Virus record (IMG/VR): IMGVR_UViG_2778261638_000005
Location: 1 to 64,000 of that record
Source: a virus
Lineage: Duplodnaviria; Heunggongvirae; Uroviricota; Caudoviricetes
Reading direction: 5' to 3' (one strand)
Length of the DNA: 64,000 nucleotides
Below are positions 1-64,000 of this stretch, piece by piece (positions within the stretch are counted from its first letter, which is position 1; every line of letters begins with the position of its first letter). The notes below the pieces were generated by a model. The model was not told where the DNA came from. It was given only the letters and a program-made list of their open reading frames with translations, and did no database searches. The position numbers were made by a program, and so were the translations under genes.

Positions 1-2250
1 TCATGATTGGCTCCATGGCAACCACTTACCTTCAATCTTTAGTTGAGTCCAGATTCGCCCATTTACTGGCTCAGACTCATAAAAATTGATAATTCCTATT
101 GATTTATCTTTACTTTTTTCTTTAATAACAAAAATACCGGAAGTAACATTAATTGGTTTTCCTGTCGATTCTGGAAATGCATAATAGAATACTCCTCGTT
201 TTGCTCCATGAATATCCCCATTTGTCCAGTCATAAATATCGGCTGTATCTTTTTTCGACTGTTCGGCCGTAAGGCGTGCTTGACTCCAGAATTCTATGCC
301 GGAACAGAAAGCAGAACCGGTTGATACATTAACAGTAAGAGTATGCCAACCACGAGAGTTGATACGAAGATAGTTGTTAATTTCTGTCTTTGTCGTTGGT
401 TTCAAATAGCCTATGGGCTGATTAACAATATTAAATCCAAAGTTTATCCTCAACATTGAGGTATCATTCGAATATGAAAAATCTCGATTTATATCAAGAG
501 GTTTAGGTGGCATAATATTATTTCCATCAATATAAACATTAACCACCGAACCAGAAGGAACATAAAGGATAGGCCATGCTATAAGCTCATCGCTCTCTGC
601 AAAGAAAGACCATGTTACTCTTTCTCCTGCTGATATATCTAAGCATCGATTGCCAACGATATTATCACCATATGCAAAAGCAGCTTCAGCAGAATTATTA
701 TAGTATTTGTAAATGTCACTGGCTAACCTCGGTGAATTAATTACTATCGGATCGTAAAGTTTTCTGATAGTCAATTGTGAGCCATCAGAAACAACTGTTT
801 TTCGCATTACCAGATCACCGATAAATGCAGCGGCTATCTTAAATCCCCACGCAGAAGATGCATTGAGAACCAAGTGCACCGGATCTCCAAATCGAGTTCC
901 AGCATTAATTGATTGCGTGGCCTCAGCGTAGATATTGTCTCTGTAGCCTGCCATTAGCTCCACACTATCAATAACAGGAATCGAGTACTTATCGGCAAGG
1001 TATTTTAATGCATTCCCCATTTGTTGAACATCAACTCGCTTAACTGTCGGGAATGGATCGCTTGGGCTAGAAGTAGAATAAGTTTCGTATGCTTTATCAA
1101 ATCGCAACGGTAATGGCGTCAACAAAACAACTGGATGCCCCCAAGTTAGCTCCCTAATAATCAGCCTCTCAATCCAGAAAGTGTATTGCTCAATGTTACC
1201 TACTAATGCATAACCGTATTGTGCCGATGCGTCATTAGTACCGAAGTTAATCAACGAAATATCACCAGAATGATTATCCGTAAAAGTTTCAAAAGCATCT
1301 TGCGCGCAGAAACCTGACCTAGCTCGACTTATGGTGGTTACTTTGCCTGCCCCATATGCACTATTCATTGCTACGCGAAATTGAGTCTGGACGTTTTCAG
1401 AGTCTCGTACAGAGTTAGAGTCGCCGTACCAAGTTACAGAAAATACTTTTCCATCACGCAATTTTTTCAAATTTTCAGCTAATAAGTTTCTCTGAATATA
1501 ACTGAACCAGTCAGCATGAGAAAGAGCATCGCCGACTGTATTAGATGGATAAGTCAAATCTCCAGAAAAACCTGATAATCCAGCCCCTGTATTCTTGCCA
1601 AGCTCGATCATAATTTCTGTTGCCGACCCAGAAGGAGGAAGAACAACAATTGCATTACCTGAACTATCAAACACAGGCATTTTATTAGCTCTTTCTTTCG
1701 CTGATGGTAATTGGTTTATAGGCTCAGGAACACGAAGGCTCCTGTTCATATTTCCACTAACCTGTATATCTACATAGTTCTTAGTTGCTGCATCCTGTGG
1801 TTCAGTCGGATCACGCAAATTTTTGATATAATTATCCAGAGCATCATAATACTTTGCCACAAATAATGGTTTTCGAAGTGTAAGGCTGAACAAACTGCGA
1901 ACATGCTGGATTAGCATAGTTAGCTTATCAAAAGCATCCTCATGCACTTCTGCAAAGAACTTACCCTGATTGCGTAGATCAGTTTCCTGCGTAACCGGGA
2001 GTTCTCGTGATATAGAAATCTTATGACCGTTAGCCAATGCCTTTGACACAATTACATTTCCACCGTTGTATCCTCCAGCCCCGGTAACTGTGTAATCAGT
2101 ATCGAGAGCTAGCACAGCGATATTTTCATCAAGGTCAACCACTTGTACTACCAGATCAGATTTCTGGAAAATCCTGAAGGTATAAGGGAATGTCGTTGTA
2201 ACACCGTTACCAATGTATTCGTTGTGGTCAACTTCGGTTGAGACCGTCAT
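1..2250 (-). CDS. Tailspike/tail fibre protein with GDSL/SGNH esterase-like central domain (749 aa); stop codon at window position 1..3
   Basis: N-terminus MTVSTEVDHNEYIGNGVTTTFPYTF resembles conserved phage tail-fibre/tailspike adaptor domains; internal motif VTWYGDSNS fits a GDSL/SGNH hydrolase block I; last gene of the virion module. Confidence 0.6.
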   Translation of the reverse strand: MTVSTEVDHNEYIGNGVTTTFPYTFRIFQKSDLVVQVVDLDENIAVLALDTDYTVTGAGGYNGGNVIVSKALANGHKISISRELPVTQETDLRNQGKFFAEVHEDAFDKLTMLIQHVRSLFSLTLRKPLFVAKYYDALDNYIKNLRDPTEPQDAATKNYVDIQVSGNMNRSLRVPEPINQLPSAKERANKMPVFDSSGNAIVVLPPSGSATEIMIELGKNTGAGLSGFSGDLTYPSNTVGDALSHADWFSYIQRNLLAENLKKLRDGKVFSVTWYGDSNSVRDSENVQTQFRVAMNSAYGAGKVTTISRARSGFCAQDAFETFTDNHSGDISLINFGTNDASAQYGYALVGNIEQYTFWIERLIIRELTWGHPVVLLTPLPLRFDKAYETYSTSSPSDPFPTVKRVDVQQMGNALKYLADKYSIPVIDSVELMAGYRDNIYAEATQSINAGTRFGDPVHLVLNASSAWGFKIAAAFIGDLVMRKTVVSDGSQLTIRKLYDPIVINSPRLASDIYKYYNNSAEAAFAYGDNIVGNRCLDISAGERVTWSFFAESDELIAWPILYVPSGSVVNVYIDGNNIMPPKPLDINRDFSYSNDTSMLRINFGFNIVNQPIGYLKPTTKTEINNYLRINSRGWHTLTVNVSTGSAFCSGIEFWSQARLTAEQSKKDTADIYDWTNGDIHGAKRGVFYYAFPESTGKPINVTSGIFVIKEKSKDKSIGIINFYESEPVNGRIWTQLKIEGKWLPWSQS

Positions 2251-2353
2251 GTTAAATCTCCAGATAGTCGCAGCACCCGTTGCGCCGCATACCCGGCCAT
2301 TTTATTACCTTAAAAACCATATATGTATAGAAATGTCATCAATACGAACAGTA

Positions 2354-2368
2354 TTACCTTTCAGGTAA
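2354..2368. promoter_or_regulatory. Palindrome TTACCTTTCAGGTAA (TTACC-N5-GGTAA), upstream part of a repeated regulatory cassette preceding the tailspike gene
   Basis: Perfect inverted repeat; same motif at 18973..18987, 25564..25578 and 25626..25640. Confidence 0.5.
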
Positions 2369-2444
2369 TTTACAAAACGTGCTGGATAGCAAACAAATTA
2401 TTTGATACTGTATATTCATACAGTTATTGCATGGAGAAGATAAG

Positions 2445-2702
2445 ATGCAGCAGTATCACTATCCACTGGAAGACGGATTTACCGAAAGGGTTCACACGCC
2501 GGGAGGCGTCAGATCACTGGTGGAGGGATCGCACTTGATGAAATTACTCCGGGATCTCGATAAAGATGGATTCAATGTCGATGGCCCACTTGCCGAACTG
2601 ACTGCACTGATTAACTACGTAACCAGCTCACAGATGTCTATGCGGGATCTGCAAACACATCTCGACTATTGTGCCGAACAATTACGAAAACAAATCCGGT
2701 AA
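2445..2702 (+). CDS. Hypothetical small protein (85 aa from ATG; frame opens at TTG 2427), oriented opposite to the flanking virion genes
   Basis: ORF with GGAGAAG RBS about 8 nt upstream of ATG 2445; followed by a GAAA-tetraloop hairpin; no family recognised. Confidence 0.4.
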   Translation: MQQYHYPLEDGFTERVHTPGGVRSLVEGSHLMKLLRDLDKDGFNVDGPLAELTALINYVTSSQMSMRDLQTHLDYCAEQLRKQIR

Positions 2703-2709
2703 ATTTAAA

Positions 2710-2725
2710 GGCCGCGAAAGCGGCC
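2710..2725 (-). terminator. Stem-loop GGCCGC-GAAA-GCGGCC; U-rich tract on the minus-strand side
   Basis: 6-bp GC stem with GAAA loop; minus-strand reading gives hairpin then TTTAAATTT; sits between internal virion protein gene and tailspike gene. Confidence 0.35.
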
Positions 2726-2896
2726 TGTGGCATGTCACGCTCACGTTATGACAAACCTATGTACCCTGGCTACACCAGATAATATCAAAACAACTGCAAC
2801 AGCAAATTCACCATCACCAATGATACATTTACGGTTCATAACGCCAAGTGCAACAAGCGCAAACAAAACAAGAATAAAAGCAATCATTTCTCACCC

Positions 2897-5371
2897 TTAT
2901 TGCGGAGTGACATCCTGCGGTCGCCACCAGTATGTCTGGTTAAACTCTTTCTTCGAACGTTGCTCCATTTTACGCAAATAGCCTGGTGAAAAATACTCCT
3001 GCATCTGGTTAAAGATCATATGATCGAGAGCCGCCTTCAAGTACCAGAGATTCGCACCTGGCATCAGCCCCTTCCCAAGCTTAACCAGATCACCACCAGT
3101 CTGCTCATTCTTCCCTTCCACAGCATTTAACGGTATGCCCTGAGCAATCTTCACTACGTCATCAACCAGACCAGCTACCGGGCCAAACATCGACGCCAGC
3201 GCGCCGCTTCCGTACCTCGTGTGATCTGACAATAAAAAGTCACCGTAAAGGCCAAGACCACCACCTTTCAGCAGAGCACCAAGCCAAAATTTAGCAGCAT
3301 CTTCTCCTGTCATCTCTCGAGGATTACGACCAGACGCAAGGTCGTTAAGTTGCTGCGACAAAGCGCCAAGAATGGTCGTACTGGCAATAAACGTCGCAAT
3401 ATATGCCGCACGCCCACCAGCAGACGGCATACCCATAGCGCGTGACCAGTGACGCATAACCACCGAGATAGGGAACGATTTAAACAGGAAAACACTTCTC
3501 GTTAATTCACCTTTCCATGTTCCACGCTGAATACCAGAACCGGTTATCAGTTGCTCACGTGCTCCCGGTGTAATAACAGCCATATCAACTTCTTCAGTTA
3601 CGGCACCGAGCAGTTTACGCATTGCCTCAAATTTCACGCGTTCAGGCTCACCAAGATGTTTAACTGCTAAATCAGGGATACGCATAATGCTTTCCGGTGT
3701 CAGCATCGTATTATTACCGTTCCCCCAGTCCTCCTGTTGCGCCAGCTTCCATACGCTCCAGTCTGTGTCAGTAATCCCTTTGCTTTTCAGGATACGAAAA
3801 TCAGAGTCATCGAGGCTACGAAGGTCTGGTGTCCGTGACACTACTTCTCCCAGGCTTCCCATCATAGTTACGCCATAGGCGCGCTTGTGCGCATCTGACC
3901 ATGCTGTAAGCCCACTGGCACGCATTACCGCCGTTGCCGCCCAACGAGACACAGACGGCCCCATATTATCCATCGCCCAGCGGTTAACGCTGCCAAGTAG
4001 AGATTCCATCGCCAGACCAGCTCGGCGCGCCCGCGCAAGCTCAGTACGGTTCGTTGGGTCCATAGCTTCAAGCTGGTTGCGGAATAACTGGTTCATTGGA
4101 AGGTTGGTAACCTTCGCAGACAGATACATGGTTCCAAGATCAGAGAACGATGACAGCAACGCGGATCCGAGTCTGCTGGCAACCAGCCAGTTGCGGATAT
4201 TGTCAGACCATCGCGCGATGTGCGGATTCGCTACAGGCTGTGTCTTTCCGGAAATAAAGTTGTACAGATTCTCTGTGTTGTTCGCCAGCCGCTCGACTTT
4301 ACCGGTTTTACTCGGGTTAGCTGTTGCCGTTTCTGCCTTAACCTGATCAAGAAGGGAGCGGAAAACATGATCGGGGTTTGGACCATATGTTTCCACCAGT
4401 GCAATATCTTTACTGATACCTTCCAGGTGACCGACCATGATTTCCCATAGAGAGCGATCGCCATAAAGTTGCTGATATTGCAGATAGGAATCTGCATCTT
4501 TGAAATATATCTGTCGTGATGCATTACCACGGTTAGCACGTGCGCCGGAAATTCGCATTCCGGTATCAGTAAGCTTATTCAGCCCACCAGTAGCGATCGT
4601 GTTATAAGCCTCTCCAAGAAATGCAGACAACTCGGCATCGTTCATCAGTTGTCCATCGGCTCGGATATAATATTTGCGATCCAGCTTACCTATAACATCG
4701 CTAACCCACTTATCCTTTGATACCGCCCCAACCTTTTCCATAGAATGATGTTGAGGGATCCCCCAGTTTTCGAGATAGCCAATGTCCCCACCAGCATCAT
4801 TAAACCGGCGGCGCAGTAGCTCTGTCACTTCTCTCCACGCCTTAGCACCTTTTCTTGCTTTAGCATTGCCAGTATTTTGCCCCCGCATTTCATATACCAG
4901 GTCACGTACGCCCGCTTCATCTTCAAACAGACCAAAAAAGCGAGGATCAACTGCTTCGAATGCCTCCTGCAATTGACTCAATGCATAATCACGGGTGGCT
5001 TTTGTTCTGGATTCAACAGAGAGGAAATTCGATTTACCGTCTGCATTAAAAGCAATAGTACGGTTAAGAGCGCCAAGTTTCCCATCAGCCCCTTGATAGC
5101 TATTGATAAATTTATCCAATCTCTGACGTGCGGCTATAGTGAGGGCCACACGACGTTTCTTTAATGCCGCTTCTCGCTGTAATTCTTCAGATGCCAATTG
5201 TGCTGCACGATATAGCCGCTCTGATTCGGAAAGTTGTCTCCACGACATCGTGTCATCACGAGCAATGGAGCGCATATTTCGATAAATGCGGTCTTCAATG
5301 TTCTGTATTTCTCGCGCCGTTAACGTGCGCTGCGCCGCCTGCTGGACCGCTTGTATACATTCCTGTCTCAT
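2897..5371 (-). CDS. Internal virion / ejection protein (824 aa), T7 gp15/gp16-like position
   Basis: Large ORF in a run of three large genes between the tail tubular genes and the tailspike; coiled-coil-rich N-terminus; assignment by position. Confidence 0.45.
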   Translation of the reverse strand: MRQECIQAVQQAAQRTLTAREIQNIEDRIYRNMRSIARDDTMSWRQLSESERLYRAAQLASEELQREAALKKRRVALTIAARQRLDKFINSYQGADGKLGALNRTIAFNADGKSNFLSVESRTKATRDYALSQLQEAFEAVDPRFFGLFEDEAGVRDLVYEMRGQNTGNAKARKGAKAWREVTELLRRRFNDAGGDIGYLENWGIPQHHSMEKVGAVSKDKWVSDVIGKLDRKYYIRADGQLMNDAELSAFLGEAYNTIATGGLNKLTDTGMRISGARANRGNASRQIYFKDADSYLQYQQLYGDRSLWEIMVGHLEGISKDIALVETYGPNPDHVFRSLLDQVKAETATANPSKTGKVERLANNTENLYNFISGKTQPVANPHIARWSDNIRNWLVASRLGSALLSSFSDLGTMYLSAKVTNLPMNQLFRNQLEAMDPTNRTELARARRAGLAMESLLGSVNRWAMDNMGPSVSRWAATAVMRASGLTAWSDAHKRAYGVTMMGSLGEVVSRTPDLRSLDDSDFRILKSKGITDTDWSVWKLAQQEDWGNGNNTMLTPESIMRIPDLAVKHLGEPERVKFEAMRKLLGAVTEEVDMAVITPGAREQLITGSGIQRGTWKGELTRSVFLFKSFPISVVMRHWSRAMGMPSAGGRAAYIATFIASTTILGALSQQLNDLASGRNPREMTGEDAAKFWLGALLKGGGLGLYGDFLLSDHTRYGSGALASMFGPVAGLVDDVVKIAQGIPLNAVEGKNEQTGGDLVKLGKGLMPGANLWYLKAALDHMIFNQMQEYFSPGYLRKMEQRSKKEFNQTYWWRPQDVTPQ

Positions 5372-5376
5372 TTAAT

Positions 5377-7179
5377 TTAACCTCTCAAGAAACACGCCAC
5401 AGCGACATCAAACAGGCTGGAATCCTGTATTGCCTGCTCACTTTCCCTGTTCGCTTCATCCAGTACTTCACGCGCGCTGCGCGATTGTGGATTACCATCA
5501 TCATCCAGCACGGTGATTATCATGTCCGGAGATTCAAGCAGCGAGTCTTCAGCTATACGCAGATCAATATCTCCTGCCGGATCTGCCATCATTTTTTGTT
5601 CTGTCTGTTGCAATATCTTACCGGGCTCAAAAGGAGCTACTTCGTCTGGCGTCCTGACCTCTGCTGTTTTATAGAATGAAACAGCCTGAGCATTAAGTTC
5701 ACTTTCTGCCTGCTGTCGCCGTGCCAGTTCTGCTCGAGCTTCAAAAAACTGACCGCCAGGCTCATGCGGTGCCAACGCGTTACGGGAAAATTCCAGGCGT
5801 TCTTGTGCCTGCCGGATTCGTTGGTCAATATCGCGAAGTCTGGCCTGTTTATCTGATCGAGCACGAGATAAAGCCTTACCGCTACCGGTTGGCTCTTCTG
5901 CAAGAATTTGTGCGCGCTGTTCAGTGAGATTTTCAATAATTCGTTGGCTATTAGCGATTTCAGACTGGTAAACCTGTCTATCGCCACGCGGCAAAAGCTG
6001 CGCGGCCTGTTCTTCAAGCAACCGATTTTCTATAGCGCGCGCCGTTACTCCATCATCTACAGATGACAGAGCCTCATTAACTGCCTGAGACAGCAGACTC
6101 TTGCGCCCAGGAATTTCACTGAAAGATGCAGACTCAACAATGCTGGCAACGTCTACAGGTCTCCCCTGGCTAACATCAGACATGGCTTTTCGCAGAGCCT
6201 GAATGTGCGAATTACGCGAAAGCACGTTGATCGGAACGCCGGGAGCAATATCAATTTCAGCATGATGAGCGGCATTCGCCGCCAGTGCAGCATCGATATC
6301 AACTGGTGAAAAATTTGGTGCGCTTGTAGGCTCGCCGCGAGAGTTAATAAATCTGCCGACACCACCAAACGCCACCCCAAGAACAGCATCAATAGCAATT
6401 GCCTGTCGATCCAACACATCATACTGGTTAGCCATTTCGCTATAGCCACCATCACGAAGCGTTTTTGCAGTAAGCCCACGCTGTGCCATACCGAACGCAA
6501 TATTTGTACCTGCGGCATAGGCAATATCTGGCGTTGCACGTACTGCTGTTGCTGCGGCGCGTCGCACTGAACTTTCACCCGTCCGCGCAAGCTGAGCCGC
6601 CACACCTTCCGCCAGCGCACCACCAGCACGTAACCCGAGGCTCATAGGGATCAGTGTTCCGGCACCAGCAGTAATACCCTGCACTAATCCCGCTTCCTGC
6701 GCCGTCCTGAAATCAACACCCTGTGCTGTCAGCCGTTCAAACTCAGAAAAACCCTGTAGAGAAGTTACCGCCGCAGCACCTCCGACCGGACCACCGAGCG
6801 TTGTACCGACAACAGCCTGCCCGCCCATATCGAACAACCCATAAAGAACCTGCCCGGCGGTTCCGGTTGTCGCGGCATCAGGCGTCAGCCGCTTAACCTG
6901 CTGCTCTGCTAGTTTTCTCTGCTCAGCAATGTATGAAACTGAAGTGTCATTGAGCGAGGTGTTTTCGTTAACAAACTGAGCAATCGGGGATACGATTTTA
7001 TCCATCCCTGCCCATAGCAACTGATCTGGCTTTGCCACCAGCCCGGAGTACAAACCAGACAATGCCGCTCCTACAGCGTTGTCGAAAAAACCAACATCGC
7101 TGTTAAAGCCAGCTGGATTTGATGCTGCTTCGTCAAGCTGCTGATTCTGGTTTACTGGATTAAGGCCAAAGTAACTCAT
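5377..7179 (-). CDS. Internal virion protein (600 aa)
   Basis: Gly/Ala-rich large ORF, stop/start coupled to neighbours (7176..7179 overlap); position in virion module. Confidence 0.4.
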   Translation of the reverse strand: MSYFGLNPVNQNQQLDEAASNPAGFNSDVGFFDNAVGAALSGLYSGLVAKPDQLLWAGMDKIVSPIAQFVNENTSLNDTSVSYIAEQRKLAEQQVKRLTPDAATTGTAGQVLYGLFDMGGQAVVGTTLGGPVGGAAAVTSLQGFSEFERLTAQGVDFRTAQEAGLVQGITAGAGTLIPMSLGLRAGGALAEGVAAQLARTGESSVRRAAATAVRATPDIAYAAGTNIAFGMAQRGLTAKTLRDGGYSEMANQYDVLDRQAIAIDAVLGVAFGGVGRFINSRGEPTSAPNFSPVDIDAALAANAAHHAEIDIAPGVPINVLSRNSHIQALRKAMSDVSQGRPVDVASIVESASFSEIPGRKSLLSQAVNEALSSVDDGVTARAIENRLLEEQAAQLLPRGDRQVYQSEIANSQRIIENLTEQRAQILAEEPTGSGKALSRARSDKQARLRDIDQRIRQAQERLEFSRNALAPHEPGGQFFEARAELARRQQAESELNAQAVSFYKTAEVRTPDEVAPFEPGKILQQTEQKMMADPAGDIDLRIAEDSLLESPDMIITVLDDDGNPQSRSAREVLDEANRESEQAIQDSSLFDVAVACFLRG

Positions 7180-9689
7180 TGCGGAATATCTCCGGAGAAT
7201 CTCTGACGCTTCTGTGTCAGATTAAGAACAACGGGAGAACCATCATCTTTCAGCAGATAACCAGTACCAAGTTTCACCAGGTACTGACTATCGCCGTAAC
7301 TTTGCAAACCATACTGACCAGGCGGTGTTTTTATCCCGGTGCCGACAACTTGTTCATTCCAAGCCTGATTAACCTGCTTATCGAATTGCTCTGCAGACAT
7401 TCCCCACGGCAAAAGGACATTCCCCATTCCGTTATAGTCATGCACGCCACCTGTAGCTACGTTAACAGCCTGTTTCCAGATATCAGTGTCAATTTCGCCT
7501 GATATCACGCCTTTTTTCGCCATCACACCAGCGTAATAGTCCTTTGCGATCTCGTATGCCATTGATGCCCCCTGAGCATCACCAGCAAATGCATCCTTCA
7601 CCATGTCAGAAAACTCAAGGCGAAGATCAGCATCTTTAGGCATCGGAATACCTTTCGCATCATCAGTACCTTTACGAGCCGCCGCGCCAGCAAGAATTGT
7701 CTGCGCAGCGGTTTCAGGAGACACGGAAACATCCGGATTAAACCAGTTTGTTTCTGCCAAAATACCACCAGGCTTGTCCATCAGTATCCCGGCAACGGCA
7801 GCAGATGGAGCGTTGGCACTGATCTGCTGTAGTGCTGACATATACACCTGCCCACCACCAGTGCTCTGCCTGATGGTATCGAGATATGCTGCCTGTTGGG
7901 AAACTGGAGCATCACGAAAGAAAACACCGATCTGATTGGCCTCGTCTTTGGAAAAGAACGTCAGTGGAGTGCCATATGACTTAGCAAGGTCACTGATCTG
8001 AGCGGCACGCAAGGCAACGCTCTGTCCAAAGTTATCCTTATTGCTCATGTCGATAGGCTTTGCCTGTCCGGAGGCAAGAGAGAACTGCACAGGATCCGAC
8101 TGCCGCTGCTTTATCACCTGATTTGCAGCCGAAACAACGTTGTCATAAAGAGCTGCGCGAGACGCATAACCCTCTCCTGTCTCACCAGTATCCGGGCGTA
8201 ATTGCTCAACATATGCGGTAATGCTGCTTGTCGGCATGTTGCGGAAAGAGCCTATATACTGTCCGGCGATCTGCGTATTTCTGAACTCGGTATATCGCAG
8301 GTTTCCTTCTCTGACGCCATAAGCTGCAATAAAATCATCCTCACCAGGTGGGTTAGGAAATTCAACGCCACGCATATACGCAGCCGTCGCATCGCGAACC
8401 TTGCTGTCAATTATCGTTTTATATTCAGCCTGCTGCTGCCGACGCAGTTGATCCGCCTGTCGCATAAAACTTGCCTGAGCCTCAGGAGATGCCGCATCGA
8501 ATGCTGCATTACCGGTATAGCGTTTGGTGTTGGTTGGAATTGTTGATAAACCAAGTGCTGCACTGACACCAGCAGTTAACTGCTGATCACTGTATGGCTG
8601 GCTACCGTTCTCATGATGGATAATGGCTGCACAAAGCGCCTTCAGGGTATCAGGATTAGATGCATCGAGAGGATCATCAGCAGAAACGCCAAGTTGTTCG
8701 CACACTGCTTTGATATACGACATAGTATCATTTTTATCAGTAGGCGGTGCCCAGCGATTAATTATCTCGCTGACGGTATCAATACCCTGCCTCTGATACG
8801 ACATCAGGTTTCGCCCTAATGCACGAATCCCGTGTTCAGGTGTTTCGAATTTAGCAAATCGACCATCATCACCGGTCTGGCCTACCCACGGATTAGTTTT
8901 GCTGTATTCGAGATTTCCTGGGTTATTGTTGCGTATGCCACGGGCACGCTCGGAAGAGTCACTATCTGCTACAGCACGGCGAGCTCCAGCAGCAGTATCA
9001 CTTAACTCGCCATTATTTTGGATGAATGCGGTCGCATTGTTTGCCGACCACTGGGACAATGCGGCATCAGCAACCTTCTCTTTAAACTCGATTTTCTTGG
9101 CCTGGATTTGCTCGTCGCTCCAGCCATGCGCAATGCCGTAATCCTCAATTTGCTGGAAAGTTTGCTTATTAGCCAATACATATGCGGCATTGTCGCCATA
9201 CAATGCTGCGGCATTTTTACCATTATTCAGCAGCGTCGCCTGAAACTGACCTTCTTCGTAGGCATTAATTTGCCCTATCTCGTGCCGCCCGGCCTGCGTA
9301 GTGAACTGAATGCGCTGCTGCTGCGCCTGCTGCATGAAAGCATTACGAGTCTGTTCATCCGGCAGCGACATAGCCAGTTGCTCGACCTGGGCATCAAACT
9401 GCTGCGTATACTCCTGACCTTTTCCAATAGCATTTTTCCCTTTCAGGTTAAGCAAACCTGTTTCAGGGTTATTCAGCAGATCGCTGCTTATCTGGCTTAA
9501 GCTAAGAGAAGCATCCTGAGCCATAGCAACATTCGCACGCTGTTTTGCCTGCGCAATAATACCTGCATATTGCTCTGCAACATCGCCAAGTACATCACCG
9601 ACATTTGGTGTCTGAAACGATGAGAATCCCTGCGTCGAAATCCCTCTGCTCTGAACCTGACGGCCCGATGTTGTTGGTACAACTGGCAT
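7176..9689 (-). CDS. Internal virion protein with putative peptidoglycan-hydrolase domain (837 aa)
   Basis: Motif GIRNNNPGNLEYSKTNPWVGQ...FAKFETPEHGIRA resembles virion-associated muralytic domains of podovirus structural proteins; recollection, not a search hit. Confidence 0.45.
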   Translation of the reverse strand: MPVVPTTSGRQVQSRGISTQGFSSFQTPNVGDVLGDVAEQYAGIIAQAKQRANVAMAQDASLSLSQISSDLLNNPETGLLNLKGKNAIGKGQEYTQQFDAQVEQLAMSLPDEQTRNAFMQQAQQQRIQFTTQAGRHEIGQINAYEEGQFQATLLNNGKNAAALYGDNAAYVLANKQTFQQIEDYGIAHGWSDEQIQAKKIEFKEKVADAALSQWSANNATAFIQNNGELSDTAAGARRAVADSDSSERARGIRNNNPGNLEYSKTNPWVGQTGDDGRFAKFETPEHGIRALGRNLMSYQRQGIDTVSEIINRWAPPTDKNDTMSYIKAVCEQLGVSADDPLDASNPDTLKALCAAIIHHENGSQPYSDQQLTAGVSAALGLSTIPTNTKRYTGNAAFDAASPEAQASFMRQADQLRRQQQAEYKTIIDSKVRDATAAYMRGVEFPNPPGEDDFIAAYGVREGNLRYTEFRNTQIAGQYIGSFRNMPTSSITAYVEQLRPDTGETGEGYASRAALYDNVVSAANQVIKQRQSDPVQFSLASGQAKPIDMSNKDNFGQSVALRAAQISDLAKSYGTPLTFFSKDEANQIGVFFRDAPVSQQAAYLDTIRQSTGGGQVYMSALQQISANAPSAAVAGILMDKPGGILAETNWFNPDVSVSPETAAQTILAGAAARKGTDDAKGIPMPKDADLRLEFSDMVKDAFAGDAQGASMAYEIAKDYYAGVMAKKGVISGEIDTDIWKQAVNVATGGVHDYNGMGNVLLPWGMSAEQFDKQVNQAWNEQVVGTGIKTPPGQYGLQSYGDSQYLVKLGTGYLLKDDGSPVVLNLTQKRQRFSGDIPQ

Positions 9690-9701
9690 CTTATTATCCC
9701 C

Positions 9702-10241
9702 TTATCGACCGGTTGGAGTGCCAACAGCAGCAGAAATCGGCGCAGCCTTCTGAGAGAATGGGCTCCACGTTCCTCCGCCCATCTGGTATGCACCGTATGC
9801 TTTTAGTGGTGCCGTTAACAAAGTGCTGGTCATCGATGATTTAGCAGCCGACTGAGCAGCAGCCCCCTGTGCCTGAGCATTCATTCCCTGAACCTGATAC
9901 CCATATGCCTCACGCTGAGCATTATTCACTGTCGTTAACGCATCAAGAGTGCCGAACTGAGCATTATCCGCAAAAACGTCAAGAGCTGTTCCGCTACTTA
10001 ATTCCGCACCGGTAGCCCCCATAGTGGCCGCCGCAGTGCCTGAGCGTTGACGCATTTCACGACGACGCTGATCCGCTTCAATATTCCCACGATTGATTGA
10101 ATCCTGTGCCTGAGCTTCAGCAATTTCAGTATTCCGATCAGCTATGGCTGACTGGTATTTTGCCTGCTTGCTCTGGCTGTACATTGACGCGGCTGTGGAT
10201 GCCACTGTGACGGCAACCAAAGCGATGGCTGGGTTACACAT
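9702..10241 (-). CDS. Small internal virion protein (179 aa), T7 gp14-like position
   Basis: Hydrophobic N-terminus, Ala/Gln-rich; position after the tail tubular genes. Confidence 0.35.
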   Translation of the reverse strand: MCNPAIALVAVTVASTAASMYSQSKQAKYQSAIADRNTEIAEAQAQDSINRGNIEADQRRREMRQRSGTAAATMGATGAELSSGTALDVFADNAQFGTLDALTTVNNAQREAYGYQVQGMNAQAQGAAAQSAAKSSMTSTLLTAPLKAYGAYQMGGGTWSPFSQKAAPISAAVGTPTGR

Positions 10242-10705
10242 TATTTTCTCTCCATGTGAAATCTGTGGAAATTAAGACCAAGAGCACCATAAGGCGCGGC
10301 TTCTTCAAGCCTGAATCCAAGCCAGTGCAGCCATGCTTTGGCAACATGGTTTCGCTCGTCGACGTAGTTTTCCAGGCGCGGATAAACTGCCAGCATCTGC
10401 TGCAATACAGGGCGGCAGTGGCGAAGAAATGTCTTCTGATATTTTTCAATACGGCTGGTTCCGACCAGCCAGGGCGTACCATTGCCACCAATCATTGACG
10501 CCGGAGATACACCAAACATGGTTACCAGTTCTCCGTTTGCAAATCCTGACCAGGCCATGGTCGCAGTGCGCAGACCAACACGCAGCGCATCTTCGGTAGT
10601 CATCAGCGATACAGCATACAGTTCGTCAATATCAGCCTGACGAACATCCGGCAAAATCATCTGAAGATGCTCTTCGGTTGCGGGAATAATTTGAACATCG
10701 ATCAT
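10241..10705 (-). CDS. Virion assembly/internal protein (154 aa), T7 gp13-like position
   Basis: ATGA stop-start overlap with the upstream gene at 10705; position. Confidence 0.35.
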   Translation of the reverse strand: MIDVQIIPATEEHLQMILPDVRQADIDELYAVSLMTTEDALRVGLRTATMAWSGFANGELVTMFGVSPASMIGGNGTPWLVGTSRIEKYQKTFLRHCRPVLQQMLAVYPRLENYVDERNHVAKAWLHWLGFRLEEAAPYGALGLNFHRFHMERK

Positions 10706-13176
10706 CAGAATCCCCCAACAGTAAGGCGAGGAATAACGGCAAGAACAGACAGCGGCAACGGATCAAGCTGACGGATTTTTACACGTCCGTTTTTGCCCCA
10801 GTTACTGTCCAGTTTCACTTCTACTTTTCCGGTAGCGTCATCAACAGGATCATCGTAGAACTCGAATTCACGCTGTGGATATTCGTACCATTTACCGCCG
10901 GGAGTAGTCGCCCAGATGCCGCGACTGGCATTCACAACCAGAGTAACGGACGGGATCACCTGTTTTTTGTCCAGCAGCGTTTCCTGTCCGTTAATGTTGA
11001 TATCCAGTGTTTCGAATTCAGCAGTTATTGGCAGGCCGATGTGCACTACAGCCCCTGGTGATTCAAGCGTGACGGCACCTCCGGAAACTACTTTCTGTGG
11101 TTCCACGTTCGCATCAGAGAGGATGTTTACGGTCTGACCTTCAAGATGAGACAAGCCGCCAAATGCCCGGCGCGCCATCTGCCAGTTCGTGGTGGCCACA
11201 TTCCTGAGGGATGGCGGGACGTTCCTGTTAGCACGAACCACTACAGCGGTGTTGCTGGTTACAGAAATAATGTCGCAACGTAATTCTTTTGACACTTCAT
11301 CGCCAGTATCAGGATCAGTTCCGGTATAAGGGAACTGTAGTTGCGCACCGACATCACTACTGGTGAAGTACGCACCACCAGAAATACTGATTGTATATTC
11401 CGCGCGGTAATCCCATTCGCCAGAACCACCAGTGATGGTCATCGTTCTGTCAGACGTATTTCTTCCATCATAGCTAAGGCCAGAATCAACAAAGAAAGCA
11501 TCTTCATCGCTGGTAAATAAACGGCTGGACAGCCGCTCGATGTATCTCACTGTTTGCCCGTTAACGGTTCGGTTAACGACGAAATACACCGCATCTTCAT
11601 TGCCTTCGCTGATACTGCATGTGCTTTCATATTTTCCGGTACTGGATTGTGGTGCCCATGCAAAAACCTGCTGATCACGCAAATAGGTCATCACCAGTAA
11701 TTTACCGTCATCACGAATGCAGAAGGCGCTGGAGTAAGGGACAATAGAGAAGCACCAGTCAACAATGCTGTGCTTCTGAAAAAGATGATTGGCAAGGATG
11801 GTCAGGTCGTTCCCCTGATAGCCGTCAACATCGAATGAGTAGGCCAAATCACGGACAACACTGCCTTTCTCCTGGACGAACAGAGCAATATTCGCCACGG
11901 CAATTGGTGGGACATTGCTCGAGCCATTTGATCCCTGAGAGCTGAATGCAAATGATGATGGGGTTAACACTTTGTTCTGGTCGCCGGTGATGACGTACTC
12001 ACCTCCGGAAGTCAGTGCCACCAGCGAACCGACATCAATCAGGTGGCGGATCTCATTAACCTGACGCCCGGCATAGGTGTAGATAATTCTGTCGTCATCC
12101 TGCGTAGGATTGCTTTTGCCAAAATCCTTATAATCCCCGGTACGGCTGGCCCAGATAGTCTGAGGGAACGCAGTCGATGCGGCGAAGTAAAGACGTTGTT
12201 GATAATAAACAACAGTGCCAGGATAACCATTAACACTGTTCCAGGTATATTTAGCCCATTTATAGCTGGCATTATCCTCGCCAACTACCTGCGAAGGGAT
12301 ATAGGAAATCACCTCGGCAGTTGCAGTAGTTCCATTTGCAGCAGTGATACGGGCAATGCCAAAACCACTGTGCAGATATTCCCACTCAATGCCAGTATCA
12401 TCATCACCGGATCCGCCCCAGCCATCCCATGATGTGCCTTCTGTATGCGAAGGGCGCAAAGTACCTGTTTTGCCTGCTGTAACGGCGCGATAGTAGTTAC
12501 TGTCTGCACGGCGAATATCGCCAATCGACGTACTCTTACTGGTTTCCCATACCGGCACTGAATCCACTGCAGGCTGTTCCAGATAGAACAATTTTCCTAC
12601 CTGCTCCGCGCCAAAAATAGAGGCGCTTGCCGTTAACGTAATTGTCCCGGTGCTGGCGCTGGCATAAACCGTCACTGACTCGTCAATATTGATATCTTCA
12701 AATGGCCCGTTCTTCGTTACCACATCAACCAGTTGCCAGTTGTCATGAGCATATCGGCGCAACTCTTTCGGCGGGTATGCCGGGTGAACCAGCGTAAGCA
12801 CGTCGGCGCTTTGCGTGAATTTAATTCGGAACAGATCGGCTTCAGTATATGGCGTGGCAATTTCATAAATAACATTGCTGCTGTTCAGCACCAACGCACC
12901 ATCTTTGATAACGCGCATGTACTGGTGTCCGAACTCCAGAGCATAGGTCTGAACCGTCGAGAACTGGAACGGGATCAGGCGGCATTTCCGATTTGGGTAT
13001 TTGGCGGCACCGACAAAACGCGTACCAGGTCGATTCTCAACGCCGCCATACTGCCGCACGATAAAGTTATCGCACTTGCGCAATGCCACCTGGTACTTCG
13101 CCATGTCAATACGCCCGTACAACGACGGTCCAATCTCACCACCGGCAAAGCTGGGCTGGATCCAACTGATAGCCAT
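10705..13176 (-). CDS. Tail tubular protein B-like (823 aa)
   Basis: Size and position match T7 gp12-type nozzle protein immediately after the tubular-A-like gene. Confidence 0.5.
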   Translation of the reverse strand: MAISWIQPSFAGGEIGPSLYGRIDMAKYQVALRKCDNFIVRQYGGVENRPGTRFVGAAKYPNRKCRLIPFQFSTVQTYALEFGHQYMRVIKDGALVLNSSNVIYEIATPYTEADLFRIKFTQSADVLTLVHPAYPPKELRRYAHDNWQLVDVVTKNGPFEDINIDESVTVYASASTGTITLTASASIFGAEQVGKLFYLEQPAVDSVPVWETSKSTSIGDIRRADSNYYRAVTAGKTGTLRPSHTEGTSWDGWGGSGDDDTGIEWEYLHSGFGIARITAANGTTATAEVISYIPSQVVGEDNASYKWAKYTWNSVNGYPGTVVYYQQRLYFAASTAFPQTIWASRTGDYKDFGKSNPTQDDDRIIYTYAGRQVNEIRHLIDVGSLVALTSGGEYVITGDQNKVLTPSSFAFSSQGSNGSSNVPPIAVANIALFVQEKGSVVRDLAYSFDVDGYQGNDLTILANHLFQKHSIVDWCFSIVPYSSAFCIRDDGKLLVMTYLRDQQVFAWAPQSSTGKYESTCSISEGNEDAVYFVVNRTVNGQTVRYIERLSSRLFTSDEDAFFVDSGLSYDGRNTSDRTMTITGGSGEWDYRAEYTISISGGAYFTSSDVGAQLQFPYTGTDPDTGDEVSKELRCDIISVTSNTAVVVRANRNVPPSLRNVATTNWQMARRAFGGLSHLEGQTVNILSDANVEPQKVVSGGAVTLESPGAVVHIGLPITAEFETLDININGQETLLDKKQVIPSVTLVVNASRGIWATTPGGKWYEYPQREFEFYDDPVDDATGKVEVKLDSNWGKNGRVKIRQLDPLPLSVLAVIPRLTVGGF

Positions 13177-13781
13177 CAGGACAACCTCGCAATGGTAAAC
13201 TCATCAACCGGTGGCTGTGGTTCCTGTGATTCATTCTGGCTATGCGAGCCAGCACTAAGAATCACGCGATTGTACATATTGAGGGCAAACGTACCGAGGT
13301 CTGCATTCCCAGTCAGCGCCATGTTAATAGCTGCCGCAAGACGCCAGGCCAACGCCTCCATAAAAATGGCATCAAACATGTTCACATCTGTAACGCGAGA
13401 GACATACTTGAGCCATGCCTGAGGCTGGTCTGTGTAGATCAACTTTCCTGTTCCGTTGGTGTCTGCACCAACTTCGTACTGAACGCGCATTGCTGCTGTT
13501 GGATTGCGTACACCAGGAAGCATAATTTCAGTAATGCGCAGACAATCGGACGGGTACTGATACGCATATTCCCAGTCAGGCGGTGGATTGCTCGTATCTG
13601 CAAGCGACACGCGTTTGGTAGCAAAGTTCCAGTCAAAATCAGAAAGCACAGCATCACGGCAGGCCTCAAAGTGCAGCGAACATTCCCCCGCTTCCTTGCT
13701 GGCTTCCGTCAGGCTGTTAATGCTGCGGCTATTGCCAATATTGGACAGCGCACGATTGCAGATCTCTACTACAGAGGCCAT
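13176..13781 (-). CDS. Tail tubular protein A-like (201 aa)
   Basis: About 200 aa, N-terminal pattern NRALSNIGNS reminiscent of T7 gp11-family adaptor proteins; precedes the 823-aa gene. Confidence 0.5.
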   Translation of the reverse strand: MASVVEICNRALSNIGNSRSINSLTEASKEAGECSLHFEACRDAVLSDFDWNFATKRVSLADTSNPPPDWEYAYQYPSDCLRITEIMLPGVRNPTAAMRVQYEVGADTNGTGKLIYTDQPQAWLKYVSRVTDVNMFDAIFMEALAWRLAAAINMALTGNADLGTFALNMYNRVILSAGSHSQNESQEPQPPVDEFTIARLS

Positions 13782-14104
13782 TACTCACCCCCATTGCCGT
13801 ACAGGGTTTCAGCCGCTGATTTTTCTACATCCCCGGAAACAGGAGCGATCGCCATATCAGTGATCTGCAGATCGGCGCTGCGATTAACACCATCGTCAGT
13901 TTCTCTGGCAGACAGGCCTCGAATAACAGCCTTTGCAGTTATCATCACTTCTGTTCCGACGCCCTGAGGTTGCGCCTTCAGCTTATTCAATGTGTCGTTA
14001 TTAAGAGTGATGCACAGCCCCCACGGGTATTCATCGCGAGTTCTGGTTTCTCCGCTCTCATCCTGGTAGCTGTCAGTGCCGGTTTTGAGGTTTACGAGTT
14101 CCAT
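13781..14104 (-). CDS. Hypothetical virion protein (107 aa from ATG 14104; frame opens at GTG 14110)
   Basis: AGGAG RBS 6 nt upstream of ATG; in virion module. Confidence 0.4.
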   Translation of the reverse strand: MELVNLKTGTDSYQDESGETRTRDEYPWGLCITLNNDTLNKLKAQPQGVGTEVMITAKAVIRGLSARETDDGVNRSADLQITDMAIAPVSGDVEKSAAETLYGNGGE

Positions 14105-14116
14105 ATACACTCCTGC

Positions 14117-14137
14117 AATAAAGGGGCCGAAGCCCCT
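14117..14137 (-). terminator. Hairpin AGGGGC-UUCG-GCCCCU followed by U-rich tract (minus strand)
   Basis: 6-bp GC stem with UUCG tetraloop then TTATTGC on the minus strand, between the 114-aa and 107-aa genes. Confidence 0.45.
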
Positions 14138-14154
14138 TATCTGATTCGCGAGGC

Positions 14155-14499
14155 TTACACGCCCAGTTCTTTACGCTTATCTGCGATCTTCTCGCGGAGC
14201 GTTTCGGCTTTGGCGTTATGGTGTGGCTTCTCGTTAAAGAGCAATTCGTACTCTTCACGGAGCTTATCCAGTTCACCATCATCTGACACATCGTTGATGA
14301 TTTTGGTGCTGGTTGCTGCCATAGACACCTTTCCTGCTACCTTTGCTTTTGCCTGTCTGGCTGCATCGTTAACAGGTTCCAGTGCGCTACCAGGCTCACC
14401 TTCGTATTCGATTTCTGCCCCCTCCGGCCACAGTGTGTTATGGATATGAGAGAGGCGCAGAACGCGGTATCTTGGTTTCTCACCTGACATCGATATCAC
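14155..14499 (-). CDS. Hypothetical protein (114 aa)
   Basis: ORF in virion module, charged C-terminal half. Confidence 0.35.
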   Translation of the reverse strand: MISMSGEKPRYRVLRLSHIHNTLWPEGAEIEYEGEPGSALEPVNDAARQAKAKVAGKVSMAATSTKIINDVSDDGELDKLREEYELLFNEKPHHNAKAETLREKIADKRKELGV

Positions 14500-14500
14500 C

Positions 14501-14938
14501 TTAACCAGTTACTTTTGAGCGGATCGGATACGGCGTATTGGCATCAACATCAAGACTGATACCAGCAGTGAATTCGCCAGCCGTTAGTGGGCCAGTTGCG
14601 ACGGAGTAGTTAACACGCAGATATCGCTTAACACCGGCAGGCACCTTTGCAGAAACAATTCGTTTACCTGCTGTCAGGGCGGTCTTTGCCAGTGCGCCAC
14701 TATCATAAATAGTGGTCCATGAGCTGTTATTCTCACTCGTCTGCAACTGGATGTTTACAGTTGCATCACCGCTTGCCGCGGCGGCTGTGTTAACCAGCGC
14801 CCAAAACTCAAGCGGGTAACCCACGCCGATATCACGATGTTTTCCGTCAATTGGACCGAGATCGATTACGTCAGTAGAAGCCGCGGTATTCGTAACCGCC
14901 TGAGCTTCGGAGAACATCAACAGTTTGTCGGTGATCAT
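14501..14938 (-). CDS. Putative capsid decoration / head-associated protein (145 aa)
   Basis: Immediately downstream of major capsid gene; Thr/Ala/Ser-rich beta-type composition. Confidence 0.35.
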   Translation of the reverse strand: MITDKLLMFSEAQAVTNTAASTDVIDLGPIDGKHRDIGVGYPLEFWALVNTAAAASGDATVNIQLQTSENNSSWTTIYDSGALAKTALTAGKRIVSAKVPAGVKRYLRVNYSVATGPLTAGEFTAGISLDVDANTPYPIRSKVTG

Positions 14939-14953
14939 CTTCTTTCTCCATTA

Positions 14954-14973
14954 GTGGGTCTGTTACGACCCAC
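14954..14973 (-). other. Stable stem-loop GTGGGTC-N6-GACCCAC between capsid gene and next gene (possible processing or attenuation site)
   Basis: 7-bp stem, no U-tract; location analogous to the T7 post-gene-10 structure. Confidence 0.3.
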
Positions 14974-14989
14974 AGGTTAATAACAGGCG

Positions 14990-15982
14990 TTACACCACGC
15001 GGGCTTCTGTTTCCAGAAGCGCATCAGTTTCACGGATTGGTACACCACGGAATGAAGTCCACCACTCGCCTTCTGTCTCTTTTACGCTGATCGCCAGAGA
15101 TGTTTTCTCCAGAGATTGCAGATCAAGAGCCTGGCCTACAGTGCGGTTCATGTAGAACACTGGGCGCCCCATGCCACGGTTTGGAATGCGATGCAGTGCT
15201 TTAACCATCAACTTCGCAATATTTGCGGCAGAGGAAGGTTCTGAAAGATTGCTGACATCGATGTTTGCAATGCGAACGACATAACGCCAGTCACGCAGAG
15301 CAAGTCCGTTATCCCATTTGTAATGGGTACGGTAGCCTTCGTACTTGCCGCCATTAGCATCTTCCAGTGTCACTTGGCCTTTATCTTCCATCTGAATGCC
15401 AGCCTTCTGCCCTTTCGGGAAGATGCCATGCACGGTGTTTTCGCCCCACACCACTAACCAGATTGAGGTGTTATCTGTACCCGTGCCACCAGCATCAATG
15501 ATGTTCTGAGCATTACCCGCAGACAGGCTGGAATAGCGGGAGGACAGTCCCATAAACTGCTGAGGGTTAACGCTGGAATCACCATAAAACAGCGTCTGCG
15601 CCATCTGCTGATTCATCGCTTCAATAAATGCTCGGTCTTCAGACAGGCGGAATTCGGCGGTATTGCCGTTCAGATCAGCCAGTGACTTATCGACCTCAGC
15701 ATAGGTTTCCAGCATGCCAACGGAATCGGTGACCTGCACTGTGGTTGATTTGCTTGGCTGTACGCCATAGTTCAGCAAACGCCAGGTAGCTGAAGGTAAA
15801 CCAGAACGAATGGTGGTTCGGTGTCCGGTAGGAAGGTTCCCTTCGACAAAAGGCATATCCTGAAGGATCGGGTTAGTTTGACCGAGAAGCTCGATAATCT
15901 TATCGACTTTCCCGTTTGGATCGACGCGCTTACCCCAGTCAGCCAGCGTTAGCGCAGTTAAGCCTTTAACAGCCATTGTCAT
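14990..15982 (-). CDS. Major capsid protein (330 aa)
   Basis: Follows scaffold gene; size and composition typical of T7/epsilon15-type HK97-fold capsid proteins. Confidence 0.7.
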   Translation of the reverse strand: MTMAVKGLTALTLADWGKRVDPNGKVDKIIELLGQTNPILQDMPFVEGNLPTGHRTTIRSGLPSATWRLLNYGVQPSKSTTVQVTDSVGMLETYAEVDKSLADLNGNTAEFRLSEDRAFIEAMNQQMAQTLFYGDSSVNPQQFMGLSSRYSSLSAGNAQNIIDAGGTGTDNTSIWLVVWGENTVHGIFPKGQKAGIQMEDKGQVTLEDANGGKYEGYRTHYKWDNGLALRDWRYVVRIANIDVSNLSEPSSAANIAKLMVKALHRIPNRGMGRPVFYMNRTVGQALDLQSLEKTSLAISVKETEGEWWTSFRGVPIRETDALLETEARVV

Positions 15983-15990
15983 TTCCTCTC

Positions 15991-16692
15991 TTATTTGCCA
16001 TAGAGCACTTCGGCCGCACTACGCTGGCCTTCATTACCACCGGTGACCATGCCATCTTCAGACATCGCCTTTCCGATTTTCACGAACGTTTTGACCAGAT
16101 CAGGGTGATTACCCAGCCCGGTGGCGTTCAGATACTCTTTGAGTTCAGGTGTCCCGAACTGGTCAAGCGCACGCTGTGCGGCGCTAAGGTTAGAAATCAA
16201 CTTGTCGCCACCGATTTCTTTGTCAGCTTTTACATCCGCAGCCCACTGCTCGGTTGTTTTCTGCCAGGCTTCTGCCTGGCGCTGCTGAACACCTGCCAGA
16301 ATCTTCGGATAAGCATCAACCAGCTTTTGCGCTTGCTCGTTGGTCAGGTTAAGTTCTCGCGCCACCGGCTCGAATTCCTTCAACGCTTCTGTATCCAGCT
16401 CTACGCCTTCGGCAGCCTGAAACTCGTACTTCTCAGGCGCACCCTCCGGTTTATCGCCGTCCTTTTTTTCACCCTGCTTATCGCTTTCAGGCTTTTTGTC
16501 ATCAGCAGGTTTATCGCCATCAGCAACAGGTTGTGTCTTATCACCTTCCTGTTGTGATGGATCACCAACTGGAGCAGGGTTATCACCTGCAGGCGCTGAC
16601 GGTTCTGACGCAGCCGGAGCTGCTCCACCATCGACTGGTTGCTCATTGCAAAGACGGCGATACAGCAAACGCTCAAATAAATTCATGATCAC
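15991..16692 (-). CDS. Scaffolding protein (233 aa)
   Basis: Highly acidic, Pro/Ala/Glu/Lys-rich low-complexity N-half and helical C-half; between portal and capsid. Confidence 0.6.
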   Translation of the reverse strand: MIMNLFERLLYRRLCNEQPVDGGAAPAASEPSAPAGDNPAPVGDPSQQEGDKTQPVADGDKPADDKKPESDKQGEKKDGDKPEGAPEKYEFQAAEGVELDTEALKEFEPVARELNLTNEQAQKLVDAYPKILAGVQQRQAEAWQKTTEQWAADVKADKEIGGDKLISNLSAAQRALDQFGTPELKEYLNATGLGNHPDLVKTFVKIGKAMSEDGMVTGGNEGQRSAAEVLYGK

Positions 16693-16985
16693 TCCTGTTC
16701 ACTGGCCTCTTTGGCCATCTTCAAATACTGTTCAGGGCAATGCGCCATAACGCGCTGAAACAGTTCCAGCGCCAGATTGCGTTGCCCCTCATTAAATGCC
16801 ATTGCCATAGCGTCCATCGGTGAGATAGCGGAAAACACACGGCCTTTCTCCAGCACCGACCAGACAACGCGACGCCCCTGTTCACTGCTCATGACAAAGC
16901 GAATGTCATCAATTTCACGCTGCGCCATGTCACGTTGCTTACGGGCGTTTTCTTCTTTCAGTTGATCGTCTTCGTAATCTGTCAT
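16689..16985 (-). CDS. Hypothetical protein (98 aa)
   Basis: ORF translationally coupled between portal and scaffold genes. Confidence 0.4.
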   Translation of the reverse strand: MTDYEDDQLKEENARKQRDMAQREIDDIRFVMSSEQGRRVVWSVLEKGRVFSAISPMDAMAMAFNEGQRNLALELFQRVMAHCPEQYLKMAKEASEQE

Positions 16986-18661
16986 TGTGATTGCCCACCC
17001 TGACCACTAACTGCATTCGCCATAGCTGACAAAACACTCGGATCCGAAGTTTTAGCTTCGCTTAGCGTCTTGGCACCCTGTGCCGCCGCCATCCCCATCG
17101 CCATCATTTGTTGCTGCTGTTGTTGCTGTGCCCGTTGCTGGCGAGTCTGCTCAACCTGTTCCTGCGGAACAATGACGGTTGGAGACACTCCGGACATATC
17201 AGCGAATGCATCGATCGCCTGATCAACGTTGAGTTTGTCGAGAGCTTCTGGTTTCGCTTGCGCAAGTTGACCAATGAAGTTGACCGTAGACGCCAGACTG
17301 GACAGGCCGATAGACTTCTGCGCCTGAGCCATGACGGAAATGTATTCGACCTTCAGGGGCATACCTTCCATCGCGTCAGGCGGTGGCGGCAGCATTTTTT
17401 TACGCACCATCATCGAGAAAGCGCGGTCAATGAGAGGATTAAGACATTCGTCGTTCAGACGCTCCAGAACCGGCCCCAACATCAGAAGTTTTTCTTCTTT
17501 CATTTCGATCACCGCTTCAACAGGCATCGAGCGGGTATTGATGTTCTGCAACATCATGAACAGATCGACAAAGTAGGCGCTGTTAATGATTTGGCGAGTG
17601 TCCTGAATGTCTGCTACCAGATCTGCTGTACTGGGGTTAACCAGATAAGCAGGCCTGAAACCATCCTGACCAGTAATCTGATCGATATACGTGATGTCGC
17701 CAGGAAGAAGGGAGGCGCGCTGATTCTTGAGGGAAGTCGGAGCAACCATCGGCGGATTGGTGGCTTTATCAATCAACTGCGACTTGCGCTTCTGGAGAAG
17801 CTGCAATGCCTTAACAGGTCCAAGCGCCAGCATACCCGGGCATGATGATCCATAAACATCTTCGCCGTTAACTTCCCAGCGCGGAGCCATAATTGGAAAC
17901 TCATCGAATCCGGACTCACGCAACAACTTGTCGTTATCGCCACCAACCTCGTAATAAACCGATTTGAATGGCTTGTTCTTGCTATCCAGCTTCGATGTAT
18001 CGCGGTCAATGTTCGGGTAAACCGAATGCATCACTTCAATCCACTTCTCGTAGGTGCCGCTTTCCCACATGCTTTTTACGGATTCGCTGACGTTATTTAG
18101 CCCGAACTCCTGAACAAGCTGACGAACAGTCATAGAGAACTTGCGAAAACAGGTGTCCACACTGCCACGAGGTGAGTTAGCCAGGTAGTAACTGCCTATC
18201 GGGAATGGCATTGTGCGAATGATGTCCTCGTCATCCTCCAGCACTGCCATTGCACCAGTGCTGTATGTGCCGAGGCTTCCGTATAACTGCGGCAGAGACT
18301 GATAGAGATTCGACTTATTGAACATATCGTTCATGCGGTTCTGCACCGCCTCAAGCCACAACTTAACAGGGCCATAATCCATCATTTCAGGATCTGGCGT
18401 AGCCAGGCGAAACCACGGACGCGCGGGGCTTGTGATGCCTGACATCATGCCGCTGGCGAGAGTGCGCGCCGCCATAGTCCCGGTCGAATCAATAATGCGT
18501 GTATTGCGTCGATCGTTACGGTTGACCTCAGAAGTCAGAAAGCGGGAACCACGCGGGTTGATGTAATCACTCAACTCGCGCCAGTGCGGCTCGAACGACT
18601 GACGCTCGCTTTCAAGTTGTGCGAACTGTTTGTTCAATCGCTCTTTAGTTGTTTCCGCCAT
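16982..18661 (-). CDS. Portal (head-to-tail connector) protein (559 aa)
   Basis: Size and position upstream of scaffold/capsid; Gln-rich C-terminal tail typical of T7-type portals. Confidence 0.7.
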   Translation of the reverse strand: MAETTKERLNKQFAQLESERQSFEPHWRELSDYINPRGSRFLTSEVNRNDRRNTRIIDSTGTMAARTLASGMMSGITSPARPWFRLATPDPEMMDYGPVKLWLEAVQNRMNDMFNKSNLYQSLPQLYGSLGTYSTGAMAVLEDDEDIIRTMPFPIGSYYLANSPRGSVDTCFRKFSMTVRQLVQEFGLNNVSESVKSMWESGTYEKWIEVMHSVYPNIDRDTSKLDSKNKPFKSVYYEVGGDNDKLLRESGFDEFPIMAPRWEVNGEDVYGSSCPGMLALGPVKALQLLQKRKSQLIDKATNPPMVAPTSLKNQRASLLPGDITYIDQITGQDGFRPAYLVNPSTADLVADIQDTRQIINSAYFVDLFMMLQNINTRSMPVEAVIEMKEEKLLMLGPVLERLNDECLNPLIDRAFSMMVRKKMLPPPPDAMEGMPLKVEYISVMAQAQKSIGLSSLASTVNFIGQLAQAKPEALDKLNVDQAIDAFADMSGVSPTVIVPQEQVEQTRQQRAQQQQQQQMMAMGMAAAQGAKTLSEAKTSDPSVLSAMANAVSGQGGQSQ

Positions 18662-18675
18662 TTCAATGACTCCGG

Positions 18676-18882
18676 TTACTGACCAAGTAGCGTTTTACCG
18701 CTGGTATTAGCGGTTGATGTGTCGCCCTGAGAACCGGTAAGCAGCGTAGAACTACGACCAGCAGCAGCGCGACGGCGACGAGTTTCTTCGTCGCGGGCAT
18801 CAACAACGGCGGCATCCTGCTCCTGTGGTGCTGCCTGAACTTCTGGTGTTGCAGGCACTGATGGTGAGCTACCCATGCACAT
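18676..18882 (-). CDS. Small hypothetical protein (68 aa), low-complexity
   Basis: ORF just upstream of portal gene; may not be real. Confidence 0.25.
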   Translation of the reverse strand: MCMGSSPSVPATPEVQAAPQEQDAAVVDARDEETRRRRAAAGRSSTLLTGSQGDTSTANTSGKTLLGQ

Positions 18883-18972
18883 ATCAATGACTCCGTACGC
18901 AATTAAATTATTACCAATTTAACCACATATGATTTATTTATCGTAGTCGGTTGACATTTAACGCACGAATTA

Positions 18973-18987
18973 TTACCTTTCAGGTAA
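18973..18987. promoter_or_regulatory. Palindrome TTACCTTTCAGGTAA, second copy of the regulatory cassette (upstream of portal-region genes)
   Basis: Identical 15-mer to 2354..2368; nearby CATATGTGGTTAAATTGGTAA element at 18911..18931. Confidence 0.5.
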
Positions 18988-19309
18988 CCAAAAAGTTCAT
19001 TCCGGTTACTAACCTGACTGGCTTGTCGTTAAATTGAACAGGTGGAGTGAGCTTTTATTTTGAGCAGTACGGCGTATGGCACATGCGCCGATAGCGGCCT
19101 GGATACGTTTAAGGGGCACCCTCCCTTGCTCGGGCAAACGAACCAGGTAGCCGGAATGTGCAAGTCGAGCGGTTTTATTCCGCGCACGGGGATTCACCAT
19201 CCCGGCGATTCGGTGTGACGCCTCGGAAGAGACGAGGGTACAACGATGAGAGCATTTATGGAGCCGCGACAAAGTGTGGTGCCTTAACAGGCTAAGTGCT
19301 CTCAGCGTT

Positions 19310-19386
19310 GTGGCATTAGCTCAGTCGGACAGAGCAACCGCCTTCTAAGCGGTTGGTCGCAGGTTCGAATCCTGCATGCCACGCCA
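19310..19386 (+). tRNA. tRNA-Arg (anticodon UCU), phage-encoded
   Basis: Cloverleaf by eye: acceptor GTGGCAT/ATGCCAC, D-arm GCTCAGTCGGACAGAGC, anticodon arm ACCGC-CTTCTAA-GCGGT, T-arm GCAGG-TTCGAATC-CTGC, 3' GCCA. Confidence 0.85.
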
Positions 19387-19548
19387 GAATCACGCCTAAG
19401 GACCGTGATGCCAGAAGTTCCAGTGCTTGGCGGTGATGGTTTCCCTTGAAGGACTATCACCGCACTTTTTACAGCAGGACGCCATTGCGATGACTTCATG
19501 CTGTAAACCCGTACAGCCACGGAAGGAAGAACTCATTGCTTCCAGTTC

Positions 19549-19572
19549 GCCCGGTTCGCCGGGCATTTTTTT
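19549..19572 (+). terminator. Intrinsic terminator GCCCGG-UUCG-CCGGGC + U7 downstream of tRNA, 12 nt upstream of the Gp49-like start
   Basis: GC stem, UUCG loop, run of 7 T. Confidence 0.6.
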
Positions 19573-19583
19573 AAGGTGAGATT

Positions 19584-19940
19584 ATGAACGACCAGCAAAT
19601 CGAAAAAGAAATCGTTGAGAAAGGCAAAACGGCACCGCGAGTTACGCCTCAATATATCGAAAGCATCATTCTTGAAGAGCATTTCTTTACTGCTTATGAC
19701 GGCATTCGTGCCGCCAATATGGGCGTTGGCGATTCATGGACAGCGCATAACTCTACAGACCTCCTGACTTTCTGCGTACTGGTGCTGAAGAATGGCTTCA
19801 CCGTCACCGGAGAGAGTGCCTGTGCAAGCCAGGAAAACTTTGATGCAGAAATTGGTCGGAAGATTGCCCGGCAGAATGCTGTAAACAAAATCTGGATGCT
19901 CGAAGGTTACTTGCTGAAGCAGAAGCTAAGCGAGCAATAA
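19584..19940 (+). CDS. Gp49-like (N4 gp49 / Sf6 gene 66 family-like) protein, 118 aa
   Basis: Sequence resembles the small prophage protein family common in enterobacterial prophages (recollection); AAGGTGAG RBS; opposite strand to flanking genes. Confidence 0.5.
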   Translation: MNDQQIEKEIVEKGKTAPRVTPQYIESIILEEHFFTAYDGIRAANMGVGDSWTAHNSTDLLTFCVLVLKNGFTVTGESACASQENFDAEIGRKIARQNAVNKIWMLEGYLLKQKLSEQ

Positions 19941-19960
19941 CACCGTGACATGTCACAAAC

Positions 19961-19987
19961 AGCCAGCCGATGAGCTGGCTTTGTTTT
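19961..19987 (+). terminator. Intrinsic terminator AGCCAGC-N6-GCTGGCT + UUGUUUU after Gp49-like gene
   Basis: 7-bp stem followed by T-rich tract; lies between convergent genes. Confidence 0.5.
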
Positions 19988-20030
19988 ATCCTCACCAGAG
20001 GATATCAGCAGCATTATCCCCTCCAACGGA

Positions 20031-21506
20031 TTAAGCATAGGGATCGTAATCTGTGATGGCCTTGCCTTGCTGGTTCTGCTGCCCGGGAATTCGCAGACGC
20101 TTCGACACAGGGAACGCAAACGTCAGCAGTAGCGCATCGCCTTTACCCGGCGAACGCCCAAGCCGCTCCTTGATATCTTCCTTCGGTTCGATAACGATTT
20201 TACCGTCCACTCGAACTTTGTACTCAGCCGCCGACAGGTCGTCCGCTGTTTCCTGGTCATCAAGCATGCCACCCAGCCTCAGCCATGTCTTGCATGAGTT
20301 GAACATCTCCCCACGCTTGTTGAGCATCTGCGGGTCAGTAGACGCGCCACCGAACGGAACAAGTTGCCATGTACGACCCCAGCCGTCACCGATTGACTTC
20401 AGACCAGTTCCGTAACCGAAGTCGATGAACACTGCGTCAGCCTGGTACTGGTCTTCAAAGTCAGCGATACGCTTCGCCATAATCAGATCGTCAGTGGTCT
20501 TGTTGCCAGTCCACAGCACCTTACTGTGCAGCCCCTGCCGCAGGTATATCACAGCGTCATCAACGCCGGAGTATGCCGGGTCAACGCCGATTATCACCGG
20601 AGCATGTGCAACCTGCGCAGCGGTTACCACCCGTTTCATTGCCTCGTCAGTAAGGCCAGTAGGGATAAACTGCAATTCAGATGCATCCGGGAATATGCCG
20701 CGCACACGGATTTTAACGAAGTCGCTGTCTTCCCCGTAGTCATCAACCCATTTCTGCAACTGCTGTTTGTTAGTGCCTTCCACCGTCCGGCTGTCAATCT
20801 GCGCACACTTCCAGCGGTGTTTGTACTTGCGGAAACATTCACGGAAACGCCCGGTGTTACGCGTCGGGTTTCCGAACGCCACCCAGATAATCTCAGTGTC
20901 TTCGTCCGTTAGCGCACCCTCGGCAACTTCCCACACCAGATCCGCAATGTTCGACGCTTCATCGAATACCACGATGATGCGTTTGCGCTCGTTGTGTAGT
21001 CCGGCGAATGCCTCAGTGTTGTGCTCAGACCAGGGGATTGCGTCAGCTCGCCACCGCTTGTCGTGCCCAGGGTCATTGCTGTACATCGCGGTAGCGGTAC
21101 AGGTAAACCAGTCTTTCGTGATAGCAAGGTTCGACCACTTGATAATTTCCGGCCAAGTCTTCGTTCGTAGCTGGTTGTCGGTGTTGGCGGTCACCACGAC
21201 CTTACAATCCTCGCAAGTGGACATGCCCCAGTTGATCAGCATTGAGATGAATGCGGATTTACCAATACCGTGACCCGAAGCACGTGCCAGCATAAGCGGC
21301 TGATAGCGCGTCTCTGGATTCTGCAGGTGATCACGTATCTCTCGGAACGCATCAGCCTGCCACTGACGTGGACCGGTGGCATGTGCTAATTCAGTCCCCT
21401 CTTCCCCCCACGGGAACGCATAGAGGGCATAGCCAAGCGGATCGTGAGTGAACCCTGCAATATCCTCGATCAACTGCTCTTCAGGAGATAACGCTGTATC
21501 TGTCAC
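20031..21506 (-). CDS. Terminase large subunit (491 aa)
   Basis: N-terminal ATPase with Walker A-like GHGIGKS, C-terminal nuclease-type acidic residues; overlaps small-subunit gene. Confidence 0.85.
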   Translation of the reverse strand: MTDTALSPEEQLIEDIAGFTHDPLGYALYAFPWGEEGTELAHATGPRQWQADAFREIRDHLQNPETRYQPLMLARASGHGIGKSAFISMLINWGMSTCEDCKVVVTANTDNQLRTKTWPEIIKWSNLAITKDWFTCTATAMYSNDPGHDKRWRADAIPWSEHNTEAFAGLHNERKRIIVVFDEASNIADLVWEVAEGALTDEDTEIIWVAFGNPTRNTGRFRECFRKYKHRWKCAQIDSRTVEGTNKQQLQKWVDDYGEDSDFVKIRVRGIFPDASELQFIPTGLTDEAMKRVVTAAQVAHAPVIIGVDPAYSGVDDAVIYLRQGLHSKVLWTGNKTTDDLIMAKRIADFEDQYQADAVFIDFGYGTGLKSIGDGWGRTWQLVPFGGASTDPQMLNKRGEMFNSCKTWLRLGGMLDDQETADDLSAAEYKVRVDGKIVIEPKEDIKERLGRSPGKGDALLLTFAFPVSKRLRIPGQQNQQGKAITDYDPYA

Positions 21507-22099
21507 TGATTACCATCCTGACGTTCTTTGAGTCGCTTCCTGGCTGCTGCTATGCGATCAGCAATTGTCACATTCACATTAACATCCAGACGTTCTTTGA
21601 ACGCGTTGACATCAACATGCTTACCAATCAGCTCAAGGTTCTTCACCTTGTCAGGCCATTTAATTTTTTTGAGGATTGTCTCTATCGAATCCTCGTTCAT
21701 GTTCATGATGGTCGATGACAGATCAAAGCCACTAAGCGTAGTGCGCCAAATTTTCGGCCACTCACGGATTGGTTTAAGGCTCCCATCGTCGTTGAGGATG
21801 TCGATCACGTCCATCTGGTCGATCTCCACCAGGCGCATGAGAACGTAATCAGCACTGACGCGCATTCGTTTGTTGCGCTCCTCCATCAACTCGGCAATCC
21901 GTTTTTGAATGCGTTCATCGCGCATCATGACACTGGCTTTAACTGCCGCTGTATTTGGGGAGAATCCTGCGTTAATCGCTGCCTGAGTCTGGTTTTCAGG
22001 CGTTTTGATGTATGACTGGCAATAAGCCTCCTGCATTGCTGTTAGTGGCTTAAATTGCGTTGATTTGCGTTTATAGGTTTTAGGTTCAGCAGGCATCAT
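21503..22099 (-). CDS. Terminase small subunit (about 198 aa; start set at MMPAEPK)
   Basis: Precedes and overlaps large subunit; upstream part of the long ORF contains a terminator hairpin, so the internal ATG is preferred. Confidence 0.6.
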   Translation of the reverse strand: MMPAEPKTYKRKSTQFKPLTAMQEAYCQSYIKTPENQTQAAINAGFSPNTAAVKASVMMRDERIQKRIAELMEERNKRMRVSADYVLMRLVEIDQMDVIDILNDDGSLKPIREWPKIWRTTLSGFDLSSTIMNMNEDSIETILKKIKWPDKVKNLELIGKHVDVNAFKERLDVNVNVTIADRIAAARKRLKERQDGNQ

Positions 22100-22150
22100 A
22101 ACCACCGTGGTAATAGTTACCGTTGTGGTAATAGTATCATGCAAAATAAA

Positions 22151-22168
22151 GCCGCCATAGTTGGCGGC
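22151..22168 (-). terminator. Hairpin GCCGCCA-N4-TGGCGGC + UUUAUUUU (minus strand) upstream of terminase operon
   Basis: 7-bp stem and U-tract when read on the minus strand. Confidence 0.5.
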
Positions 22169-22217
22169 AGTATTCAAAACCCATCAAATTCATCATGCAT
22201 AATCTACTCGTGACATG

Positions 22218-22556
22218 TCACACTATTAATTTCGTTTCATGCCAGCCTTTAGTCACCCAGCATTGCGAGTCACCATTACACGGGCATGAATTAACTGGAA
22301 CTCTCTCGCCGCACTTACCGCAACGTTTTCTGCTGATCGATTTTATACGCCCGCGCACGCGTGCATCATCCTGGCGGATCAGTAACGCTATATACTCACC
22401 AAATTCGTAAGGCGCACGCCCGGGGCGACGCGTGGCACAGTTACGCTCCAGCATTTCAATTTCCTGAGCATCAAGCACAATTTCCAGCTTACGCACACCA
22501 GATGCAGCTTGTCTGGCTCTCTGAGCGGCTTTGCGCTCTGCTGATGATTTAGCCAT
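22218..22556 (-). CDS. Hypothetical protein with C-terminal Cys-rich zinc-ribbon-like motif (112 aa)
   Basis: CGKCG...CPCNGDSQC motif; basic N-terminus. Confidence 0.4.
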   Translation of the reverse strand: MAKSSAERKAAQRARQAASGVRKLEIVLDAQEIEMLERNCATRRPGRAPYEFGEYIALLIRQDDARVRGRIKSISRKRCGKCGERVPVNSCPCNGDSQCWVTKGWHETKLIV

Positions 22557-22917
22557 TCTGATTTTCCTGCATCATGAGAAATACAATCATGGCGGCGCGG
22601 AGTGGGTTGTTGTCTATGGTAATAAATTCACAAAATCTATCCGCCTCCCACCAATATTCATTCTTCATTCCAGGATTATTTCTTTCGTATGCACATATGC
22701 TGATCTGATGTTTTGCGATTACAGGCCATGAGGCGCTCGGATCATTGCAGTAGTCAGGTAAAGGGTTTAATGGCTCAAAAGTTGTATCAGCATTTCCGTA
22801 ATACCATTTGTTGGTGTTATTCCCTGATGTTTCCGGTTTACATGCCCAAAGGCCTTTAAAAATTATGTCTCCTACCATTCTGTTAATTTCAAAATCACTT
22901 AACTGTGAATAGTCCAT
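22549..22917 (-). CDS. DUF2591-like phage protein (122 aa from MDYSQLSDFEINRMVGDI)
   Basis: N-terminus resembles the DUF2591 family seen in enterobacterial prophages (recollection); TAATG stop-start overlap with upstream gene. Confidence 0.45.
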   Translation of the reverse strand: MDYSQLSDFEINRMVGDIIFKGLWACKPETSGNNTNKWYYGNADTTFEPLNPLPDYCNDPSASWPVIAKHQISICAYERNNPGMKNEYWWEADRFCEFITIDNNPLRAAMIVFLMMQENQNG

Positions 22918-23300
22918 TACTTCACCTCCTGCGGCGGTTCTGGTAGCGGCATCCAATTGATTACATCGCATTCAGGGATGCTGATATCATCACCAAGCCA
23001 CCCTTGACCTTCAGACCAGCATTGCACGTAATACCCGTATTCTGTGTTCACTACGCACCACTGCGCGTCGTCCGGCATTTGCTCACTACAGCTTATCCAA
23101 TCATCCGGAGTTACCGGAGAGTTGCCCGATAGCTGGTTCAACTTGTAAGTTTGGCTTACAGGTTCTGCTTCCAGCGATGCCAGTGCAATTCGTGCCAGCT
23201 CTTCCGCTTCTTCTGCTGGCAGTACAACGTTGCTACCAGGTCCGTATGTTTCGCGCCACTGCTTGATTGTCAGCAGTCGCTCTTTGGTTATAGTGGTCAT
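22917..23300 (-). CDS. DUF551-like phage protein (127 aa)
   Basis: C-terminal W/C-rich motif WISCSEQMPDD...WCVV...W typical of DUF551 (recollection). Confidence 0.5.
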   Translation of the reverse strand: MTTITKERLLTIKQWRETYGPGSNVVLPAEEAEELARIALASLEAEPVSQTYKLNQLSGNSPVTPDDWISCSEQMPDDAQWCVVNTEYGYYVQCWSEGQGWLGDDISIPECDVINWMPLPEPPQEVK

Positions 23301-23557
23301 TTGTTAATCCTCAAAACTTTATGCCCGGGCGCAAAAGCACGCGTTTTGTCTTTGCTTATTCGCCAGCCATCCTTGCGCGCCTCTTTTGCACAGCCAGCCC
23401 ATGACGTACCTATATACTCACCGAAGTCTGGCGACTTATATTTGCCATCTGTACATTGGAGGCAATCACAATAGAGATGCATGGTGTAACTTGCAGCGAT
23501 AGCCATATCACTCTCCTTTAGTGCGCAAGTGGTTTTTCCAGCGGTTTTGCGCCGCAC
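23297..23557 (-). CDS. Hypothetical Cys-rich protein (86 aa; start uncertain)
   Basis: ORF coupled to downstream gene; several Cys. Confidence 0.3.
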   Translation of the reverse strand: MRRKTAGKTTCALKESDMAIAASYTMHLYCDCLQCTDGKYKSPDFGEYIGTSWAGCAKEARKDGWRISKDKTRAFAPGHKVLRINK

Positions 23558-23865
23558 TGGGCTTTTTGCAACAGCTGTGACCCATCACCCCGCAACACCC
23601 CGTCAACCTCACTCGTCTGTTACTAATCCTCAACCATCGCCAGACCCCAACACCGTTTCTGCTAGCTAACAGAATTTTTGCCTTACGGTTTTTCATCGTT
23701 TTGTTCTCCTGCGTTTCCTTGCTGCTCGTTTCGCCGCTGCAACGCCTGTACGGCGTTTCGGTGCCGGAATGATGCTGTCAGCCATCAGGACATACGGCTT
23801 TGCAATTAGCGCAGAAGCCCAAAAACGAGTCGGGTACGGTAACAAGCCGATACATGCCACACGCA

Positions 23866-24537
23866 TTACTCACCTCCTTTGATGCGAATGCCTGCGGCGC
23901 GTGGCACATTAACTTCCACGATGCGCACTGTTGGTTTGTACATCTCAATCGCTGTCAGCCAGTCAGCTCCTGTCATGCGCTTTTCCGCATCGCCATTAGT
24001 CCACTGAACCGGTACACCAATAGCCTTCATCGCAATTTCTATTTCCCCGGCAATGGCGCTTTTCCCGCAACCAGTAAAACCAGATACAACGACAAGAACT
24101 TCGCCTTTGGCTGGTTTTATTTCCCGAGCTTCCAGTTCTGCTATGCGCTTACTTCCATCCGCGATTACTCCCTCGTAATACTCACGCTGCTCGTTGAGTT
24201 TTGATTTTGCTTCCTCAAGCTCAACACGCAGTTCCCTTACCGTTAGCGCAATTTCCTCGTTCTCCTGGTCACGGCTTTTGATGTATTGCTGGTTTCTTTC
24301 CCGTTCATCCAGCAGCGCCTGCACTACTTCAGGGTTGAAATCTGCGATATAACGAGCGTTGTTCTCTGCGTTTTTCTGCCCATCAAAGCCGGGCCATTTG
24401 ATAACGTCTTCACATCGTTTATCACCAGGTGTATGCACCGCATATGTACCAGTACCAGACGAAATAAATGCGACCCATTCACCCTGTGTTGCCAGTTGCG
24501 CCGCTTCACGCAGTGCCTGATAGTCAATCTTGCTCAC
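23866..24537 (-). CDS. Ea22-like (ead/Ea22 family) protein, 223 aa
   Basis: N-terminus MSKIDYQALREAAQLATQGEW matches the Ea22-like signature (recollection); coiled-coil middle. Confidence 0.55.
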   Translation of the reverse strand: MSKIDYQALREAAQLATQGEWVAFISSGTGTYAVHTPGDKRCEDVIKWPGFDGQKNAENNARYIADFNPEVVQALLDERERNQQYIKSRDQENEEIALTVRELRVELEEAKSKLNEQREYYEGVIADGSKRIAELEAREIKPAKGEVLVVVSGFTGCGKSAIAGEIEIAMKAIGVPVQWTNGDAEKRMTGADWLTAIEMYKPTVRIVEVNVPRAAGIRIKGGE

Positions 24538-25154
24538 TGGTTGCCTCCTTTGCGAAGCTGGGCGGCGATATCTTCGAGAACGCCATCAGAGAATGAACGG
24601 TCAAAATCGCCTTCCGGCGCATTAGCCATAAACTCAGTAGAGGTAAGAATCATCCGGGCAATATCAGCGGCGTTCTTCGCAGTATCATCAATAAAACCAG
24701 CTTCCCAGGCAGCCAGCATTCTGTTCGCCACAAAGTAAGCGCCCTCCTTGCGTGCTTCAGTCTTCACTTCAGCCAAGAAAGCGTCGGTGGCTGGGGTTTT
24801 TATTTCGTTAAGTGCATCACTGAATCCACCTCTCTCCATACCTAGCTCTGCTTCGTAATCGGCATCGAATGCAGCGTCTTTGCAGAACTTCTTCAGCTTT
24901 GCATTCTCCGCTGCCAGCGCCGAAAACTTCTCGTGTGCCAACTTAACAGCTGCATCAGCCTGCTTAATTGACTCAATCGCTCTCTGGTGGTCTTCGGCCA
25001 GCGCATTAGCACGCACCAGTTGCACTTCCAATTGCGTTGCCAAATTGCTGATCAGCTTTGCCACACTACGCATATCAACGGCCCCACATTCTGCTTTCAG
25101 TTCCGAAGCCATCTCATGCCCGGCGGAAACTAACCCTTTGATATTACTTTCCAT
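24534..25154 (-). CDS. Ea22-like/coiled-coil phage protein (206 aa)
   Basis: Coiled-coil protein coupled to the downstream Ea22-like gene. Confidence 0.4.
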   Translation of the reverse strand: MESNIKGLVSAGHEMASELKAECGAVDMRSVAKLISNLATQLEVQLVRANALAEDHQRAIESIKQADAAVKLAHEKFSALAAENAKLKKFCKDAAFDADYEAELGMERGGFSDALNEIKTPATDAFLAEVKTEARKEGAYFVANRMLAAWEAGFIDDTAKNAADIARMILTSTEFMANAPEGDFDRSFSDGVLEDIAAQLRKGGNQ

Positions 25155-25215
25155 CTTTACCCTCGCTTATCCACATAACTTATTGATTACATTGATAACT
25201 AAAAAGATCGTCGAT

Positions 25216-25560
25216 TCAGAACTCTTCGATATTCCAGCCGCCACCTGCTTTCTTTGGCTTAACCGTTACCCCGATGATTCGGAACGGATACTGATCTGCG
25301 GCGACTTTGGTTTTCACCCTGGCGTCGTCGGTCCAGAAACCTTTCACTTCATGCAGTTCCATCTCACCAGTGGCGAGCATCACAGCGAAATCTGGCGTAT
25401 AGAACGTGTTGTCAGCCAGCCGCAGCTTGATACCCTCGAACCGATACCAGGCGATTTCCCCTGCACGTTTACGCTGCTCAAGGTGCTGGCAATACGCAGA
25501 TTCTGTTTTGTTCATCTGGCCTGTTTTGAGTCGACCAAGAGCCTGTATCTGCTTTCTCAT
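25216..25560 (-). CDS. DUF1064-like phage protein (114 aa)
   Basis: Sequence resembles the DUF1064 family common in lambdoid nin regions (recollection). Confidence 0.5.
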   Translation of the reverse strand: MRKQIQALGRLKTGQMNKTESAYCQHLEQRKRAGEIAWYRFEGIKLRLADNTFYTPDFAVMLATGEMELHEVKGFWTDDARVKTKVAADQYPFRIIGVTVKPKKAGGGWNIEEF

Positions 25561-25563
25561 GAT

Positions 25564-25640
25564 TTACCCCTGAGGTAATTAAAAACCACATAAGACACGA
25601 AATCAATAGATTTTAGAATATTTCATTACCCAGAAGGTAA
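25564..25640. promoter_or_regulatory. Third copy of regulatory cassette: palindromes TTACCCCTGAGGTAA (25564..25578) and TTACCCAGAAGGTAA (25626..25640) flanking a TTGATT-17-TTTAAT promoter-like element
   Basis: Minus-strand reading: TTGATT, 17 nt, TTTAAT, then the palindrome overlapping the leader/RBS of the DUF1064-like gene. Confidence 0.5.
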
Positions 25641-25785
25641 TTATTGAGGCGTAAAAAAATGCGCTATCGCGCTGGTATTACTTGATAAATCCTGCCGCCT
25701 TTCCCCGCCTGTATTCCTCCATCAGCCACTGCGCCGGTGTTATTCCCCCCAGGGTGGCGGCGTTAGGCATGCACTAAAGCGCGCA

Positions 25786-25859
25786 AAATCATTTGATACC
25801 GTTTTGAATTTTTTTTGATACCACCCAAAACGGCACAACGAAAAATTATTTGATACTAA
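25786..25859. repeat. Right-end transposase-binding-type repeats (ATTTGATAC motif x3)
   Basis: AAATCATTTGATAC 25786..25799, TTTTGATACC about 25814..25823, AAATTATTTGATACT 25843..25857; inverted relative to the left-end copies. Confidence 0.6.
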
Positions 25860-26593
25860 TCGGGAGTGCTTTTAGGGTATGGCTGAACCCTGAATAGCTT
25901 AGTATTTAGCCGCTTCCTTGCTCGCTTGTTCAGGAACCTGATGTAGCGATACTGATTAAATTTGTGCACCACGGCACGCTCTTTATTAGCCCGTAAATAC
26001 ACGCCTCGTTGTCCACCGCGCTTAATTGCGTTCATCGTTATCTCGTGATACCACTCACCATCCAGCTCGTAGAACGTGCTTTCATGGCTGCCAATAAAAT
26101 CAAAATTCGACGCCTGATACACAACGCCTGCGCGTCCGCAGCGTTCGTCAGCAAAGGACTGAACCCACTCCACTGACGGATACAGTAATCTGATAACTTT
26201 CAGCGCGTAGCTGATGGCCCGTGATTCAGAGTTGCGGGGCATGTCGTCGTGTAGCCACATGCGATTCAACTCCATATAGCCCCGGTTATCCGTTTCAAGC
26301 ACGACACGACGACCTGAGTTGGGGTTAAGGGCATATCCCCACTGGAGAACGCCAACCAGATCGCGTCCGCTGAATACTCCCAGGTGGAGGTAAGAGTTAT
26401 TCACAAAACGGCGGGAATAGTGCTTTGTCTGAATAATTGTGCGGGCCAGCCAGCAGGATATGGTTTCAACGCGCAGCTCCTTTGAACCATAGCCAACAAT
26501 CTGGCCTTCATACTCAATAACGCACGGTTTCGTCAGAATGCGTGATTTTTTCTCTTTTCCCACAATGTTTCTCCGTGGGATGCTCGCAGGCAT
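25856..26593 (-). CDS. mom: Mom DNA-modification protein (start codon uncertain)
   Basis: Directly downstream of and overlapping com, last gene before the element end as in Mu; about 245-aa ORF. Confidence 0.7.
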
Positions 26594-26702
26594 TCAGCAT
26601 TATGATGTGACGTTTGCAACGCGGACACCTGATTTCAATGTGATCAAAGGAATCCGCCTTAAATAACAGTTTGTTGCAGTTTTTACAGCGAATTGATTTC
26701 AT
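26514..26702 (-). CDS. com: Com zinc-finger translational activator of mom (62 aa)
   Basis: [32 protein letters not shown]..., Cys4 zinc finger, 62 aa, overlaps mom start; matches my recollection of Mu Com. Confidence 0.85.
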
Positions 26703-26776
26703 CTCACCTCCTTTGCATCAATTCGCCACTATCTTAAAAAACATCATGGGTTGAGTGTGGTTATTGGGGCATAATC

Positions 26777-26811
26777 GATCTGTATTACCGATCGATTTAA
26801 TTGATTCGATC
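26777..26811. promoter_or_regulatory. Cluster of three GATC (Dam) sites upstream of com-mom (Mu Pmom-type regulatory region)
   Basis: GATC at 26777, 26790 and 26808 within 35 bp; in Mu the equivalent cluster governs methylation-sensitive repression of mom. Confidence 0.65.
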
Positions 26812-27378
26812 GTCGTTTTCTATATGCGCTCGTTTCGCGGGGTGTTTTTTATACAGAGTTGACAGGGCCACATCGTAGATCAATGCAACCTGCTTGCGGG
26901 GGATTCCTTGTGCTAATAAACGCCCGGCCTGCTCCCATTCCGCTTTGGTTAGTTTAGGTGGTCGCCCACCAATACGGCCTTTATTTCTGGCGGCAGCAAG
27001 TCCAGCCATCGTTCGCTCGATGATTAGTTCTCGTTCCATTTCAGCCAGGGCACCCATAACGTGGAAGAAAAAACGCCCCATTGGAGAAGATGTGTCTATG
27101 CTGTCGGTCAGACTGCGAAAATTAATCCCTCGCTCCCGTAGTTCCCCGACGAGAGAAATCAGATGTTTCATGCTTCGCCCGAGGCGATCCAGTTTCCAGA
27201 CAACCAGCGTGTCACCTTTTTGAAGGCGCTTTAAAGCGCGTTTTAATCCCGGTCGGTCTGTCTTTGTCCCGCTTAATTTATCTTCAAATATTTGTTCACA
27301 TCCTGCACAAACAAGAGCGTTTCGTTGCAGGTCTGTATTCTGGTCATTTGTTGATACCCTTACATAGCCAATCAGCAC
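26797..27378 (-). CDS. gin: Serine DNA invertase, Gin/Hin/Pin/Cin family (193 aa)
   Basis: N-terminus MLIGYVRVSTNDQNTDLQ with catalytic Ser, C-terminal HTH; adjacent to invertible fibre segment. Confidence 0.9.
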   Translation of the reverse strand: MLIGYVRVSTNDQNTDLQRNALVCAGCEQIFEDKLSGTKTDRPGLKRALKRLQKGDTLVVWKLDRLGRSMKHLISLVGELRERGINFRSLTDSIDTSSPMGRFFFHVMGALAEMERELIIERTMAGLAAARNKGRIGGRPPKLTKAEWEQAGRLLAQGIPRKQVALIYDVALSTLYKKHPAKRAHIENDDRIN

Positions 27379-27432
27379 TCTGGATCTCCCGTTTAAAAGC
27401 GCAAATCATGCCATGCAGGCCGGAAACAACCA

Positions 27433-27460
27433 TTATCTAAAACCTCGGTTTACAGGAAAC
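27433..27460. repeat. gix-type recombination site (left inverted repeat) TTATCTAAAACCTCGGTTTACAGGAAAC
   Basis: 26 of 28 nt identical to the reverse complement of 30496..30523; fits gix/hix-type crossover sites. Confidence 0.8.
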
Positions 27461-28463
27461 GGTAAACAGGGCTGGTAACGCCGTTCAAAAGACAGGCGAT
27501 ACCTTATCCGGTGGGCTTACTTTTGAAAACGACTCAATCCTTGCCTGGATTCGAAATACTGACTGGGCAAAGATTGGATTTAAAAATGATGCCGACAGCG
27601 ACACAGATTCATACATGTGGTTTGAAACAGGCGACAACGGCAATGAATATTTCAAATGGAGAAGCAAACAAAGCACCACAACAAAAGACCTGATGAATCT
27701 TAAATGGGATGCTTTGTCTGTTCTTGTTAAAGCCCTTTTCAGCAGTGAAGTAAAAATATCGACAGTCAATGCACTGAGGATATTTAATTCATCTTTTGGT
27801 GCCATTTTTCGCCGTTCTGAAGAATGCCTGCATATCATCCCTACACGAGAGAATGAGGGGGAAAATGGTGATATAGGGCCACTACGTCCCTTTACGCTTA
27901 ATCTCAGAACTGGCCGCATAACTATGGGGCATGGTCTGGATGTTACAGGAGATATAACAACTAACGCCTGGGTGTATGCAAACAGGTTTGCTATTAATAG
28001 TGGCTCAACCTCATGGATTGATATGCGAAACCAGAATGTCATTTTTGGTAGAAACGCAGTATCAACAAGTTCTGCGCAGGCTTTGTTAAGACAAGACCAT
28101 GCAGAACGCAAATTTTTTGTCGGTGGACTTGGTAACTACCAGTTTGGTTTTTACATGATTAATAACTCAAGGACAGCCAATGGCACCGATGGTCAGGCGT
28201 ACATGGATAATAACGGTAACTGGCTTTGTGGCTCGCAAGTTATTCCTGGCAACTATGGCAATTTTGATTCCAGATATGTGAGAGATGTTCGCCTGGGTAC
28301 GCGAGTTGTTCAATTGATGGCGCGTGGTGGTCGTTATGAAAAAGCCGGACACGCAATTACCGGATTAAGAATCATTGGTGAAGTAGATGGCGATGATGAA
28401 GCCATCTTCAGGCCAATACAAAAATACATCAATGGCACATGGTATAACGTCGCACAGGTGTAA
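27441..28463 (+). CDS. Alternative tail-fibre C-terminal segment (Sv'-like), promoterless in the present orientation
   Basis: Frame is open back through the gix site (starts NLGLQETVN, the same junction peptide found in the expressed fibre); ends ...INGTWYNVAQV like the expressed fibre. Confidence 0.7.
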   Translation, partial: NLGLQETVNRAGNAVQKTGDTLSGGLTFENDSILAWIRNTDWAKIGFKNDADSDTDSYMWFETGDNGNEYFKWRSKQSTTTKDLMNLKWDALSVLVKALFSSEVKISTVNALRIFNSSFGAIFRRSEECLHIIPTRENEGENGDIGPLRPFTLNLRTGRITMGHGLDVTGDITTNAWVYANRFAINSGSTSWIDMRNQNVIFGRNAVSTSSAQALLRQDHAERKFFVGGLGNYQFGFYMINNSRTANGTDGQAYMDNNGNWLCGSQVIPGNYGNFDSRYVRDVRLGTRVVQLMARGGRYEKAGHAITGLRIIGEVDGDDEAIFRPIQKYINGTWYNVAQV

Positions 28464-28994
28464 ATGATGCAGCATTTAAAAAATATTAAGTCTGGAAATC
28501 CTAAAACGAAAGAACAATATCAGCTAACAAAGAATTTTGATGTTATCTGGTTATGGTCCGAAGACGATAAAAACTGGTATGAGGAAGTGAAAAACTTTCA
28601 GCCAGACACAATAAAGATTGTTTACGATGCAAATAATATTATTGTCGCCATCACTAAAGATGCCTCCACGCTTAACCCTGAAGGTTTTAGCGTCGTTGAG
28701 GTTCCTGATATTACAGCCAACCGCCGCGCTGATGATTCAGGAAAGTGGATGTTTAAGGATGGAGCTGTAGTTAAACGGATTTATACGGCAGACGAACAGC
28801 AACAACAGGCCGAATCACAAAAGGCCGCATTGCTTTCCGAAGCTGAATCAGTCATCCAGCCGCTGGAACGCGCTGTCAGGCTGAATATGGCAACAGACGA
28901 GGAACGCACACGACTGGAAGCATGGGAACGCTACAGTGTTCTGGTCAGCCGTGTGGATACGGCAAATCCTGAATGGCCACAAAAGCCTGAATAA
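28464..28994 (+). CDS. Tail-fibre assembly protein (U'-like), 176 aa
   Basis: Paralog of 29023..29556 (shared motifs [36 protein letters not shown]). Confidence 0.75.
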
Positions 28995-28999
28995 AAATT

Positions 29000-29019
29000 A
29001 AGGCCCGCTATCGGGCCTT
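29000..29019. terminator. Bidirectional hairpin AAGGCCCG-CTAT-CGGGCCTT between convergent tail-fibre assembly genes
   Basis: 8-bp stem; A/T-rich flanks on both sides. Confidence 0.5.
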
Positions 29020-29022
29020 GTC

Positions 29023-29556
29023 TCATTCAGGTTGTTCGGGAAATGTTACTGGCAGGCTGGAGGTGTCTGTAGATTCGACTTTCTGCGCATAGAGCATCCA
29101 CTCAGTTAATTTTTGTTTATTCTCGTCGGAAATGATGCCCAGCCGTAGCTGTGAGTCCCATAGCTGGGTTTTATCCCTGACAAGTTGCAACAGGCTTTGT
29201 TTTTCATTCTCTGCCTGCTGCCTTTGTTCCTCCTCGGTATAAGTTCGCTTTATCACTACGCCATCTTTGAACATCCATTTACCCGAAATATCAGCCCGGC
29301 GATTTGCTGTAATATCAGGAACCTCAACGACGCTTGCGCCTTCTGGATTAATTGCTGAAACATCCTTTTCAATACAAATAATAACGTCGTTGTGGTCATA
29401 GACCATTTTCAACGTATCAGGCTGAAAGTTCTTTTGTTCCTCATACCAGTTTTTCCCATCCTCTGTATAAAGCCATTTGATGTTAAATTGTTTCGTTAGC
29501 TGGTATTGCTCTTTTGTTTTAGGGTTGCCAGCAGTAATGTTTTTTAAGTGCATCAT
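29023..29556 (-). CDS. Tail-fibre assembly protein (U-like), 177 aa
   Basis: Follows the expressed tail-fibre gene; paralog of the + strand copy. Confidence 0.8.
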   Translation of the reverse strand: MMHLKNITAGNPKTKEQYQLTKQFNIKWLYTEDGKNWYEEQKNFQPDTLKMVYDHNDVIICIEKDVSAINPEGASVVEVPDITANRRADISGKWMFKDGVVIKRTYTEEEQRQQAENEKQSLLQLVRDKTQLWDSQLRLGIISDENKQKLTEWMLYAQKVESTDTSSLPVTFPEQPE

Positions 29557-29558
29557 CG

Positions 29559-31019
29559 TTAAATACTCCCCGCGTTATACCACGTCCCATTAATGCAATA
29601 CTGAATTGGCCTTGCCTGAGTTGTATCAATTAATTCATCACGGTTTCCGTTAACTGAACCTGTAACGACATAACCTGACCTGTCAGACCAGCCGGGACCA
29701 TTCCATGTCTGAACAGATGACAGACCGCCCAGGCGAATACCTGTAATAAACCTTGAGTTACATTCTGCCTGCGTATATGCACCAACATCCCCCGCAGAGG
29801 GTTTGCGGGTTGTGGTGTAAAACTCTGACCAGTTAGCTTCAAAGCCATAACCATCACGCGCTGAACGATAAAAGATACCGCCGTTCTTATAATTCACGCG
29901 GAACTGTACAGCAGGGCAACTCCCCGCATTCATATTGAAGTGGAGGATTAATGTCGATGCGCCACTGATATCTGCATCATAAACGCCGCTATTCCAGTTC
30001 CAGCCAACAGCTTTATCATTTGCAACCCTGCTTCCTGTTTGCCCTAAAGCAAATGCAGGCTGCTGGTTTTTCGTGTTGTAGTCTCTTCGCCAGCCAGGAG
30101 CATAAGCATCACCATGATTAATATAAGTGAATTGAGCGTTAGTAATTCCGCCACCGCTGGACGTGCTCGGGGTGGTTACACGGATGGTCATGGCTCCTTT
30201 ATTACCCATAACCTCAATAACGCAACCTGCAAGATGAATAGTTCCACAGCCAGTATCGGTAATAATTTTATTATTGCCGTATGACCATGAACATTTGCAC
30301 ATCCAGTATGGGTGATTGAATGCCCCTTGAGAATCCAGCCATTCAATCAATTGTGCCGTCGTCCAGTTTCCTGCACCTGTGCTAATAGCACTGTGAAAAG
30401 CGCGACATGCACCAATATTTTTTGTGAAAGTATCTTTTCCTGGAATATCTGCGCCGTTCTGGTTTTTCTGTAATGCGCCAGAAGCCTGATTTACCGTTTC
30501 CTGTAAACCGACGTTTTGGATAAACAGCGGCTTATTGGGAATATCTGCTCCGTTCCGGTCTTTTGCCAGACGGGCATTGGCATTATCCATCGCAATTTTC
30601 ACCGCTTTTGCGGTGGCTGCCAGCGTTTCACTGGGGCTGTCAGTGGCACTGGTTAGCTGAACGAGTCCTTTTTTGTTCAGGCTGGCATCATAGATATCCA
30701 GATTTTCACGTGCTGTACGCTGTGCTGATGCCCCGGCAGTTTTAATTTCACTGAGGTTATTTTTTATCAGCAGCGCGTTATTGCTCATAATGGCTTTAAT
30801 GGACAGTGCAAGCTGGTTTAATTTTGTTTTATCCGGTTGAATACCGGCTTCTTCCAGCGTGTTTAATAACTCCGCCTGCACAATATTAAACCAGTCCATG
30901 CCGGGCCATGTGATAACATTATTCCCGTCACCTTCTGAAAACCAGCGAACGATAGCACTACGCTGGGCGGATACGGGCGGCATGACGGTTACGCCGCTGT
31001 CGTTATCAATATAAAACAT
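29559..31019 (-). CDS. Tail fibre protein (S-like), 486 aa; constant N-terminus outside and variable C-terminus inside the invertible segment
   Basis: gix site lies in codons for GLQETVN at 30496..30523; repeated NGADIP(N/G)K motifs. Confidence 0.8.
   Translation of the reverse strand: MFYIDNDSGVTVMPPVSAQRSAIVRWFSEGDGNNVITWPGMDWFNIVQAELLNTLEEAGIQPDKTKLNQLALSIKAIMSNNALLIKNNLSEIKTAGASAQRTARENLDIYDASLNKKGLVQLTSATDSPSETLAATAKAVKIAMDNANARLAKDRNGADIPNKPLFIQNVGLQETVNQASGALQKNQNGADIPGKDTFTKNIGACRAFHSAISTGAGNWTTAQLIEWLDSQGAFNHPYWMCKCSWSYGNNKIITDTGCGTIHLAGCVIEVMGNKGAMTIRVTTPSTSSGGGITNAQFTYINHGDAYAPGWRRDYNTKNQQPAFALGQTGSRVANDKAVGWNWNSGVYDADISGASTLILHFNMNAGSCPAVQFRVNYKNGGIFYRSARDGYGFEANWSEFYTTTRKPSAGDVGAYTQAECNSRFITGIRLGGLSSVQTWNGPGWSDRSGYVVTGSVNGNRDELIDTTQARPIQYCINGTWYNAGSI
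30496..30523. repeat. gix-type recombination site (right inverted repeat) inside the tail-fibre gene
   Basis: GTTTCCTGTAAACCGACGTTTTGGATAA, inverted copy of 27433..27460. Confidence 0.8.
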
Positions 31020-31561
31020 TAGTTATCTCCGTCATGGTAAACAAATTTATAAATCTGATGTGCGGGTTTATATTTCTCCAGTAAACATTCCAGCGCACCC
31101 GATTCATAAACACGTAACGGCGTCAGAACATTATCCAGCACCGTTGCGTTGCGATAATTTTTAATACCGTAAATATTGACCTGCGTAACCCACTGGCCTT
31201 CTGTGGAATCCGTCAGCCTGACGGTAAAACCGTACTGTGCAGCCAGCCATTCATAAAAGCGCCGACTCAGATTGCCGGTCATACGCATTTTATTCGCGGC
31301 AGCCCGCTGGCGTTCGGACAAGGTGCCGTTTTCGCTGGTACAGTCCGGCAACCCCAGAAATGATTCCCACTCCCCCAGATACCAGCGGGATGTGGACGGG
31401 AAACGCTCCCGCAGCATTTGCCGCGCATCATCCGCCGCAGTGGCAATCACGTCGCTGATGGCCTGCGCCAGCGCAGATAATTTGCTGTCGGGGCTTTTAT
31501 TCCAGGCAAGCCCTGACGGCAGTAATTGCAGAAAGGCCGTCTGATAGGGTGTTACAGCCAT
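31019..31561 (-). CDS. Mu gp48-like tail protein (180 aa)
   Basis: Position between baseplate J and fibre; family resemblance to YmfQ/gp48 (recollection). Confidence 0.6.
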   Translation of the reverse strand: MAVTPYQTAFLQLLPSGLAWNKSPDSKLSALAQAISDVIATAADDARQMLRERFPSTSRWYLGEWESFLGLPDCTSENGTLSERQRAAANKMRMTGNLSRRFYEWLAAQYGFTVRLTDSTEGQWVTQVNIYGIKNYRNATVLDNVLTPLRVYESGALECLLEKYKPAHQIYKFVYHDGDN

Positions 31562-32634
31562 TCAATTGTCCCCGGTGTTAACAGTTCCGTATTCTCCGAA
31601 CGCTGGATCTCTGTCGGGAAACGCACTTCAAAATCATCCAGACCGGTAACACCTGCCACCGCACGGATAATACGGGAGGGGGCAAGTGCGCCGCCCGGCG
31701 TCACCTCATTAAAAAACATGGTATTAATGGCGTGGGTAATAGCCTGTTTCAGTTCGGCTGTCTTCGGTGATATATAAATCCGTGGATTTACCGGCTTTGC
31801 CTTTGGCGCAAATACAGTGACATTTACACCGTCAGGCTGTCCGACAATCAGACCGGTGATCGGGTCAGTATGACCGGCGATATAATCTGCCACGCGTTCC
31901 ACGTCTGCCGGTTGTGGAAAAATATTGCTCCGGTTATCCATAACAAACGTCACCCCGACTGTGCCACCGCCTTTCCATGTCGGAAAACACCAGGCACGGG
32001 TAACGCCGCTGACTTCACGTGCCCAGCGGACGTAATCAAACTGATTACCGCCGAACGGAGGATACTGGACACGATATTCCAGCCGTGACAGCAGCTCCGC
32101 TGCACTCTCAATATCAGCCCCACCGGAAAACCCTTTTACAGTGATGGCATCGGAAACAACACAGGCAACCGGGGTGATCAACGTTAAAAGGGTATTCTCA
32201 CCGGTATTTCCTGCTTCACCGGCAGCCAGTGCGGTAACGGTAATTTCCGTCGTTCCTGCACGGTCAATCACAATGGCATCAGCCAGGCTGTAAACCACAC
32301 CATCAGCACGCTGCCAGCGTGTACCGGCAGGAATGGTGGTCGCTGCCGATGTGGTGACAGTCAGCGGGCCGCTGGCGGCTGTCGCCTGTTTGCGGCGCAC
32401 GCCCCAGAACCGGCAGTGCTCCAGCAACTCATCTTCATCTGCTGTCGACGGGATAATCTGCCGTCCAACCCATGAAATATGCTCGTGACAACCGGCAGCA
32501 AGGCCCGCCTGAGCATAAGCAATGGCACTCAGCGTTTTTTCACGGGCCTGAGGCCAGCTACCCGGCAGGCGCTGTTCAATATTCTGTTCTGTACGGGCAA
32601 TCAGCGATGATAATGTCGGTGGTGAATAAGCCAT
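31552..32634 (-). CDS. Baseplate J-like protein (Mu gp47-like), 360 aa
   Basis: Size and position in Mu-type baseplate cluster. Confidence 0.7.
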   Translation of the reverse strand: MAYSPPTLSSLIARTEQNIEQRLPGSWPQAREKTLSAIAYAQAGLAAGCHEHISWVGRQIIPSTADEDELLEHCRFWGVRRKQATAASGPLTVTTSAATTIPAGTRWQRADGVVYSLADAIVIDRAGTTEITVTALAAGEAGNTGENTLLTLITPVACVVSDAITVKGFSGGADIESAAELLSRLEYRVQYPPFGGNQFDYVRWAREVSGVTRAWCFPTWKGGGTVGVTFVMDNRSNIFPQPADVERVADYIAGHTDPITGLIVGQPDGVNVTVFAPKAKPVNPRIYISPKTAELKQAITHAINTMFFNEVTPGGALAPSRIIRAVAGVTGLDDFEVRFPTEIQRSENTELLTPGTIEWL

Positions 32635-33072
32635 TTAAACCCCGTTAAATGCTGCTTTAAACTCATAAGGAATAACGGAACCATCCGGTAATGTCAGTGC
32701 AATGTAGAGGTATAACCAGCCCTGATGTAACTGTTCCGCTCTGATGTTAATCGCACTTACCCGGCCCGCTGTTTTCAGCCATTCCAGCGCCTCTTCGGCA
32801 TACCCTCTGGCGCGTTCCAGCGTATCCGGTGTGGCTTTTTCACGTGATAACAGCCATAACCGCGAACCGATGGGGCGGTCGCGGTAACTGTCACCCCACC
32901 ATCCACGGCGATCATCTGAACCATCCGGCAGCGTGTCAGAATCCAGCGCGCGCCGGTCTGTAAACAGGGAGATTGTCACATCGGTTGTCAGGCTGTCGTC
33001 GGTCAGCATATCAATGCCATCCTGTGCAATATCGCCGCGTCCGTTCGTCCAGATAATGGCTAAATCGGTCAT
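32635..33072 (-). CDS. Baseplate wedge protein (gp25/W-like; Mu gp46-like), 145 aa
   Basis: Size and position. Confidence 0.6.
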   Translation of the reverse strand: MTDLAIIWTNGRGDIAQDGIDMLTDDSLTTDVTISLFTDRRALDSDTLPDGSDDRRGWWGDSYRDRPIGSRLWLLSREKATPDTLERARGYAEEALEWLKTAGRVSAINIRAEQLHQGWLYLYIALTLPDGSVIPYEFKAAFNGV

Positions 33073-33662
33073 TGCATTGGCCCCGTGGTTCCGCCGCTGT
33101 CGCCACGGTGGATATGCTTATCCGTCGATTTGCCATTGATGATGGCATCCGGGGCAGTAATATTGCTGTCGAACTGGCTTTTACCTTTAACGCCCAGACC
33201 TTTCTGGATCTCAACGTCGCCGGTAAACGTGGTTCTGGGTGTGTCAACGGTCATACTTTCATCAGCGTAAACCTCAACCGTTTTACAGGTAATGATGCAG
33301 CGTCCGTCCTTTGTCAGCCTGATACGATGCCCCTCGTGGTGGTAAATGCCTGCATCACCCGGTTCAAGATTTGTCGGGCGGTAGCGGCGGTCTTCCACCA
33401 CAACGGCAATCCCCTGATCACGTTGTGCGCCTACACAGGCAATCAGCGCCTCTGCGCCCGGCAGGGGAACGCTGAAATGCCCGTAATTTTGCAGGCGCTC
33501 CACTTCATCAGATTCCTCATCATCCAGCAGGCCGACCTGCAGGTTCTGAACCTTTCGCCCGTCGTTAATCACGTTAACAACAGCGCGCGCAAGCATCAGG
33601 CGCACACGACGCATCAGCGGCGTCAGCAGGCGGTTCAGGGCGGAATCATTTACTCTTTCCAC
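33069..33662 (-). CDS. Baseplate assembly/spike protein V-like (Mu gp45-like), 197 aa
   Basis: Size and position. Confidence 0.6.
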   Translation of the reverse strand: MERVNDSALNRLLTPLMRRVRLMLARAVVNVINDGRKVQNLQVGLLDDEESDEVERLQNYGHFSVPLPGAEALIACVGAQRDQGIAVVVEDRRYRPTNLEPGDAGIYHHEGHRIRLTKDGRCIITCKTVEVYADESMTVDTPRTTFTGDVEIQKGLGVKGKSQFDSNITAPDAIINGKSTDKHIHRGDSGGTTGPMQ

Positions 33663-34789
33663 GGCGGCGTTTTCTCCGGGTGTCTGCGATAATAATCTTC
33701 AACCAGCGCATCAATACCGCCGTTACTGTCGCCGCCTTTCCTGTTTTTACGGTCGCTTTCAACCGGCACCAGAAAGCCTTCGCGTGGTGCAAGGCTGACG
33801 CGGGTTTTCAGCCCGTCCTGGTCATTCAGTATCAGGGTGACTTTGCTGACCAGTAATTCCGTGGTTTTGATGGCATATTTCGAGGCATCAATAGTGACCA
33901 GCAGGTTCGGCATCCAGAGTTGCCCGTCCTTGCGAGTCCATCCGTCAATTTCAGCCTCAAAGGTGATGGATTTTGCCAGTCTGCGGCGTTGCTCACGCAG
34001 GGCGCGGGCCTGTGCATCCTTCGCCGTAATTTTGCTGTCAGCAATGATGATCATCGGTCTGTAACGGGTTACATCACTGTCAGTGGCGGTCCCTTTCCGG
34101 GAGACGATACTTTTCGCATCAATATCATCACCCTCAGCACCGTTTGCGCGGGCATACCCCTTGACGGTGTATTCGCTGAACCGGTCGCGGAAGTCTTCCT
34201 CAAAATCCAGTGTCAGCAGATTTTCTCCGAGAACCAGCTCATCAGTGGCTGTGCTGGCAGCCCGGCTGAATACCAGCTCTCCTGCGGCATTGCTGGTCAT
34301 CAGTACACCGCGTGCGCGGGAGGCACGCACCAGCGCCTCATAAACGGTTTCTGAATGGTCCAGCGTGAAGCCGGGAAAAGCTGCCGAACTTTCCTTATCG
34401 GAAAGCTCCCAGCGAACGGTAACGCCATAAGGAGCGCACAGGTCACGCGCAATCTGCTCCAGTGTGCGGTTTTTCCACTGTCCGCCACTGTAAACGGCAG
34501 CACAGTCAATCAGGTCAGCCGTTTTGTCACGTCCGGCGATAGTGATTTTCATGCTGTCAGCGGTCATCTGGCGTCGCCGCGAATCGATATAACCGGTGCA
34601 GACAATCTGCCCGTCGATTTCCAGCGTGAACGCCTTCCCCGGTGCCAGCCCGGATAAATCTGTACCCGGTGGCACATTCACCCCCAGCTCAAAATATCCG
34701 GCTACGGATTCAATGGAGCGGGTGACAGAGACTGACGTCCAGCCGGTAAAAAGCCTGCCATCCGTTCGCAGCGTGACGGTATTACTCAT
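33650..34789 (-). CDS. Baseplate hub / late control D-like tail protein (Mu gp44-like), 379 aa
   Basis: Size and position after DNA-circularisation-protein gene. Confidence 0.65.
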
Positions 34790-36269
34790 TAATCACCTCA
34801 ATACTGACACCACCGGGAACAAACAACGGGTTGCTGATACCGTTCCTGCGGGCCAGCCGTTGCCAGTTCCGGCTGTTTCCTGTGTAACGGTACAGAGCCA
34901 CCATTGCAGGCATCGTCTCCGGCAGGCGGTGCGTTTCACTGCCCGCCAGTTGCAGCCCGCGTTTTTCCAGGTCGGCAACAACCAGCAGACGCAGTTGCGT
35001 AAGCTGAACGCTGTCTGTCGAAAAGCCCTGCTCAGATGCCGTCAGAATGACGGTATCCAGCGCTGCCCCCAGCATGGTGGCTGTTTTTCCGATATCGGAC
35101 ACACTTTCAAATACCGGGGGCGTGGCTGTACCACTGTCTGAAAAGGATACCTGTGAAAAGCCGCCGTCCGGGGTTATGGCAGTTAACTGTAACTGTCCCT
35201 GTGTGACGGTAGCAGATGTGCTGCTGGCCCCGCTGGCTGTGCCGGTTGTGGTGGACGGAGCATCCAGTACAGGTGCACGGGCGGCATTATCCATCCGGCG
35301 ACTGAAATCCAGTGCCGCAGTCAGTGCCTGGCTTGCTGCCTCCGCCCGGTATGTCTGCGCCGCTGCCAGCATGACGTAGTTCAGTGTGGCAATATTTTTT
35401 TCTGCAACCGGACTGTTGTACGAGGTTGTGATTGTCCCCTGTCTGCCTGTGGTGGCGGCATGGCGACGTTCGAATCGCTGCGCCAGACGGTTCCAGGTGG
35501 AAAATGCTGTCCGGGTATCGCATAACGATGAAACGCCGGACAGCGCCCCCATCAGCGAGGAGGCCAGCATGGCAGGCTGGTTAATCAGGCTGGTCACAGA
35601 GCCTTTCATCGCAGAAAGCGATCCCATCAGACCGCTGACAGTCTGCGTAACCCCCAGATTGTCCACCGCATCACTGATATCATCGATGACACCGGTTACA
35701 GCTTCCATCACGGCGGTTGCCGCCGCAGTGCCATCTTTTACGGTCTGCCAGACAGAGGACAGCGTATCTCCCAGAGAACCGGTTACAGCAACGGCCTGTG
35801 CCGGTACGGCTGCACTGGTGTCTGTCTCTGAGTCCGGGGCAGTATCCTGCAACGACGGATAAACGGTAACGGTGAACGCGTAATAATTCAGTTCATCCGC
35901 TTTAGTGCGGCATTCCCATGAATCCACCATGACGTCCACAGTGCCGAAATCAGGATGTACCAGCTCACCGCTACCCGGAGCATCAAGAGCATCCATCAGC
36001 GCACCCGCTTCATCTCTGGCTGTTTCTGCGTTGCTGTTCAGAATGCAGGCGCTGAATGTACGGGAGCGAAGCTTTTTCCCCAGGTCATTGACGCCGCCGG
36101 TATCACGTAACGGGTACTCGCGTTTAACCAGGCGACGTCCGCCAGCCTGTTTTTGCTCCTCGATGACGAGAAACGGCACGTTACGAAACGTGCCTTTGCC
36201 GGTTGTTTTCTTACCACCGCTGATTTTATCCCGGACAGCATTAACGGCATTTAAAGCATCTTCAAACAT
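34782..36269 (-). CDS. DNA circularisation protein N-like (Mu gp43-like), 495 aa
   Basis: Position after tape measure; Ala/Thr-rich middle typical of the family. Confidence 0.65.
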
Positions 36270-36273
36270 GGTT

Positions 36274-38346
36274 TTACCAGCCTGTAATGTAGTTATCGCC
36301 CGCGTAAATATTCAGCCCCATACCGTCCTCGGTGACGCGGGAACTGGTCAGACGTAACCCCTCGCCAAGTTCGACGCGCAGCGAGGCTTCCGCATTCACT
36401 TTTTGTTCCTGCGGTTCCTTATCCGGGGCCGTCCATTTCTGATACAGGTCGGTTACAAAACCGCCCAGATACTCCCCGGCGACACTGCCCAGCGTGGCAC
36501 CGGCAACCGTACCCAGCGGTCCGGCAAGGCTGCCAACGGCACCGCCGAGCCATGCACCGGCTGTACTGCCAATTGCGCCTGCTTTTTCATGGGTTGACGC
36601 CTGCTCATCCATCAGGACGGGGGCAAGCTGGAGTGCCCCCATTACCGGGCCACCCAGACGTGACAACGCACGACCGGCACCTTTCCCCATCCAGCCCAGC
36701 GCCCCGGCACCTTTTGTCACAACCCGACCGATCGCACTGCCTGCAAGTTTGTTTCCGATACCGGAAAACCACCCGCCAACAGCACGCCCGGCATCAGCCA
36801 GCTTTCCGACCGTTCCCGTAACCAGTTGCCCGGCAGCACTGCCTGCAAGCCTGCTCAGAAGACCGGATTTACCGGGTAAAGGTAATGGTGCAGGCCGTGC
36901 TGTTACCGGTACGCCGGGTGGGGGTAATGCCAGTACAGGGCGTGGTGCAGGTAATGCCAGCGGCTGTGGCCCGGACAGCAATAACGGCTGGCGGGGTAAC
37001 AGCGGGGCCATTCTTCCGCCGCTCCGTCCGCGACGACCGCCGCCACTCCCGTAGCCACCAAATCCACGGGGCCAGTTGATGACAAACACACGCTGAATGC
37101 CAATACCCTGCAACAGCGTCTCAGACGTCATGGCATCCGGGACCGGCAGACCTGCCTGCCCACGTTTGCGGTTTCGCATCCAGCGCCACATACGACGCCC
37201 GGTTTTAAACGGATAACTGGCAACCTGCCATGAGGGTTTTGCCACGGCCCAGCCTGCTCTCAGGGCTTTATTGGCAAGCCAGACAGACACCAGAACAGCA
37301 GCCAGTTTTTTCAGGCTGACAATATTCTGGTCAACCCATGCCAGCGCATCTTTACCCGGTTTCAGCCAGCGCCATAATTCCTGCGCCGCGATTTTTACCG
37401 TTCTGAACGTGGTCAGAAATTTCTGACCAATGTTTTCTGCCAGTGCATCAAGTTCCCCGGATTTATCCGCCATGTCGTGCCAGTTAAGCACCCGGCGCAT
37501 CTCGTTCTTGATTTCTTCAAAGGGGCCGCTGTTTGCCACCTTTATGCGAAATTCAAGCAGGTTGGCTTCCATCTGGGCGAACATCCCGTCCCAGGAGTTC
37601 ATCGCACTGGCCTGTGCACCTTTTGACTGTTCTGACAGCGTACTGAATACCGTCAGAATGGATTTCATGCCCAGCTTGCCCTTTGTACCCAGATCACGGA
37701 TTTTTTTAACGTCCGTTCCCGTTGCATCCGCCAGCGCCTGATAAACGTTGATACCGTAACCGGTCAGCAGGTTGGCATCCGCCGCTGTGATTTGCTGGCG
37801 GGCAAACATCTGTTTCAGTTGCAGTGAGGCACCCTGTGCAGTGGGTAAATCCCAGCCGTGCATGGCCCCCTGATCCTGCAACATGGTGATGAACTGTTTC
37901 GTCTGTTCATCCGTCATGCCGAAGCCTTTCGACGAACGGATCTCATCAAGAACACCACTCAGCCCCCACGTGGTGTCCTTCGCGTTCTGCTTCGCCCAGG
38001 CCATCATGGCCTGCGCTCTGACCTTATCGCCGTGATACAGCGAGTTCATGGCGATGATCTGCTGCTCACGCTGGGCGGCTGCACCAATAAACAGTTTATT
38101 GGCGGTGTAACCCACGCCAGCGATACCCAGCGCCCCGGCTGACAGCATTCGGAATGTACGGGTTGACAGTGAACCCATTCTGTCAATGGCACCAGAAACG
38201 CGCACAACCTCCATACGCAGGGCACGAAGGGAACTTTGCCCGCTACGGGACAGGGCGTTTATCTGGTTCGAATACTGGCGGGAACGCCGGGAAAGATTGC
38301 CATTAAGATCAATAATGACAGACGCCTTTAAGCGTTTCCCGGTCAT
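36274..38346 (-). CDS. Tail tape measure protein (690 aa)
   Basis: Long helical N-half, Gly/Ala/Pro-rich C-half; between tail chaperone and baseplate genes. Confidence 0.7.
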
Positions 38347-38490
38347 AGAGATTTCCTGATTTAACGGTGATATTGAGAGAGGGTTTTAGCCTGCTGGCAG
38401 TGCCGGAAAAAGCGGGACAGCGGGAGAGACAAGGCCCATTCCGGGCCACTTTTCAGAATAACGCCAATCGCTGTCGCCGCTTTCTCAATA

Positions 38491-38925
38491 TCATTCCGGC
38501 ACCGCAGCCACTCGCCCCCGTTCTTGTGTCAGCGATGCTGCCACAGCCATGTCGTACATTTCTGTAGCCAGCGACAGACGCTGGAAGTCATCAACAGACA
38601 GCTTGCGCATCAGCGCCAGCGATAACGGGCCTTTGATGCAACCCACGCTGGCAATCTGTCGGCGCAGCATTTCCAGTCCCATCCGGGACGGGGAACTGAC
38701 CAGCACCGGGCCTTCCTTGCTCATTACCAGCTTTTCAGCAGCCGCCTGGGCATCAATCAGATCGCCTGCGGTCAGTTCACGCAGCGTCACGTCATACTGC
38801 ATTTCAGTCTCGTCACCGGTGCCGAACGGCAGGCCGTCTTTCAGTTTCAGCACGCCGGACTGAATTTCTGCCACAATGCTGTCATGCAGTTCCTGTGCTT
38901 CAGGACCTAAATTCATTTCGTCCAT
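38491..38925 (-). CDS. Tail assembly chaperone-like protein (Mu gp41-like), 144 aa
   Basis: Position between tube and tape-measure genes. Confidence 0.5.
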   Translation of the reverse strand: MDEMNLGPEAQELHDSIVAEIQSGVLKLKDGLPFGTGDETEMQYDVTLRELTAGDLIDAQAAAEKLVMSKEGPVLVSSPSRMGLEMLRRQIASVGCIKGPLSLALMRKLSVDDFQRLSLATEMYDMAVAASLTQERGRVAAVPE

Positions 38926-38934
38926 TGTTTCCCC

Positions 38935-39291
38935 TTATGCAATGCGTTTGCTTTGTTTTGCCATCAGTACCAGCGAAATTTCGCCGCCGTCGTTTTTCGG
39001 TTCATCTGCCTGCCAGGCATTCGCCATCATCCAGGTTTCACCGGTGTCTGCCTGAAACTCTGCCGTGATGTTTTCCCAGCCGATGATTTCATCCAGACCG
39101 ATATCACCACCGCCCGGAATTTTGCATTCCAGCTTTGCGGCACGTGGTTTACCTTTCCAGCCATAAACCCGCGAGCCGGTCACTTCTTCACGGGTGATAC
39201 CGGAAGGCGTGAAGGAGGCACCTTCCATCGTTTCAAGCTCCATGCCATTGACACGGATGAACGCCACCCCCTGACGCTGATTTCCAGCCAT
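38935..39291 (-). CDS. Tail tube protein (Mu M/gp40-like), 118 aa
   Basis: Size and position directly after sheath gene. Confidence 0.7.
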   Translation of the reverse strand: MAGNQRQGVAFIRVNGMELETMEGASFTPSGITREEVTGSRVYGWKGKPRAAKLECKIPGGGDIGLDEIIGWENITAEFQADTGETWMMANAWQADEPKNDGGEISLVLMAKQSKRIA

Positions 39292-39300
39292 AAATGCTCC

Positions 39301-40788
39301 TTACAGAATGAACTGAACTTGTGCCGCGAAAATGCGGAACTGGTTAATCAGATTCGGGCCGCACAGCACATCAAGACGGTCTTTGTCGTCCTTGTTACGT
39401 GCCACATACAGCTCCTCTTTGAACGTGTCGAAATCCTCGACCAGTCCGGCGTTTTCCCATTCTTCAAACAGTGCCAGCAGCTCCGTTTTGATCACGGATG
39501 GCGTCACCACGGCCTGACCGGTGGCAAAGCGGGTGCCATCACTTGCCAGCTTGTAGTTCGGGAATTTCTGCGTGATGCGGGTTCGCAGTGAATAACGCAG
39601 ATAACTCAGCGTGGCGATGGTATTCACGTTCAGATAAGACGGATCACTGTCACCGTACTTGTTTGTGCGGTACATCGTGATCATGCGTTCAATCTGCATT
39701 TCACCACCATCATTCACGTTAAACGTGGAGATGCCGTCAAACAGCAGCGCATTACGTTCTGACCAGGTGAAACGATCCCCCACCGCAGGCGGCATTCTTC
39801 CGGGCAACGTCAGCGTCTGGAGAGGACGCGCCGGGTCGATGGAAAGCGCCTGGCTGGCAACGGCACACAGTGTGGCGGCGTACAGATATGACGGTTCCGG
39901 TGCACCGGCAATCCCCATACAGGAGATCAGATGATCATTACGACTGACACCAAACGTGGAAATATCCCCATACGTGCCGGACAGCACTGTCACGGCAAAG
40001 CCATCAGCCTGATTGACCGGTCCCCAGCGTTCCTGCAATTCAGTGCGTAACAGATTCAGGTTCGGTTCATCGGTATAGGGCATCACAATATATTTGTATT
40101 GCAGATCGCCCATTCCCGCGATACTTGCGCTGATATCCGGGTTGCCATTTTTCCCGGAGGCGGCTTTGAATGCCGTGATAATCCCGTAAGGGGTGGTTTC
40201 ACCCGCGTAATAGTTCCAGCGCACATCCACGGCAGATAATGCACCCGTAAATTTTGCACTCAGAACCACATCTGCATGGGTGTCATCATCCCCGCTGTCT
40301 GCGCGAACTTCTGCCGTCACCGGTAAATCCGGCTGGCCTTTGATTCGGGCAACCAGCAGGTCAGCCAGCGCCGCTCCCGTTGCACCTGCTGCGACAGATA
40401 CCGCCAGTCGCTGACCGGCAATGTAAGTCACAAGCGAGCCGTTTTCGCCTGCCGTTCCTGACAGTGAAATTTCACCGACAGCAGCATTACCGGTGCCGTT
40501 CCCCTGCGGAATACACCACAGCTCCGCCACGCGGTTAGCGTTCAGGAATGCATCTGCCATCAGTGCCAGCATGGAACCCTGACCAAACGCCGCACTGGCC
40601 TGTGAGCCGGAACGGATACGGACAGGCACGTCTGGTGCCGCACTGGCTTTACTTCCGCTTTGCCCGAACATCAGCACGCGCTGACGGGGTGCCGGTGTTC
40701 CGCTGACGGCATTACTGTTATCAAATTCGATATACGTCAGAGGAACGCGAACATCTGACGGGATCGCGTTAAATGAAATATCGCTCAT
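39301..40788 (-). CDS. Contractile tail sheath protein (Mu L/gp39-like), 495 aa
   Basis: Size and position; myovirus sheath-type composition. Confidence 0.8.
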
Positions 40789-40991
40789 TTCGATTTACTC
40801 CGTTTTTTCGGCGCAGCGTCGGTATCATCCGCCGTGTTTTCGGTGCTCCCGACTTCAACCACATCACCGGCTGCAAGGCGACGTATCCAGAAACTGTTAC
40901 GGGGCTTTTCTTCTCCCTCCGGAGCCAGTAATTTCATCGTGAGCGGGTCACGGATGGCTTTTCCCGCTGCGGGTTTAATTTTCAGCATCAT
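40785..40991 (-). CDS. Small Mu gp38-like protein (68 aa)
   Basis: Position, translational coupling. Confidence 0.45.
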
Positions 40992-41523
40992 GATCCTTTT
41001 CCTGATTCACATTGATATGTGCGGCAAATTCCGGGGTTTCGTCCGGGAATTTCCAGGTCTGCCAGTGACGCTCGTAATCATCCAGCGAATCCATGTCCAC
41101 CACGGACGGCAGCGGGGTAGTGCCACTGAACAGAACGCCGTAAAGCACCACACCGGCATTGATACGGTTGTCGTCACAAAGATTTCTGACCTGCGTCAGG
41201 CTCATCCCGGTGGTCGGGCCAAACGTCTGACCGTTAACGCCGGCAATCAGTCGCTCCACAATCTGATAAATACCGGGCCGGTTTACCGGTTCCCCGTTCA
41301 GCAACTCCGCCACGACAAAAAATGCCCAGCGACTTTCAACTTCCCGACGCGTACGCCCCTCACCACAGCCCATCCATGCCAGAAATACCGATGGCGGGGC
41401 CAGAAAGAGACGGTGCACATCCTCGTTAGTCCATGTGCCGGTAAGGGGTTCCACCTGCCGCAGGGTTGCCCCAAACGACTCACGAACGCGCGCCAGCAGT
41501 GCGGCTTCGGTTTCTTCCAGCAT
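40975..41523 (-). CDS. Mu gp37-like head-tail joining protein (182 aa)
   Basis: Position in Mu order. Confidence 0.55.
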   Translation of the reverse strand: MLEETEAALLARVRESFGATLRQVEPLTGTWTNEDVHRLFLAPPSVFLAWMGCGEGRTRREVESRWAFFVVAELLNGEPVNRPGIYQIVERLIAGVNGQTFGPTTGMSLTQVRNLCDDNRINAGVVLYGVLFSGTTPLPSVVDMDSLDDYERHWQTWKFPDETPEFAAHINVNQEKDHDAEN

Positions 41524-41948
41524 CAGATAAACCCCTTCTGTTTTCGTGAAAAAACAGGCGGATCAGACTGAACCTGCACAAGATCCTCTCCCTCCGGCGA
41601 CGCTGCCGTTCTGCTTTCCACGCCGGGATCTGTTTTGCCATCGCGCACCTGTTCCAGCCAGCGCACCGTGTCCCTGTAAGTTGCGGTGATCTGCTCGGTG
41701 GGTTGTGATTCATTCAGATAAAACCAGGCCACCACGCAACACTGCCGTTTCAGCAGTGAGGGGACGACGGTAAGCGGCAGAACAAAGCGCGCGGCGAGAT
41801 AGCCATCAATAAAAGCCGAAGCATCTGCCAGTGCCTGTTCTGCCACGGCATCATCCGGCTGCCCGTCCGCTGTTTTAGGGCGGGTGAGAATATCCAGCCG
41901 CGTACGTGTATAGCGGGCGCACAGGTCATTTACCGTCGCGTAATTCAT
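41523..41948 (-). CDS. Mu gp36-like protein (141 aa)
   Basis: Position in Mu order. Confidence 0.55.
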   Translation of the reverse strand: MNYATVNDLCARYTRTRLDILTRPKTADGQPDDAVAEQALADASAFIDGYLAARFVLPLTVVPSLLKRQCCVVAWFYLNESQPTEQITATYRDTVRWLEQVRDGKTDPGVESRTAASPEGEDLVQVQSDPPVFSRKQKGFI

Positions 41949-42355
41949 GCATCCGCCTCAGCCAGCGCCGCTTTGATTTGCGCACTGCTCACCGGTTCCC
42001 CCAGCGCCGCACTGACGGCTTTCACTTTGGGTTCTCCCCCTGCGGTAAAGTGCTCCGGGTTTGCCTTATCCAGACCGGCAACGGTCGCACGGATACGGGT
42101 ATTCAGATCGCCCACACCCAGAACGTCCAGCCCCCCAGCCTCAGCGAGCGTTTCTGCTGACGATGCAGATACCACAGACAGCACGCTGTCGGCACGAATG
42201 ATCGCCAGTTGTTCTTCGGTGACTTCCACGGTGTTTTCGCCACGCGTAAAGGCGATTCCGGCGCGGCGGTAGACCGGACGAAGGCATTTAATAATCGCCG
42301 TGCAAGTGATGCGAGAAGTGTCCAGCCGTTGTGAATTAAGCGAAGTGCCTGACAT
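41945..42355 (-). CDS. Mu gp35-like protein (start uncertain)
   Basis: ORF downstream of major head gene. Confidence 0.4.
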   Translation of the reverse strand: MSGTSLNSQRLDTSRITCTAIIKCLRPVYRRAGIAFTRGENTVEVTEEQLAIIRADSVLSVVSASSAETLAEAGGLDVLGVGDLNTRIRATVAGLDKANPEHFTAGGEPKVKAVSAALGEPVSSAQIKAALAEADA

Positions 42356-42389
42356 AACACATGCTCCTCCTTTTCCTTTAAATCAGGTT

Positions 42390-42413
42390 AAAAGGCGGTC
42401 TGAACCGCCTTTT
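42390..42413 (-). terminator. Strong hairpin AAAGGCGG-N6-CCGCCTTT immediately after the major head gene
   Basis: 8-bp perfect stem with U/A-tracts on both sides. Confidence 0.55.
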
Positions 42414-42421
42414 AATGACGG

Positions 42422-43339
42422 TTACAGGTAGTCAGCGACAACCAGTTGCAGCTTGCCCTTCATCTCGTTGGAGACGGTGGTATTGCCATCCGCGAACAGT
42501 TCACGGTTAAGCAGTTGCTCTGCGGCTTTTTCCAGCCCGACCGGTACAACGATATGCGTCGGCTTCAGGCCCAGCTTCTTACCGCCATCACCTTCAAAAG
42601 ATCGCATCAGTTGCCAGCCCTTCCAGAGGTTATCCAGCGTCAGATCGCCTTTTACCGCGACAGCCATCTGCCAGAAGCCGTAACCGGCAGCACGGCGGGC
42701 GCTGGCACCAAACAGGAACTCGTTATCCATAAAAACGTGGTCGTCATCGATACGGGTACGTGCGACCAGCTCCGGTTTGCGGCGCTCCTGGAAAATCAGC
42801 GGTTTGACTGCGCGGGAGCAGTCCAGCAGATAGAACGGCAGACCGCTGAAGCTGTCCTGCTCAACGATGTTGGAGGTATTAACCGCGCTGCCCGTGCCGT
42901 CCACATTCGGATATACCGGATGCTCCTTGTCGAAGAAGTTCTGACCGTCATAGCACGGCTGGGTAAAGCCATCTTTCAGAAGTTTAAAAATCAGCTCATC
43001 CGGCTGAACTGCCGCAGAACGGCCCATCTCCTGAAAAATCGGCGCATAAATACCCAAATTGTCATCGTCAAAGTCATCGCGGGAAATACCCACGGTGCCT
43101 TCAAACGTTTTATTGGCGATGGAGTAGCCATGCGCTTCCATTTGCTGAATGGTTCGCTTACCCACCCATTCTTTCAGGGTCGGGAATTTACCCAGCCAGC
43201 CATAGGTATTACTGCGGGTGGAAGAGTTCACCACCATTGCAATTTTGCTGTACTGCGACGGGGCGTCTTCAAGACCGCCCTGAAAATCCTTACGCCAGGA
43301 GGTCATCAGGGCTTTAATGGATGCCGGGGTGACAATCAT
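42422..43339 (-). CDS. Major head subunit (Mu T/gp34-like), 305 aa
   Basis: Follows protease/scaffold gene; followed by a strong terminator. Confidence 0.8.
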   Translation of the reverse strand: MIVTPASIKALMTSWRKDFQGGLEDAPSQYSKIAMVVNSSTRSNTYGWLGKFPTLKEWVGKRTIQQMEAHGYSIANKTFEGTVGISRDDFDDDNLGIYAPIFQEMGRSAAVQPDELIFKLLKDGFTQPCYDGQNFFDKEHPVYPNVDGTGSAVNTSNIVEQDSFSGLPFYLLDCSRAVKPLIFQERRKPELVARTRIDDDHVFMDNEFLFGASARRAAGYGFWQMAVAVKGDLTLDNLWKGWQLMRSFEGDGGKKLGLKPTHIVVPVGLEKAAEQLLNRELFADGNTTVSNEMKGKLQLVVADYL

Positions 43340-44421
43340 TTTTCTTGTTCCTGTTTCATTTTCAGATACTCAGCCTCAGTAATGCCGAGCGCCTTCACTG
43401 CTGCCTGTTCATCAGCAGACAGCACCGCCACCGCCGGTTTTTCCTGCGACGGGATTTTCGCTGTGGTGGTCTGCATGGCAGATAACGCAGCGATGGGCTG
43501 TTTTTTCTCAAGCTGTGCCGACAGTGCCGCCACGCCAATCTGACCGCCAAGCTGTTCCAGATAGGTACGTTCGCTTTTGAAAATGCGGCCTTCCTGTTCC
43601 GCCTTGTCCAGAACGGCGCTCAGGCTGGCTGTGGCGCTTTGTGCAGTCGCCTGTGCCAGTTCATCACGCAGGGCGTTGTAGCTTTCCACAGGGACGTATT
43701 TCGTCAGGTCAACGGCGGCTTTCTGTGCCTTTTCCAGTTCGGCGGATAACGACGCCACTTTTCCGGCATCTGTTTCGAGCGCATCAAGCGCACTCAGGGC
43801 CGCGCTGGCCTGTTCATCGGTGATGTCTGCATTTTCGGGGACAGTCACCCCAAGACGCGCAAGCAGCTTGCGCAGCGTTTCATTCATGGGTTTGTTCTCC
43901 TGTTGAAGGATGTCGGGAAGGTCTGCCGCCAGTGCGGTCAGCTTTTTCATGCCGGTGGCACCGGGGTCATTGGTCAGCGCAGCAAGGCGGATTTGCAGCA
44001 CCGCACCGGAGGCGGTGTCATACGGAAAAACAGCAGAGAGATAACCAAATTCGCCGTCATCGATGCGCTGCTGGGCCGCCGCCGTCCAGCGTGGGTGGAT
44101 AAATAACCCTTCACCTTCACGCCACTGCATTTCATCGGCGTTAAACCAGCCAGCCGCGACGAGTTGTTCCGGGGGTAATCCTTTGTCCTTACGTAGCTGG
44201 TTATGCTCGTAATCAATCAGCACGTCCTGGTTGAGCGCGCGAACGCCTTCAACCAGACGCCCGGCAATCTCACCGTCGATGAACCACCCCTGACCACCTG
44301 TCACATCAAACGGGCGACCATCACGGGCACTGAAATGACCGGCAGGCAATAGCTGGCACCAGCCGTCATCGTCAATGGACAGCGCATTCAGTGCGGCAAT
44401 GCCAATCGCGTGTTTTTTCAT
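43336..44421 (-). CDS. Head maturation protease / scaffold (Mu I/Z-like), 361 aa
   Basis: Ala/Glu-rich helical C-terminal half (scaffold) after an N-terminal protease-sized domain. Confidence 0.75.
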   Translation of the reverse strand: MKKHAIGIAALNALSIDDDGWCQLLPAGHFSARDGRPFDVTGGQGWFIDGEIAGRLVEGVRALNQDVLIDYEHNQLRKDKGLPPEQLVAAGWFNADEMQWREGEGLFIHPRWTAAAQQRIDDGEFGYLSAVFPYDTASGAVLQIRLAALTNDPGATGMKKLTALAADLPDILQQENKPMNETLRKLLARLGVTVPENADITDEQASAALSALDALETDAGKVASLSAELEKAQKAAVDLTKYVPVESYNALRDELAQATAQSATASLSAVLDKAEQEGRIFKSERTYLEQLGGQIGVAALSAQLEKKQPIAALSAMQTTTAKIPSQEKPAVAVLSADEQAAVKALGITEAEYLKMKQEQEK

Positions 44422-44617
44422 GTCCTGCTGCTCATCATGGTTTGTGAGCAGTCAGTTTGCGGGAGGTGCGGGAAAATCTGGGGTTATGCTATTTGAGTAC
44501 TGGAGAAAGAAAGTGGAAGGAAGATAAAACGGGATTCATACACCGTTAAATACCGGTTTAAAAATCCCGTGGCGCGTTTTAAAAAATCTGTGCGGCTGAT
44601 TTCATGTCTGATTCCGT

Positions 44618-45088
44618 TTATTGCCTCAGAGCGGCGCTGACGCGTTTTCTGATGGCATCAAAAATTTCCTGTTCCCCGGTCTTATCCAGCCCCATATAAG
44701 GACGCGCAGGAACGCCTGCCGGGCGGGGTGCCATATCGGGTGTACCGCCCCACTGATGAATGGCAGCATAAATTTTTGGCGAACCAATCAGGGCATAATC
44801 CTGTCCATAATCGGTGGTAATGCTGCGCGCCAGATCGCCATGCAGGGTAAGAATACTGCCCGGAACAAATCCATGATCCTGACGCCATGCCTGCCACGAA
44901 TCGCTCCATGCTTCCCAGCCTTTCCCTGTATCCGGGTCTGCCTGCCGTTCAAATGCCTGTTCCGTGGATGACAGCAGCGCCGCAGCCATCACACGGGGAA
45001 TGGCGCGGTCACGTGTAACGGTTCCCAGTTCATCCAGTGCAAGCTGAATACGTCGCACATCCACGGCAACGTTCATATCAAGACTCAC
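44618..45088 (-). CDS. Virion morphogenesis protein (Mu G/gp31-like), 156 aa
   Basis: Position after F. Confidence 0.65.
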   Translation of the reverse strand: MSLDMNVAVDVRRIQLALDELGTVTRDRAIPRVMAAALLSSTEQAFERQADPDTGKGWEAWSDSWQAWRQDHGFVPGSILTLHGDLARSITTDYGQDYALIGSPKIYAAIHQWGGTPDMAPRPAGVPARPYMGLDKTGEQEIFDAIRKRVSAALRQ

Positions 45089-46404
45089 TTATTCACCTCC
45101 ACATGCCCCTCCAGTACGTCAATCATCCCGTCAGCAATCGCGGCTTCAAGCGACTGTGCAGATACGCGGCTGATACTGACCAGCACATCCGCACGGTCAT
45201 TCTGCCTGCCGACTGTCTGTGATGTTCTGACCACAATCCGGGCCATGCCGTCACGGGTTGCCACAACATACAGCAACTGGTGGTTCTCCCTGTCCCACAA
45301 TACCGCCTGTGGTTTTGCCATCAACGACGGCAGACGCTGTAAATCCTCCGGTTTCAGGGCGGCATCAGCAGTGGTCGCCAGACTTTTTCCATTCATTACA
45401 AGCAGACGGGCGGGCATATTCCCGGTGCGCTGATATACGGCCTTCGCCACGGATCCCGTCATAAACCCCAGCGCCCGGATTTCATGTCCGGCCCGGCGTG
45501 ATTTCGCCAGACGTTTAAGCCAGAGGGAAAAAGCAAGCTGACGCTCCCGGCTGTTATTCAGTGTCTGCACAACCTGCTCACGCAGCTGCGCGTCGTGAAT
45601 TTCCACCAGTTTTCGAATCAGTGCCTGATCCGTACCAAACGCCGCCGAACCCGGGTTATATGACCAGCCCACATCCGGCGTCATTTTTACCCGACCGTTG
45701 TCAAACGTGGTTGACGATGTGCGGAAAATCTCTCCGGTGCTTTCATCCGTACCGGCATCCACTTCGCGGGTATTCATGAATGATGCACCATAACTGACCT
45801 GTAGCCCTGGTTCTTTCATGCGGGCCGCAGACAGCGCCCGGACGCGACAGCGGCAGTTCCAGCCATTGGGCGGGTAATGCGTCTGCCAGAAAATGTCGTC
45901 ATACCGGAAAACCATATTGTGCAGCCGCGCATGTTCCGGGCGTGTTCTGCCATCCATAACGGCAACGTACTGCCAGTACGGATACAAATCTGCGGTATTC
46001 ATCATCTGTGCATAACGTCCCGCCCCGTACGCTGTACGGGTATTGACGTTATAAATGGTTGCCAGACGACGCGGACTGCCCAGTTCGATTTCCTTCGCGT
46101 TTCCCTCTGCATCCACGATGATTTGTTTTCCCCACCATCCGAGTTTTTGCAGCCGGGGGGCCAGTGTGCGGGTAAATTCCTCACGGGTGATGCCTTCACT
46201 GACAGCCCGCTCCACTTCCTCACGGATTGTGGTCAGGACATCCATCCGGGTGGCTTTGGCAACGGTAAAGGCGCGGGCGTGCGCGTCTGCCAGTTGTTCG
46301 TACCAGTTCCAGGTGATGTTGTAGCCTTTGGCGCGGAAATACGCGACAGCCTCCTTTGGCGGGAGGCGTGCGGCATACGCCAGATCAATGGTCTGCTGCG
46401 GCAT
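45085..46404 (-). CDS. Minor head protein (Mu F/gp30-like); ATG at 46404 preferred over GTG at 46440
   Basis: Position after portal; G-rich RBS before the ATG. Confidence 0.7.
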   Translation of the reverse strand: MPQQTIDLAYAARLPPKEAVAYFRAKGYNITWNWYEQLADAHARAFTVAKATRMDVLTTIREEVERAVSEGITREEFTRTLAPRLQKLGWWGKQIIVDAEGNAKEIELGSPRRLATIYNVNTRTAYGAGRYAQMMNTADLYPYWQYVAVMDGRTRPEHARLHNMVFRYDDIFWQTHYPPNGWNCRCRVRALSAARMKEPGLQVSYGASFMNTREVDAGTDESTGEIFRTSSTTFDNGRVKMTPDVGWSYNPGSAAFGTDQALIRKLVEIHDAQLREQVVQTLNNSRERQLAFSLWLKRLAKSRRAGHEIRALGFMTGSVAKAVYQRTGNMPARLLVMNGKSLATTADAALKPEDLQRLPSLMAKPQAVLWDRENHQLLYVVATRDGMARIVVRTSQTVGRQNDRADVLVSISRVSAQSLEAAIADGMIDVLEGHVEVNK

Positions 46405-47923
46405 CCAGACGCCCCCATATATCGGCAACAAAAATGGCACGGGTCAGCATGTCGATAAGTTCTGCATCATCCATCTGCGGATATAATGAAGCGGCTTTGT
46501 TCATGGCGGCTTCCGGGCCATCTTTCAGCACAGAAAAAATGACGGGTTTCAGCAGGGGATCAACCGAACGCTGCCAGTCTTCCGGTGAGACGCCCATCCG
46601 GTCGATATCATCCTCCTGCGGGATATCTTCAGCGGATAATGCGGCCTCTTTCTGCGGACCGTTATCCATGACGACCGGTTGAGCAGTAAACACGGCTTCA
46701 TCACCGACCGGTTGTGGAATATGGAGTTTTTCCTGTATCCAGGAGACCGGAATACGCATTCCCGCCGCCAGTTTCGGAATGGCGTCAGACAGTGCCGTAA
46801 TATCACCCGCTTCACTGGTATCAAATACAATGCCCGGCAGGCGGTTAATATCAATGGTGCTGTCACTGTTCAGTGCCAGCAGGGGATAAATCAGGTCACG
46901 GTTAATACTGCGGGCAAGCTGGCCCACATCCGCATTACGGATTTCCCGGCGAACCTCATCATGCACTTCACCCAGCGACCGCGCACCTTTATCGCCAGCC
47001 TCTGTGGTCAGGGTGCCGCCCAGAATGGCTTTTGAAATCGCTTTTTCTGCCCAGCCAATCATCGCCATAAAAGGGTCTGACTGACCATCTGCGGCGCTCT
47101 GAAAATCCAGCGTCATCCCCATCGGAATAATGCCACCGGCACGTCGCCCGATATCCATCACGGCCTGCATCAGCGTGGCTTTCTCGCGGTTCGTTGAGCC
47201 GGTCGGATATTTACCGACGCGCATGGGGAGTCCGTAAATTTCCAGAAACTCTGCAAAATCACGCACGGAATAGTTTTTAAAAATAAAAGGCCAGATAAGC
47301 GTGCGCACAAGGCCATTGGTGCCGACATACCCGGTGCGGGATTTGGCCCGGTGCATAAACCAGCCGAACGGTTGCAGCTCCAGCCCGTGATAAGACGCAT
47401 CACGCAGGCGTAATTCGTTCAGATTGTCGGGGTTCGCGCAGAACAGCGCCGGATCGCGATGATGCAGCGCCACCGGCACGCGCATTTTCCCCAGCCAGCC
47501 CCATTCAATCTCCTGCATGGAATAGCCCTTGAGAATGGCATCACCGGCATCAAACAGGGCATCTTCAAACCACGCCGCATCATGCAGATATTCATTCAGC
47601 ATGTCGGCGTCTTTTTTCTCCTGTGCGCTGGCATCACGTGCCGGAGCGATGCGCCATTCCAGCGCCTGAATGGCAAGGCGGCGTTTGCTCAGTTCGGAAA
47701 AAAGGTGGGTGTCCTTTTCTTCCATATCAAAGGCCAGGTCAGCCTGTGCTGTCAGATCACCGCGTTCGGCATCACGCAGCATCTGCGCGGCCCGGTTCGG
47801 CGTCACACCACTGGAAGGATGCTCCTGCGTACGCTTCATGACCATTGCCAGCTCATCGCTGCGGGTCTGCATTTCATCGTCAAAATCAAACGGCTGCCCG
47901 GAAATATCCAGAATACGGCCCAT
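46385..47923 (-). CDS. Portal protein (Mu H/gp29-like), 512 aa
   Basis: ATGA overlap with terminase large-subunit stop; size. Confidence 0.8.
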   Translation of the reverse strand: MGRILDISGQPFDFDDEMQTRSDELAMVMKRTQEHPSSGVTPNRAAQMLRDAERGDLTAQADLAFDMEEKDTHLFSELSKRRLAIQALEWRIAPARDASAQEKKDADMLNEYLHDAAWFEDALFDAGDAILKGYSMQEIEWGWLGKMRVPVALHHRDPALFCANPDNLNELRLRDASYHGLELQPFGWFMHRAKSRTGYVGTNGLVRTLIWPFIFKNYSVRDFAEFLEIYGLPMRVGKYPTGSTNREKATLMQAVMDIGRRAGGIIPMGMTLDFQSAADGQSDPFMAMIGWAEKAISKAILGGTLTTEAGDKGARSLGEVHDEVRREIRNADVGQLARSINRDLIYPLLALNSDSTIDINRLPGIVFDTSEAGDITALSDAIPKLAAGMRIPVSWIQEKLHIPQPVGDEAVFTAQPVVMDNGPQKEAALSAEDIPQEDDIDRMGVSPEDWQRSVDPLLKPVIFSVLKDGPEAAMNKAASLYPQMDDAELIDMLTRAIFVADIWGRLDAAADH

Positions 47924-49578
47924 TACCAGCCCCCTCGTTCAAACTGGTGATAATCATCAAAATCATCGTTATCAACATCATCACCACGGTGGCGTGGTGG
48001 CAGCGCCTGTATGCTGTCCTCGTCGATAACAAAACCATTCATATAAGACGCTCTGACAGCCATACAGAGCGCCACGGCAAAGTCGCCATGTCGTCGGCCT
48101 TTACCGCCTTCATCTTTTGTGCGCCCCTTATCAATCTGCGGAATACCTTTGTCCACCTTGATATGAAGCAGGTCATCAAGTGTGGTCTGGTGCCGGGCAA
48201 TCGTGATGTTCTGCGCTTCAAACTCGCCTTTCAGTTTTGGCATCCACTCCTGATACCAGGATGCGGTCAGATTCACACAGTCGATCATCTCCGGGCCATA
48301 AATCAGACGGGCGGCTTCTGCCAGATAACCGCCGTTACCGGTGGCATCAAATGCAGCGCCGGTAAAACGGGGCAAACGGGACAGAATGAATAAAAGGATT
48401 TGTCGCTGCTGGTCATAGGTCACATTACGCAGCTCCACGCGGAAACATTCGCGTTTGCGTAAGTCAGGCGTGATGGCAAGTGGCACAAACACCGTCAGGT
48501 CGCCACGGCGTGCAAAGTCTTCGCCCAGTACGTGTTTATTGAGCGGCGACAGCGCATCGAGCAACGGGAGCAGCTCCTGTTCACACCAGTCCTGAACGAT
48601 GCCGTGGCGCATTTGTGGTGTCAGCGATTCAAAATCGTCCGGTGCTTCAAAACGCAGAATCGGGATATCCCGCGCTGGCGTCATGGCGGCTTCAATCAGC
48701 ACGCGTGACAGATAAGCGCCCCCGGATTTTTTAGGAATGCAGCCGTATTCCTCGTCGGCACTCTCTTTATTCGGCGCATTCCGGTACAGGCCATCACGCC
48801 AGGCTTTTTCCGCTTCCGGCGACCACGGCTGATTCGTGACGTAACAGATACGTCGGTACAACCCGTCAGCGATGGCATCATCCAGCGTGATGCGGTGAAC
48901 GCTGTAATCCTTGCGCCCCTCGCGCGCATCCTGAATGTACTGATTAAACAGATTATCGACGCCGTTATGTGTCGATATGATCCGCACGCGGGCACCCCAC
49001 ATGGTGAGAGCAAAAGCCGCTTTCAGGAGTTCGTCCAGGGCTTCATGAAATGCCGCCTCATCAATCACCACGTCCCCCTGCAAACCACGCAGGTTAGACG
49101 GACGGCTTGACAGCGCCTGCACCTTAAATCCGCTGTTAGGGAAACGGATCATATAAGTGAGGATTTCTTCTTTTTTGTCGCTGTCCCAGAAGGTCTGCTC
49201 CCATACGTCAGCCTTTGCCAGTTGGTTAAAGGCGCGGGCAAACAGGGCACAGGCGGCAATGTATTCCAGCGCCATTTCCTGACGGGACCCCACATAAAAG
49301 ACGTTGCGACCACCGCGACGCCTCGGCTTTGCGGCCGTCATGACATTGCGGCCCGCTTCGGCCCATGTCAGACCGGTACGACGGGATTTTTCAGCAATAC
49401 AAATCTGGCTTTCATCCTCAAACCAGCGGCGCTGATAACCCAGAAAAACCGGTTCATTGCGAGGCTGTGCTTCCCCGATATCGGTAACGATATTCACGCC
49501 CAGCAGTTCGGCTTCCTCACGCAGGTCGATTTTTCGGGGGGCATGAAGGGCTTTAAGATTGTTTTCTCTGGTGTTCAT
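47923..49578 (-). CDS. Terminase large subunit (Mu gp28-like), about 551 aa from MNTRENN
   Basis: GAGAGGG RBS before ATG 49578, four nt after small-subunit stop; C-terminal acidic nuclease-type region. Confidence 0.8.
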   Translation of the reverse strand: MNTRENNLKALHAPRKIDLREEAELLGVNIVTDIGEAQPRNEPVFLGYQRRWFEDESQICIAEKSRRTGLTWAEAGRNVMTAAKPRRRGGRNVFYVGSRQEMALEYIAACALFARAFNQLAKADVWEQTFWDSDKKEEILTYMIRFPNSGFKVQALSSRPSNLRGLQGDVVIDEAAFHEALDELLKAAFALTMWGARVRIISTHNGVDNLFNQYIQDAREGRKDYSVHRITLDDAIADGLYRRICYVTNQPWSPEAEKAWRDGLYRNAPNKESADEEYGCIPKKSGGAYLSRVLIEAAMTPARDIPILRFEAPDDFESLTPQMRHGIVQDWCEQELLPLLDALSPLNKHVLGEDFARRGDLTVFVPLAITPDLRKRECFRVELRNVTYDQQRQILLFILSRLPRFTGAAFDATGNGGYLAEAARLIYGPEMIDCVNLTASWYQEWMPKLKGEFEAQNITIARHQTTLDDLLHIKVDKGIPQIDKGRTKDEGGKGRRHGDFAVALCMAVRASYMNGFVIDEDSIQALPPRHRGDDVDNDDFDDYHQFERGGW

Positions 49579-49585
49579 AACCCTC

Positions 49586-50176
49586 TCATGCCTTACCCAG
49601 CAGCACATCACGGATACGCTGCTCCAGCTCTTCGCTGATGCCATCCTGCCCGCGCAGTTCTTCACTGACGGCGTTTGCCGCTTCTTCTGCGAATGCCTGG
49701 CGGATTTCTTTCTCGCGCCGGTGGCTGGACATTGCCGTGGATTCCAGACGCTGTGCCGCCAGCATGGCATTTTTCAGCAGGTCAATATCCACGTCAGATT
49801 CCGGGTTTTCGATTTGCCGCATCATGGCCTTAAAAAGCTGGCTGCGGGCCATTTCCAGAATCAGCTTTGTGGTTTCTCCCATTGGCTTGTCACCAAGTTC
49901 TGCGGTCAGTGCTGACGTCATTTCACGCATCTGTCGCAGGTTATGGCCTACCTGCTCGACGTTCGTCGCGTAACGGTTCAGACCGGAACGGGAGAGTTTC
50001 ATCTCATCCGGCAGGCCAGCGTCTTCAATCAGTACGTTAATTTCTTCCAGAATGCGGGCCTGTGGGATCGCTTTATCACGCAGCATTTCATGCAGCGTTT
50101 TACGTACGTTTTCCGGCAGTAAATCCACTTTTGAAGCCCGGCCCCGTGTTTTCCTGTCCATCACGCCTCCTGTCAT
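49586..50176 (-). CDS. Terminase small subunit (Mu gp27-like), 196 aa
   Basis: Position before the large subunit; helical DNA-binding-type N-terminus. Confidence 0.65.
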   Translation of the reverse strand: MTGGVMDRKTRGRASKVDLLPENVRKTLHEMLRDKAIPQARILEEINVLIEDAGLPDEMKLSRSGLNRYATNVEQVGHNLRQMREMTSALTAELGDKPMGETTKLILEMARSQLFKAMMRQIENPESDVDIDLLKNAMLAAQRLESTAMSSHRREKEIRQAFAEEAANAVSEELRGQDGISEELEQRIRDVLLGKA

Positions 50177-50463
50177 GCACGGGGACGAGGACGCTTGACA
50201 CCGGCAACGCGGGCACGACCTTCCGCCACATCCTGACCTCGGGAGGTCAGCGTTACGACATAAAAGCCGCGCAGGTTTTCCACGGTGACCAGTTGCTGCT
50301 CTGCCAGCCAGTCAATCTGGCCGCGAACCACATCGCGGGAAACGTTGTGTCCGTATGCATCCAGACAGTCCTGAAGGATGGATTCGTTTGCTTCGTTATT
50401 GCAGTCCATCAGGGAACGCAGGATGACCAGACGACGGTCTTCGGTCAGAATATCGTTAATCAT
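50173..50463 (-). CDS. Mu gp26-like protein (96 aa)
   Basis: Position. Confidence 0.45.
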   Translation of the reverse strand: MINDILTEDRRLVILRSLMDCNNEANESILQDCLDAYGHNVSRDVVRGQIDWLAEQQLVTVENLRGFYVVTLTSRGQDVAEGRARVAGVKRPRPRA

Positions 50464-50777
50464 GAATTACTCCGGTTTACTGCGTTTTCAAGCAGCAGCT
50501 CCAGTTGATGGGAAAATGACTGCACCCGCTGGGACAGCACCCGGATATCGCCGGACAGCTCTGCAATTCGCAGGCGCATTTCGTGTACATCTTCTGTGCC
50601 AGGGATGCTGGCGTAGCGGGTTTCCATTTCGGTCATCCGGTTTTCAAGACGCTCCACACGCTCAGTGCTGGCAAAACTACGACGCATTGCCCAGACGGCC
50701 CCACCGGCCACAACAGGCAACAGGTAAGGCCATAACGCTAAAACTGAAATCAAATCCATTATTCTGCTCCACGGCAC
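50460..50777 (-). CDS. Mu gp25-like membrane protein (105 aa), possible lysis accessory (releasin-like)
   Basis: N-terminal hydrophobic segment ISVLALWPYLLPVVAGGAVWA then coiled coil; position in lysis region. Confidence 0.45.
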   Translation of the reverse strand: MPWSRIMDLISVLALWPYLLPVVAGGAVWAMRRSFASTERVERLENRMTEMETRYASIPGTEDVHEMRLRIAELSGDIRVLSQRVQSFSHQLELLLENAVNRSNS

Positions 50778-50953
50778 CAGTGGCAGTAGTTCGCCATCGG
50801 CTGCTGTCTCAGCACATCAGGCCGCAGCTCACGACCGCAACCGGCACACAATACAGGCGGGTCATACGCCGCCGGGCGGGGAATATCACGGGTATCCCCC
50901 TGCCAGAGTTCAGCGAGCAGCAGCGCCACCGCCCGGTTCTGGTCTTCGTTCAT
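50759..50953 (-). CDS. C4 zinc-finger protein (TraR/DksA-like, Mu gp24-like), 64 aa
   Basis: CxxC...CxxC motif. Confidence 0.45.
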   Translation of the reverse strand: MNEDQNRAVALLLAELWQGDTRDIPRPAAYDPPVLCAGCGRELRPDVLRQQPMANYCHWCRGAE

Positions 50954-51251
50954 AAATTTCTTTCCTTCGGGTCTCCTGTTCCCGGACTGATGCCTTGTCG
51001 CGGTTGCACTGCCCGAGCGCCATCAACAGGTCAGCATTCCAGAGAAGGGATGCTCCCCACGTCAGGGGCTGTGGCATGGGCGGAACGGGCGTTGCTTCCG
51101 TCAGTTCTGCATCAGTTTCGGGCAGGATCACCACCGATGGCACGGGTGCGTTTTTCGAGTTCCCGCAACCTGTCAGCAGCAACGGCAGGCACAGGACGAG
51201 TGCTGCAATTGTCACCGGTAATGGCGGTTGTAATTTTTTGTTTTGCATCAT
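50910..51251 (-). CDS. o-spanin (Rz1-like outer-membrane lipoprotein), about 113 aa, overlapping the i-spanin gene in another frame
   Basis: Signal peptide with lipobox LLLTGC, proline-rich mature part; starts inside Rz-like gene. Confidence 0.6.
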   Translation of the reverse strand: MMQNKKLQPPLPVTIAALVLCLPLLLTGCGNSKNAPVPSVVILPETDAELTEATPVPPMPQPLTWGASLLWNADLLMALGQCNRDKASVREQETRRKEIYERRPEPGGGAAAR

Positions 51252-51498
51252 GATGTTCTGTCTCGTCTGCCAGCCGCGCGGCACGATTTGCGGCACGGAT
51301 AGCGGAAAATACCTGCATCGTCTGTTCCTGACCGTGTAACAACCATTCAGCCGTGTTGCGGGCCTGTTGCTCCGTCTGTAATTCACGGCGCAGCGTCTGG
51401 TTATCGTGGCGGGTGCTGTCCAGCCTGTGCCACAACACCCCGGACAGAACGGCGGCAAACACGGCTGCCAGCAGTAAACTTTTACTGGCGAAGGTCAT
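51112..51498 (-). CDS. i-spanin (Rz-like), 128 aa
   Basis: N-terminal TM helix then coiled-coil; directly after the endolysin gene. Confidence 0.65.
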   Translation of the reverse strand: MTFASKSLLLAAVFAAVLSGVLWHRLDSTRHDNQTLRRELQTEQQARNTAEWLLHGQEQTMQVFSAIRAANRAARLADETEHHDAKQKITTAITGDNCSTRPVPAVAADRLRELEKRTRAIGGDPARN

Positions 51499-52000
51499 CC
51501 GCCCCCCTGATATTCCAGATAGCCATTTCCACTTCGCGACGGTTCATCAGTCCTTTCCATTTATGGCCTGCGGCAAACACCCAGCGGGCCATCTGGTCAC
51601 GCGCTCCGGCGTAATCACCGGCATTGAGTTTTTTCAGCAGCGTTGATTTACTGAATGCGGTAACACCGGTGTTGAAAATAAACGTTGCCAGCGCCGTTTT
51701 CTGATATGGCGTCAGCGGCACCCTGACAAGACGATCGATTGCCGCATAAACCGGTTTTAAATCACTGTCGAGAAGAGCCATACACTCCGCATGGCTGTAA
51801 CGGCGCATTTCGATATCCGGCCCGGTATGTCCCACACAGACCGTAAGCACACCGGCAATATCGCGGTAAGGCATATAAGCGATATTTTCCAGATGGATCA
51901 GAGACTGACGGGTCATTTCCTGATAACCACCCACACCGCCACCGGCAATCGTTGCCGCCAGCAGTGCGGCTTTCAGTTTTTTTGGTATCCCCGCCATCAT
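51482..52000 (-). CDS. SAR endolysin (T4-lysozyme-like muramidase with N-terminal signal-arrest-release helix), 172 aa
   Basis: N-terminal Gly/Ala-rich weakly hydrophobic helix followed by E...D...T catalytic spacing (ENIAYMPYRDIAGVLTVCVGHTG). Confidence 0.75.
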   Translation of the reverse strand: MMAGIPKKLKAALLAATIAGGGVGGYQEMTRQSLIHLENIAYMPYRDIAGVLTVCVGHTGPDIEMRRYSHAECMALLDSDLKPVYAAIDRLVRVPLTPYQKTALATFIFNTGVTAFSKSTLLKKLNAGDYAGARDQMARWVFAAGHKWKGLMNRREVEMAIWNIRGADDLRQ

Positions 52001-52091
52001 GCTTCCCTGAAAAAATGCGCTGATGGCAGTCTAAAAAATCAGATGGCAGGTGCGGGATTATGGTGACAGGAAATAACCGGCAGGATGCCGG

Positions 52092-52514
52092 TTATTTTGG
52101 GCTTTCAGGTGAGAACAGATCAGGCTGATGACGTCGTGTATGCAGCTTTCTCTGGCGGGCAATAATCTGGTAGATCTGCGGCTGGGACAGGCGGTACTGG
52201 CGACGCAGTTCTTCCATGTTACGACCATTAAACTGGCAGTAAAGCAAATCGTCACGTAACGCGGTCAGGATCGTATCGCCGCAGGGGATGTAAAACTGCC
52301 GTCCGCCCAGAAAACAGGACAGGGCAACGGCCTGTTTACGGGCAAGCTCACGGGGATTGCTGACGTTCTGGCGTTTCAGTTCGTTTTCCAGAACATCAAT
52401 CAGATCAACCACCGAACGGGGCCAGCGTGATTCCAGTTCCGGGGCCGGGATGTTATCAATATGTCCGATTAACTGGCGAATTGCCGGATCGTGTTCAAAT
52501 AAATCATGCTGCAT
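52092..52514 (-). CDS. Late-gene transcriptional activator C (Mor/C family), 140 aa
   Basis: Paralog of 53493..53882; C-terminal HTH; position directly upstream of lysis genes as in Mu. Confidence 0.7.
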   Translation of the reverse strand: MQHDLFEHDPAIRQLIGHIDNIPAPELESRWPRSVVDLIDVLENELKRQNVSNPRELARKQAVALSCFLGGRQFYIPCGDTILTALRDDLLYCQFNGRNMEELRRQYRLSQPQIYQIIARQRKLHTRRHQPDLFSPESPK

Positions 52515-52526
52515 ATTTTCCCCCGG

Positions 52527-52646
52527 TTAACAGACAGAAAGATACACCACGGCACTGATGGTTATCAGAACCACAAGGGCAATCACTTTTATCGCACTCA
52601 TCAGCGTGGACGGCCCGAAACATTCATCACTGAATTTTCTGTACAT
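52527..52646 (-). CDS. Possible 39-aa single-pass membrane peptide (MYRKFSDECFGPSTLMSAIKVIALVVLITISAVVYLSVC)
   Basis: Short ORF in the gap between GH108-like gene and C; one hydrophobic helix; weak RBS. Confidence 0.25.
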   Translation of the reverse strand: MYRKFSDECFGPSTLMSAIKVIALVVLITISAVVYLSVC

Positions 52647-52849
52647 GGTATTTTTCTCTGTAGCGCCGGCAATGGTGGATAATTTCTGGCATATCAACGG
52701 ACTGCCAGCCTTTCATGTAATAGCTCCCGTGGGTGCCATCGTGCCCTGTGTAATCCATTGGCTTTGGTGGCGGGCCTCCGGCCTCCCGATGTAATACCTC
52801 CTGTTGTAAACGTTCGCGCCTGCCGAACTGAAAGGACGCATCCCACCCT

Positions 52850-53410
52850 TTACCCATGCAGAACCTCCCGACAGGCGCTGGCGAGCAGATCCAGACGGTT
52901 AAACCAGCCATTCAGATATTTCCCCTGCGAGGCACTGGATTTGATAATCCCTGCGTAATAGCGGGAACGACGCAGGAAGCACTGCAACAGCAGCCAGTCA
53001 GTATCGGCACGCAGAACGGCTGCGCGTGTGTTTTTACCGACGATGCCATCATCATCAACACCTGCTGCCGCCTGGAGGATCTGAATCGCGCGTTTAACAC
53101 CGAGCTGAACGGCAGCATCAAAAACGAATAAGGAAACGCCATCAGGCCATTCGTTACACTTTGCCGCCAGCCAGTAATCACGCCAGTAGATCTGCGCCGC
53201 CTGCTCGCGGGTTAAATCCTTAATGCGGGTATCAGGTTTTCCGTCACCGTTAACATCGGTTTTGCCATCAATAACGCCGTCGCGACGGTCAGAGATACCG
53301 TATTTCGTTTCGCCGCCACGGTCAGTGGGATCATCAACATATCCACCTTCAACATCAGGTCGTATAACGAAATTCAGCGAATGAAGGAATGCAGGGGAAA
53401 ACTCAGGCAT
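52850..53410 (-). CDS. Glycoside hydrolase family 108-like muramidase with C-terminal peptidoglycan-binding domain (186 aa)
   Basis: Motif EGGYVDDPTDRGGETKYGI (GH108 signature) and DGIVGKNT (PG_binding_3-like). Confidence 0.65.
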   Translation of the reverse strand: MPEFSPAFLHSLNFVIRPDVEGGYVDDPTDRGGETKYGISDRRDGVIDGKTDVNGDGKPDTRIKDLTREQAAQIYWRDYWLAAKCNEWPDGVSLFVFDAAVQLGVKRAIQILQAAAGVDDDGIVGKNTRAAVLRADTDWLLLQCFLRRSRYYAGIIKSSASQGKYLNGWFNRLDLLASACREVLHG

Positions 53411-53492
53411 GTTGCCCTCCAGTCATGAACGTTTTGTCGTCACAACAGAATATTGAGGGCGTAAAAAAAGCCGGATTAACCGGCTTTACTGT

Positions 53493-53882
53493 TTACAGAA
53501 GTGAAGGCTGGTACTGGCGGTATTTCAGCCGTCGCATCCGGCGAATGGCCTTGTAAACCGTATTGAAAGTGACACCATAACGGGTGGTCAGTTCGCTGAC
53601 GTTGCGACCGTTAAAATCATTCCAGATACGCAAATCCCGAATCAGCGAGTCCAGAACCTGACCGCGCGGAATGTAGACCTGACCGCCCCCCAGATGCTTA
53701 CAGATAGCCACAACAATCTCCAGTGAATGAGCAGGATCAACACCCAGCCGGGACAATTCCCCGCGCAGTAAATCGTTCAGCTCCGCCAGCAGTGCCGGAA
53801 AGCGTGACGTATCCTCTGCGGGATTGTCAAGATGTGCCAGGATGGTGTCATCCTGCAAATCACCAAATAAATCTTCCGTCAT
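53493..53882 (-). CDS. Middle-operon regulator Mor (Mor/C family), 129 aa
   Basis: Paralog of C with conserved C-terminal HTH block; position after gemA. Confidence 0.7.
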   Translation of the reverse strand: MTEDLFGDLQDDTILAHLDNPAEDTSRFPALLAELNDLLRGELSRLGVDPAHSLEIVVAICKHLGGGQVYIPRGQVLDSLIRDLRIWNDFNGRNVSELTTRYGVTFNTVYKAIRRMRRLKYRQYQPSLL

Positions 53883-54430
53883 TGTGCCATCCTCCGCGTC
53901 TTTCTGGCATGGGCATAAGCCGCCGTCATGGCATCATAGCCGCGCAGTTCACGACCGGACGGACTGACCGGCAATGGAAGCCCGTGACGGGAAAAGGCTT
54001 CACGAATACAGCGGATGTGCCACTGCTTGAGTGTTTCGAGGACTGTCAGCAGCGTGTCGCCATGACACCACGCCAGTGTGGAAACGCCCTGTCCGCCGTT
54101 GCGTTTCGCGGTCAGGCGTTGAACATATCTGTCCAGCGCCACATCACCGCCATCGGTAATAAAACCGTCTTCTGCCATCTGCTGCCAGATTTTATACACC
54201 TTCTCGCGGGGTGTGACATGCCCCTTAAACCGACGGCGTGGGTGTTTATTCTGCTTCTTAAAGCCGCGTTCTTTCATGGCATCGAGCACCTGTTTCAGTT
54301 GCGTAACCGTAAGCTCGCGGCAACTGATTTTGCCCGTTTTCTGCATCAGAAAAGCGCGGTAAGTGTCGTCGTCGAGTTGTAGATCACGACGGGCGACATG
54401 AATTAATTTAATCAGGGATGTGCGACTCAT
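53879..54430 (-). CDS. GemA-like regulatory protein (about 183 aa from MSRTSLIKL)
   Basis: GGAGG RBS before ATG 54430; position before mor. Confidence 0.6.
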   Translation of the reverse strand: MSRTSLIKLIHVARRDLQLDDDTYRAFLMQKTGKISCRELTVTQLKQVLDAMKERGFKKQNKHPRRRFKGHVTPREKVYKIWQQMAEDGFITDGGDVALDRYVQRLTAKRNGGQGVSTLAWCHGDTLLTVLETLKQWHIRCIREAFSRHGLPLPVSPSGRELRGYDAMTAAYAHARKTRRMAQ

Positions 54431-54503
54431 GATCGTACCTCCGGAAAGGGGGCGGTGCTGCAACACCGCCTGTACTATTGATAACACTGAAAATGGAGAC
54501 AAC

Positions 54504-54743
54504 ATGTCTGTAGAAAACAATGCGTCAATCACTTTTAACCTGGTTTCAGGTCTGATGGTGAAACTTGTTCGTAACAAGATTCTGACAAAGTGGGAAGCTC
54601 AATCCATACTGGCCTCTGCAATTCTTGAAAACGTTCAGAACCAGGAGGGGGTTACTGATTCGGATCTTGATGCACTTCGTCTGAAACTTGCTATGTCGGA
54701 TTTCAGCGTTGAAAAAGAGCCTCCACAAGACGATCAGGCGTAA
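54504..54743 (+). CDS. Hypothetical 79-aa protein on the strand opposite to the Mu early operon
   Basis: ATGGAGACAAC-ATG (GGAG RBS) at 54504; overlaps the 3' end of the minus-strand gene 54703..54999. Confidence 0.4.
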   Translation: MSVENNASITFNLVSGLMVKLVRNKILTKWEAQSILASAILENVQNQEGVTDSDLDALRLKLAMSDFSVEKEPPQDDQA

Positions 54744-54999
54744 TCACGTCTGATGGTTTAAGTCCCAGCCTGCGGCGAATAAATGCGTCGCGGGCTTTTT
54801 TGTTATCCAGTGAAACTTCATCTGCAATAATATTAATTTCATGCTGGATAATATTCACAGTAACACGAGCAGAAAGCCCTTCACGGATAGCAATATCAAT
54901 AATATCGCGCATACGCTCAAGCATTTTAGCTTTCACCAGTTCTTCATCCAGGTCTTTAGGCGTAAATTTAGTTTCATTATTCATATTATTCACCTTCAC
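54703..54999 (-). CDS. Hypothetical early protein (98 aa)
   Basis: ORF in Mu semi-essential early region. Confidence 0.4.
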   Translation of the reverse strand: MKVNNMNNETKFTPKDLDEELVKAKMLERMRDIIDIAIREGLSARVTVNIIQHEINIIADEVSLDNKKARDAFIRRRLGLKPSDVITPDRLVEALFQR

Positions 55000-55168
55000 A
55001 ATTCATGCACGCCGTGTCATCGCCCATATCGCAGTGGTTGCATTTCAGCCCGCCACAATGAGGGCACTCTTTCAGATATTCAGGGGCTTCATTACCGCAG
55101 GTCGGACATGCCTGTTTCACCGTGGTAAATTTCCCCAGCCACGAATACGATGTTTCATTGTTTTCCAT
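54986..55168 (-). CDS. Hypothetical zinc-ribbon protein (60 aa)
   Basis: CPTCG...CPHCG...CNHC...CMNC motifs. Confidence 0.4.
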   Translation of the reverse strand: MENNETSYSWLGKFTTVKQACPTCGNEAPEYLKECPHCGGLKCNHCDMGDDTACMNCEGE

Positions 55169-55706
55169 TGTTTACCCCCGCCTGTTCCAGTGCCATAACT
55201 GGTGCGTCAGAACAGTCAAGAATGAGATAGCGCAGTACATGGTCGGTGATATTCCATGCGTTTGAGCTGCAAATAAAACGCCCTGGCCGGATATCAATAT
55301 AAGCCATCACAAAACGGGGCATTCCCTGTTCGCACATCCTGTTATCCACTTCTGCAACGATGTGAACGGATTCACAGGTCAGCACGCCCGTTGCAAACTC
55401 TTTTGCCAGCGCGGGGATGGTATTACCTTCCACCCAGGGTAATGAGCGACGCCAGTTGCACCACACCGCATCATCAACAGCAGGCTGCTCAGTTGCGTTT
55501 CGTCTTACAGGCGGCGTCGGACGTGGGCGCGGAACGTCATAAAATCCGTTGCATTCGGTGAGAACACCGGCATCAACCGCATCACGCAGGAAATACACCA
55601 TTGACGAGGGCAGCATATTCATTTTTTCAGCCAGAACCCCGCAGGTCAGACGCCCGTAAGCCCGTAATAATGTGCTGACACCATTCAGAACTTTTGCATC
55701 AATCAC
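55155..55706 (-). CDS. Hypothetical early protein (183 aa)
   Basis: ORF, translationally coupled. Confidence 0.45.
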   Translation of the reverse strand: MIDAKVLNGVSTLLRAYGRLTCGVLAEKMNMLPSSMVYFLRDAVDAGVLTECNGFYDVPRPRPTPPVRRNATEQPAVDDAVWCNWRRSLPWVEGNTIPALAKEFATGVLTCESVHIVAEVDNRMCEQGMPRFVMAYIDIRPGRFICSSNAWNITDHVLRYLILDCSDAPVMALEQAGVNNGKQ

Positions 55707-55709
55707 CGG

Positions 55710-56264
55710 TTATTCCTCCGTCAGCGCCACAAATTCAGAATGTTTAATGCGCTGGCATTCGGCGGGAACCGGTCCCTTCACTTCGCCAGCCAGAAGGTAC
55801 ACCGCAAACAAAATGCTGAATCCGTCACGGCTGTGGTGCATTTTCCACACGGACCTGATGTCAAACAGGTCAACGTCGGTAGCCACGTTAAGTTCATTGC
55901 ACAGCCAGCGCGGAAAATCCGGGTTTTTTTCGAGCTGATTTTCACAGTCCCGGATGAGCTTCCCGTACTCACGGCCTGCCGGTATTGTCATATCCGGCAT
56001 TGCGCCCCATAACTGAATATCACCAATGAAAAGTGTCCTTGATTTAATCTCCCATCCTTCCGGTGGTAAGTAGCTAAACCAGACATGCGTAACCCTCTCA
56101 GGCCCTTTGTCACCAGACAAAGACACACCGATTGCTTTCACTGATTGCTGTAATGACTCAATAATCTCACCACGCTTAACAGAAACCTCTTTCAGCCAGC
56201 GAATCGTATAACCGTTAGCGGCTGTGTCACTCAGTTTAAAATAAGCACATGCTTTCATTTTCAT
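55710..56264 (-). CDS. Hypothetical early protein (184 aa)
   Basis: ORF downstream of gam. Confidence 0.45.
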   Translation of the reverse strand: MKMKACAYFKLSDTAANGYTIRWLKEVSVKRGEIIESLQQSVKAIGVSLSGDKGPERVTHVWFSYLPPEGWEIKSRTLFIGDIQLWGAMPDMTIPAGREYGKLIRDCENQLEKNPDFPRWLCNELNVATDVDLFDIRSVWKMHHSRDGFSILFAVYLLAGEVKGPVPAECQRIKHSEFVALTEE

Positions 56265-56355
56265 TCTCTCCGGTTCTGATTAAGGCGCGAGTAGTCCTCT
56301 GACGCATCGCGCCATAATTAAACGAATGTGAATTAATTAAATATTAATGGTGGTA

Positions 56356-56880
56356 TTAAATACCGGCTTCCTGTTCAAACGGAATAATGGAAAAATCTTC
56401 AATTCCCGATTTAACCGTAATTCCGGCAACACCTGCGACGGCTTTTGGTTCCAGTAAAATCGCCTCCTTGTTGATTTCCTGCTTCGTGCGAATAAAGCGT
56501 TGCAGGCCAAGACGCTCCAGCGTTTCCATCACTGCATCCATACCACGAATACTTACTGATGGTGGACGGACCCGCCACGATACATCACCGGTGACAAGAT
56601 TCGCCGTCTTCACTTTGCCGCCGTTCGTCAGTTCGTCGCGGTTCGCTTCACACCATCCCTGAACGCCTTTTGAAAGGGTTTCAATATCGGTTTTAATCGG
56701 TGCAATTCGGGCCGCAAATTTCTCCGTAATTTCCGCGATGGCATCATTCATTTCCGTTTCCAGACGTGATGCTTCGCGCTGTAAATCCCCGATGCGTTTA
56801 ATATCGGTAATCACCGCATCGCGGTTTTGTGGCACATAAGCCGCTGCGGCACTCTTGATACGTTTTGCTGGTTTAGCCAT
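56356..56880 (-). CDS. gam: Gam host-nuclease inhibitor (Mu Gam-like), 174 aa
   Basis: Size, coiled-coil N-half, position in Mu early region. Confidence 0.75.
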   Translation of the reverse strand: MAKPAKRIKSAAAAYVPQNRDAVITDIKRIGDLQREASRLETEMNDAIAEITEKFAARIAPIKTDIETLSKGVQGWCEANRDELTNGGKVKTANLVTGDVSWRVRPPSVSIRGMDAVMETLERLGLQRFIRTKQEINKEAILLEPKAVAGVAGITVKSGIEDFSIIPFEQEAGI

Positions 56881-56899
56881 AAATTAAAGCTCCTGTTAA

Positions 56900-57199
56900 T
56901 TAATATCCGCTGTATACAATGCTGGATACAGCTCGATTGCTTAATTCCATCTTTCGGGCAATGACATGAATATCCAGTCCTTCTTTATAAAGTTCACGAC
57001 ATAAATATTTGTCGTGTTCACTGATTCGGTATACACACAATGATATTCCGTGCCTTCTGGCATGTGCCCGGAGGGCGGTTGTGGCGACTTTCAGTTTTTC
57101 CGCCATTTCTTCAACGGTCATTTTCCCGACGTTGGCTTCGATAAATTCCCGGTCTTCGCGTGACCAGCGCTTACGATTATACTTCATGTCAGCCACCAT
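56900..57199 (-). CDS. Hypothetical HTH-like early protein (99 aa)
   Basis: Two helix-turn-helix-like segments. Confidence 0.4.
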   Translation of the reverse strand: MVADMKYNRKRWSREDREFIEANVGKMTVEEMAEKLKVATTALRAHARRHGISLCVYRISEHDKYLCRELYKEGLDIHVIARKMELSNRAVSSIVYSGY

Positions 57200-57619
57200 T
57201 CAGTACAGCAGAGGCTCGCGCAGTGATGCCGGAATATGCCGCAGCGATAACTGAACCGCTTTCAGGGCAAGCGAGGAATAACAGCAGCGCGCCCAGCCTT
57301 TTGCCATTAACCGGTAATCGCGCCAGATACGCTGCCACATTTCACGGGCTTCAGGGTCTGATGCGCAGATGTATTCCCGGTCCATGACGTACTCCCATAA
57401 ATCCACGTTGAACGCACCGCCAAATGCAATGGCGCGGGATATGCTTTCGCCGCAATAACGCGCACAGATGCTGTAATGGTCGAAAGCAATCAGGTAAGTC
57501 TTTTCACCACAATCATCAACTTTTCGGGCGCAAATAAACTCGCGTAATTCACCACCGTTGTTATTGCGTTCCTGAATTCGGATTAATGCCTGAATTTCAT
57601 TTCGGATTTTGACGTTCAT
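57200..57619 (-). CDS. Hypothetical early protein (139 aa), Cys-rich
   Basis: ORF between B and gam (kil-region position). Confidence 0.4.
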   Translation of the reverse strand: MNVKIRNEIQALIRIQERNNNGGELREFICARKVDDCGEKTYLIAFDHYSICARYCGESISRAIAFGGAFNVDLWEYVMDREYICASDPEAREMWQRIWRDYRLMAKGWARCCYSSLALKAVQLSLRHIPASLREPLLY

Positions 57620-57639
57620 TGTCAGCGTTCCTTTGCGAA

Positions 57640-57909
57640 TTAATGTTTAACCACATTCACCGGACGTGGTACTAAATCACATTCAGCTTCCATACCCACT
57701 TTCTTCATAGTGGTCAGCATCTCATCTTTGGCCTTTTTAATAATTTCAGGAGCCATAGTCAGGACTATATTTGCCAGTAAATCATGAGGCCCGGTATTTT
57801 CCGTTGGCGAGATATCTGCAAGACATGCTTTTGCATCCAGAACTTCTCTGCGCCCATTGCAACTGTCACTACTTTCCAGCCATGTAAACTCAAAGATAAC
57901 CTTTGCCAT
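57640..57909 (-). CDS. Hypothetical early protein (89 aa)
   Basis: ORF. Confidence 0.35.
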   Translation of the reverse strand: MAKVIFEFTWLESSDSCNGRREVLDAKACLADISPTENTGPHDLLANIVLTMAPEIIKKAKDEMLTTMKKVGMEAECDLVPRPVNVVKH

Positions 57910-57929
57910 TTTTCTTCTCCTTATTGATT

Positions 57930-58175
57930 CTAAATAACTGCGCTGGCTTTTACCTTCGCGCCTTTTACCTGCTTAAAGAAAACTGCGCTGCACCACGGAC
58001 AACATGTCAGGGAATCCCGAATTTCCTTTTCGGGTGAGCATTGCGTCATAATCTGTTCACCGCATCCTGGGCATTTATATGTCGTCAGCGGCACCCCGTG
58101 GCACTGACAGTGTTTAACCCATTCAATATATTTTTCAGCTTTAATACACATCGTTATCTCCAGATAATCTGGCAA
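57930..58175 (-). CDS. Hypothetical Cys-rich early protein (81 aa)
   Basis: ORF with CPGCG and CCPWC motifs. Confidence 0.35.
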
Positions 58176-58381
58176 CCATTAAGACGGGCCGTCCATACAG
58201 AACGGGCCACCCCGGACTTATGCTCCATAATTCTGACCGCGTTTTTTACCAGTTCCACCGGTGGGTAAGTGATTTCAAGAATCGGACGCGCCACGCCGAG
58301 ATATGATTCATTTACATGACTCCCGCGCGCCTGTAACCAGTTCTGCGCATCCGTTGCCATTTTTATATTTCGTGACATCAT
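58154..58381 (-). CDS. Hypothetical early protein (75 aa)
   Basis: ORF directly downstream of B. Confidence 0.35.
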
Positions 58382-58392
58382 TATTTATCCCC

Positions 58393-59325
58393 TTACCACC
58401 AGTTCAGTAATTTCGGGTTGCTGTAAACCTCTTTAAAAGCTGCTTTAATGTAGCCTTTGGATAGAGGAACGCCTTTCCCGCTGGCAGCCAGCCACGCCTG
58501 ATTCAGCGTATGAGTTAATACACGTAATGCACCTGGTTTTTCCGCGATGCTCTGCATGAGTGATAATTCATCTTCGCCCTCAATGCCCCAGGCTTTCGCA
58601 ATTGCCACCACGTCAGCCTTTTTGGCTTTACGTAGTTGCTTTGTTCTGGCGAAACGACTGAACAAACGTGCAAGGTCATCTGTTCCCCGGTGTGTGGCTT
58701 TGGCTAACTGGTGTGGGTTGCCAATCAATACCATCCCGACGCCGGTTGCATCCTGAATGGCGCGTAACTGCTCCAGCCCGTCCATGCTCAGGTGGTCAGC
58801 TTCATCCACAATAACCAGACCGCGTGTGCCATTCAGTTTTTTGCGAATGGCGCGGGTCAATGCGCCTTTATTCCTTTGCGGATTATCAATTCCCAGCGCG
58901 TCTGCCAGCTCCAGCAGACACTCAGTCACTGTTGAGTGTGCAGGGGAAAGGGTCACCATCCAGGTATTAGATACACGGTTACTGTATTCACGGGCCGCAA
59001 CGGTTTTACCAACACCCGGCACACCAACCAGAACGCTGATACAGCCCATAACACGCACGGTCTGAAACAGCTCGCGCAAATCACGGAGGGTTTGTGTTTC
59101 CACAAGTTGTGGTGCGCCAGGTAACTCCAGACTTTTTTGCCAGCTCTGATGCCACATCAGTAATTTGTCATGCATCCCTTCGGTATCACCTTTGTAACGG
59201 CCTTTGCGAAGTTCAGAAAGAGTGGCCTCCGACACCCCCGCTTCTTTAGCAATAGCGCTTTGTGTTTTTACGCCGTCAGTAATAAGTGTGTTAATCGTGT
59301 TGAAAACATCATTAATATCGGTCAT
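58393..59325 (-). CDS. Transposition ATPase B (MuB-like AAA+), 310 aa
   Basis: N-terminal HTH, Walker A GVPGVGKT, Walker B VIVDEADHL; follows A. Confidence 0.85.
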   Translation of the reverse strand: MTDINDVFNTINTLITDGVKTQSAIAKEAGVSEATLSELRKGRYKGDTEGMHDKLLMWHQSWQKSLELPGAPQLVETQTLRDLRELFQTVRVMGCISVLVGVPGVGKTVAAREYSNRVSNTWMVTLSPAHSTVTECLLELADALGIDNPQRNKGALTRAIRKKLNGTRGLVIVDEADHLSMDGLEQLRAIQDATGVGMVLIGNPHQLAKATHRGTDDLARLFSRFARTKQLRKAKKADVVAIAKAWGIEGEDELSLMQSIAEKPGALRVLTHTLNQAWLAASGKGVPLSKGYIKAAFKEVYSNPKLLNWW

Positions 59326-59398
59326 ATTATTCTCCGTTTATTCAAATCAGCTTTGTTTCCTTCGTTTAACAGTCCGTTCCCGCGGACTGTTTTTTTAT

Positions 59399-61486
59399 TC
59401 AGGCCAGCGGATCATCCTGTTCCTGTATGGCTACAAGCTTCTGCAAACCCAGCCTGAAATCGCGTTCATAATCTTCGTCGTAATCCTCCTCATAATCCTG
59501 TTGCTGGATGGTTACCGTATTGCCAACCGGGCGATAAACATTATCCAGCCAGGGTTCAGCCTGTTTGTGCTCCAGTATCTGAATGCCTTCATCCTCAGCA
59601 TCACGAATTTTTTCCTCAGCACGTTTGCGCATTCCTTTAATACGCTGCTGTTGTTTGTGATATTCAGCACTGACAGCAAAGGCTGCGCGTTTATTGCCGT
59701 TCCATATCGCCTCACAGATAAAGCTGCCGTCCTTGCGACGTACCGTAATTCGCTCGGCGTCATGAATGTCATAACTGATAAGTACTTTGCGACCGTGTTC
59801 GTCACGCAACTCCGGCGCGTAGTAAATATTGTTCAGCCACTGAATTTCGCACCGTCTTACCGGGCGTTCCACCATCGGGCGGAACATGTCGCGCAGCTCA
59901 AGATCACTCAGCCACTCAATTTCGGTGCCTTCTTCTGCCAGGCGTTTTTTTCTGAACTCTGCCGGGCTGTAATGCCGCCCGTTCGGTTTCATTGGCAGCT
60001 CAGAATGCGGGCGGTTGTTGTACCATTCCACGCCTTCACGAATAGCCTCAATAAGCTCCGCCCACGATGGTAGCTCGCGCATTGCAGCTTTCTGGCGGTC
60101 GTTCAGAGGCTTGTCCTGTTGCATGGCGTTAAACGCTGAACGCAGATCACGGTTAAGTACACGCAACGATTCCCGGTCAGCACCCTTGCCAAAATAGGTG
60201 CGATACCTCCTGGCTATACGCATCGGCAGTGTCCGGTTCAGGCGTTCAATAATGCCGCGCCCCTGTGGATTACCGGCAATACCGGTAGGGTGTTTAATCC
60301 CCAGGCGGGGCAGAATACCCACGATCTCTTTGTCCAGTATGTCAGCCGTTTCACCAGAACCATTATCCGAGTAATACAGAAACGGTTTTCCGTGGTTGCG
60401 AATGCCGTGCTGTATCGCACCGGCAACGGCGAACACGTTCTCGGCAAGGTCAAGACTCCAGCCAACAACAAACCGGGTTCCACCGTCGATCACAAATGTA
60501 ACTTCCGGTGAGAATGGACGCCCGTGGATCGGATGTGCACATTTCAGCTTCATACCGTGACCGTCACCAATCCAGACATAATTCACCGGCATAGCTGTCC
60601 AGTCGCGGCGGGTGAATCCTTCAAGCTGACGGTATTCACTGCCGGTAACGCGCCCTTTTTGTTTCACCACTTCCGGCAGTTTTTTCATGGCATACCGGAC
60701 AACATCATAGGAAGGCATCACCTCCAGCATGTATGGTTCGTCCGCATGGCGACGCTGCCAATCAGCGACAAAATCCTCATAGGCTTCAGACATAGGCCTG
60801 CCGTTAGCCTGACGATACTGCGCCAGAAATTCAGGCAGCCAGCTAATTTCTTCCGGTTTTATTTCGTCGCGCTTTCCTGGTGCCAGTAACAGCAGTCGTT
60901 CTGCGGCATTCTGTGCTTTGTTAAACGCAGCTATCCAACGTTTGAGCGTAATTGCGCTCAGAGTTCGCTCTTTTCCTTTACGGGCATTAGCAGTAATGAC
61001 CAAAGATTCCAGGCGTTCTTCCAGGTTACCCTGCGCTAACCGCGACACAATAAAACGTATAGCGCTGGCACAACTGAATCCCGGCTCCTGGCTAATTCGT
61101 AGAACTTCACAGACAAGAGCAATGCGCGCTTCTGCAACTTTACGTTGATTTTCCGTAAGCGCATTCAGACGCTCTTCTACCAATTGTGGCGAACCGCGAT
61201 ATGCCTCAACAGGCTGTACAACATTTTGTTTGCGTTCACGCTTTACAGGAGGCTGGGTAGTTATCTCCCGCGGGGCGCTTGCCATCAGTTGAGCTACATG
61301 TCGCTCACGTAACGCCCGTTGTGTAACCGGAGGGAGGCAGTCGATGCTGTATTCAATGGTTTTTGAACCCGCACGTTTGCGCCTGAAATGCTCAGATGAG
61401 GCCAGTTTCCTTATGGAATACCGCACCCCTTGCGCAGTTCCCGGCATACCTGGTAACCCTACAAGCTCATTAACTGATACAAACAT
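59399..61486 (-). CDS. DDE transposase A (MuA-like), 695 aa
   Basis: Size, position after ner, N-terminal end-binding-type domain, acidic C-terminus. Confidence 0.85.
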   Translation of the reverse strand: MFVSVNELVGLPGMPGTAQGVRYSIRKLASSEHFRRKRAGSKTIEYSIDCLPPVTQRALRERHVAQLMASAPREITTQPPVKRERKQNVVQPVEAYRGSPQLVEERLNALTENQRKVAEARIALVCEVLRISQEPGFSCASAIRFIVSRLAQGNLEERLESLVITANARKGKERTLSAITLKRWIAAFNKAQNAAERLLLLAPGKRDEIKPEEISWLPEFLAQYRQANGRPMSEAYEDFVADWQRRHADEPYMLEVMPSYDVVRYAMKKLPEVVKQKGRVTGSEYRQLEGFTRRDWTAMPVNYVWIGDGHGMKLKCAHPIHGRPFSPEVTFVIDGGTRFVVGWSLDLAENVFAVAGAIQHGIRNHGKPFLYYSDNGSGETADILDKEIVGILPRLGIKHPTGIAGNPQGRGIIERLNRTLPMRIARRYRTYFGKGADRESLRVLNRDLRSAFNAMQQDKPLNDRQKAAMRELPSWAELIEAIREGVEWYNNRPHSELPMKPNGRHYSPAEFRKKRLAEEGTEIEWLSDLELRDMFRPMVERPVRRCEIQWLNNIYYAPELRDEHGRKVLISYDIHDAERITVRRKDGSFICEAIWNGNKRAAFAVSAEYHKQQQRIKGMRKRAEEKIRDAEDEGIQILEHKQAEPWLDNVYRPVGNTVTIQQQDYEEDYDEDYERDFRLGLQKLVAIQEQDDPLA

Positions 61487-61488
61487 TT

Positions 61489-61725
61489 TTATGCCACCTT
61501 ACGAGCGTAACGGCTGGGCCAGATCTCCTCCGGCGCAACACCAATAGCATCAGCAATAATGCGCTCATATTTTGGGCATTTGCGGTACAGGGCATTCTTT
61601 AAAGAATCCTGGTTTAAACCGGCTTCAATGGACAGAGAGCGTAAAGTAAAACCTTTTACATGCACCGCCGCGACAACATGCGCGGGGTGCCAGTCCTGTT
61701 TAACAACTTCATTTATAGACATCAT
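61489..61725 (-). CDS. ner: Ner-like DNA-binding regulator (78 aa from MMSINEV)
   Basis: C-terminal ...EEIWPSRY matches the Ner signature; AAGGA RBS before ATG 61725. Confidence 0.8.
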   Translation of the reverse strand: MMSINEVVKQDWHPAHVVAAVHVKGFTLRSLSIEAGLNQDSLKNALYRKCPKYERIIADAIGVAPEEIWPSRYARKVA

Positions 61726-61865
61726 TCGTTTATCCTTAAAAGTTATCTGCGCGGATAACACCGCCGGATAATCTCTACAGATAAATATTTGATCACTACA
61801 AAAGAAAAGTAAAGGTGTTTTATCTCTTTCTTTGGTTGTTTTTATCTACAAAAGGATATTTCTTT
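61726..61865. promoter_or_regulatory. Divergent early/repressor control region with repeated TTATC/GATAA half-sites (putative operators)
   Basis: TTATCTGCGCGGATAA palindrome at 61733..61748 and further GATAA/TTATC repeats between ner and c. Confidence 0.5.
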
Positions 61866-62450
61866 ATGAATCATATGGTTAACAGAAAAGAAAGAAGCAC
61901 TGAAAAAGAAAGTGATTTTTCTTTTCCTGTGTTTCAAAAAGAAAGCATTAAAGAGCGCCTAGCCATGCTAATGCGCGGGCGCTCCAAGACTGCCGTGGCG
62001 AAGGCGTGGGGGCTACCGTTCTCAACACTTAACAACTACTTTGAGAAAGATGCGACACCATCTCTACAAGTAGCTAGTCAGATTGCTTTTGCAGAAGGGG
62101 TGAGCATTGATTGGCTTGTTTTTGGCAAGGAGGATATAGAACCAATATCACCTAAAATAGATGAAAACGTCCAATTGCCCCTAGATATAACGCTACAGCG
62201 CCTTCTTGCTATACTAAGTGCTTTAGAAGCATCAGAGGCAGAGCGATTATCAAAAATCCTCGCGCTAAATGGAGCTAAGTACTTGTCACGGTTACTTGAA
62301 CCAGAGAATCAAGAACTAATCCAACTTGAAGGACGAAAACGTGCAGCAGCTCTACTTTTAGATCATTTATCGGATGAAAGAGTTAGAGAGATTTTGGCAG
62401 AAATTGAAAGCGATAAACTCTCAAGTAGTTTAGAATCGAAGGCGGGCTAA
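61866..62450 (+). CDS. Repressor c (Mu Rep-like), 194 aa from MNHMVNRK
   Basis: Divergent from ner at the element left end; N-terminal HTH-like segment; AAAGGA RBS. Confidence 0.6.
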   Translation: MNHMVNRKERSTEKESDFSFPVFQKESIKERLAMLMRGRSKTAVAKAWGLPFSTLNNYFEKDATPSLQVASQIAFAEGVSIDWLVFGKEDIEPISPKIDENVQLPLDITLQRLLAILSALEASEAERLSKILALNGAKYLSRLLEPENQELIQLEGRKRAAALLLDHLSDERVREILAEIESDKLSSSLESKAG

Positions 62451-62507
62451 TTCCAATAGCCCGCGGCTGGTTTTTTAACCTGTTTAAAACGTTAAAATCG
62501 CAGAAAT

Positions 62508-62672
62508 CAGTAGTATCAAATATTTTTTCGTTTTTAGCTTTCTTTGCGACAGTAGTATCAAATCACATGTTGTGCGCATAACACTGTTTTACGTCATAAC
62601 TGTTTGTTTTATCCCATCAAATCCCGTTTGATCCACTTTCCTCCCGGATTTTTCAGCAGTATCAAATGATTT
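62508..62672. repeat. Left-end transposase-binding-type repeats (CAGTAGTATCAAAT x3)
   Basis: Copies at 62508..62521, 62550..62563 and 62654..62667 (third is CAGCAGTATCAAAT); reverse complement of the motif at the right end. Confidence 0.6.
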
Positions 62673-63391
62673 ACCTCTCTATAGCACCCGAAACTTCGCC
62701 CTGGTGGATGGTAAACGTCTCTCCCTGTTTCCGGAGGCGTACTCATGGGTTCTGGCTTTGCCTGTATGCTGATCACCGGATCGGGTATCTGCTGTCCGGA
62801 AGCCACCTTTTTCGCCCAATCATCGAGCAGCCTGCGCGCGTGTTTCTCAACCTCAATCTCGCTAAGCTGGCGCTGATACATTGCACGGCGGGTATCACAT
62901 ACGACCCAGTACATAACCGGATGCCGCCACGGGAATCTTTCGGGACCACCAGGATATAAACTTTTTTCCTTGCTGTACCGGTGAAACTCCGTCATCACAT
63001 CGTCAATGGTGACGCCAAGAACCATCTTGCTGTCTTTGCACCACTTGATGAATTGCCCTGGCGACGGCCAGAACGGAGAATCACTGGCGCGGGCGTGGCG
63101 CATACCAGCAGAAACCTGTTCACGGGTTCGGATCCCCCCTTCAGCAAACGCAGCAATCCACTGCTGTTTTGCAGCAACTTCCTGCTCTGGCGTCTTCAGG
63201 TTGGTTACCACTGCCGCCGGAAACAGTTGTTTCAACTGTTTGAAAAGGGCATCAACAAGCCTCTCTGCTGACATGTTCACTACGTTGTCATTGTTGGTGT
63301 ACTGATGCTCATAACCTGACATGCGAGAAAGGGCCTCTCCGTCACGGTTTTGTATTGCGGTAAAAACGTTGTTCACAAGAAATCCTCCCAT
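62609..63391 (-). CDS. Lambda P-like replication protein (helicase loader); 3'-terminal about 25 codons derive from the Mu-like end
   Basis: VSAGMRHARASDSPFWPSPGQFIKWCKD aligns with lambda P VNAGMRVARRQNRPFLPSPGQFVAWCRE (recollection); reading frame runs across the inferred insertion junction. Confidence 0.7.
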   Translation of the reverse strand: MGGFLVNNVFTAIQNRDGEALSRMSGYEHQYTNNDNVVNMSAERLVDALFKQLKQLFPAAVVTNLKTPEQEVAAKQQWIAAFAEGGIRTREQVSAGMRHARASDSPFWPSPGQFIKWCKDSKMVLGVTIDDVMTEFHRYSKEKSLYPGGPERFPWRHPVMYWVVCDTRRAMYQRQLSEIEVEKHARRLLDDWAKKVASGQQIPDPVISIQAKPEPMSTPPETGRDVYHPPGRSFGCYREVNHLILLKNPGGKWIKRDLMG

Positions 63392-64000
63392 GCTTCAGGG
63401 CTGTTCCAGTGCGGAACGTTGTTATCAGGTAATGTTGATTGCTTCTGTCTGCTAATCTGCAGCCGCCTTGCCAGCTTCTGCTCCCACTGTGCCTGATGGT
63501 ATGCCTTACCCTCAGCCATCCAGTAAATTCTGAACTCTGCAAGTTCCTGTGCCGTTGGCAGACTGTCCAGGTAGATCCCCTGCAATGAGCTTTTCCGAAG
63601 AAAGTCATCTGATGGCTGCCATTGTTCATGCATGACAAATTTGCCTAATTGCCCTGGCCCACCAGGAGGAACAAAGTTATTCATCACGGCGTTGTTTGCG
63701 CCGGGGTCATGAGGCACAGAATTCCCGTTTTTTGTCCTGCTCTCCCTCTCTTGGTTAAATGACTGGTTATATGACTGGTTCTGGATCCCGTTTTTGGGAT
63801 CATTCAACATCCCGTTTTTGGGATCATTCAACATCCCGTTTTTGGTTATATTACCGTTTTCGGGAACATTACCGTTTTCGGGTTCATTCCCCCCTTCCCG
63901 GTTGCCTTTAATGTTCCCGTTTTTGGTTATATTAAGAGAGAAAACCCGCACTCTTTTCGTCGCTCCCTTTCTCTCTTCGGTATCTGAAATAAGCCCCATT
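63373..64000 (-). CDS. Lambda O-like replication initiator, C-terminal part (5' end outside window)
   Basis: Immediately upstream of P-like gene; coding region contains iteron array; Asn/Gly-rich repeats encoded by the iterons. Confidence 0.55.
   Translation of the reverse strand, partial: MGLISDTEERKGATKRVRVFSLNITKNGNIKGNREGGNEPENGNVPENGNITKNGMLNDPKNGMLNDPKNGIQNQSYNQSFNQERESRTKNGNSVPHDPGANNAVMNNFVPPGGPGQLGKFVMHEQWQPSDDFLRKSSLQGIYLDSLPTAQELAEFRIYWMAEGKAYHQAQWEQKLARRLQISRQKQSTLPDNNVPHWNSPEAWEDFL
63722..63936. repeat. Iteron array (ori-lambda-type) inside the O-like gene
   Basis: Core CCCGTTTTT(G)G about six times; two full 24-bp units (C/G)ATCCCGTTTTTGGGATCATTCAA at 63785..63832, each an ATCCC...GGGAT inverted repeat; A/T-rich on the low-coordinate side. 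Confidence 0.65.

Follow-up and report, generated by a model that had tools for sequence, protein, structure and literature searches.

A GH108 muramidase gene behind the middle promoter of a Mu-type prophage most likely encodes a second lysis enzyme kept by inheritance

The founding member of family GH108 is gp61 of coliphage N4, a phage N-acetylmuramidase endolysin. The protein described here belongs to the same CAZy family, but N4 is a different type of phage, with a conventional late lysis cassette. Among Mu-like phages, mor and lys are genes 18 and 19 of the Mannheimia phage 3927AP2, with lys encoding a GH108 protein, and in the Mu-like myophages of Vibrio, the endolysin is a GH108 protein that is paired with DUF2730 (Chamblee et al. 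2022, Table S1). Phage Mu itself has no holin, gp19 and gp20 not being holins, and its gp25 has been described as the releaser of membrane-tethered SAR endolysins (PMC9239132); the SAR endolysin is gp22 in the annotation of AF083977. Nothing relevant turned up when the literature was searched for two-endolysin phages that infect Gram-negative bacteria.

The window analysed here, the whole stretch of 64,000 nucleotides taken from the IMG/VR virus record IMGVR_UViG_2778261638_000005, contains a Mu-type prophage, the approximate limits of which come from a blastn comparison with the complete genome of Mu; a pattern for the Mu left end, probably an incorrect one, had no match in the window. The mor, C, and GH24 lysozyme genes show 97-99% DNA identity to those of phage Mu (Table 1), and the o-spanin gene is nested in the i-spanin gene and runs past its end. 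The preliminary description had claimed a second muralytic gene besides the SAR endolysin, placed in the middle operon between mor and C and encoding a protein with a GH108 signature and a C terminus of the peptidoglycan-binding type, and our results bear this out. In an HMM search, the 186-amino-acid product matched Glyco_hydro_108 (PF05838; residues 20-104, E = 8.1e-24, 84.4 bits) and, C-terminal to this catalytic domain, PG_binding_3 (PF09374; E = 6.8e-14, 52.3 bits), both above the curated cut-offs of 21.2 and 24.6 bits, respectively, and the gene has a GH24 Phage_lysozyme gene downstream and a conserved Pm upstream. The gp18 and gp20 homologues that lie between the GH108 gene and C had been overlooked in that description.

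Table 1. Features of the lysis and middle-operon region, in positions of the window
Feature	Position	Strand	Basis and remarks
mor, middle-promoter activator	53493..53882	-	Pfam Mor 4e-33; 97.6% DNA identity to Mu
Pm homologue, overlaps early-operon terminator	53440..53500	-	Alignment to Mu 9163-9233
Dyad GCCGGTTAATCCGGC in Pm homologue	53470-53484	-	Invariant in 7 Mu-like loci
Shine-Dalgarno GGAGGG of GH108 gene	53415..53420	-	Direct sequence reading; 4 nt 5' of ATG
GH108 muramidase gene, 561 nt, 186 aa, ATG at the 53410 end	52850..53410	-	ORF list; Pfam PF05838 + PF09374; PHROG 315; AF2 model
Catalytic GH108 domain, residues 20-104, E21/D30/T35 triad inside	53099..53353	-	Pfam match; SagA alignment
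E21 codon of GH108 gene	53348-53350	-	
Asp/Gly-rich loop, residues 41-60 DRRDGVIDGKTDVNGDGKPD, DxNxDGxxD calcium-loop-like motif	53231..53290	-	Conservation in homologues
Codon CTC, Leu103 in GH108 gene	53102..53104	-	His in nearly all homologues; equivalent to SagA His92
PG_binding_3 domain, residues 107-173	52892..53092	-	Pfam PF09374
gp18 homologue, 76 aa	52627..52857	-	76% DNA identity to Mu gene 18; PHROG 2121
gp20 homologue, 39 aa, one transmembrane segment	52527..52646	-	PHROG 19823
C, late-gene activator	52092..52514	-	Pfam Mor family 9e-34; 98.9% DNA identity to Mu
SAR endolysin, Mu gp22 homologue, GH24	51482..52000	-	Pfam Phage_lysozyme 1e-37; near-identical to Mu gp22
i-spanin, Mu gp23 homologue	51112..51498	-	ORF list; AF083977 annotation
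o-spanin, Mu gp23.1 homologue, lipobox LLTGC	50910..51251	-	ORF translation; position from AF083977
gp25 homologue (DUF2730 'releasin')	50460..50759	-	Translation; 98% DNA identity to Mu over 30485-52649; function from PMC9239132

PHROG 315, named 'endolysin', also matches the GH108 protein (3.9e-50), and the residues E21, D30, and T35, which are invariant among 41 homologues and sit in an EGGY...DxGGxT loop, align with the catalytic residues E17, D26, and T31 of SagA. The AF2 model has a pLDDT of 85.8, with low values of 54-65 in residues 21-40 of the catalytic loop, and its best Foldseek match is SagA (7DNP; E = 2.5e-5, TM 0.73/0.77), the other matches being 2IKB, 2IS5, 6V3Z, and 6V40; by sequence, the PDB matches are 2IKB, 7DNP, and 6V3Z. 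Judged by its domains, fold, and catalytic residues, the protein is predicted to be an N-acetylmuramidase of family GH108, in which a T4-lysozyme-like Glu-Asp-Thr catalytic loop would be clamped on a C-terminal peptidoglycan-binding helical bundle. As an enzyme it is unremarkable, and the automatic annotation in RefSeq already calls it a GH108 endolysin. Homologues occur in 237 phage records, of which the best-matching annotated ones are mostly named 'endolysin' or 'lysozyme'.

The Asp/Gly-rich insert that had been pointed out as a likely metal-binding loop, DGVIDGKTDVNGDGKPD, corresponds to residues 44-60 and is real and conserved in homologues. The loop that holds it has 35 residues, whereas most other GH108 proteins have 21 or 30 there, and this long class, in which the motif recurs, makes up 23 of the 103 GH108 representatives scored. 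D41, R43, D44, G45, D48, G49, D52, G55, D56, and P59 are invariant among the 41 homologues, and D60 is nearly so, which preserves a D-x-[DN]-x-D-G-x-x-D motif (here D52-V-N-G-D56-G-K-P-D60). The loop peptide matched the FG-GAP profile only weakly (E = 0.023, 15 bits, below the cut-off of 22.1). We regard the loop as a conserved subfamily feature with an EF-hand-like, putative calcium-loop motif.

A second peculiarity of the protein is residue 103, which is histidine in the other 13 full-length cluster members and in all 40 aligned homologues except the exact window sequence; among the alleles read, ours is the sole one with leucine at this site. The equivalent His92 of SagA hydrogen-bonds the acetyl group of MurNAc, and by alignment, residue 103 is a substrate-binding and not a catalytic residue, where the H103L exchange could lower the activity of the window allele. 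We considered H103L as a private, possibly inactivating mutation, but it is not private, since the exact protein stands on 118 public contigs, including Escherichia, Salmonella, and Cronobacter records, which is more than for any other allele read.

No signal peptide, SAR segment, or transmembrane segment was found in the GH108 protein (the maximal 19-residue Kyte-Doolittle hydropathy is 1.3, and the N terminus is not hydrophobic), and this is a feature of holin-dependent cytoplasmic endolysins. The cognate holin expected for a canonical cytoplasmic endolysin was not detected in the window: tblastn searches with Mu gp19 and with two kinds of protein from relatives, the approximately 200-amino-acid holin-like ones and the 4-transmembrane (4-TM) ones, all gave E values above 0.4, and the interval from gp18 to gp20 here lacks Mu gene 19, which encodes four transmembrane segments.

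The GH108 gene is the first gene after the Mor-dependent promoter. In AF083977, Mu 9163-9233 is annotated as 'middle promoter, activated by Mor' plus terminator, and the similarity of the Pm homologue in the window to Mu reaches to about -7, ending just past the inferred -10 region. The dyad of the Mor site and terminator is invariant 5' of GH108 in both dual-lysin and GH108-only phages. On the coding strand from Pm to C, we found only two weak terminator matches with 5-bp stems, one within the GH108 ORF and one within C, and the consensus scan of both strands gave 5 matches compared to 2.3 expected by chance. The ATG of gp18 overlaps the stop codon of GH108 (ATGGGTAA), and we found no independent sigma-70-like promoter able to express GH108 in the lysogen. 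This arrangement suggests that the gene belongs to the Mor-dependent middle transcription unit and would be transcribed from Pm together with gp18, gp20, and C.

Related loci from Klebsiella, Escherichia MOD1, E. coli PSS-15, Kp4866-3, and Shewanella MuM16-2 encode, in order, Mor, GH108, gp18, in some cases a 4-TM protein, a transmembrane protein of about 200 amino acids, a DksA-type zinc-finger protein, and DUF2730. Domain annotation of stretches of about 14 kb revealed neither C nor a GH24 lysozyme in these GH108-only relatives, and genome inspection indicates that GH108 at the promoter-proximal site is the only recognisable endolysin of the Klebsiella, Escherichia, and Shewanella Mu-like phages. 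The preliminary description had, as a speculation, read the middle timing of the gene as a sign of a role other than final lysis and had itself named homologues acting as the sole endolysin of related phages as evidence to the contrary. That reading finds no support, since at the level of genome inspection, the GH108 protein encoded after the promoter is the only recognisable endolysin of the relatives, and the Mannheimia and Vibrio tables agree. The gp18 gene is a conserved downstream neighbour of GH108 from Enterobacterales to Shewanella (40% identity, E = 9e-13, to the protein encoded 3' of GH108 in MuM16-2), and PF26867 is annotated on the gp18 homologues of relatives. The approximately 200-amino-acid membrane protein matches PF11351 only below the cut-off (E = 6e-4 to 9e-3), and because of this, we call it no more than holin-like. 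Mu gp19 and the 135/136-amino-acid 4-TM protein of the GH108-only phages may tentatively be regarded as homologous (BLASTP E = 0.015 over 22 residues, with the same position and topology).

Since the only lysis enzyme that can be recognised in related Mu-like phages is encoded at that very position, the GH108 protein most likely represents a second lysis enzyme that was inherited, and not a new function. Our overall reading, which we consider probable without being confident of it, is that the Mu-like lysis cassette originally had this protein as its endolysin, that only a minority of Muviruses have kept it, and that it is now an auxiliary cytoplasmic muramidase. In many Mu-like phages, the Mor-dependent promoter would drive the ancestral series of genes from GH108 to DUF2730 given above, and in the E. 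coli Mu lineage, C, the SAR GH24 endolysin, and the spanins would have come to occupy the place of the holin-like gene. Afterwards, GH108 would have been dispensable and would have been lost from Mu, D108, and SfMu while remaining in a few Muviruses, including the window phage. The soluble protein would build up in the cytoplasm and, since it has neither an export signal nor a putative holin, would most likely reach the wall only at the failure of the inner membrane during lysis driven by the SAR endolysin, gp25, and the spanins, and there act as an auxiliary muramidase. Against this reading stand the lack of an export route and the possibly lowered activity caused by Leu103, and purifying selection as strong as that seen here is hard to square with an activity confined to the time after membrane breakage.

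Except for GH108, which sits precisely at the junction of Pm and gene 18, the E. coli elppa5 prophage is equivalent to Mu, and the last 17 nt of the Mu leader match the 3' end of GH108 at 9 of 17 positions, a possible deletion scar. The GC content of the gene (0.528) is close to that of the prophage (0.526), it has diverged from GH108-only relatives (71% amino acid identity) about as far as the neighbouring backbone genes or less far, and its nearest GH108-only homologue is 71-73% identical with a dS of >1.1. A recent horizontal gain of the gene was considered and is thought less likely, because the composition matches, a close donor is absent, and the Mu leader holds the possible scar; the direction of evolution would then be loss in Mu. 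GH108 is also carried by the Yersinia Mu-like phages vB_YpM_5 and vB_YpM_6, and the paper on these phages nowhere mentions lysozyme, endolysin, or peptidoglycan.

Rather doubtful, in our view, is the alternative that GH108 is a functionless relic of the replacement of the lysis cassette, intact but useless without a holin to reach the peptidoglycan and heading for loss as in Mu. Most Muviruses do lack the gene, which is carried in about 8 of 41 mor-positive (Mu-type prophage) complete E. coli genomes and in 2 of about 12 sequenced phages, with Mu, D108, and SfMu among those without it, and both the missing holin-like partner and the H103L exchange at a substrate-binding residue would fit a decaying function. 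GH108-less Muviruses, for example, Mu and vB_YpM_3/23, lyse their hosts normally, and therefore any contribution of GH108 is not essential and is probably not required for lysis. However, the ORF is intact and the catalytic triad is kept in every copy examined, neither the strong ribosome-binding site nor the overlap with gp18 has been lost, and the FDAARGOS_1059 and elppa5 prophages encode the identical protein (WP_001113880.1) despite differing DNA. Comparison with SE11, the second of two dual-lysin lineages, gave a dN/dS of 0.04 (22 synonymous and 3 non-synonymous changes, small counts from an in-house Nei-Gojobori script), and the values against distant relatives were 0.14-0.17; the gene is, by these estimates, under purifying selection.

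That selection acts although a holin is absent also speaks for a backup or condition-specific endolysin with a holin-independent route to the wall, for example, via the DUF2730 protein gp25 or via gp18, which would matter where the GH24 SAR endolysin is ineffective (other hosts, LD-cross-linked stationary-phase walls, or periplasmic lysozyme inhibitors). We hold this to be unlikely. DUF2730 proteins pair with cytoplasmic endolysins, GH108 ones included, in Mu-like phages, gp18 is a conserved and translationally coupled neighbour, the spread of the exact protein over records of three host genera would suit a role in other hosts, and the GH108 relative TtsA acts in the periplasm without a signal sequence and with no holin yet identified. 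On the other hand, gp25 has been described for membrane-tethered SAR endolysins and not for the export of soluble proteins, and TtsA is only remotely similar. The broader proposal that Mu-type phages have a holin-independent route by which a cytoplasmic muramidase gets to the wall, for example, through gp25 or the always-adjacent gp18, is suggested by the finding of a soluble, signal-less endolysin under strong purifying selection in holin-less phages, and we give it only a slim chance of being correct.

A non-lytic function, be it wall remodelling in the middle phase, a part in secretion as played by the muramidases SagA and TtsA, or cell entry as a lysin of the virion, is highly improbable. 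In its favour, a middle and not a late promoter would express the gene, and SagA and TtsA, to which the protein is structurally related, work for secretion systems and not in lysis. Against it, the same position holds the only recognisable endolysin of related phages, and the best-matching annotated phage records mostly name the homologue as a lysis enzyme. The gene is also not part of the head or tail modules and forms no fusion with a structural protein, no promoter of its own was found for expression in the lysogen, and the membrane anchor of SagA is missing.

The context of the gene makes it mildly useful. Muviruses that combine GH108 with the module of C, SAR endolysin, and spanins look like intermediates between two lysis systems, the holin plus cytoplasmic-endolysin cassette of most Mu-like phages and the holin-less SAR-endolysin/releasin system of Mu described in 2022. 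Such dual-lysin prophages are a natural test bed for the replacement of a lysis strategy, for a cytoplasmic endolysin without a holin, and for the roles of the middle genes 18 and 19, which would be leftovers of the older lysis cassette if GH108 has been retained. If holin-independent delivery were true, the releasin concept would extend from SAR to cytoplasmic endolysins, and the dual-endolysin Muviruses would be a natural system in which to show it.

Among characterised enzymes, the best structural and sequence matches are SagA of Brucella abortus (7DNP) and NMB1012 of Neisseria (2IKB), with E values of about 1e-18 and TM scores of 0.6-0.77. They share the Glu-Asp-Thr catalytic loop and the clamp-like two-domain fold with the window protein, which differs in a loop that is about 6-10 residues longer and has the Asp/Gly motif and in the leucine in place of the MurNAc-binding His92. 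SagA has a role in type IV secretion and a membrane anchor (it was crystallised as SagA-deltaTM), whereas the window protein has no anchor. The Salmonella Typhi proteins TtsA and Sen1395 (6V40 and 6V3Z) of type 10 secretion resemble the window protein in their GH108-type fold and in a C-terminal domain similar to PG_binding_3, and TtsA, again like it, has no signal sequence and no identified cognate holin, but the similarity is remote (E = 5e-5, 21-24% identity). TtsA is encoded by a host-regulated chromosomal gene for toxin export, in contrast to the window gene, which lies in a Mu-type prophage behind the lytic-cycle promoter Pm with no cargo gene nearby.

The closest counterparts are the GH108 endolysins of other Mu-like phages, namely those of Vibrio, Mannheimia 3927AP2 (lys), Shewanella MuM16-2 (p20), and Klebsiella Kp4866-3, which have the two-domain architecture in common with the window protein at 41-71% identity. 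The position after mor with the Mor-site dyad, a gp18 homologue downstream, and DUF2730 nearby are shared as well. The Muvirus GH108 protein has a C terminus that is 7-12 residues shorter and overlaps the start of gp18, and where the relatives have GH108 as the sole recognisable endolysin followed by the approximately 200-amino-acid holin-like protein, the window phage is without the latter and has C, a SAR GH24 endolysin, and spanins. With phage Mu, the window phage shares the whole lysis system of gp22 SAR endolysin, gp23/23.1 spanins, and gp25 releasin without a holin (PMC9239132), at about 98% DNA identity and in the same layout of Pm, C, and Plys. Mu has the 4-TM gene 19 that the window phage lacks, and in the place of the 561-nt GH108 gene it has a leader of 24 nt.

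As the preliminary description had proposed, the gene between mor and C encodes a GH108 protein with a peptidoglycan-binding domain: the Pfam profiles Glyco_hydro_108 (E=8e-24, residues 20-104) and PG_binding_3 (E=7e-14, residues 107-173) both match far over their curated cut-offs, and PHROGs agrees in assigning the protein to family 315, "endolysin" (4e-50). Its neighbours in Pfam searches are also those stated there, with Mor (and GemA) upstream and C, the GH24 Phage_lysozyme, and the spanins downstream. The ATG is preceded, at a distance of 4 nt, by a strong Shine-Dalgarno sequence (GGAGGG). The solved structures nearest to the protein in sequence are Neisseria NMB1012 (2IKB/2IS5, E=3e-18) and Brucella SagA (7DNP, 7e-18), with the Salmonella TtsA family (6V3Z/6V40) more distant. 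The same proteins are the best PDB fold matches, SagA first (TM 0.73/0.77), of an AlphaFold2 model (mean pLDDT 85.8) that was built from 41 homologues and is less confident in the catalytic loop, residues 21-40. The catalytic residues of SagA are T4-lysozyme-like and lie in a flexible loop (Glu17, Asp26, and Thr31; PMC8334348); they align with E21, D30, and T35 of the window protein, which are invariant in the 41 homologues. No hydrophobic segment was found in the protein, the 19-residue hydropathy peaking at 1.3, so it lacks both a signal peptide and a SAR domain.

The Asp/Gly loop (residues 41-60, DRRDGVIDGKTDVNGDGKPD) is almost invariant in Enterobacterales homologues of 64 to 73% identity. 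When GH108 representatives clustered at 50% identity were surveyed for the segment from the catalytic motif to the next helix, three length classes were found, of 21 (32 proteins), 30 (30 proteins), and 35 residues (23 proteins). The Asp/Gly pattern is present in the 35-residue class even down to about 40% identity, so the loop is a conserved feature of a subfamily and not peculiar to the window gene. D52-x-N-x-D56-G-x-x-D60 fits the DxDxDG/EF-hand-type calcium loop; the sole profile match for such a motif was FG-GAP, below threshold (E=0.023). Metal binding is plausible. At the position of SagA His92, which hydrogen-bonds the MurNAc acetyl group (PMC8334348) and is nearly invariant across the family, the window allele has Leu103 (CTC in place of CAC; 53102-53104, minus strand). 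A sequencing quirk was rejected as the cause, since 118 public contigs carry the exact allele, under the record names Salmonella, Escherichia, and "Enterobacteriaceae". It is the allele with the most contigs among those read and the only one with Leu, all others having His.

In Mu, Pm is annotated at 9163-9233 as "activated by Mor" and overlaps the early-operon terminator (AF083977). The window is nearly identical to Mu across Pm up to about the -10 region and diverges immediately beyond. Pm is thus conserved directly ahead of GH108, so that GH108 heads the presumed Pm transcript, with gp18, gp20, and C behind it, and we infer from the sequence that it is expressed from Pm; a consensus scan between the Pm region and C found no sigma-70-like promoter. 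The dyad AAGCCGGTWAATCCGGCTTTTTTTA, which forms the Mor site and terminator of Mu, is found without change directly ahead of GH108 in every GH108-only locus compared. In Mu-like phages, the endolysin gene normally sits just behind the Mor-dependent promoter. Middle timing, from which a nonlytic role had been tentatively proposed, is therefore no argument for such a role. Endolysins are generally made in advance, and the timing of lysis is fixed by whatever opens access to the wall.

Distant Mu-like relatives in which GH108 is the only recognisable lysin share the order GemA, Mor, an optional gene, GH108, gp18 (PF26867), in some cases a 4-TM protein (135/136 amino acids), a protein of about 200 amino acids, a DksA/TraR zinc-finger protein, and DUF2730, then gp27 and terminase. 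This order is seen in Klebsiella pneumoniae prophages, Klebsiella phage Kp4866-3, Escherichia sp. MOD1, E. coli PSS-15, and Shewanella phage MuM16-2, and neither C nor a GH24 lysozyme was seen within the stretches examined. Between Enterobacterales and Shewanella, gp18 (E=9e-13) and the ~200-amino-acid protein (5e-43) are homologous. The latter, whose place is taken by C, Lys, and spanins in Mu, is a candidate holin, with a weak, subthreshold match (E=6e-4 to 9e-3) to PF11351, "Holin of 3TMs, for gene-transfer release" (RcGTA type). In the Mannheimia Mu-like phage 3927AP2, mor is gene 18 and lys (GH108 plus PG_binding_3) is gene 19 (PMC4553209). In the survey of Mu-like genomes by Chamblee et al. 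for the endolysin paired with DUF2730, a set of Vibrio myophages is listed with GH108 plus PG_binding_3 muramidases (PMC9239132, Table S1). A homologue was found in 237 records of the phage collection, and most of the annotated best-matching records say endolysin or lysozyme.

Coordinates of the main features (window positions unless a locus of a GH108-only Mu-like phage is named)
Feature	Position	Strand	Description
Mu-type prophage	~25.8 kb to ~62.7 kb	minus	
GH108 gene	53410..52850	-	186 aa
gp18 homologue	52627-52857	-	76 aa, soluble; PHROG 2121 / PF26867
~200-aa protein, locus L005	8191-8796		coiled-coil-like middle, C-terminal TM segments
~200-aa protein, locus L008	8223-8831		coiled-coil-like middle, C-terminal TM segments
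~200-aa protein, locus L015	4780-5388		coiled-coil-like middle, C-terminal TM segments

The window from 30485 to 52649 is 98% identical to phage Mu (blastn), with a lysozyme nearly identical to the SAR endolysin gp22, and the gp25 "releasin" gene is also carried. In Mu, Pm is separated from gene 18 by a leader of just 24 nt, where the window has a 29-nt leader and the 561-nt GH108 gene; the window's gp18 is 76% identical to that of Mu at the DNA level, and identity returns to 99% from gp20 onward. GH108 and gp18 overlap at the stop codon of the former and the start of the latter (ATGGGTAA), and a gp18 homologue directly follows GH108 in every Mu-like phage examined, Shewanella MuM16-2 included (40% identity, E=9e-13), which suggests a functional partnership. 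Mu retains gp18 though it lacks GH108. Mu gene 19 (120 amino acids, 4 TM segments) is cleanly missing at the gp18-gp20 junction (52646-52660), as it is from SfMu, vB_YpM_3/23, and PhiR68_1, and is present in Mu, D108, elppa5, and SE11; the 4-TM protein at its position in GH108-only relatives is marginally similar to gp19 (E=0.015).

Other E. coli prophages show every combination of these genes. The elppa5 prophage is exactly Mu plus GH108 (GH108, gp18, gp19, gp20, C, Lys), while the FDAARGOS_1059 prophage and Yersinia phages vB_YpM_5 and vB_YpM_6, the only sequenced Muviruses with the gene, match the window. The SE11 prophage runs GH108, gp18, gp19', gp20', C', a 142-amino-acid GH24 protein, and DUF2730. 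This is a third dual-lysin layout, the short GH24 protein after C (L010 1843-2271) matching Phage_lysozyme over part of the profile (6e-11), with DUF2730 directly after it and no spanin genes annotated between. Among 5426 complete E. coli genomes, 41 have a Mu-type mor and 8 the GH108 gene at 95% identity or more.

Retention is favoured over recent gain because the GC content of the gene equals that of the prophage (0.528 versus 0.526), no close donor was found (the nearest GH108-only homologues are 71 to 73% identical, with dS>1.1), its divergence from these relatives is in step with or below that of adjacent backbone genes (mor 62 to 64%, gp18 about 70%, and gp27 45 to 47% identity), and the last 17 nt of the Mu leader, 9 of which match the GH108 3' end, may be the scar of a deletion. 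In the most economical history, an ancestral cassette would have held GH108, gp18, perhaps the 4-TM protein, and the holin-like protein; the E. coli Mu lineage would then have exchanged the holin-like gene for C, a SAR GH24 endolysin, and spanins; and GH108 would have been lost repeatedly afterwards.

We think it fairly probable that the protein serves as an auxiliary muramidase, which would build up in the cytoplasm and attack the wall after failure of the inner membrane in lysis by the SAR endolysin, gp25, and spanins. That the gene is a functionless relic is unlikely. Several points speak against maintained use: Mu has no holin, tblastn found no homologue of the holin-like protein or gp19 in the window, the GH108 protein lacks an export signal, and GH108-negative sister phages lyse normally. 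Maintained function is argued by the low dN/dS between the window and SE11 copies, each of which belongs to a dual-lysin phage (about 0.04; 22 synonymous and 3 nonsynonymous differences), compared with 0.14 to 0.17 against GH108-only relatives, values that come from our own Nei-Gojobori script and small counts, and by the identical protein encoded by differing DNA in FDAARGOS_1059 and elppa5. Somewhat less likely than a relic is a backup endolysin that gets to the wall independently of a holin, perhaps via gp25 or gp18. A truly nonlytic role is very improbable, the same slot holding the endolysin gene in Mu-like relatives.

Elsewhere in the prophage, the invertible G segment with the tail-fibre genes (27433-30523) is in the orientation opposite to the Mu reference, and about 27734-28472 within it is too diverged to align. 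The left-end early region with repressor, ner, and transposase A and B (58386-62700) and patches with several small early genes (54472-54962, 55721-56275, and 57634-57902) have no megablast-level alignment to Mu, so the prophage differs from Mu in its immunity/transposition module, and its semi-essential region is a mosaic; among its ORFs is a Cys-rich one of 60 amino acids (54986-55168). GemA (53879-54577, minus strand) was called mechanically as 232 amino acids from a TTG, compared with 183 in Mu; the ATG at 54430, which gives MSRTSLIK..., matches the start in Mu, so the N-terminal extension is probably not real. The flank at 1-6000 is 100% identical to E. coli WP3-S18-ESBL-09, so that the host is E. 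coli or very closely related to it; the flank apparently lies inside another prophage, with neighbouring matches annotated as BRO, tail-fibre, and toxin-antitoxin genes.

The protein itself is already public and correctly auto-annotated as "glycoside hydrolase family 108 protein" or "N-acetylmuramidase". We found no description in the literature of its coexistence with Mu's SAR endolysin system, which the paper on the Yersinia vB_YpM phages does not mention, nor any proposal that genes 18 and 19 of Mu are left over from an older GH108 lysis cassette. Endolysins of the GH108 family have been documented in Mu-like phages before, and the significance of our findings is a modest evolutionary point and not a new kind of system.

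Follow-up and report, generated by a model that had tools for sequence, protein, structure and literature searches.

A small opposite-strand gene at the gemA–gp14 junction of a Mu-type prophage, probably a diverged member of the Mu gp15 group

Introduction

Is a short ORF that runs against the early operon of a Mu-type prophage a real gene, and if so, what could its product do there? The question is raised by a stretch of 64,000 nt (the window; all positions given below are counted from its first nucleotide) that carries a Mu-type prophage whose early operon is on the minus strand. An earlier reading made from the letters of the window (the sequence-only reading) had pointed to a 79-aa ORF on the plus strand inside this operon, had called such a gene unusual for Mu-type phages and had suggested that it could be a moron or a regulatory/antisense unit. 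Annotation pipelines already call the ORF, and taken by itself it is a small hypothetical gene. Comparison with related loci suggests a fuller picture: a real, highly diverged gene of the Mu gp15 group that forms a moron-like, exchangeable accessory unit on the opposite strand. To this reading, taken as a whole, we assign a probability of about 0.55.

The ORF and its surroundings

The repressor gene c (61815..62450) is on the plus strand, the strand of the 79-aa ORF; on the minus strand follow ner (61489..61761), A (59399..61486), B (58393..59325), gam (56356..56880), a gp11-like gene (55155..55706), a 60-aa zinc-ribbon gene (54986..55168), a 93-aa gp14-like early gene (54703..54984, or to 54999; 44% identical to Mu gp14), gemA (53879..54430; Pfam GemA E = 1e-31, 97% identical to Mu GemA), mor (53493..53882) and C (52092..52514). 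As a separate observation, the interval between mor and the gp18-like gene that precedes C holds, downstream of mor, a gene for a 186-aa protein (52850..53410, minus strand) in which glycoside hydrolase 108 and PG_binding_3 domains are found; this gene is absent from Mu at that place and present in related Salmonella and Escherichia loci.

The ORF occupies 54504..54743 on the plus strand, from an ATG start to a TAA stop, and the open stretch in its frame reaches back to a GTG at 54420. A Shine–Dalgarno (SD) sequence GGAG (54495..54498) is situated five bases 5′ of the ATG. The gemA gene and the ORF are divergent, with start codons 73 nt apart, and the ORF shares its last 41 nt with the 3′-end of the gp14-like gene. 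[quoted passage not shown] The product, as computed from the sequence, has a mass of 8.7 kDa and a pI of 4.4, and is without a hydrophobic segment.

Contents of the slot upstream of gemA

From IMG/VR we took 62 GemA-encoding loci, 43 of which were enterobacterial Mu-like. In these 43 loci the slot just upstream of gemA holds different cargo genes which, when present, are always on the strand opposite to gemA. We distinguished five related types (types 1–5), namely the window type, Mu gp15, a gp15 relative (∼53% identical to gp15), the 119-aa type of D108 and an 80-aa type; another group of loci carries an unrelated 134–138-aa protein (phrog_585, with a weak match to DUF2513), and in some loci the slot contains nothing. 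A purine-rich SD sequence was seen 5–9 nt before the ATG in all five related types.

About one enterobacterial Mu-like locus in four carries the phrog_585 gene (L025, L026, L027, L034, L035, L039–L041, L047, L048 and L062); it is on the minus strand of those loci and starts 30 nt from the gemA start codon. This version of the slot is without the palindrome described below and has its own hairpin terminator.

For Mu-type phages an opposite-strand gene at this place is normal and has been annotated before. [quoted passage not shown] Therefore, of what had been claimed, the opposite-strand gene in a Mu-type early region stands and its being unusual for Mu-type phages does not. The D108 record (NC_013594) has a gemA–gp14 gap of 376 nt (7906..8281) with no annotated gene; the gap holds the 119-aa opposite-strand ORF (phrog_38610; 472..831, minus strand, in our locus L082) with an SD sequence, a palindrome upstream and, downstream, a 13-bp terminator followed by a T-run. 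In the literature on Mu gp15/Mup15, on the gem operon and on Mu RNA-seq we found nothing about this gene.

Evidence for a protein-coding gene

The exact protein was found on >100 contigs (from Salmonella enterica and others). Two diverged variants, with amino acid identities of 89% and 85% and with 20 and 27 nucleotide differences, are both intact; among the three variants, which differ by 8–11% at the DNA level, the ORF never occurs elsewhere than in the gemA–gp14 slot of Mu-like prophages. In the part free of the gp14 overlap we obtained dN/dS values of 0.28–0.29 (Nei–Gojobori), with a synonymous excess in each of three variant pairs (Fisher’s exact test, p = 0.009, 0.002 and 0.003). Conservation and dN/dS in related Mu-like prophages, which had been named earlier as one way to check the ORF, came out on its side.

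However, dN/dS alone cannot identify the coding strand because the antisense frame with common wobble positions gives a ratio equal to that of the gp15 frame. The strand was decided instead by stop codons, by the codon-position pattern and by the quality of amino acid replacements. In the window type all five other frames are broken, each by at least two stops; the wobble-sharing antisense frame has 3–4 stops and a longest open run of 31–32 codons. Variable sites were tallied by codon position in the three types that allowed it; the order is 3 > 1 > 2 in each (23, 13 and 33 sites, summed, at positions 1, 2 and 3), and amino acids are replaced more conservatively when the sites are read in the sense frame rather than in the wobble-sharing antisense one. 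The GC skew is +0.11 to +0.15 across the ORF and negative in both flanks, a pattern that fits a coding strand opposite to that of the neighbors. Finally, an ATG-started ORF of at least 79 codons appeared on the plus strand in only 0.85% of shuffles of the 330-nt slot. We consider it very likely that this is a real gene which corresponds in position to Mu gp15.

Relation to Mu gp15

The positional equivalence of the window ORF and Mu gp15 is certain: the two share the slot, the opposite strand, the overlap with the 3′-end of gp14, the palindrome upstream and the terminator hairpin downstream, and they are close in size (79 and 88 aa). At the level of sequence the likeness is distant. The identity is 26% over 69 residues (BLASTP E = 0.088), there is no DNA similarity, and the match is below family thresholds; moreover, gp15 has been dropped from the revised GenBank record of Mu.

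Several comparisons nevertheless point, if weakly, in one direction. When all 2842 ORFs obtained from the fetched loci in six frames were searched with a window-type profile, the best non-self matches were all slot ORFs (E = 0.0024 to 0.17). Comparisons by hhalign among three groups gave P = 2.6e-4, 7.8e-5 and 1.3e-5, the same N-terminal segment being aligned each time; the first of these values, for the window type against Mu gp15, corresponds to a probability of 42%, below conventional thresholds. The two best PHROG matches of the window ORF, phrog_32893 (E = 0.038) and phrog_8747 (E = 0.15), are sub-threshold as well; the same two families are the top two for Mu gp15, and phrog_32893 links all five types, with E values from 1e-7 to 6e-4 for those other than the window type. 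The D108 119-aa ORF (phrog_38610) and the 80-aa version (P0011, phrog_32893-like) have the slot, orientation, palindrome and terminator as in the window and are the best profile matches of the window type (E = 0.0024 among local ORFs; hhalign P = 7.8e-5), although the D108 ORF differs by a longer acidic N-terminal extension and the identity is only about 17–24%.

All five types are collinear over their full length in the alignment. They have in common an N-terminal helix pair with the motif h-x-x-L-h-x-K-x-h-I/L-T-x-x-E-A/G-x-x-I, a third helix with L-R/Q-L and a closing acidic Pro-rich tail. Judging by these sequence comparisons, the window ORF is probably homologous to Mu gp15, and so is probably a new, highly diverged member of the uncharacterized Mu gp15 (Mup15) group, whose proteins are small, helical and for the most part acidic. 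A profile search of 1.84 billion representatives returned only the ORF’s own cluster, and tblastn of the 79-aa protein against 50,697 phage records gave no match; with global searches empty beyond the known slot ORFs, the group is small and confined to enterobacterial Mu-like elements.

The AF2 model of the product (mean pLDDT 68) has helices at residues 4–23, 29–46 and 52–64 and a disordered acidic tail. When this model was searched by Foldseek against PDB and BFVD, nothing was found below E = 0.5; the extended gp15 ORF of Mu (Q38493) appeared at rank 4 with E = 0.99, which we do not count as evidence. The window ORF had no Pfam match, none of the cargo types matched the PADLOC defence profiles, and the Rfam search of the region gave no match. 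A SHOCT-like domain (PF22746) was considered and set aside: only the type 3 relative matches it, at 16.0 bits versus a cut-off of 27, and the window ORF does not.

A terminator inside the gp14-like gene

Twenty-four nucleotides past the stop codon of the ORF, and wholly within the gp14-like CDS, we found an intrinsic terminator on the plus strand (54767..54796) which the sequence-only reading had missed: an 11-bp stem with eight G-C pairs, then TTTTTGTTAT to about 54806. Its folding z-score is −6.2. A terminator hairpin follows the gene in all five related types (1–5); its Mu counterpart is annotated in the revised GenBank record (AF083977.1) as a TransTermHP terminator at 7839..7873. Among nine distinct sequences, 89.7% of cells are compatible with pairing versus 37–52% in slid controls, and three pairs of the stem show compensatory changes. 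Several stem pairs are G-U on the plus strand, which makes them C-A mismatches on the minus strand, and in each of the nine sequences the plus-strand fold is the stabler one, with a margin of 0.7 to 8.8 kcal/mol over the minus-strand fold. In the window the arms of the stem code for A-R-D and R-R-R-L of gp14, in D108 for A-H-N and C-R-E-L; with different residues and the same stem, the terminator structure is therefore kept as the gp14 protein changes. A terminator that lies in the coding sequence of the opposite strand and carries compensatory substitutions is an example of dual constraint.

Another hairpin, weak and terminator-like, is located upstream of the ORF at 54319..54334 (plus strand), antisense within gemA: GGCAACTGATTTTGCC then CGTTTTCTGC. 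It was also flagged at the equivalent place in Mu, D108 and L025, and may merely reflect conservation of gemA.

The palindrome and the limits of the cassette

Between gemA and the ORF there is a perfect palindrome (54450..54471) with an 8-bp stem, 54450–54457 paired with 54464–54471 (GGCGGTG-N6-CACCGCC). A GC hairpin had been noted earlier at 54451..54470, ahead of the ORF; the hairpin is there, two nucleotides longer, but it lies in the conserved gemA block, since DNA identity to Mu (97%) runs through gemA and the palindrome and ends at 54472. Thus the palindrome probably belongs to the gemA side rather than to the ORF unit. It falls in the region equivalent to the ‘semi-early promoter’ that AF083977.1 annotates at 8151..8217, over the palindrome region of Mu, and, in the simplest reading, would be a regulatory element or a 5′ stem-loop of the gemA–mor message. 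We also considered that it might be a repeated operator and rejected this: it occurs once in the window, with near-matches no commoner than expected by chance. In L052 (∼2420–2445, with the 80-aa type) the palindrome is kept and its 6-nt loop is reverse-complemented (TTGCAG versus CTGCAA, both read on one strand), as if the hairpin had been inverted.

The palindrome is also the left boundary of what is exchanged. Identity to Mu and identity to D108 both end at 54470–54472. With respect to D108, the non-homologous segment of the window is 54471..54791, from the palindrome to the terminator, with most of gp14 outside; with respect to Mu it is 54473..54958 and includes most of gp14. Swap boundaries that run from hairpin to terminator show that the unit acts as an exchangeable cassette. 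In three close relatives (L021, L037 and L059) the palindrome is kept and the opposite-strand ORF is lost; in L021 the start of gp15 (MENNV) is joined to antisense sequence of the zinc-ribbon gene. Such losses point to deletions and show that the gene is dispensable.

In comparison with Mu, the C-terminal two thirds of the gp14-like protein vary with the cargo type (44% identity), and its first residues as well as the flanking genes are 96–97% identical to Mu. It may be that gp14 and the opposite-strand gene are exchanged together.

The cargo of the slot diverges fast beside a gemA conserved at 93–97%. The GC content of the ORF is lower than that of gemA, and the gp14-like neighbor is equally low. 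A hairpin-to-terminator cassette with fast-diverging cargo is a pattern usual for genes of host interaction or phage competition; the proteins of the slot are thus reasonable candidates for functional screening.

Possible functions

Orientation as that of the repressor gene c, the unit’s own SD sequence and terminator, dispensability, replacement of the cargo and rapid divergence, taken together, make a moron-like accessory protein the function that we favor, though tentatively and at somewhat less than even odds. The unit consists of the SD sequence, the ORF and the intrinsic terminator, inserted between gemA and gp14 in the orientation of c, and would be transcribed, moron-like, independently of the repressed early operon. 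The product is predicted to be cytoplasmic, with three helices and an acidic tail that is disordered; it might bind a protein of the host or of a competitor phage, in the manner of exclusion, defence or counter-defence proteins, rather than serve Mu replication. As the unit ends inside gp14, its transcript would of necessity be antisense to some 95 nt of the early message.

How far does the anatomy agree with that of known morons? Antisense placement with respect to the lytic genes of a prophage is described as a mark of accessory (moron) loci (PMC7067206). Like phage morons (e.g. HK97 gp15, or the Salmonella prophage loci antisense to lytic genes), the window unit is compact, has its own terminator directly after the gene, is opposite to the surrounding operon and in the orientation of the repressor gene, has a lower GC content than gemA and, among close relatives, is present, absent or replaced with boundaries at the ends of the unit. 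It differs from them in that the gp14-like neighbor is equally GC-poor and in that no promoter is recognizable. The sequence-only reading had placed a possible promoter ahead of the ORF; on the plus strand upstream of the ORF the consensus scan found no sigma-70-like promoter at 9 of 12 positions, the relaxed scan (8 of 12, within 200 nt upstream) found none for any of the six cargo types, and a search in four related loci found none either. A moron-like anatomy (own SD sequence and terminator, variation of the cargo, orientation of c) is thus seen, except for a promoter of its own. A non-consensus or activator-dependent promoter is possible.

A likeness of another kind is to olg1/olg2 of the Pseudomonas transposable phage Fc02: small repressor-strand genes, transcribed in the lysogen, which overlap an early-operon gene of the opposite strand and bring about superinfection exclusion (PMC9936078). 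Fc02, too, is a Mu-like phage; its genes differ in being sited next to the repressor, on the repressor transcript, and the parallel is drawn from their description, not from sequence.

The lack of a recognizable promoter in six cargo types, which is the chief weakness of the moron-like reading, leaves room for two other roles, a lytic gene under an activator and an RNA like OOP of phage lambda. One could suppose that the ORF is an early or middle gene of the lytic cycle, e.g. a partner or modulator of GemA or gp14, with an activator-dependent promoter. It forms a divergent pair with gemA, with only 73 nt and a perfect palindrome between the two start codons; consensus −35 and −10 elements are lacking, as in the Mor- and C-dependent promoters of Mu with their non-optimal −35; and, from Mu to the window, gp14 changes along with the cargo type in its C-terminal two thirds. 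We regard this as unlikely: the palindrome, being single in the window, is not a repeated operator, the unit is lost or swapped for unrelated cargo in close relatives with gemA 93–97% identical, and the swap between the window and D108 leaves out most of gp14.

Somewhat less probable again is that the main product is a plus-strand cis-antisense RNA which ends in the gp14-like gene, with the ORF secondary or in a dual role, and which by pairing or by collision with early transcription tunes gemA–mor and the timing of the lytic cascade. As with OOP, a transcript opposite to the early operon would run over the 3′-end of an early gene and stop at an intrinsic terminator inside it, the overlap with the 3′-end of the gp14-like gene being at least about 95 nt. 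Orientation and terminator are retained even with unrelated replacement cargo, the terminator shows compensatory changes and a stability advantage specific to the plus strand, and there are precedents: OOP itself, antisense to the 3′-end of cII, and the antisense RNA STnc6030 of BTP1, which mediates exclusion (PMC7067206). But OOP is a short noncoding RNA, and the window unit carries a conserved 79-codon ORF under protein-level purifying selection, with SD sequence and ATG kept in all five types; a purely regulatory RNA needs no 79–119 open codons. The unit is missing from some close relatives, so that it is not essential to the early programme; the scans for a promoter and the Rfam search, negative for this locus, also speak against such an RNA. 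A dual role of the unit, as RNA and as protein, is possible. In its most ambitious form, which we hold to be improbable, the gemA–gp14 junction would be a dedicated opposite-strand slot between two conserved hairpins, one of which is the terminator in the gp14 CDS upheld by compensatory changes, the cargo being small, acidic, fast-diversifying exclusion or counter-defence proteins expressed from the prophage and the antisense overlap also modulating gemA–mor; if this were true, a unit of the slot would have both a protein role and an RNA role.

The last alternative, that there is no gene here, the true CDS being on the early strand (as Mu_54 in AF083977) or the slot being a noncoding spacer with a chance ORF, is very unlikely: it can appeal to the early-strand Mu_54 that stands in place of gp15 in the revised Mu record, to a Mu_54 frame open for 66–71 codons in types 2, 3 and 5 with a dN/dS equal to that of the gp15 frame, and to the plus-strand promoter that was not found, yet in the window type each minus-strand frame is interrupted (by 3–4 stops in the Mu_54-equivalent one), none of the five diverged types has a break in the plus frame, which is also favored by the pattern of codon positions and the quality of replacements, the terminator and the positive GC skew point to that strand, a chance ORF of such length is rare among shuffles, and PGAP as well as several phage records annotate the plus-strand gene.

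This bears on the annotation of Mu itself, where the records disagree: gp15 is given at 7896..8162, complement (3122..3388, plus strand, in our locus L001), and Mu_54, on the early strand, at 7960..8127 (3157..3324, minus strand, in L001). Mu_54 is the wobble-sharing antisense frame of gp15; this frame is open for 59–71 codons in types 2–5 and is broken by stops in the window type. With only the gp15-strand frame open, the window type helps to resolve the conflict, and the comparative evidence favors gp15 over Mu_54 in the Mu reference annotation.

Follow-up and report, generated by a model that had tools for sequence, protein, structure and literature searches.

The window, a 64,000-nucleotide stretch of DNA, contains near its end an open reading frame on the minus strand (62609..63391) that terminates in ...GRSFGCYREVNHLILLKNPGGKWIKRDLMG and consists of two parts of different origin. 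Its larger part (62684..63391; residues 1-236, ending ...GRSFGC) is the host-prophage portion of a P-type helicase-loader gene and is 99.8% identical to the corresponding sequence in L001, a prophage of E. coli WP3-S18-ESBL-09; RefSeq P homologues begin five codons later than this ORF, at 63376. The smaller part (62609..62683, minus strand) is a foreign tail of 24 codons (YREVNHLILLKNPGGKWIKRDLMG; YREV...LMG) and a stop codon, read through the left end of a Mu-like transposable prophage. The 3' part of an O-like initiator gene of the host prophage lies at 63373..63999 on the same strand; it carries a Pfam DnaT domain, has an annotated intact homologue in L001 and contains iteron-like repeats at 63785..63845 (24-bp unit, 2.5 copies). 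The displaced 3' end of the P gene (25678..25770, minus strand) is found beyond the other end of the Mu-like prophage; it encodes the 30 residues with which intact P ends in L001, MPNAATLGGITPAQWLMEEYRRGKAAGFIK, followed by a stop.

The Mu-like transposable prophage occupies 25775..62683 on the minus strand (36,909 bp). It lies in reverse orientation, with its left end (the repressor, ner and transposase side) at 62683 and its right end (the mom, com and gin side) at 25775. These boundaries were obtained from matches to other genomes and were fixed from 10 copies in different flanks. When the junctions were searched against 5426 complete E. coli genomes, the hits fell into two classes: in one, Mu-like elements at unrelated loci, similarity ended at 62683 or 25775, and in the other, genes for 'replication protein P', it began at 62684. 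That is, similarity to the element ends at the same two bases regardless of the flank. The relative L004 covers 93.7% of the window element at 97.6% identity. Read from the outside inward, the left tip is 5'-TATAGAGAGGTAAATCATTTGATAC and the right tip is 5'-TAAAGCGCGCAAAATCATTTGATAC, in perfect register with it. A preliminary description of this DNA had placed the left end of a Mu-like element within 62500-62720, which is confirmed by these boundaries and by the order of the repressor, ner and transposase genes; the terminus that it gave was nearly correct in position, the last base of the element being 62683 and not 62686.

Leftward from 62683, the element encodes a CI/XRE-type repressor, a Ner-type helix-turn-helix (HTH) protein, a transposase, a MuB homologue and Gam, and a Gin-like invertase, Com and Mom are encoded at the opposite (right) end. 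The repressor gene (61866..62450, plus strand) is read toward the left end and encodes a CI/XRE-type HTH protein (Pfam PF07022 and PF01381; phrog_3037); its homologues in relatives are annotated at 585 nt, and a terminator-like hairpin (62442..62464) lies 3' of the gene. The transposase (59399..61486, minus strand; 695 aa) is a distant MuA relative that matches PF09299 (66.7 bits, cutoff 21.7), PF02316 (29.2 bits, cutoff 23.3) and phrog_310 (E = 2.5e-200). In a BLASTP comparison it was colinear with MuA over the full length at 22% identity (E = 9e-14), and its D308 and D374 aligned to D269 and D336 of MuA. E414, in the motif GIIERLNR, is offset by three columns in the BLAST alignment and may represent the third catalytic-type position. 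The adjoining gene (58393..59325, minus strand) encodes a MuB-like AAA+ transposition protein with 44% identity to MuB (E = 1e-89; phrog_296). In Pfam searches the element was Mu-type in its Mom (252.8 bits), Gin-like resolvase, Ner-type HTH and Mu transposase domains, the resolvase domain being detected together with HTH_7, and PHROGs profiles identified a transposase, a DNA transposition protein and Gam. The annotations of relatives include Com, a Mu-like head subunit and related proteins. Among the reference genomes, transposase relatives were found at only two loci, with 82% identity and different end repeats (TTCAAGATAA), and these were uninformative for the window element.

The left end contains three repeats, CAGTAGTATCAAAT at 62508 and 62550 and CAGCAGTATCAAAT at 62654. 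The positions that had been reported for them, within about 180 bp of the terminus, are exact, the farthest repeat starting 176 bp away. Allowing up to three mismatches, the CAGTAGTATCAAAT-type pattern matched 12 times in the window (3.97 expected), a number reached in none of 100 shuffles, and the three left-end sites were the only matches with no or one mismatch. Its 8-mer core, TTTGATAC, occurred nine times in the window (1.86 expected). Six of these nine cores face inward and lie at most 171 bp from one element end or at most 82 bp from the other, on the minus strand at 62513, 62555 and 62659 and on the plus strand at 25792, 25814 and 25849, forming two clusters 36.9 kb apart. Numbered from the left end, the L1-like repeat (62654..62667, minus strand; core 62659..62666) has its core at nt 18-25, the L2-like repeat (62550..62563, minus strand; core 62555..62562) at nt 122-129 and the L3-like repeat (62508..62521, minus strand; core 62513..62520) at nt 164-171. 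The R1-, R2- and R3-like repeats (25792..25856, plus strand) have their cores at 25792..25799, 25814..25821 and 25849..25856. We aligned the left ends of five elements, including the 74%-identical STEC388 and one Sp18-like element; the three cores were invariant and the intervening sequence drifted. In a right-end alignment, the cores at nt 18-25, 40-47 and 75-82 were likewise invariant. The TTTGATAC repeats are the only invariant parts of the element ends in diverged relatives. Because the repeats are conserved and arranged like L1-L3 and R1-R3 of Mu, we infer that all six are putative transposase-binding sites.

The structure of the interrupted site was reconstructed from related prophages. 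When the two flanks were joined in silico, the resulting sequence had matches covering 80% or more of its length in 530 of the 5426 complete E. coli genomes, mostly at 95-99.6% identity, and the matches ran through an uninterrupted 'replication protein P' gene and then a DUF1064 gene. The best empty site was L001, in which the sequence forms one continuous stretch. The flank right of the element aligned to positions 1363..2679 of L001 (99.8%) and the flank left of it to 2676..3685 (99.7%); the two flanks thus lie next to each other in L001, with exactly 4 bp in common, GCAC. In the window this sequence is present at both ends of the element as a target-site duplication, at 62684..62687 next to the left end and at 25771..25774 next to the right end, the flanks overlapping by 4 bp in the uninterrupted site. 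Intact P in L001 continues from ...GRSFGC into MPNAATLGGITPAQWLMEEYRRGKAAGFIK and ends ...GRSFGCMPNAATLGGITPAQWLMEEYRRGKAAGFIK. The alignment of intact P homologues to both flanks, which the preliminary description had proposed as a check, therefore shows intact P continuing into the displaced frame and supports its reading of the locus. The ORF ends as had been quoted, and the junction itself had been placed 3 nt off; the Cys codon is host-derived, as part of the 4-bp duplication, and 24 rather than 25 residues come from the Mu-like end. Similarly, a frame at 25680..25767 had been suggested as the displaced C-terminus of P, an identity that is borne out here, although the tail begins one residue earlier, with a Met before the Pro. 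This frame spans 25681..25770 on the minus strand with the stop beyond it and includes the tail sequence element ITPAQWLMEEYRRGKAAGF. The final 30 codons of P now lie 36.9 kb away from the 5' part of the gene, with no promoter or start context of their own.

We compared the interrupted ORF and its displaced tail with lambda P. The ORF matched Pfam PF06992 with 191 bits over profile positions 2-162 of 162, and the P core aligned to the lambda P chains of known structure (PDB 8V9T and 6BBM) over residues 1-204 with E = 6.8e-32. In the phrog_109 profile, the interrupted ORF covered positions 2-210 of 236 and the intact homologue 1-236. The C-terminal 57 residues of intact P alone matched positions 204-236 (E = 0.0045), and the lambda P tail matched positions 187-233. 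The lambda P segment used in the tail comparison, which we take to be residues 203-233, is consistent with the residue names in PMC12661323 and with the strong PHROG hits. Pairwise BLASTP did not align the displaced tail with that of lambda P; the resemblance to the lambda P tail that had been suggested earlier therefore fails in pairwise comparison and is recovered at the profile level through phrog_109. The interrupted P also differs from lambda P in having a longer linker before the C-terminal helix. Residues 193-233 of lambda P (domain IV) form a C-terminal lasso that binds DnaB (PMC12661323). The same source traces the DH-LH contact of each lambda P protomer to the lasso and describes this segment as the likely first one to engage DnaB. 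In the window ORF no such segment is attached to the P core, and the missing part is encoded at 25678..25770. Judged from this profile match, the displaced 30-residue tail may be the counterpart of the DnaB-binding lasso of the lambda P family. Because the missing C-terminus maps to the lambda P lasso at the profile level, the truncated P has probably lost its DnaB-docking helix, so that the loader would be inactivated and the host prophage probably replication-defective.

The prophage that received the insertion had been called lambdoid, a label that holds for its lambda-type O-P module and not for its virion genes, which are those of a TL-2011b-like podovirus. The terminase, the connector (head-tail adaptor) and the head and large tail proteins of this prophage share 97-98% identity with their counterparts in O157 typing phages 9 and 10, in TL-2011b and in related podoviruses (39-45 kb). 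The 37 kb of extra DNA would be expected to make this prophage too large for its own capsid.

A Mu-like phage very probably transposed into the P gene of the resident prophage by ordinary transposition, and other origins of the junction have to be weighed against this. If the present C-terminus were a natural variant of P that a Mu-like element merely adjoins, the 260 codons over which the ORF is open and its complete Pfam P domain (residues 45-205) would be readily accounted for. Against this, none of the 5426 complete genomes has a P ending ...GCYREVNHLILLKNPGGKWIKRDLMG as in the window ORF, and 530 of them have P continuing into the sequence at 25678..25770; the ORF takes its final 75 nt from the conserved tip of a mobile element that is present at other loci, and the phrog_109 coverage of the ORF stops at position 210 of 236. 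The present junction between P and the Mu-like end was absent from the 5426 complete E. coli genomes, and an exact junction search of one genome per species gave no match. Since the junction is found in no complete genome while intact P runs into the displaced tail, the end of the window ORF is not a natural P terminus, and the probability of a natural variant is negligible. A rearrangement, such as a Mu-mediated inversion or deletion, or a chimeric assembly of mis-joined contigs is also highly improbable. Rearrangements of this kind occur among relatives, as the tenth copy of the element, in FDAARGOS_1059, has unrelated genes on its two sides, lacks a duplication and appears to be rearranged. 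The two flanks of the window element, by contrast, adjoin each other in the intact prophage with an overlap of exactly 4 bp, a duplication length that recurs at eight other simple insertions. The fusion protein was looked up in two forms; the 260-aa ORF gave no match, and the GTG-start 255-aa form (RefSeq-style calling) gave identical proteins from a 140-kb contig of assembly GCA_002542025.1 and from sequencing run SRR3988035, which had been assembled independently. Because the same protein is present in both, the fusion is not an artefact of a single assembly.

Two further readings concern the function of the parts rather than their origin. The three left-end repeats sit directly downstream of the repressor gene, a position that might suggest operators for the repressor or Ner, acting in immunity control, and not transposase sites. 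We consider this very unlikely, as three copies of this core are also present at the distant right end, inverted and at an equal 18-nt distance from the tip, and are conserved there across relatives, whereas the natural place for operators would be the interval separating the divergent repressor and ner genes, around 61760..61870. The P fusion protein might also still be a working helicase loader, and the insertion silent for the host prophage, given that domains I-III of the lambda P fold are kept (Pfam and PDB alignment to lambda P residues 1-202). This is unlikely, because the lasso supplies the DH-LH contact in every lambda P protomer (PMC12661323) and the 24 foreign residues are unlike the lasso; moreover, a functional P would not relieve the host prophage of its 37 kb of additional DNA. 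Transposition of the Mu-like phage with inactivation of the loader remains our preferred reading. As the sequence shows, a vB_YpM_5-type element inserted at codon 236/237 of the P-type helicase-loader gene in a resident TL-2011b-like prophage and duplicated four target bases (GCAC). Its DDE transposase would assemble on the repeats, as MuA does on L1-L3 and R1-R3, cleave after the terminal TA-3' and join the ends to target phosphates 4 bp apart. A host prophage whose P has no lasso would then be unable to load DnaB at its own origin.

The organization of the element is similar to that of phage Mu (AF083977). The gene order is the same, with repressor, ner, transposase, MuB homologue and Gam at one end and Mom, Com and Gin at the other. 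Mu has left-end repeats near nt 7-27, 110-131 and 150-172, positions that we read off the Mu sequence, and the window element likewise has a terminal repeat followed by two repeats about 100 and 145 nt further in. Three MuA sites at each Mu end were reportedly described by Craigie, Mizuuchi and Mizuuchi in 1984. Both Mu and the window element have three closely packed repeats at the right end and insert at many unrelated sites. However, the transposase of the window element is only 22% identical to MuA, the TTTGATAC core has no relation to the end repeats of Mu, the repressor is of the CI/XRE type and not of the Mu c type, the termini are TA...TA and not TG...CA, and the duplication is 4 bp and not 5 bp. 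We also considered SfMu as the identity of the element and rejected it, since SfMu is more than 90% Mu/D108-like.

One segment of the left end is close to Mu. The spacer between the L1- and L2-like repeats (62609..62646, minus strand) is identical to nt 31-68 of phage Mu at 31 of 38 nt and supplies the coding sequence for most of the foreign tail in the fusion ORF. The same spacer is present in L005 and L007, whose late genes have no DNA similarity to those of the window element. The pac site of Mu has reportedly been mapped between L1 and L2; our search of the open-access literature for its position yielded nothing usable. The right tip, TAAAGCG, corresponds to TGAAGCG in Mu. The lineage thus stays Mu-like in its MuB homologue, one end spacer, the right-end tip and at least part of its late and accessory genes (mom/com, invertase and head).

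The length of the duplication and the terminal bases were then compared across the lineage. The target duplication was exactly 4 bp in all nine simple insertions, two of which (in the P gene and glpT) were checked against empty sites; the glpT site, rebuilt with one copy of the 4-bp repeat, was identical over 300 of 300 positions in other genomes. The duplicated sequences were GCAC in the window (P gene), TTAA in L002, TCAC in L003, GGCT in L004, TATC in L005, TTCG in L006, TGCC in L007, AACA in L008/L009 and CGCA in L012/L013. The insertion sites found in the lineage are the P gene, ydcO, ydcV/patD, glpT, rlmB, an epimerase gene, a monooxygenase gene, sslE and a DUF945 gene. The flanks of the tenth copy, in FDAARGOS_1059, are unrelated to each other. 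The element termini read 5'-TAAAGCG...CTCTATA-3', i.e., TA...TA; the terminal T and A are constant, and the adjoining flank bases vary. The 5-bp duplication and the TG...CA termini that characterize Mu are both absent from these insertions, the duplication being 4 bp. Moving the ends by one base would give a 5-bp duplication; we rejected this placement, as it fits only two of the nine insertions and puts the two ends out of register.

The TG-CA termini are conserved in all Mu- and B3-like phages described by 2021, which have 5- or 6-bp duplications, and TA-TA ends were reported as new in Leptospira, their occurrence elsewhere being left open (PMC8705779). The Leptospira TA-TA prophages (WETA1 group), compared here by their description, share TA...TA termini and a size of about 37-40 kb with the window element; they differ in their 6-bp duplications (4 bp in the window), in a transposase described as B3/Tn552-family and in belonging to a different phylum (PMC8705779). 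Our search of the open-access literature found no paper describing a 4-bp duplication in Mu-like phages.

The closest isolates are the Yersinia phages vB_YpM_5 and vB_YpM_6 (MT374853 and MT374854; PMC10434027), which are 96.4% identical in nucleotide sequence over the region from repressor to transposase and the left end and have the same end sequences as the window element, including the TA...TA termini. The phage sequence in the vB_YpM_5 record, which is virion-derived, runs up to ...GCGCGCTTTA, gives way to foreign DNA and starts again about 80 nt further on at TATGAAGAGG. These two are free plaque-forming phages propagated on Y. pestis, whereas the copy in the window is integrated as a prophage within surroundings of E. 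coli prophage type; because plaque-forming phages were isolated, the vB_YpM_5 lineage is active. Both were described as Mu-like, and we found no mention of ends, termini or duplication in the part of that report available to us (PMC10434027).

Insertion of a Mu-like phage into another prophage is a documented precedent. In closed genomes of Shiga-toxin-producing E. coli (STEC) of clonal complex 119, six of 10 Mu-like phages are inside other mobile elements, several of them inside Stx phages (PMC10132054). The Sp18-like Mu-like phages in Stx-converting prophages of STEC (e.g., LC727881; PMC10132054) represent the same type of event, with a transposase region about 81% identical in DNA and end repeats that share the TTTGATAC core with the window element. 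In LC727881, a 4-bp 'duplication due to insertion' was marked for this element by the depositors, so that the feature has been noticed in a database record. The Sp18-like element differs from the window element in its left tip, which is TG (CA-3'), its right tip being TA, where the window element has TA at both; its L1-L2 spacer is unlike that of Mu, and its target gene and host prophage are also different.

The vB_YpM_5-type phages of Escherichia and Yersinia may constitute an undescribed mechanistic variant of Mu transposition, in which cleavage occurs after TA-3' at both ends with a 4-bp stagger and the ends are evolutionary hybrids, with the L1-L2 spacer and right-tip heptamer of Mu retained and all six transposase sites replaced, a proposal that we put forward tentatively and at slightly less than even confidence. 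At the level of the locus, the finding explains the broken replication gene of one prophage and marks that prophage as probably grounded; it aids annotation and predictions of prophage inducibility, and the kind of event is well known. If the mechanistic proposal is true, TA-TA transposable phages exist in enterobacteria, which would answer the question left open in PMC8705779, and a natural system workable in E. coli would be available for the role of the conserved terminal CA. A plaque-forming, Mu-like enterobacterial lineage with TA termini and a 4-bp stagger offers a natural comparison for two long-standing questions about the Mu transpososome, namely the role of the terminal CA and the determinants of the spacing between the two strand-transfer sites.

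The Mu-like lineage has 5'-TA...TA-3' termini, as seen in the window (25771..25775 and 62683..62687) and at loci L002–L009, L012 and L013, which hold copies of the element or its relatives in other E. coli genomes. All nine simple insertions at these sites showed a target duplication of 4 bp, two of which were verified using empty sites. In contrast, phage Mu has TG...CA ends and a duplication of 5 bp. The copy of the element in E. coli FDAARGOS_1059 (L010/L011) lacked a duplication and was flanked by unrelated genes, i.e., those for an SDR oxidoreductase and an ABC permease, suggesting an element-associated rearrangement. In the "circular" GenBank record of vB_YpM_5 (MT374853; L022 345..433), one of the two closest isolated phage relatives, the right end is separated from the left end by approximately 80 nt of non-phage DNA, presumably host sequence that virions had carried and the assembler had collapsed.

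The elements L005 (E. coli TD225-C4) and L007 (E. coli E300082) had the same ends as the window's element, also made a 4-bp duplication and carried a related early (transposition) region. Their DNA match was limited to 21% of the window's element, at ~88% identity; therefore, the transposition module is common to two different late-gene backbones. No DNA match was found in either element for window 26693 to ~53930.

The spacer from the first to the second left-end repeat (window 62609..62646) showed 31/38 identity with Mu (AF083977 nt 31-68), although the adjoining repeats have no sequence relationship to those of Mu and the two transposases share just 22% identity. The spacer was not conserved in the Sp18-like element, a related Mu-like phage. 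Its role might be in packaging or in end architecture.

The interrupted prophage (window 1..25774 and 62684..64000) combines podovirus virion genes, which showed 97-98% identity to O157 typing phages 9 and 10 and TL-2011b, with a lambda-type O-P replication module. The stretch from the replication genes to the terminase contains neither a late-regulator nor a lysis block. The O-like initiator gene of this prophage holds iteron-like repeats within 63752..63911, comprising 2.5 copies of a 24-bp unit (ATCCCGTTTTTGGGATCATTCAAC), 2.4 copies of a 12-bp unit and further degenerate copies of CCGTTTT(C/T)GGG; this region is presumably the origin of the host prophage.

Over its N-terminal 62 residues, the transposase (window 59399..61486) is similar to the enhancer-binding domain of MuA (PDB 1TNS, E = 5e-5). 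In Mu, the repressor N-terminal DNA-binding domain is related to this MuA domain, whereas the window's Mu-like prophage encodes a CI/XRE-type repressor and such repressor-transposase domain pairing is absent. At L016 (Shigella flexneri SFBU1023; 1240..1400) and L017, a transposase 82% identical to that of the window adjoins an end region that carries a different repeat, TTCAAGATAA, and lacks TTTGATAC, the core of the terminal repeats in the window's element. This difference hints that end specificity has changed rapidly.

Follow-up and report, generated by a model that had tools for sequence, protein, structure and literature searches.

Replication origins lie inside initiator genes in phage P22 (gene 18), in SPP1 (oriL, in gene 38) and in the lactococcal phages TP901-1 and Tuc2009 (rep genes), all of which follow the same embedded-repeat principle as the locus analyzed here, with other initiator families and other repeat sequences. 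At oriC and RK2 oriV, with which the locus is also compared below, the DUE 13-mer consensus is GATCTnTTnTTTT. For lambda, strand asymmetry of the A+T-rich region of the origin has been described (PMC5043065), and the Stx phages P27 and 933W carry six iterons in the O gene, where the array lengthens the initiator linker (PMC7466680). Phage phiV10 features in reviews on the use of reporter and engineered phages with E. coli O157. In the literature and in record annotation we found no description of an origin for the phiV10 family, no paper containing the iteron sequence reported below and none tying iterons to phiV10, epsilon15, Uetakevirus, GF-2 or H20-like phages; public records of the initiator family carry no more than a 'primosomal' or 'helix-turn-helix' protein annotation and leave the origin unmarked.

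We analyzed a 64,000-nucleotide stretch of phage DNA (the window), for which the original prediction had proposed a lambda-type origin inside an O-like gene. This proposal is supported by the position of the repeats in the initiator linker, their dyad symmetry, the adjoining P-type gene and the selection seen in relatives. On these grounds we are quite confident that the array serves a phiV10-like (Uetakevirus) prophage as replication origin, placed in the linker of its own initiator gene. It would work like ori-lambda, yet the initiator is not a lambda O homologue; binding and firing are what we infer.

The initiator gene and its iteron array

The genes and repeats concerned are as follows.

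25775 to 62683, no strand assigned: Mu-like transposable prophage, 36.9 kb, lying in the P-like gene
62609 to 63376, minus strand: lambda-P-like helicase-loader gene, truncated (PF06992, E 1.6e-56)
63373 to 64000, minus strand: O-like initiator gene, 3' part, codons 64-271 of 271 (from the ORF list)
63785 to 63800, minus strand: iteron 6, ATCCCAAAAACGGGAT, perfect dyad, last site, adjoining the 12-mers
63809 to 63824, minus strand: iteron 5, ATCCCAAAAACGGGAT, perfect 5-bp dyad arms, invariant in close relatives
63833 to 63848, minus strand: iteron 4, TAACCAAAAACGGGAT, partial dyad, first of the 24-bp-spaced subarray; TACCC here in most relatives
63851 to 63866, minus strand: iteron 3, TTCCCGAAAACGGTAA, partial dyad, 18-bp-spaced subarray
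63869 to 63884, minus strand: iteron 2, AACCCGAAAACGGTAA, partial dyad, 18-bp-spaced subarray
63885 to 63913, minus strand: spacer CATTAAAGGCAACCGGGAAGGGGGGAATG, degenerate and polymorphic, not a conserved site
63914 to 63929, minus strand: iteron 1, promoter-proximal, TAACCAAAAACGGGAA, partial dyad, with core CCAAAAACGG at 63917-63926

The start codon of the initiator gene lies about 188 nt past the window end, and the portion in the window comprises only the wing of the winged helix (the last ~23 residues of that region, wing MGLISDTEERKGATKRVRVFSLN), the repeat linker and the DnaT-like C-domain. The full-length gene was taken from an uninterrupted relative, L002 (5674-6489, minus strand), that is 99.8% identical. 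In its product, Pfam identified HTH_36 (PF13730) at aa 18-67 (E 1.8e-10) and DnaT (PF17948) at aa 184-252 (E 1.1e-15). The HTH_36 score of 40.9 bits against a cut-off of 25, and a match of aa 1-269 to PHROG 1032 'replication initiation protein' (E 2.7e-107), place the protein in both families. PDB chains of the DnaT C-domain also matched, at E 1e-19 to 1e-21. The full-length DnaT equivalog NF002770 scored 86.9 bits, below its cut-off of 201, and aligned over profile positions 84-169 only; what DnaT and the initiator have in common is only the C-terminal DnaT domain (the Pfam 'DnaT DNA-binding domain'). No Rep_3 domain was matched by Pfam at E≤1. Nor did the protein qualify as a lambda O homologue, since Pfam assigns PF13730 and PF17948 here and PF04492 in lambda O, BLASTP against lambda O gave no match, and hhalign placed the HTH-plus-wing of the N-domain on lambda O aa 73-117 with a probability of 5%, which is not significant. 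Because the similarity between the N-domain and lambda O is not significant, the resemblance of the iterons may be convergence.

Within the initiator gene the predicted repeats were recovered at 63785-63929, as six cores that include the 24-bp tandem units. The core CCGTTTTYGG occurs six times in the 64-kb window, always on the plus strand between 63788 and 63926, against 0.32 ± 0.55 occurrences expected by chance over the whole window (at least six in 0 of 100 dinucleotide shuffles), and this is the only cluster of the motif in the window. A 24-bp unit, ATCCCGTTTTTGGGATCATTCAAC, occurs in 2.5 copies with 100% identity (63785-63845), and both full units contain the perfect dyad ATCCC-N6-GGGAT (iterons 6 and 5); they are, as predicted, inverted repeats, and like the lambda iterons in the annotation (TCCCTCAAAACGAGGGA) they are centred on an A-tract. 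Taking at least four repeats with internal dyad symmetry as the mark of such an array, we count six sites, two perfect and four partial, with start-to-start spacings of 24, 24, 18, 18 and 45. The predicted location in the O-like coding region also holds, the array occupying gene nt 260-404, in the linker between the DNA-binding N-domain (HTH_36) and the C-domain (DnaT) of the initiator. "Six or more copies" had been proposed: the six are good sites, and a seventh copy at 63722-63735 (TTCCCGTTTTTTGT) was rejected as an iteron, being without the 3' GG and polymorphic among close relatives (ACAAAAAACGGGAA in the minus-strand feature of the window; AAAAAACGGGAAT, AAAAAGCGGGGAT, AAAAACCGGGGAT and AAAAACCCGAGGT among the relatives). 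A promoter/terminator scan yielded nothing but antisense 'terminator-like' hairpins, by-products of adjacent dyads with the T-run after them, which we do not consider functional.

Close relatives show which parts of the array vary. The iteron 1 core is unchanged in 70 of 74 of them and reads CCAAAAAAGG in the other four; the spacer at 63885-63913 is the most variable stretch (about 75 close relatives), and in a Superficieibacter locus its equivalent is deleted together with iterons 2 and 3. The 18-bp unit ranges from 2 to 4 copies among relatives. Across the wider family, symmetry is greatest at the last site, where at least two of the three outer positions are complementary in 39 of 45 cases.

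As predicted, a P-like gene follows the O-like gene: a P-type loader gene, truncated in this genome, lies directly downstream, its GTG start, taken from the L002 annotation, shares 4 nt (GTGA) with the O-like stop, and its product is 31% identical to lambda P (E 6e-37). The array is indeed upstream of it, although "immediately upstream" was a loose description, as the array lies 346-553 nt from the P-like start (63376), inside the O-like ORF. The window copy of the P-like gene is cut 31 codons from the end of the intact gene, which encodes 261 aa in L002; authentic P sequence stops at 62684, and the codons from 62683 to the stop at 62609 come from the end of the Mu-like element. This element has repressor-like, Ner-like, transposase-like and MuB-like ORFs at 58393-62450 and is flanked by a 4-bp GCAC duplication. 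With window 24765-25774 corresponding to L002 3979-4988 and window 62684-64000 to L002 4985-6301, the matches and the junctions read bear out the claim that a Mu-like insertion disrupts the P gene. The initiator in the window also carries G71E, within the invariant DTGERKG wing motif. With the last 31 codons of P missing and G71E in O, this copy of the origin is probably inactive; for this genome, a transposable phage broke the replication module of the prophage.

All six sites in the window are in one reading frame, so that the local sequence cannot separate selection on the peptide from selection on the DNA, and the argument rests on relatives. A search with the single protein gave only copies 94-100% identical, which served the analysis of polymorphism, not covariation. 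A genome scan with a four-sequence N-domain alignment yielded the relatives, and the comparison set comprised 65 independent species-level genome loci and about 10 phages. We derived the motif CC[AG]W3[ACT][CT]GG from a few phages and applied it to the 65 loci as a test.

A candidate unwinding element beside the last site

Two further features lie promoter-distal of the last iteron.

63746 to 63783, minus strand: candidate unwinding element, CAGAAC plus three tandem 12-mers GAACCAGTCATA, TAACCAGTCATT and TAACCAAGAGAG (39% GC)
63722 to 63752, minus strand: purine-rich strand-asymmetric tract, 28/31 purines on the coding strand, containing the non-consensus seventh copy

The 12-bp tandem repeat, absent from the original prediction, was detected by TRF at 63752-63780 in 2.4 copies; read on the coding strand, the 12-mers form three units (63746-63781), and CAGAAC begins exactly 4 nt past the last core. 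CAGAAY stands at the same offset in 33 of 35 arrays of different genera and is followed by two or three 12/13-mers of consensus GAAYCnnnCAnnn. These are spaced by 12 or 13 nt, and in 21 arrays they occupy more than one frame. The 31-nt purine tract at 63722-63752 had likewise gone unremarked.

The "A/T-rich flanks" of the original prediction proved only modestly true. A strongly A+T-rich block like that of lambda is missing (the GC minimum is 0.33-0.35 per 40 nt), and once the GC scan had shown this we turned to nearest-neighbour stability profiles. The two least stable 30-mers of the gene do flank the array (dG −33.5 and −34.9; gene mean −40.2, sd 2.7). The least stable 30-mer of the gene falls within the 12-mer region at 16 of 28 loci (chance fraction 0.11, p 4e-9). 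This region ranks first or second in the genes of E. coli, phiV10, GF-2 and Vibrio H20 (second in E. coli, first in phiV10); in A+T-rich Acinetobacter phages it is not the stability minimum.

The mechanism that we propose is as follows. Dimers of the HTH_36 winged helix would bind 16-bp sites of the form NNNCC-(A-rich N6)-GGNNN, and six such sites at 18- and 24-bp spacing could build an O-some-like nucleoprotein complex. Judging from conservation and low duplex stability, the duplex would then open at CAGAAY, the three 12-mers and the purine-asymmetric tract. By homology, the DnaT-like C-domain may hold single-stranded DNA and/or recruit the lambda-P-like loader, which would deliver host DnaB. 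As the layout shows directly, transcription of the gene passes through the origin, as in lambda.

More tentatively, and with rather less than even confidence, we suggest by analogy that the last dyad iteron, CAGAAY and the two or three GAAYCnnnCAnnn units might form a sequence-specific basal unwinding unit, in which the N-terminal module that binds the iterons would also recognize the 12/13-mers, in single-stranded form, in the manner of a DnaA box with DnaA-trio or of Rep binding one strand of the DUE. We consider this because the 12/13-mers accompany the N-domain irrespective of C-domain and partner gene. If true, the N-domain and these sequences would make up a portable "initiator head plus origin" cassette in temperate phages of Enterobacterales, Vibrio, Pseudoalteromonas, Acinetobacter and beyond.

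The initiator might instead bind the sites mainly for control (autoregulation, titration or handcuffing, or exclusion of related phages), with opening and helicase loading elsewhere in the phage genome. Plasmid iterons do also act in copy control, and ectopic copies of ori-lambda inhibit lambda (PMC4488673, PMC3349717). We regard such a role as improbable, because the 12/13-mers at a fixed offset are usually the least stable DNA of the gene, the array of phage GF-2 sits exactly at the ori-lambda position, the window contains no further motif cluster, and the flanks of 64 of the 65 loci hold isolated sites only.

Inheritance of the sites and purifying selection at the DNA level

Comparison across genomes shows that the sites are inherited with the N-domain. 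Sites and HTH_36 N-domain occur together in Enterobacterales, Vibrio, Acinetobacter, Pseudoalteromonas, Burkholderia and a podovirus from EBPR sludge. Tyrion, SPN1S and TL-2011b lack the motif and have only the DnaT-like C-domain in common with the initiator (a P-type gene adjoins in Tyrion and TL-2011b; SPN1S has no annotated P), and Mcat8, whose N-domain is divergent, has a different 8-copy repeat instead. The C-domains found with the N-domain and the 12/13-mers are DnaT-like, lambda-O-like or unknown, and the partner gene of the module is P-like, DnaC-like or DnaB-like. Phages GF-2 and Edno5 carry the same N-domain, iterons and 12-mers joined to a lambda-O C-domain. The match of GF-2 aa 137-280 to lambda O aa 156-299 (62% identity, E 2e-67) places the junction just past the array, at the position that the iterons and A-rich region take up in lambda. 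This pattern amounts to modular exchange, with the N-domain and origin as one unit and the C-domain and loader as another. Circular records provide circumstantial support for replicon competence: E. coli records of 41,027 bp contain the module (97.8% identity), and an 8,461-bp plasmid resembling lambda-dv is made up of cI-cro-ydaT, an O-like gene (36% identical), P and cargo.

That the dyads are sites for some other DNA-binding protein, a host factor or phage regulator unrelated to the encoding initiator, is very unlikely. Short A-tract dyads could suit many dimeric regulators, but these are found solely in company with the HTH_36 N-domain, in phages of unrelated backbone and host, change where that domain diverges, as in Mcat8, and are absent where only the C-domain is in common; in addition, no DnaA boxes were found in or beside the array, the nearest perfect box being ~1.7 kb off and the number of boxes at chance level.

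The distribution of the motif points to the DNA itself as the object of selection. Over the 65 loci, gene nt 250-560 (19.0 kb in total) contain 151 occurrences, the other 35.9 kb of gene sequence contain 4, and the flanking DNA (123.5 kb) contains about 24. The enrichment just after the N-domain is ~70-fold, and the spacing modes are 24, 17 and 18 bp. At least three sites are present in 30 of the 65 loci, and in 16 of those 30 they occupy more than one reading frame. Relatives overall use all three frames, and in Vibrio salinus a single intact ORF reads the motif as PKNG, PKTE and SQKR. Third-codon positions are 90% identical in the origin between E. coli and Superficieibacter, as opposed to 57% elsewhere (Fisher p 3e-6). 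A blastn search with nothing but the origin DNA picks up phages of Vibrio (73%) and Edwardsiella (80%) whose N-domains are only 55-56% identical in protein sequence to the family member in the window. The dyad arms covary, the pairs including ATCCC/GGGAT, GTACC/GGTAC, CCCCC/GGGGG, CACCC/GGGTG and GTCCC/GGGAC, and their summed complementarity of 254, against 169 ± 9.6 in shuffles, was reached in 0 of 2000. The loci compared are related by descent, and some of the conservation is inherited; the saturation of third positions elsewhere in the gene argues against inheritance as its main cause.

Taken together, these comparisons show purifying selection at the DNA level. The outcome that would have undone the original prediction, a tandem duplication of coding sequence devoid of DNA function, is contradicted in relatives by the use of three frames, the covarying arms and the frozen synonymous sites. 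The view that the repeats are merely a low-complexity N/G/P/K-rich PKNG peptide linker produced by replication slippage, without DNA function or initiator binding, accords with the single frame of all copies in the window and close relatives (encoding (P/T)(K/E)NG), with copy-number shifts by whole 18- or 12-nt units, as from slippage, and with a composition that looks disordered, but it is scarcely credible given three frames even within one intact ORF, the commonness of 17-nt spacings, the far stronger third-position conservation in the array, the covarying arms and the frame changes of the 12/13-mers as well. The locus is a clean natural example of DNA-level selection inside coding sequence, with one motif in three frames.

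Comparison with known origins

The six sites and the candidate unwinding element give an origin map for phiV10-type phages, which extends to a widespread initiator family and leaves the general understanding of phage origins unchanged. Comparison with ori-lambda (NC_001416, 39034-39170) upheld the predicted likeness in the position within the initiator ORF and in the dyads. In both, the initiator ORF contains the iterons, in the stretch that separates the DNA-binding N-domain from the C-domain, ATCCC...GGGAT dyads surround an A-tract (TCCCTCAAAACGAGGGA in lambda, ATCCCAAAAACGGGAT in the phiV10-like element), start-to-start distances are ~18-24 bp (20, 24 and 23 in lambda), and a P-type loader comes next, here 31% identical to lambda P. 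The A-rich, purine-asymmetric region that lambda has promoter-distal of its last site (PMC7466680, PMC5043065) may have its counterpart here in the 12-mers and the purine-rich tract. By contrast, the initiator here consists of HTH_36 and DnaT-like domains whereas that of lambda consists of PF04492 and the lambda-O C-domain; each site spans 16 bp (5+6+5), against 18-19 bp in lambda; the six sites form two subarrays, at 18 and 24 bp; and conserved 12/13-mers at 39% GC stand in place of the highly A+T-rich lambda block of ~40 bp.

As in P27 and 933W, the phiV10-like array has six iterons, the distal ones less canonical than those by the unwinding region, and makes the initiator linker longer (PMC7466680), but P27 and 933W have true lambda-O homologues and lambda-type iterons, to which the phiV10-like family is unrelated in sequence. 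The candidate element recalls the DUE 13-mers of oriC and RK2 oriV in its two or three tandem 12/13-nt repeats beside initiator sites, conserved in sequence and not only in A+T content (PMC5043065), and differs from them in lying in coding sequence, with no DnaA boxes nearby and with the consensus GAAYCnnnCAnnn. The locus does not belong with the iteron plasmids of the Rep_3 type (RepA, pi, RepE), having neither a Rep_3 initiator nor DnaA boxes beside the array. By analogy, the dyad symmetry of the sites suggests binding by dimers, as in lambda and unlike at plasmid iterons (PMC5043065).

The repeat array and the gene that carries it

The repeats lie within the O-like initiator gene of a phiV10-like prophage, which is cut by the window end and is interrupted downstream, in the P-like gene, by a second element.

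Features of the array, its gene and the neighbouring insertion
63373 to beyond 64000, minus strand: O-like ORF holding the repeats, running past the window end
63929-63914, minus (coding) strand: iteron 1, TAACCAAAAACGGGAA, with a degenerate spacer next to it
63884-63869 and 63866-63851, minus strand: 18-bp-spaced pair, AACCCGAAAACGGTAA and TTCCCGAAAACGGTAA
63848-63833, minus strand: first site of a 24-bp-spaced trio, TAACCAAAAACGGGAT
63824-63809 and 63800-63785, minus strand: second and third sites of the trio, both ATCCCAAAAACGGGAT
63785-63845: 24-bp unit ATCCCGTTTTTGGGATCATTCAAC, 2.5 copies with zero mismatches
63781-63746, minus strand: C-CAGAAC, then the 12-mers GAACCAGTCATA, TAACCAGTCATT and TAACCAAGAGAG, after the last iteron
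63752-63780: 12-bp tandem unit, separate from the 24-bp one, 2.4 copies
63752-63722: 31-nt tract, 28/31 purine on the coding strand
25775-62683: Mu-like transposable prophage, 36.9 kb (junctions 25774/25775 and 62683/62684), with repressor-, Ner-, transposase- and MuB-like ORFs

All six plus-strand occurrences of the core CCGTTTTYGG in the 64-kb window fall within 63788-63926, whereas shuffles of the entire window give 0.32 ± 0.55 occurrences. Together with the perfect ATCCC-N6-GGGAT dyads formed by both ATCCCAAAAACGGGAT sites, this excess confirms the original prediction of an iteron array in the O-like gene; the seventh 'copy' included in its range (63735-63722) lacks the GG arm and was discarded. 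At two places on the plus strand (63795-63814 and 63819-63838; 6096-6115 and 6120-6139 in L002, an uninterrupted prophage of E. coli WP3-S18-ESBL-09), the facing arms of neighbouring iterons, right then left, form GGGAT-N8-ATCCC hairpins that precede a T-run. They score weakly as intrinsic-terminator-like, in antisense orientation relative to the gene, and are probably a by-product of the array.

Positions 62684-64000 share 99.8% identity with L002 and 97.4% with phage phiV10, in which the O-like gene has 271 and 275 codons, respectively. The gene is labeled in records only as 'DnaT-like ssDNA-binding domain-containing protein' or 'replication initiation protein'. The full protein has its HTH_36 winged-helix domain at aa 18-67 and, toward the C-terminus, a DnaT domain at aa 184-252. 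It falls far below the DnaT equivalog cut-off and is matched over its whole length by PHROG 1032 'replication initiation protein'. The repeats code for the linker at aa 87-160 (TKNG..PENG..PENG..TKNG..PKNG..PKNG, then IQNQSYNQSFNQ). The P-like gene, whose start overlaps the O-like stop codon, encodes a lambda-P-type loader (PF06992, E 1.6e-56) that is 31% identical to lambda P.

Window positions 24765-25774 and 62684-64000 correspond to L002 3979-4988 and 4985-6301, and a 36.9-kb element therefore fills the interval between them. It interrupts the P-like gene 31 codons ahead of its stop, so that these matches and junctions show the predicted disruption of P by a Mu-like insertion to be correct. 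The element is bordered by a 4-bp GCAC duplication; the duplication typical of Mu is 5 bp. Each end begins with TA, with AAATCATTTGATAC common to both about 10 nt inward, and the truncated P-like ORF runs 24 codons into the Mu-like end (YREVNHLILLKNPGGKWIKRDLMG; 62609-62683), giving a chimeric C-terminus. In addition, position 63977 carries T in place of C (A in place of G on the coding strand), which converts the wing motif DTGERKG at O-like codon 71 into DTEERKG (G71E), a residue that is G in 80/80 close relatives and invariant in a nine-sequence family alignment. The combination of G71E and a truncated P suggests decay of the replication module; the origin DNA of this copy is intact, yet the module is probably non-functional.

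Reading frames and third positions in relatives

Because all sites in the window sit in one frame, relatives were needed to distinguish a DNA element from a repetitive peptide. We compared about a dozen phage homologues and 65 loci from species-representative genomes, found with an N-domain alignment and including Vibrio, Pseudoalteromonas, Marinomonas, Acinetobacter, Providencia, Proteus, Wohlfahrtiimonas, Arsenophonus and others. The motif CC[AG]W3[ACT][CT]GG, expected about once per 11 kb, was set on a few phages and then counted in the 65 independent loci, where gene nt 250-560 held 151 sites in 19.0 kb, the remainder of the genes 4 in 35.9 kb and the flanks about 24 distinct sites in 123.5 kb. 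Spacings between sites had modes of 24 (50 cases), 17 (14) and 18 (10). At least three sites were present in 30/65 loci, and 16 of these 30 used more than one reading frame. In Vibrio salinus, a single intact 256-aa ORF reads CCAAAAACGG as PKNG, PKTE and SQKR, with 17-nt spacings, and the motif is translated as (T/S)QKR in GF-2, PPompW and the EBPR podovirus and as DPKT in Vibrio phage H20.

Third codon positions were 90% identical between E. coli and Superficieibacter in the origin segment, compared to 57% elsewhere (Fisher p 3e-6). By blastn, the 261-nt origin region alone matched Vibrio (73%) and Edwardsiella (80%) phages, whose N-domains share only 55-56% protein identity with the O-like one. 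Comparison of about 75 near-identical copies from E. coli showed essentially no variation in the three iterons spaced 24 bp apart or in the 12-mers; the polymorphic stretches were the degenerate spacer and the discarded seventh 'copy', and copy number differed in whole 18-nt or 12-nt units. The use of several frames and the frozen third positions contradict the refuting case set beforehand, that of a mere coding tandem repeat. Because of these two observations, the spacings, the blastn matches and a polymorphism pattern that leaves the 24-bp-spaced iterons essentially invariant, a purely peptide-level explanation is untenable.

The 18-bp unit is present in three and four copies in two IMG/VR relatives (L065 and L070), and phiV10 has one extra 12-mer, SYNQSYNQSFNQ, with the 24-bp subarray constant.

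Candidate unwinding element and proposed binder of the sites

In 33/35 arrays CAGAAY starts exactly 4 nt past the last 10-nt core and is followed by RAAYC-headed units at 12- or 13-nt spacing, of which three or four are chained in 20/35 arrays and which occupy more than one frame in 21. On the coding strand, the 45 nt beyond the last iteron contain 47% A and 13% G, compared to 34% A and 23% G in whole genes. The least stable 30-mer of the gene starts at most 90 nt past the last iteron in 16/28 loci (chance fraction 0.11; p 4e-9); in the E. coli gene the same segment ranks second among the least stable 30-mers, and in phiV10 it ranks first. In the window the segment has 39% GC and is not strongly A+T-rich, and we therefore call it a likely rather than a proven unwinding element (DUE). 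Known parallels are the 13-mers of specific sequence found in the oriC and RK2 DUEs and, in lambda, a purine asymmetry of the A+T-rich region (PMC5043065). The most interesting point is the fixed iteron/12-mer composite, which may be a sequence-specific unwinding unit traveling with the N-domain.

We infer that the iterons would be bound by the initiator's own N-domain. The sites were found only downstream of an HTH_36 N-domain and were absent in Tyrion, SPN1S and TL-2011b, which share the DnaT-like C-domain alone (a P-type gene adjoins in Tyrion and TL-2011b; SPN1S has no annotated P). The outer dyad arms covary by lineage (ATCCC/GGGAT, GTACC/GGTAC, CCCCC/GGGGG, CACCC/GGGTG and GTCCC/GGGAC), with a summed complementarity of 254 versus 169 ± 9.6 in shuffles, none of 2000 reaching 254; this covariation fits a two-fold symmetric dimer. 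Moraxella phage Mcat8, with an N-domain about 30% identical, has a different 8-copy repeat in place of the iterons, presumably reflecting a different iteron specificity. The Mcat8 repeat occupies the equivalent linker position (gene nt about 230-500) and has GGGGGTGCAA and ACAATTTTGT motifs that are translated as KGGTILH.ERGCKNDT repeats.

The N-domain-plus-iteron unit combines with DnaT-like, lambda-O-like or unassigned C-domains and is adjoined by P-like, DnaC-like or DnaB-like genes. In Vibrio salinus (L097 2068-2790) the gene after the cassette encodes a DnaC/IstB-like ATPase, and in Acinetobacter phages AP22 (L087 2237-3402) and Ab105-2phi (L088 2277-3486) it encodes a DnaB-like helicase; therefore, the cassette pairs with no fewer than three types of helicase-delivery partner. 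Lambdoid O proteins follow an equal modular logic, already established there. Arsenophonus nasoniae (L118) has a second four-site array (268-336; spacing 17, 18, 24) outside the gene, about 1 kb upstream of it, which could be a leftover of another copy or an additional site cluster.

Possible replicon competence and comparison with ori-lambda

Circular records offer circumstantial evidence of replicon competence. The O-like/P module is present at 97.8% identity in two 41,027-bp 'plasmid' records from duck E. coli (NZ_CP079771.1 and NZ_CP079768.1). Their length agrees with phiV10-type phage genomes (39-41 kb), and each could be a phage genome that is episomal or was induced. An 8,461-bp circular E. 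coli plasmid (pZ1323HEC0067-2, NZ_CP148379.1) holds cI-like, cro-like, ydaT and O-like genes, a short P, hokD, rem and a few cargo genes that are defence-like (ATP-binding protein with HNH endonuclease). Its O-like protein is 36% identical to that of the window (tblastn), and the similar PPompW gene has HTH_36 plus DnaT. The layout resembles lambda-dv, and the plasmid appears to be a natural counterpart of it for the replication region of a PPompW/Qin-type prophage.

A Rep_3 iteron plasmid origin was rejected, and no DnaA boxes were present at the origin. No public record inspected annotates an origin at this place, nor did we find one described in the openly accessible literature. Membership in the lambda O family was also rejected: unlike that family, the O-like protein belongs to different Pfam families, BLASTP gave no match to lambda O, and hhalign aligned the HTH-plus-wing to lambda O aa 73-117 with a probability of only 5%.

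Edwardsiella phages GF-2 and Edno5 (L084 and L085; gene 1501-2343) possess a natural hybrid initiator with an HTH_36 N-domain, whose gene carries ATCCCAAAATTGGGAT iterons and 12-mers and has a P gene next to it. From aa 137 the GF-2 protein is a lambda-O C-domain (62% identity to lambda O aa 156-299, E 2e-67), and the annotated iterons of lambda (39034-39118) and its A-rich region stop just ahead of codon 156; the array therefore replaces ori-lambda as a block, along with the N-domain. This is direct support for positional equivalence of the two. As in ori-lambda, the iterons and a likely unwinding region lie midway along the initiator gene, the sites are dyads (those of lambda are bound by O dimers), the following gene encodes a P-type loader and the origin is transcribed through (PMC7466680, PMC5043065). 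The mid-initiator position, the adjacent loader and the GF-2 hybrid support the proposed ori-lambda-type interpretation, and comparison with lambda ori places the array at the same position, but with a different initiator family. These comparisons support an iteron-type phage origin of lambda design serving that other family.
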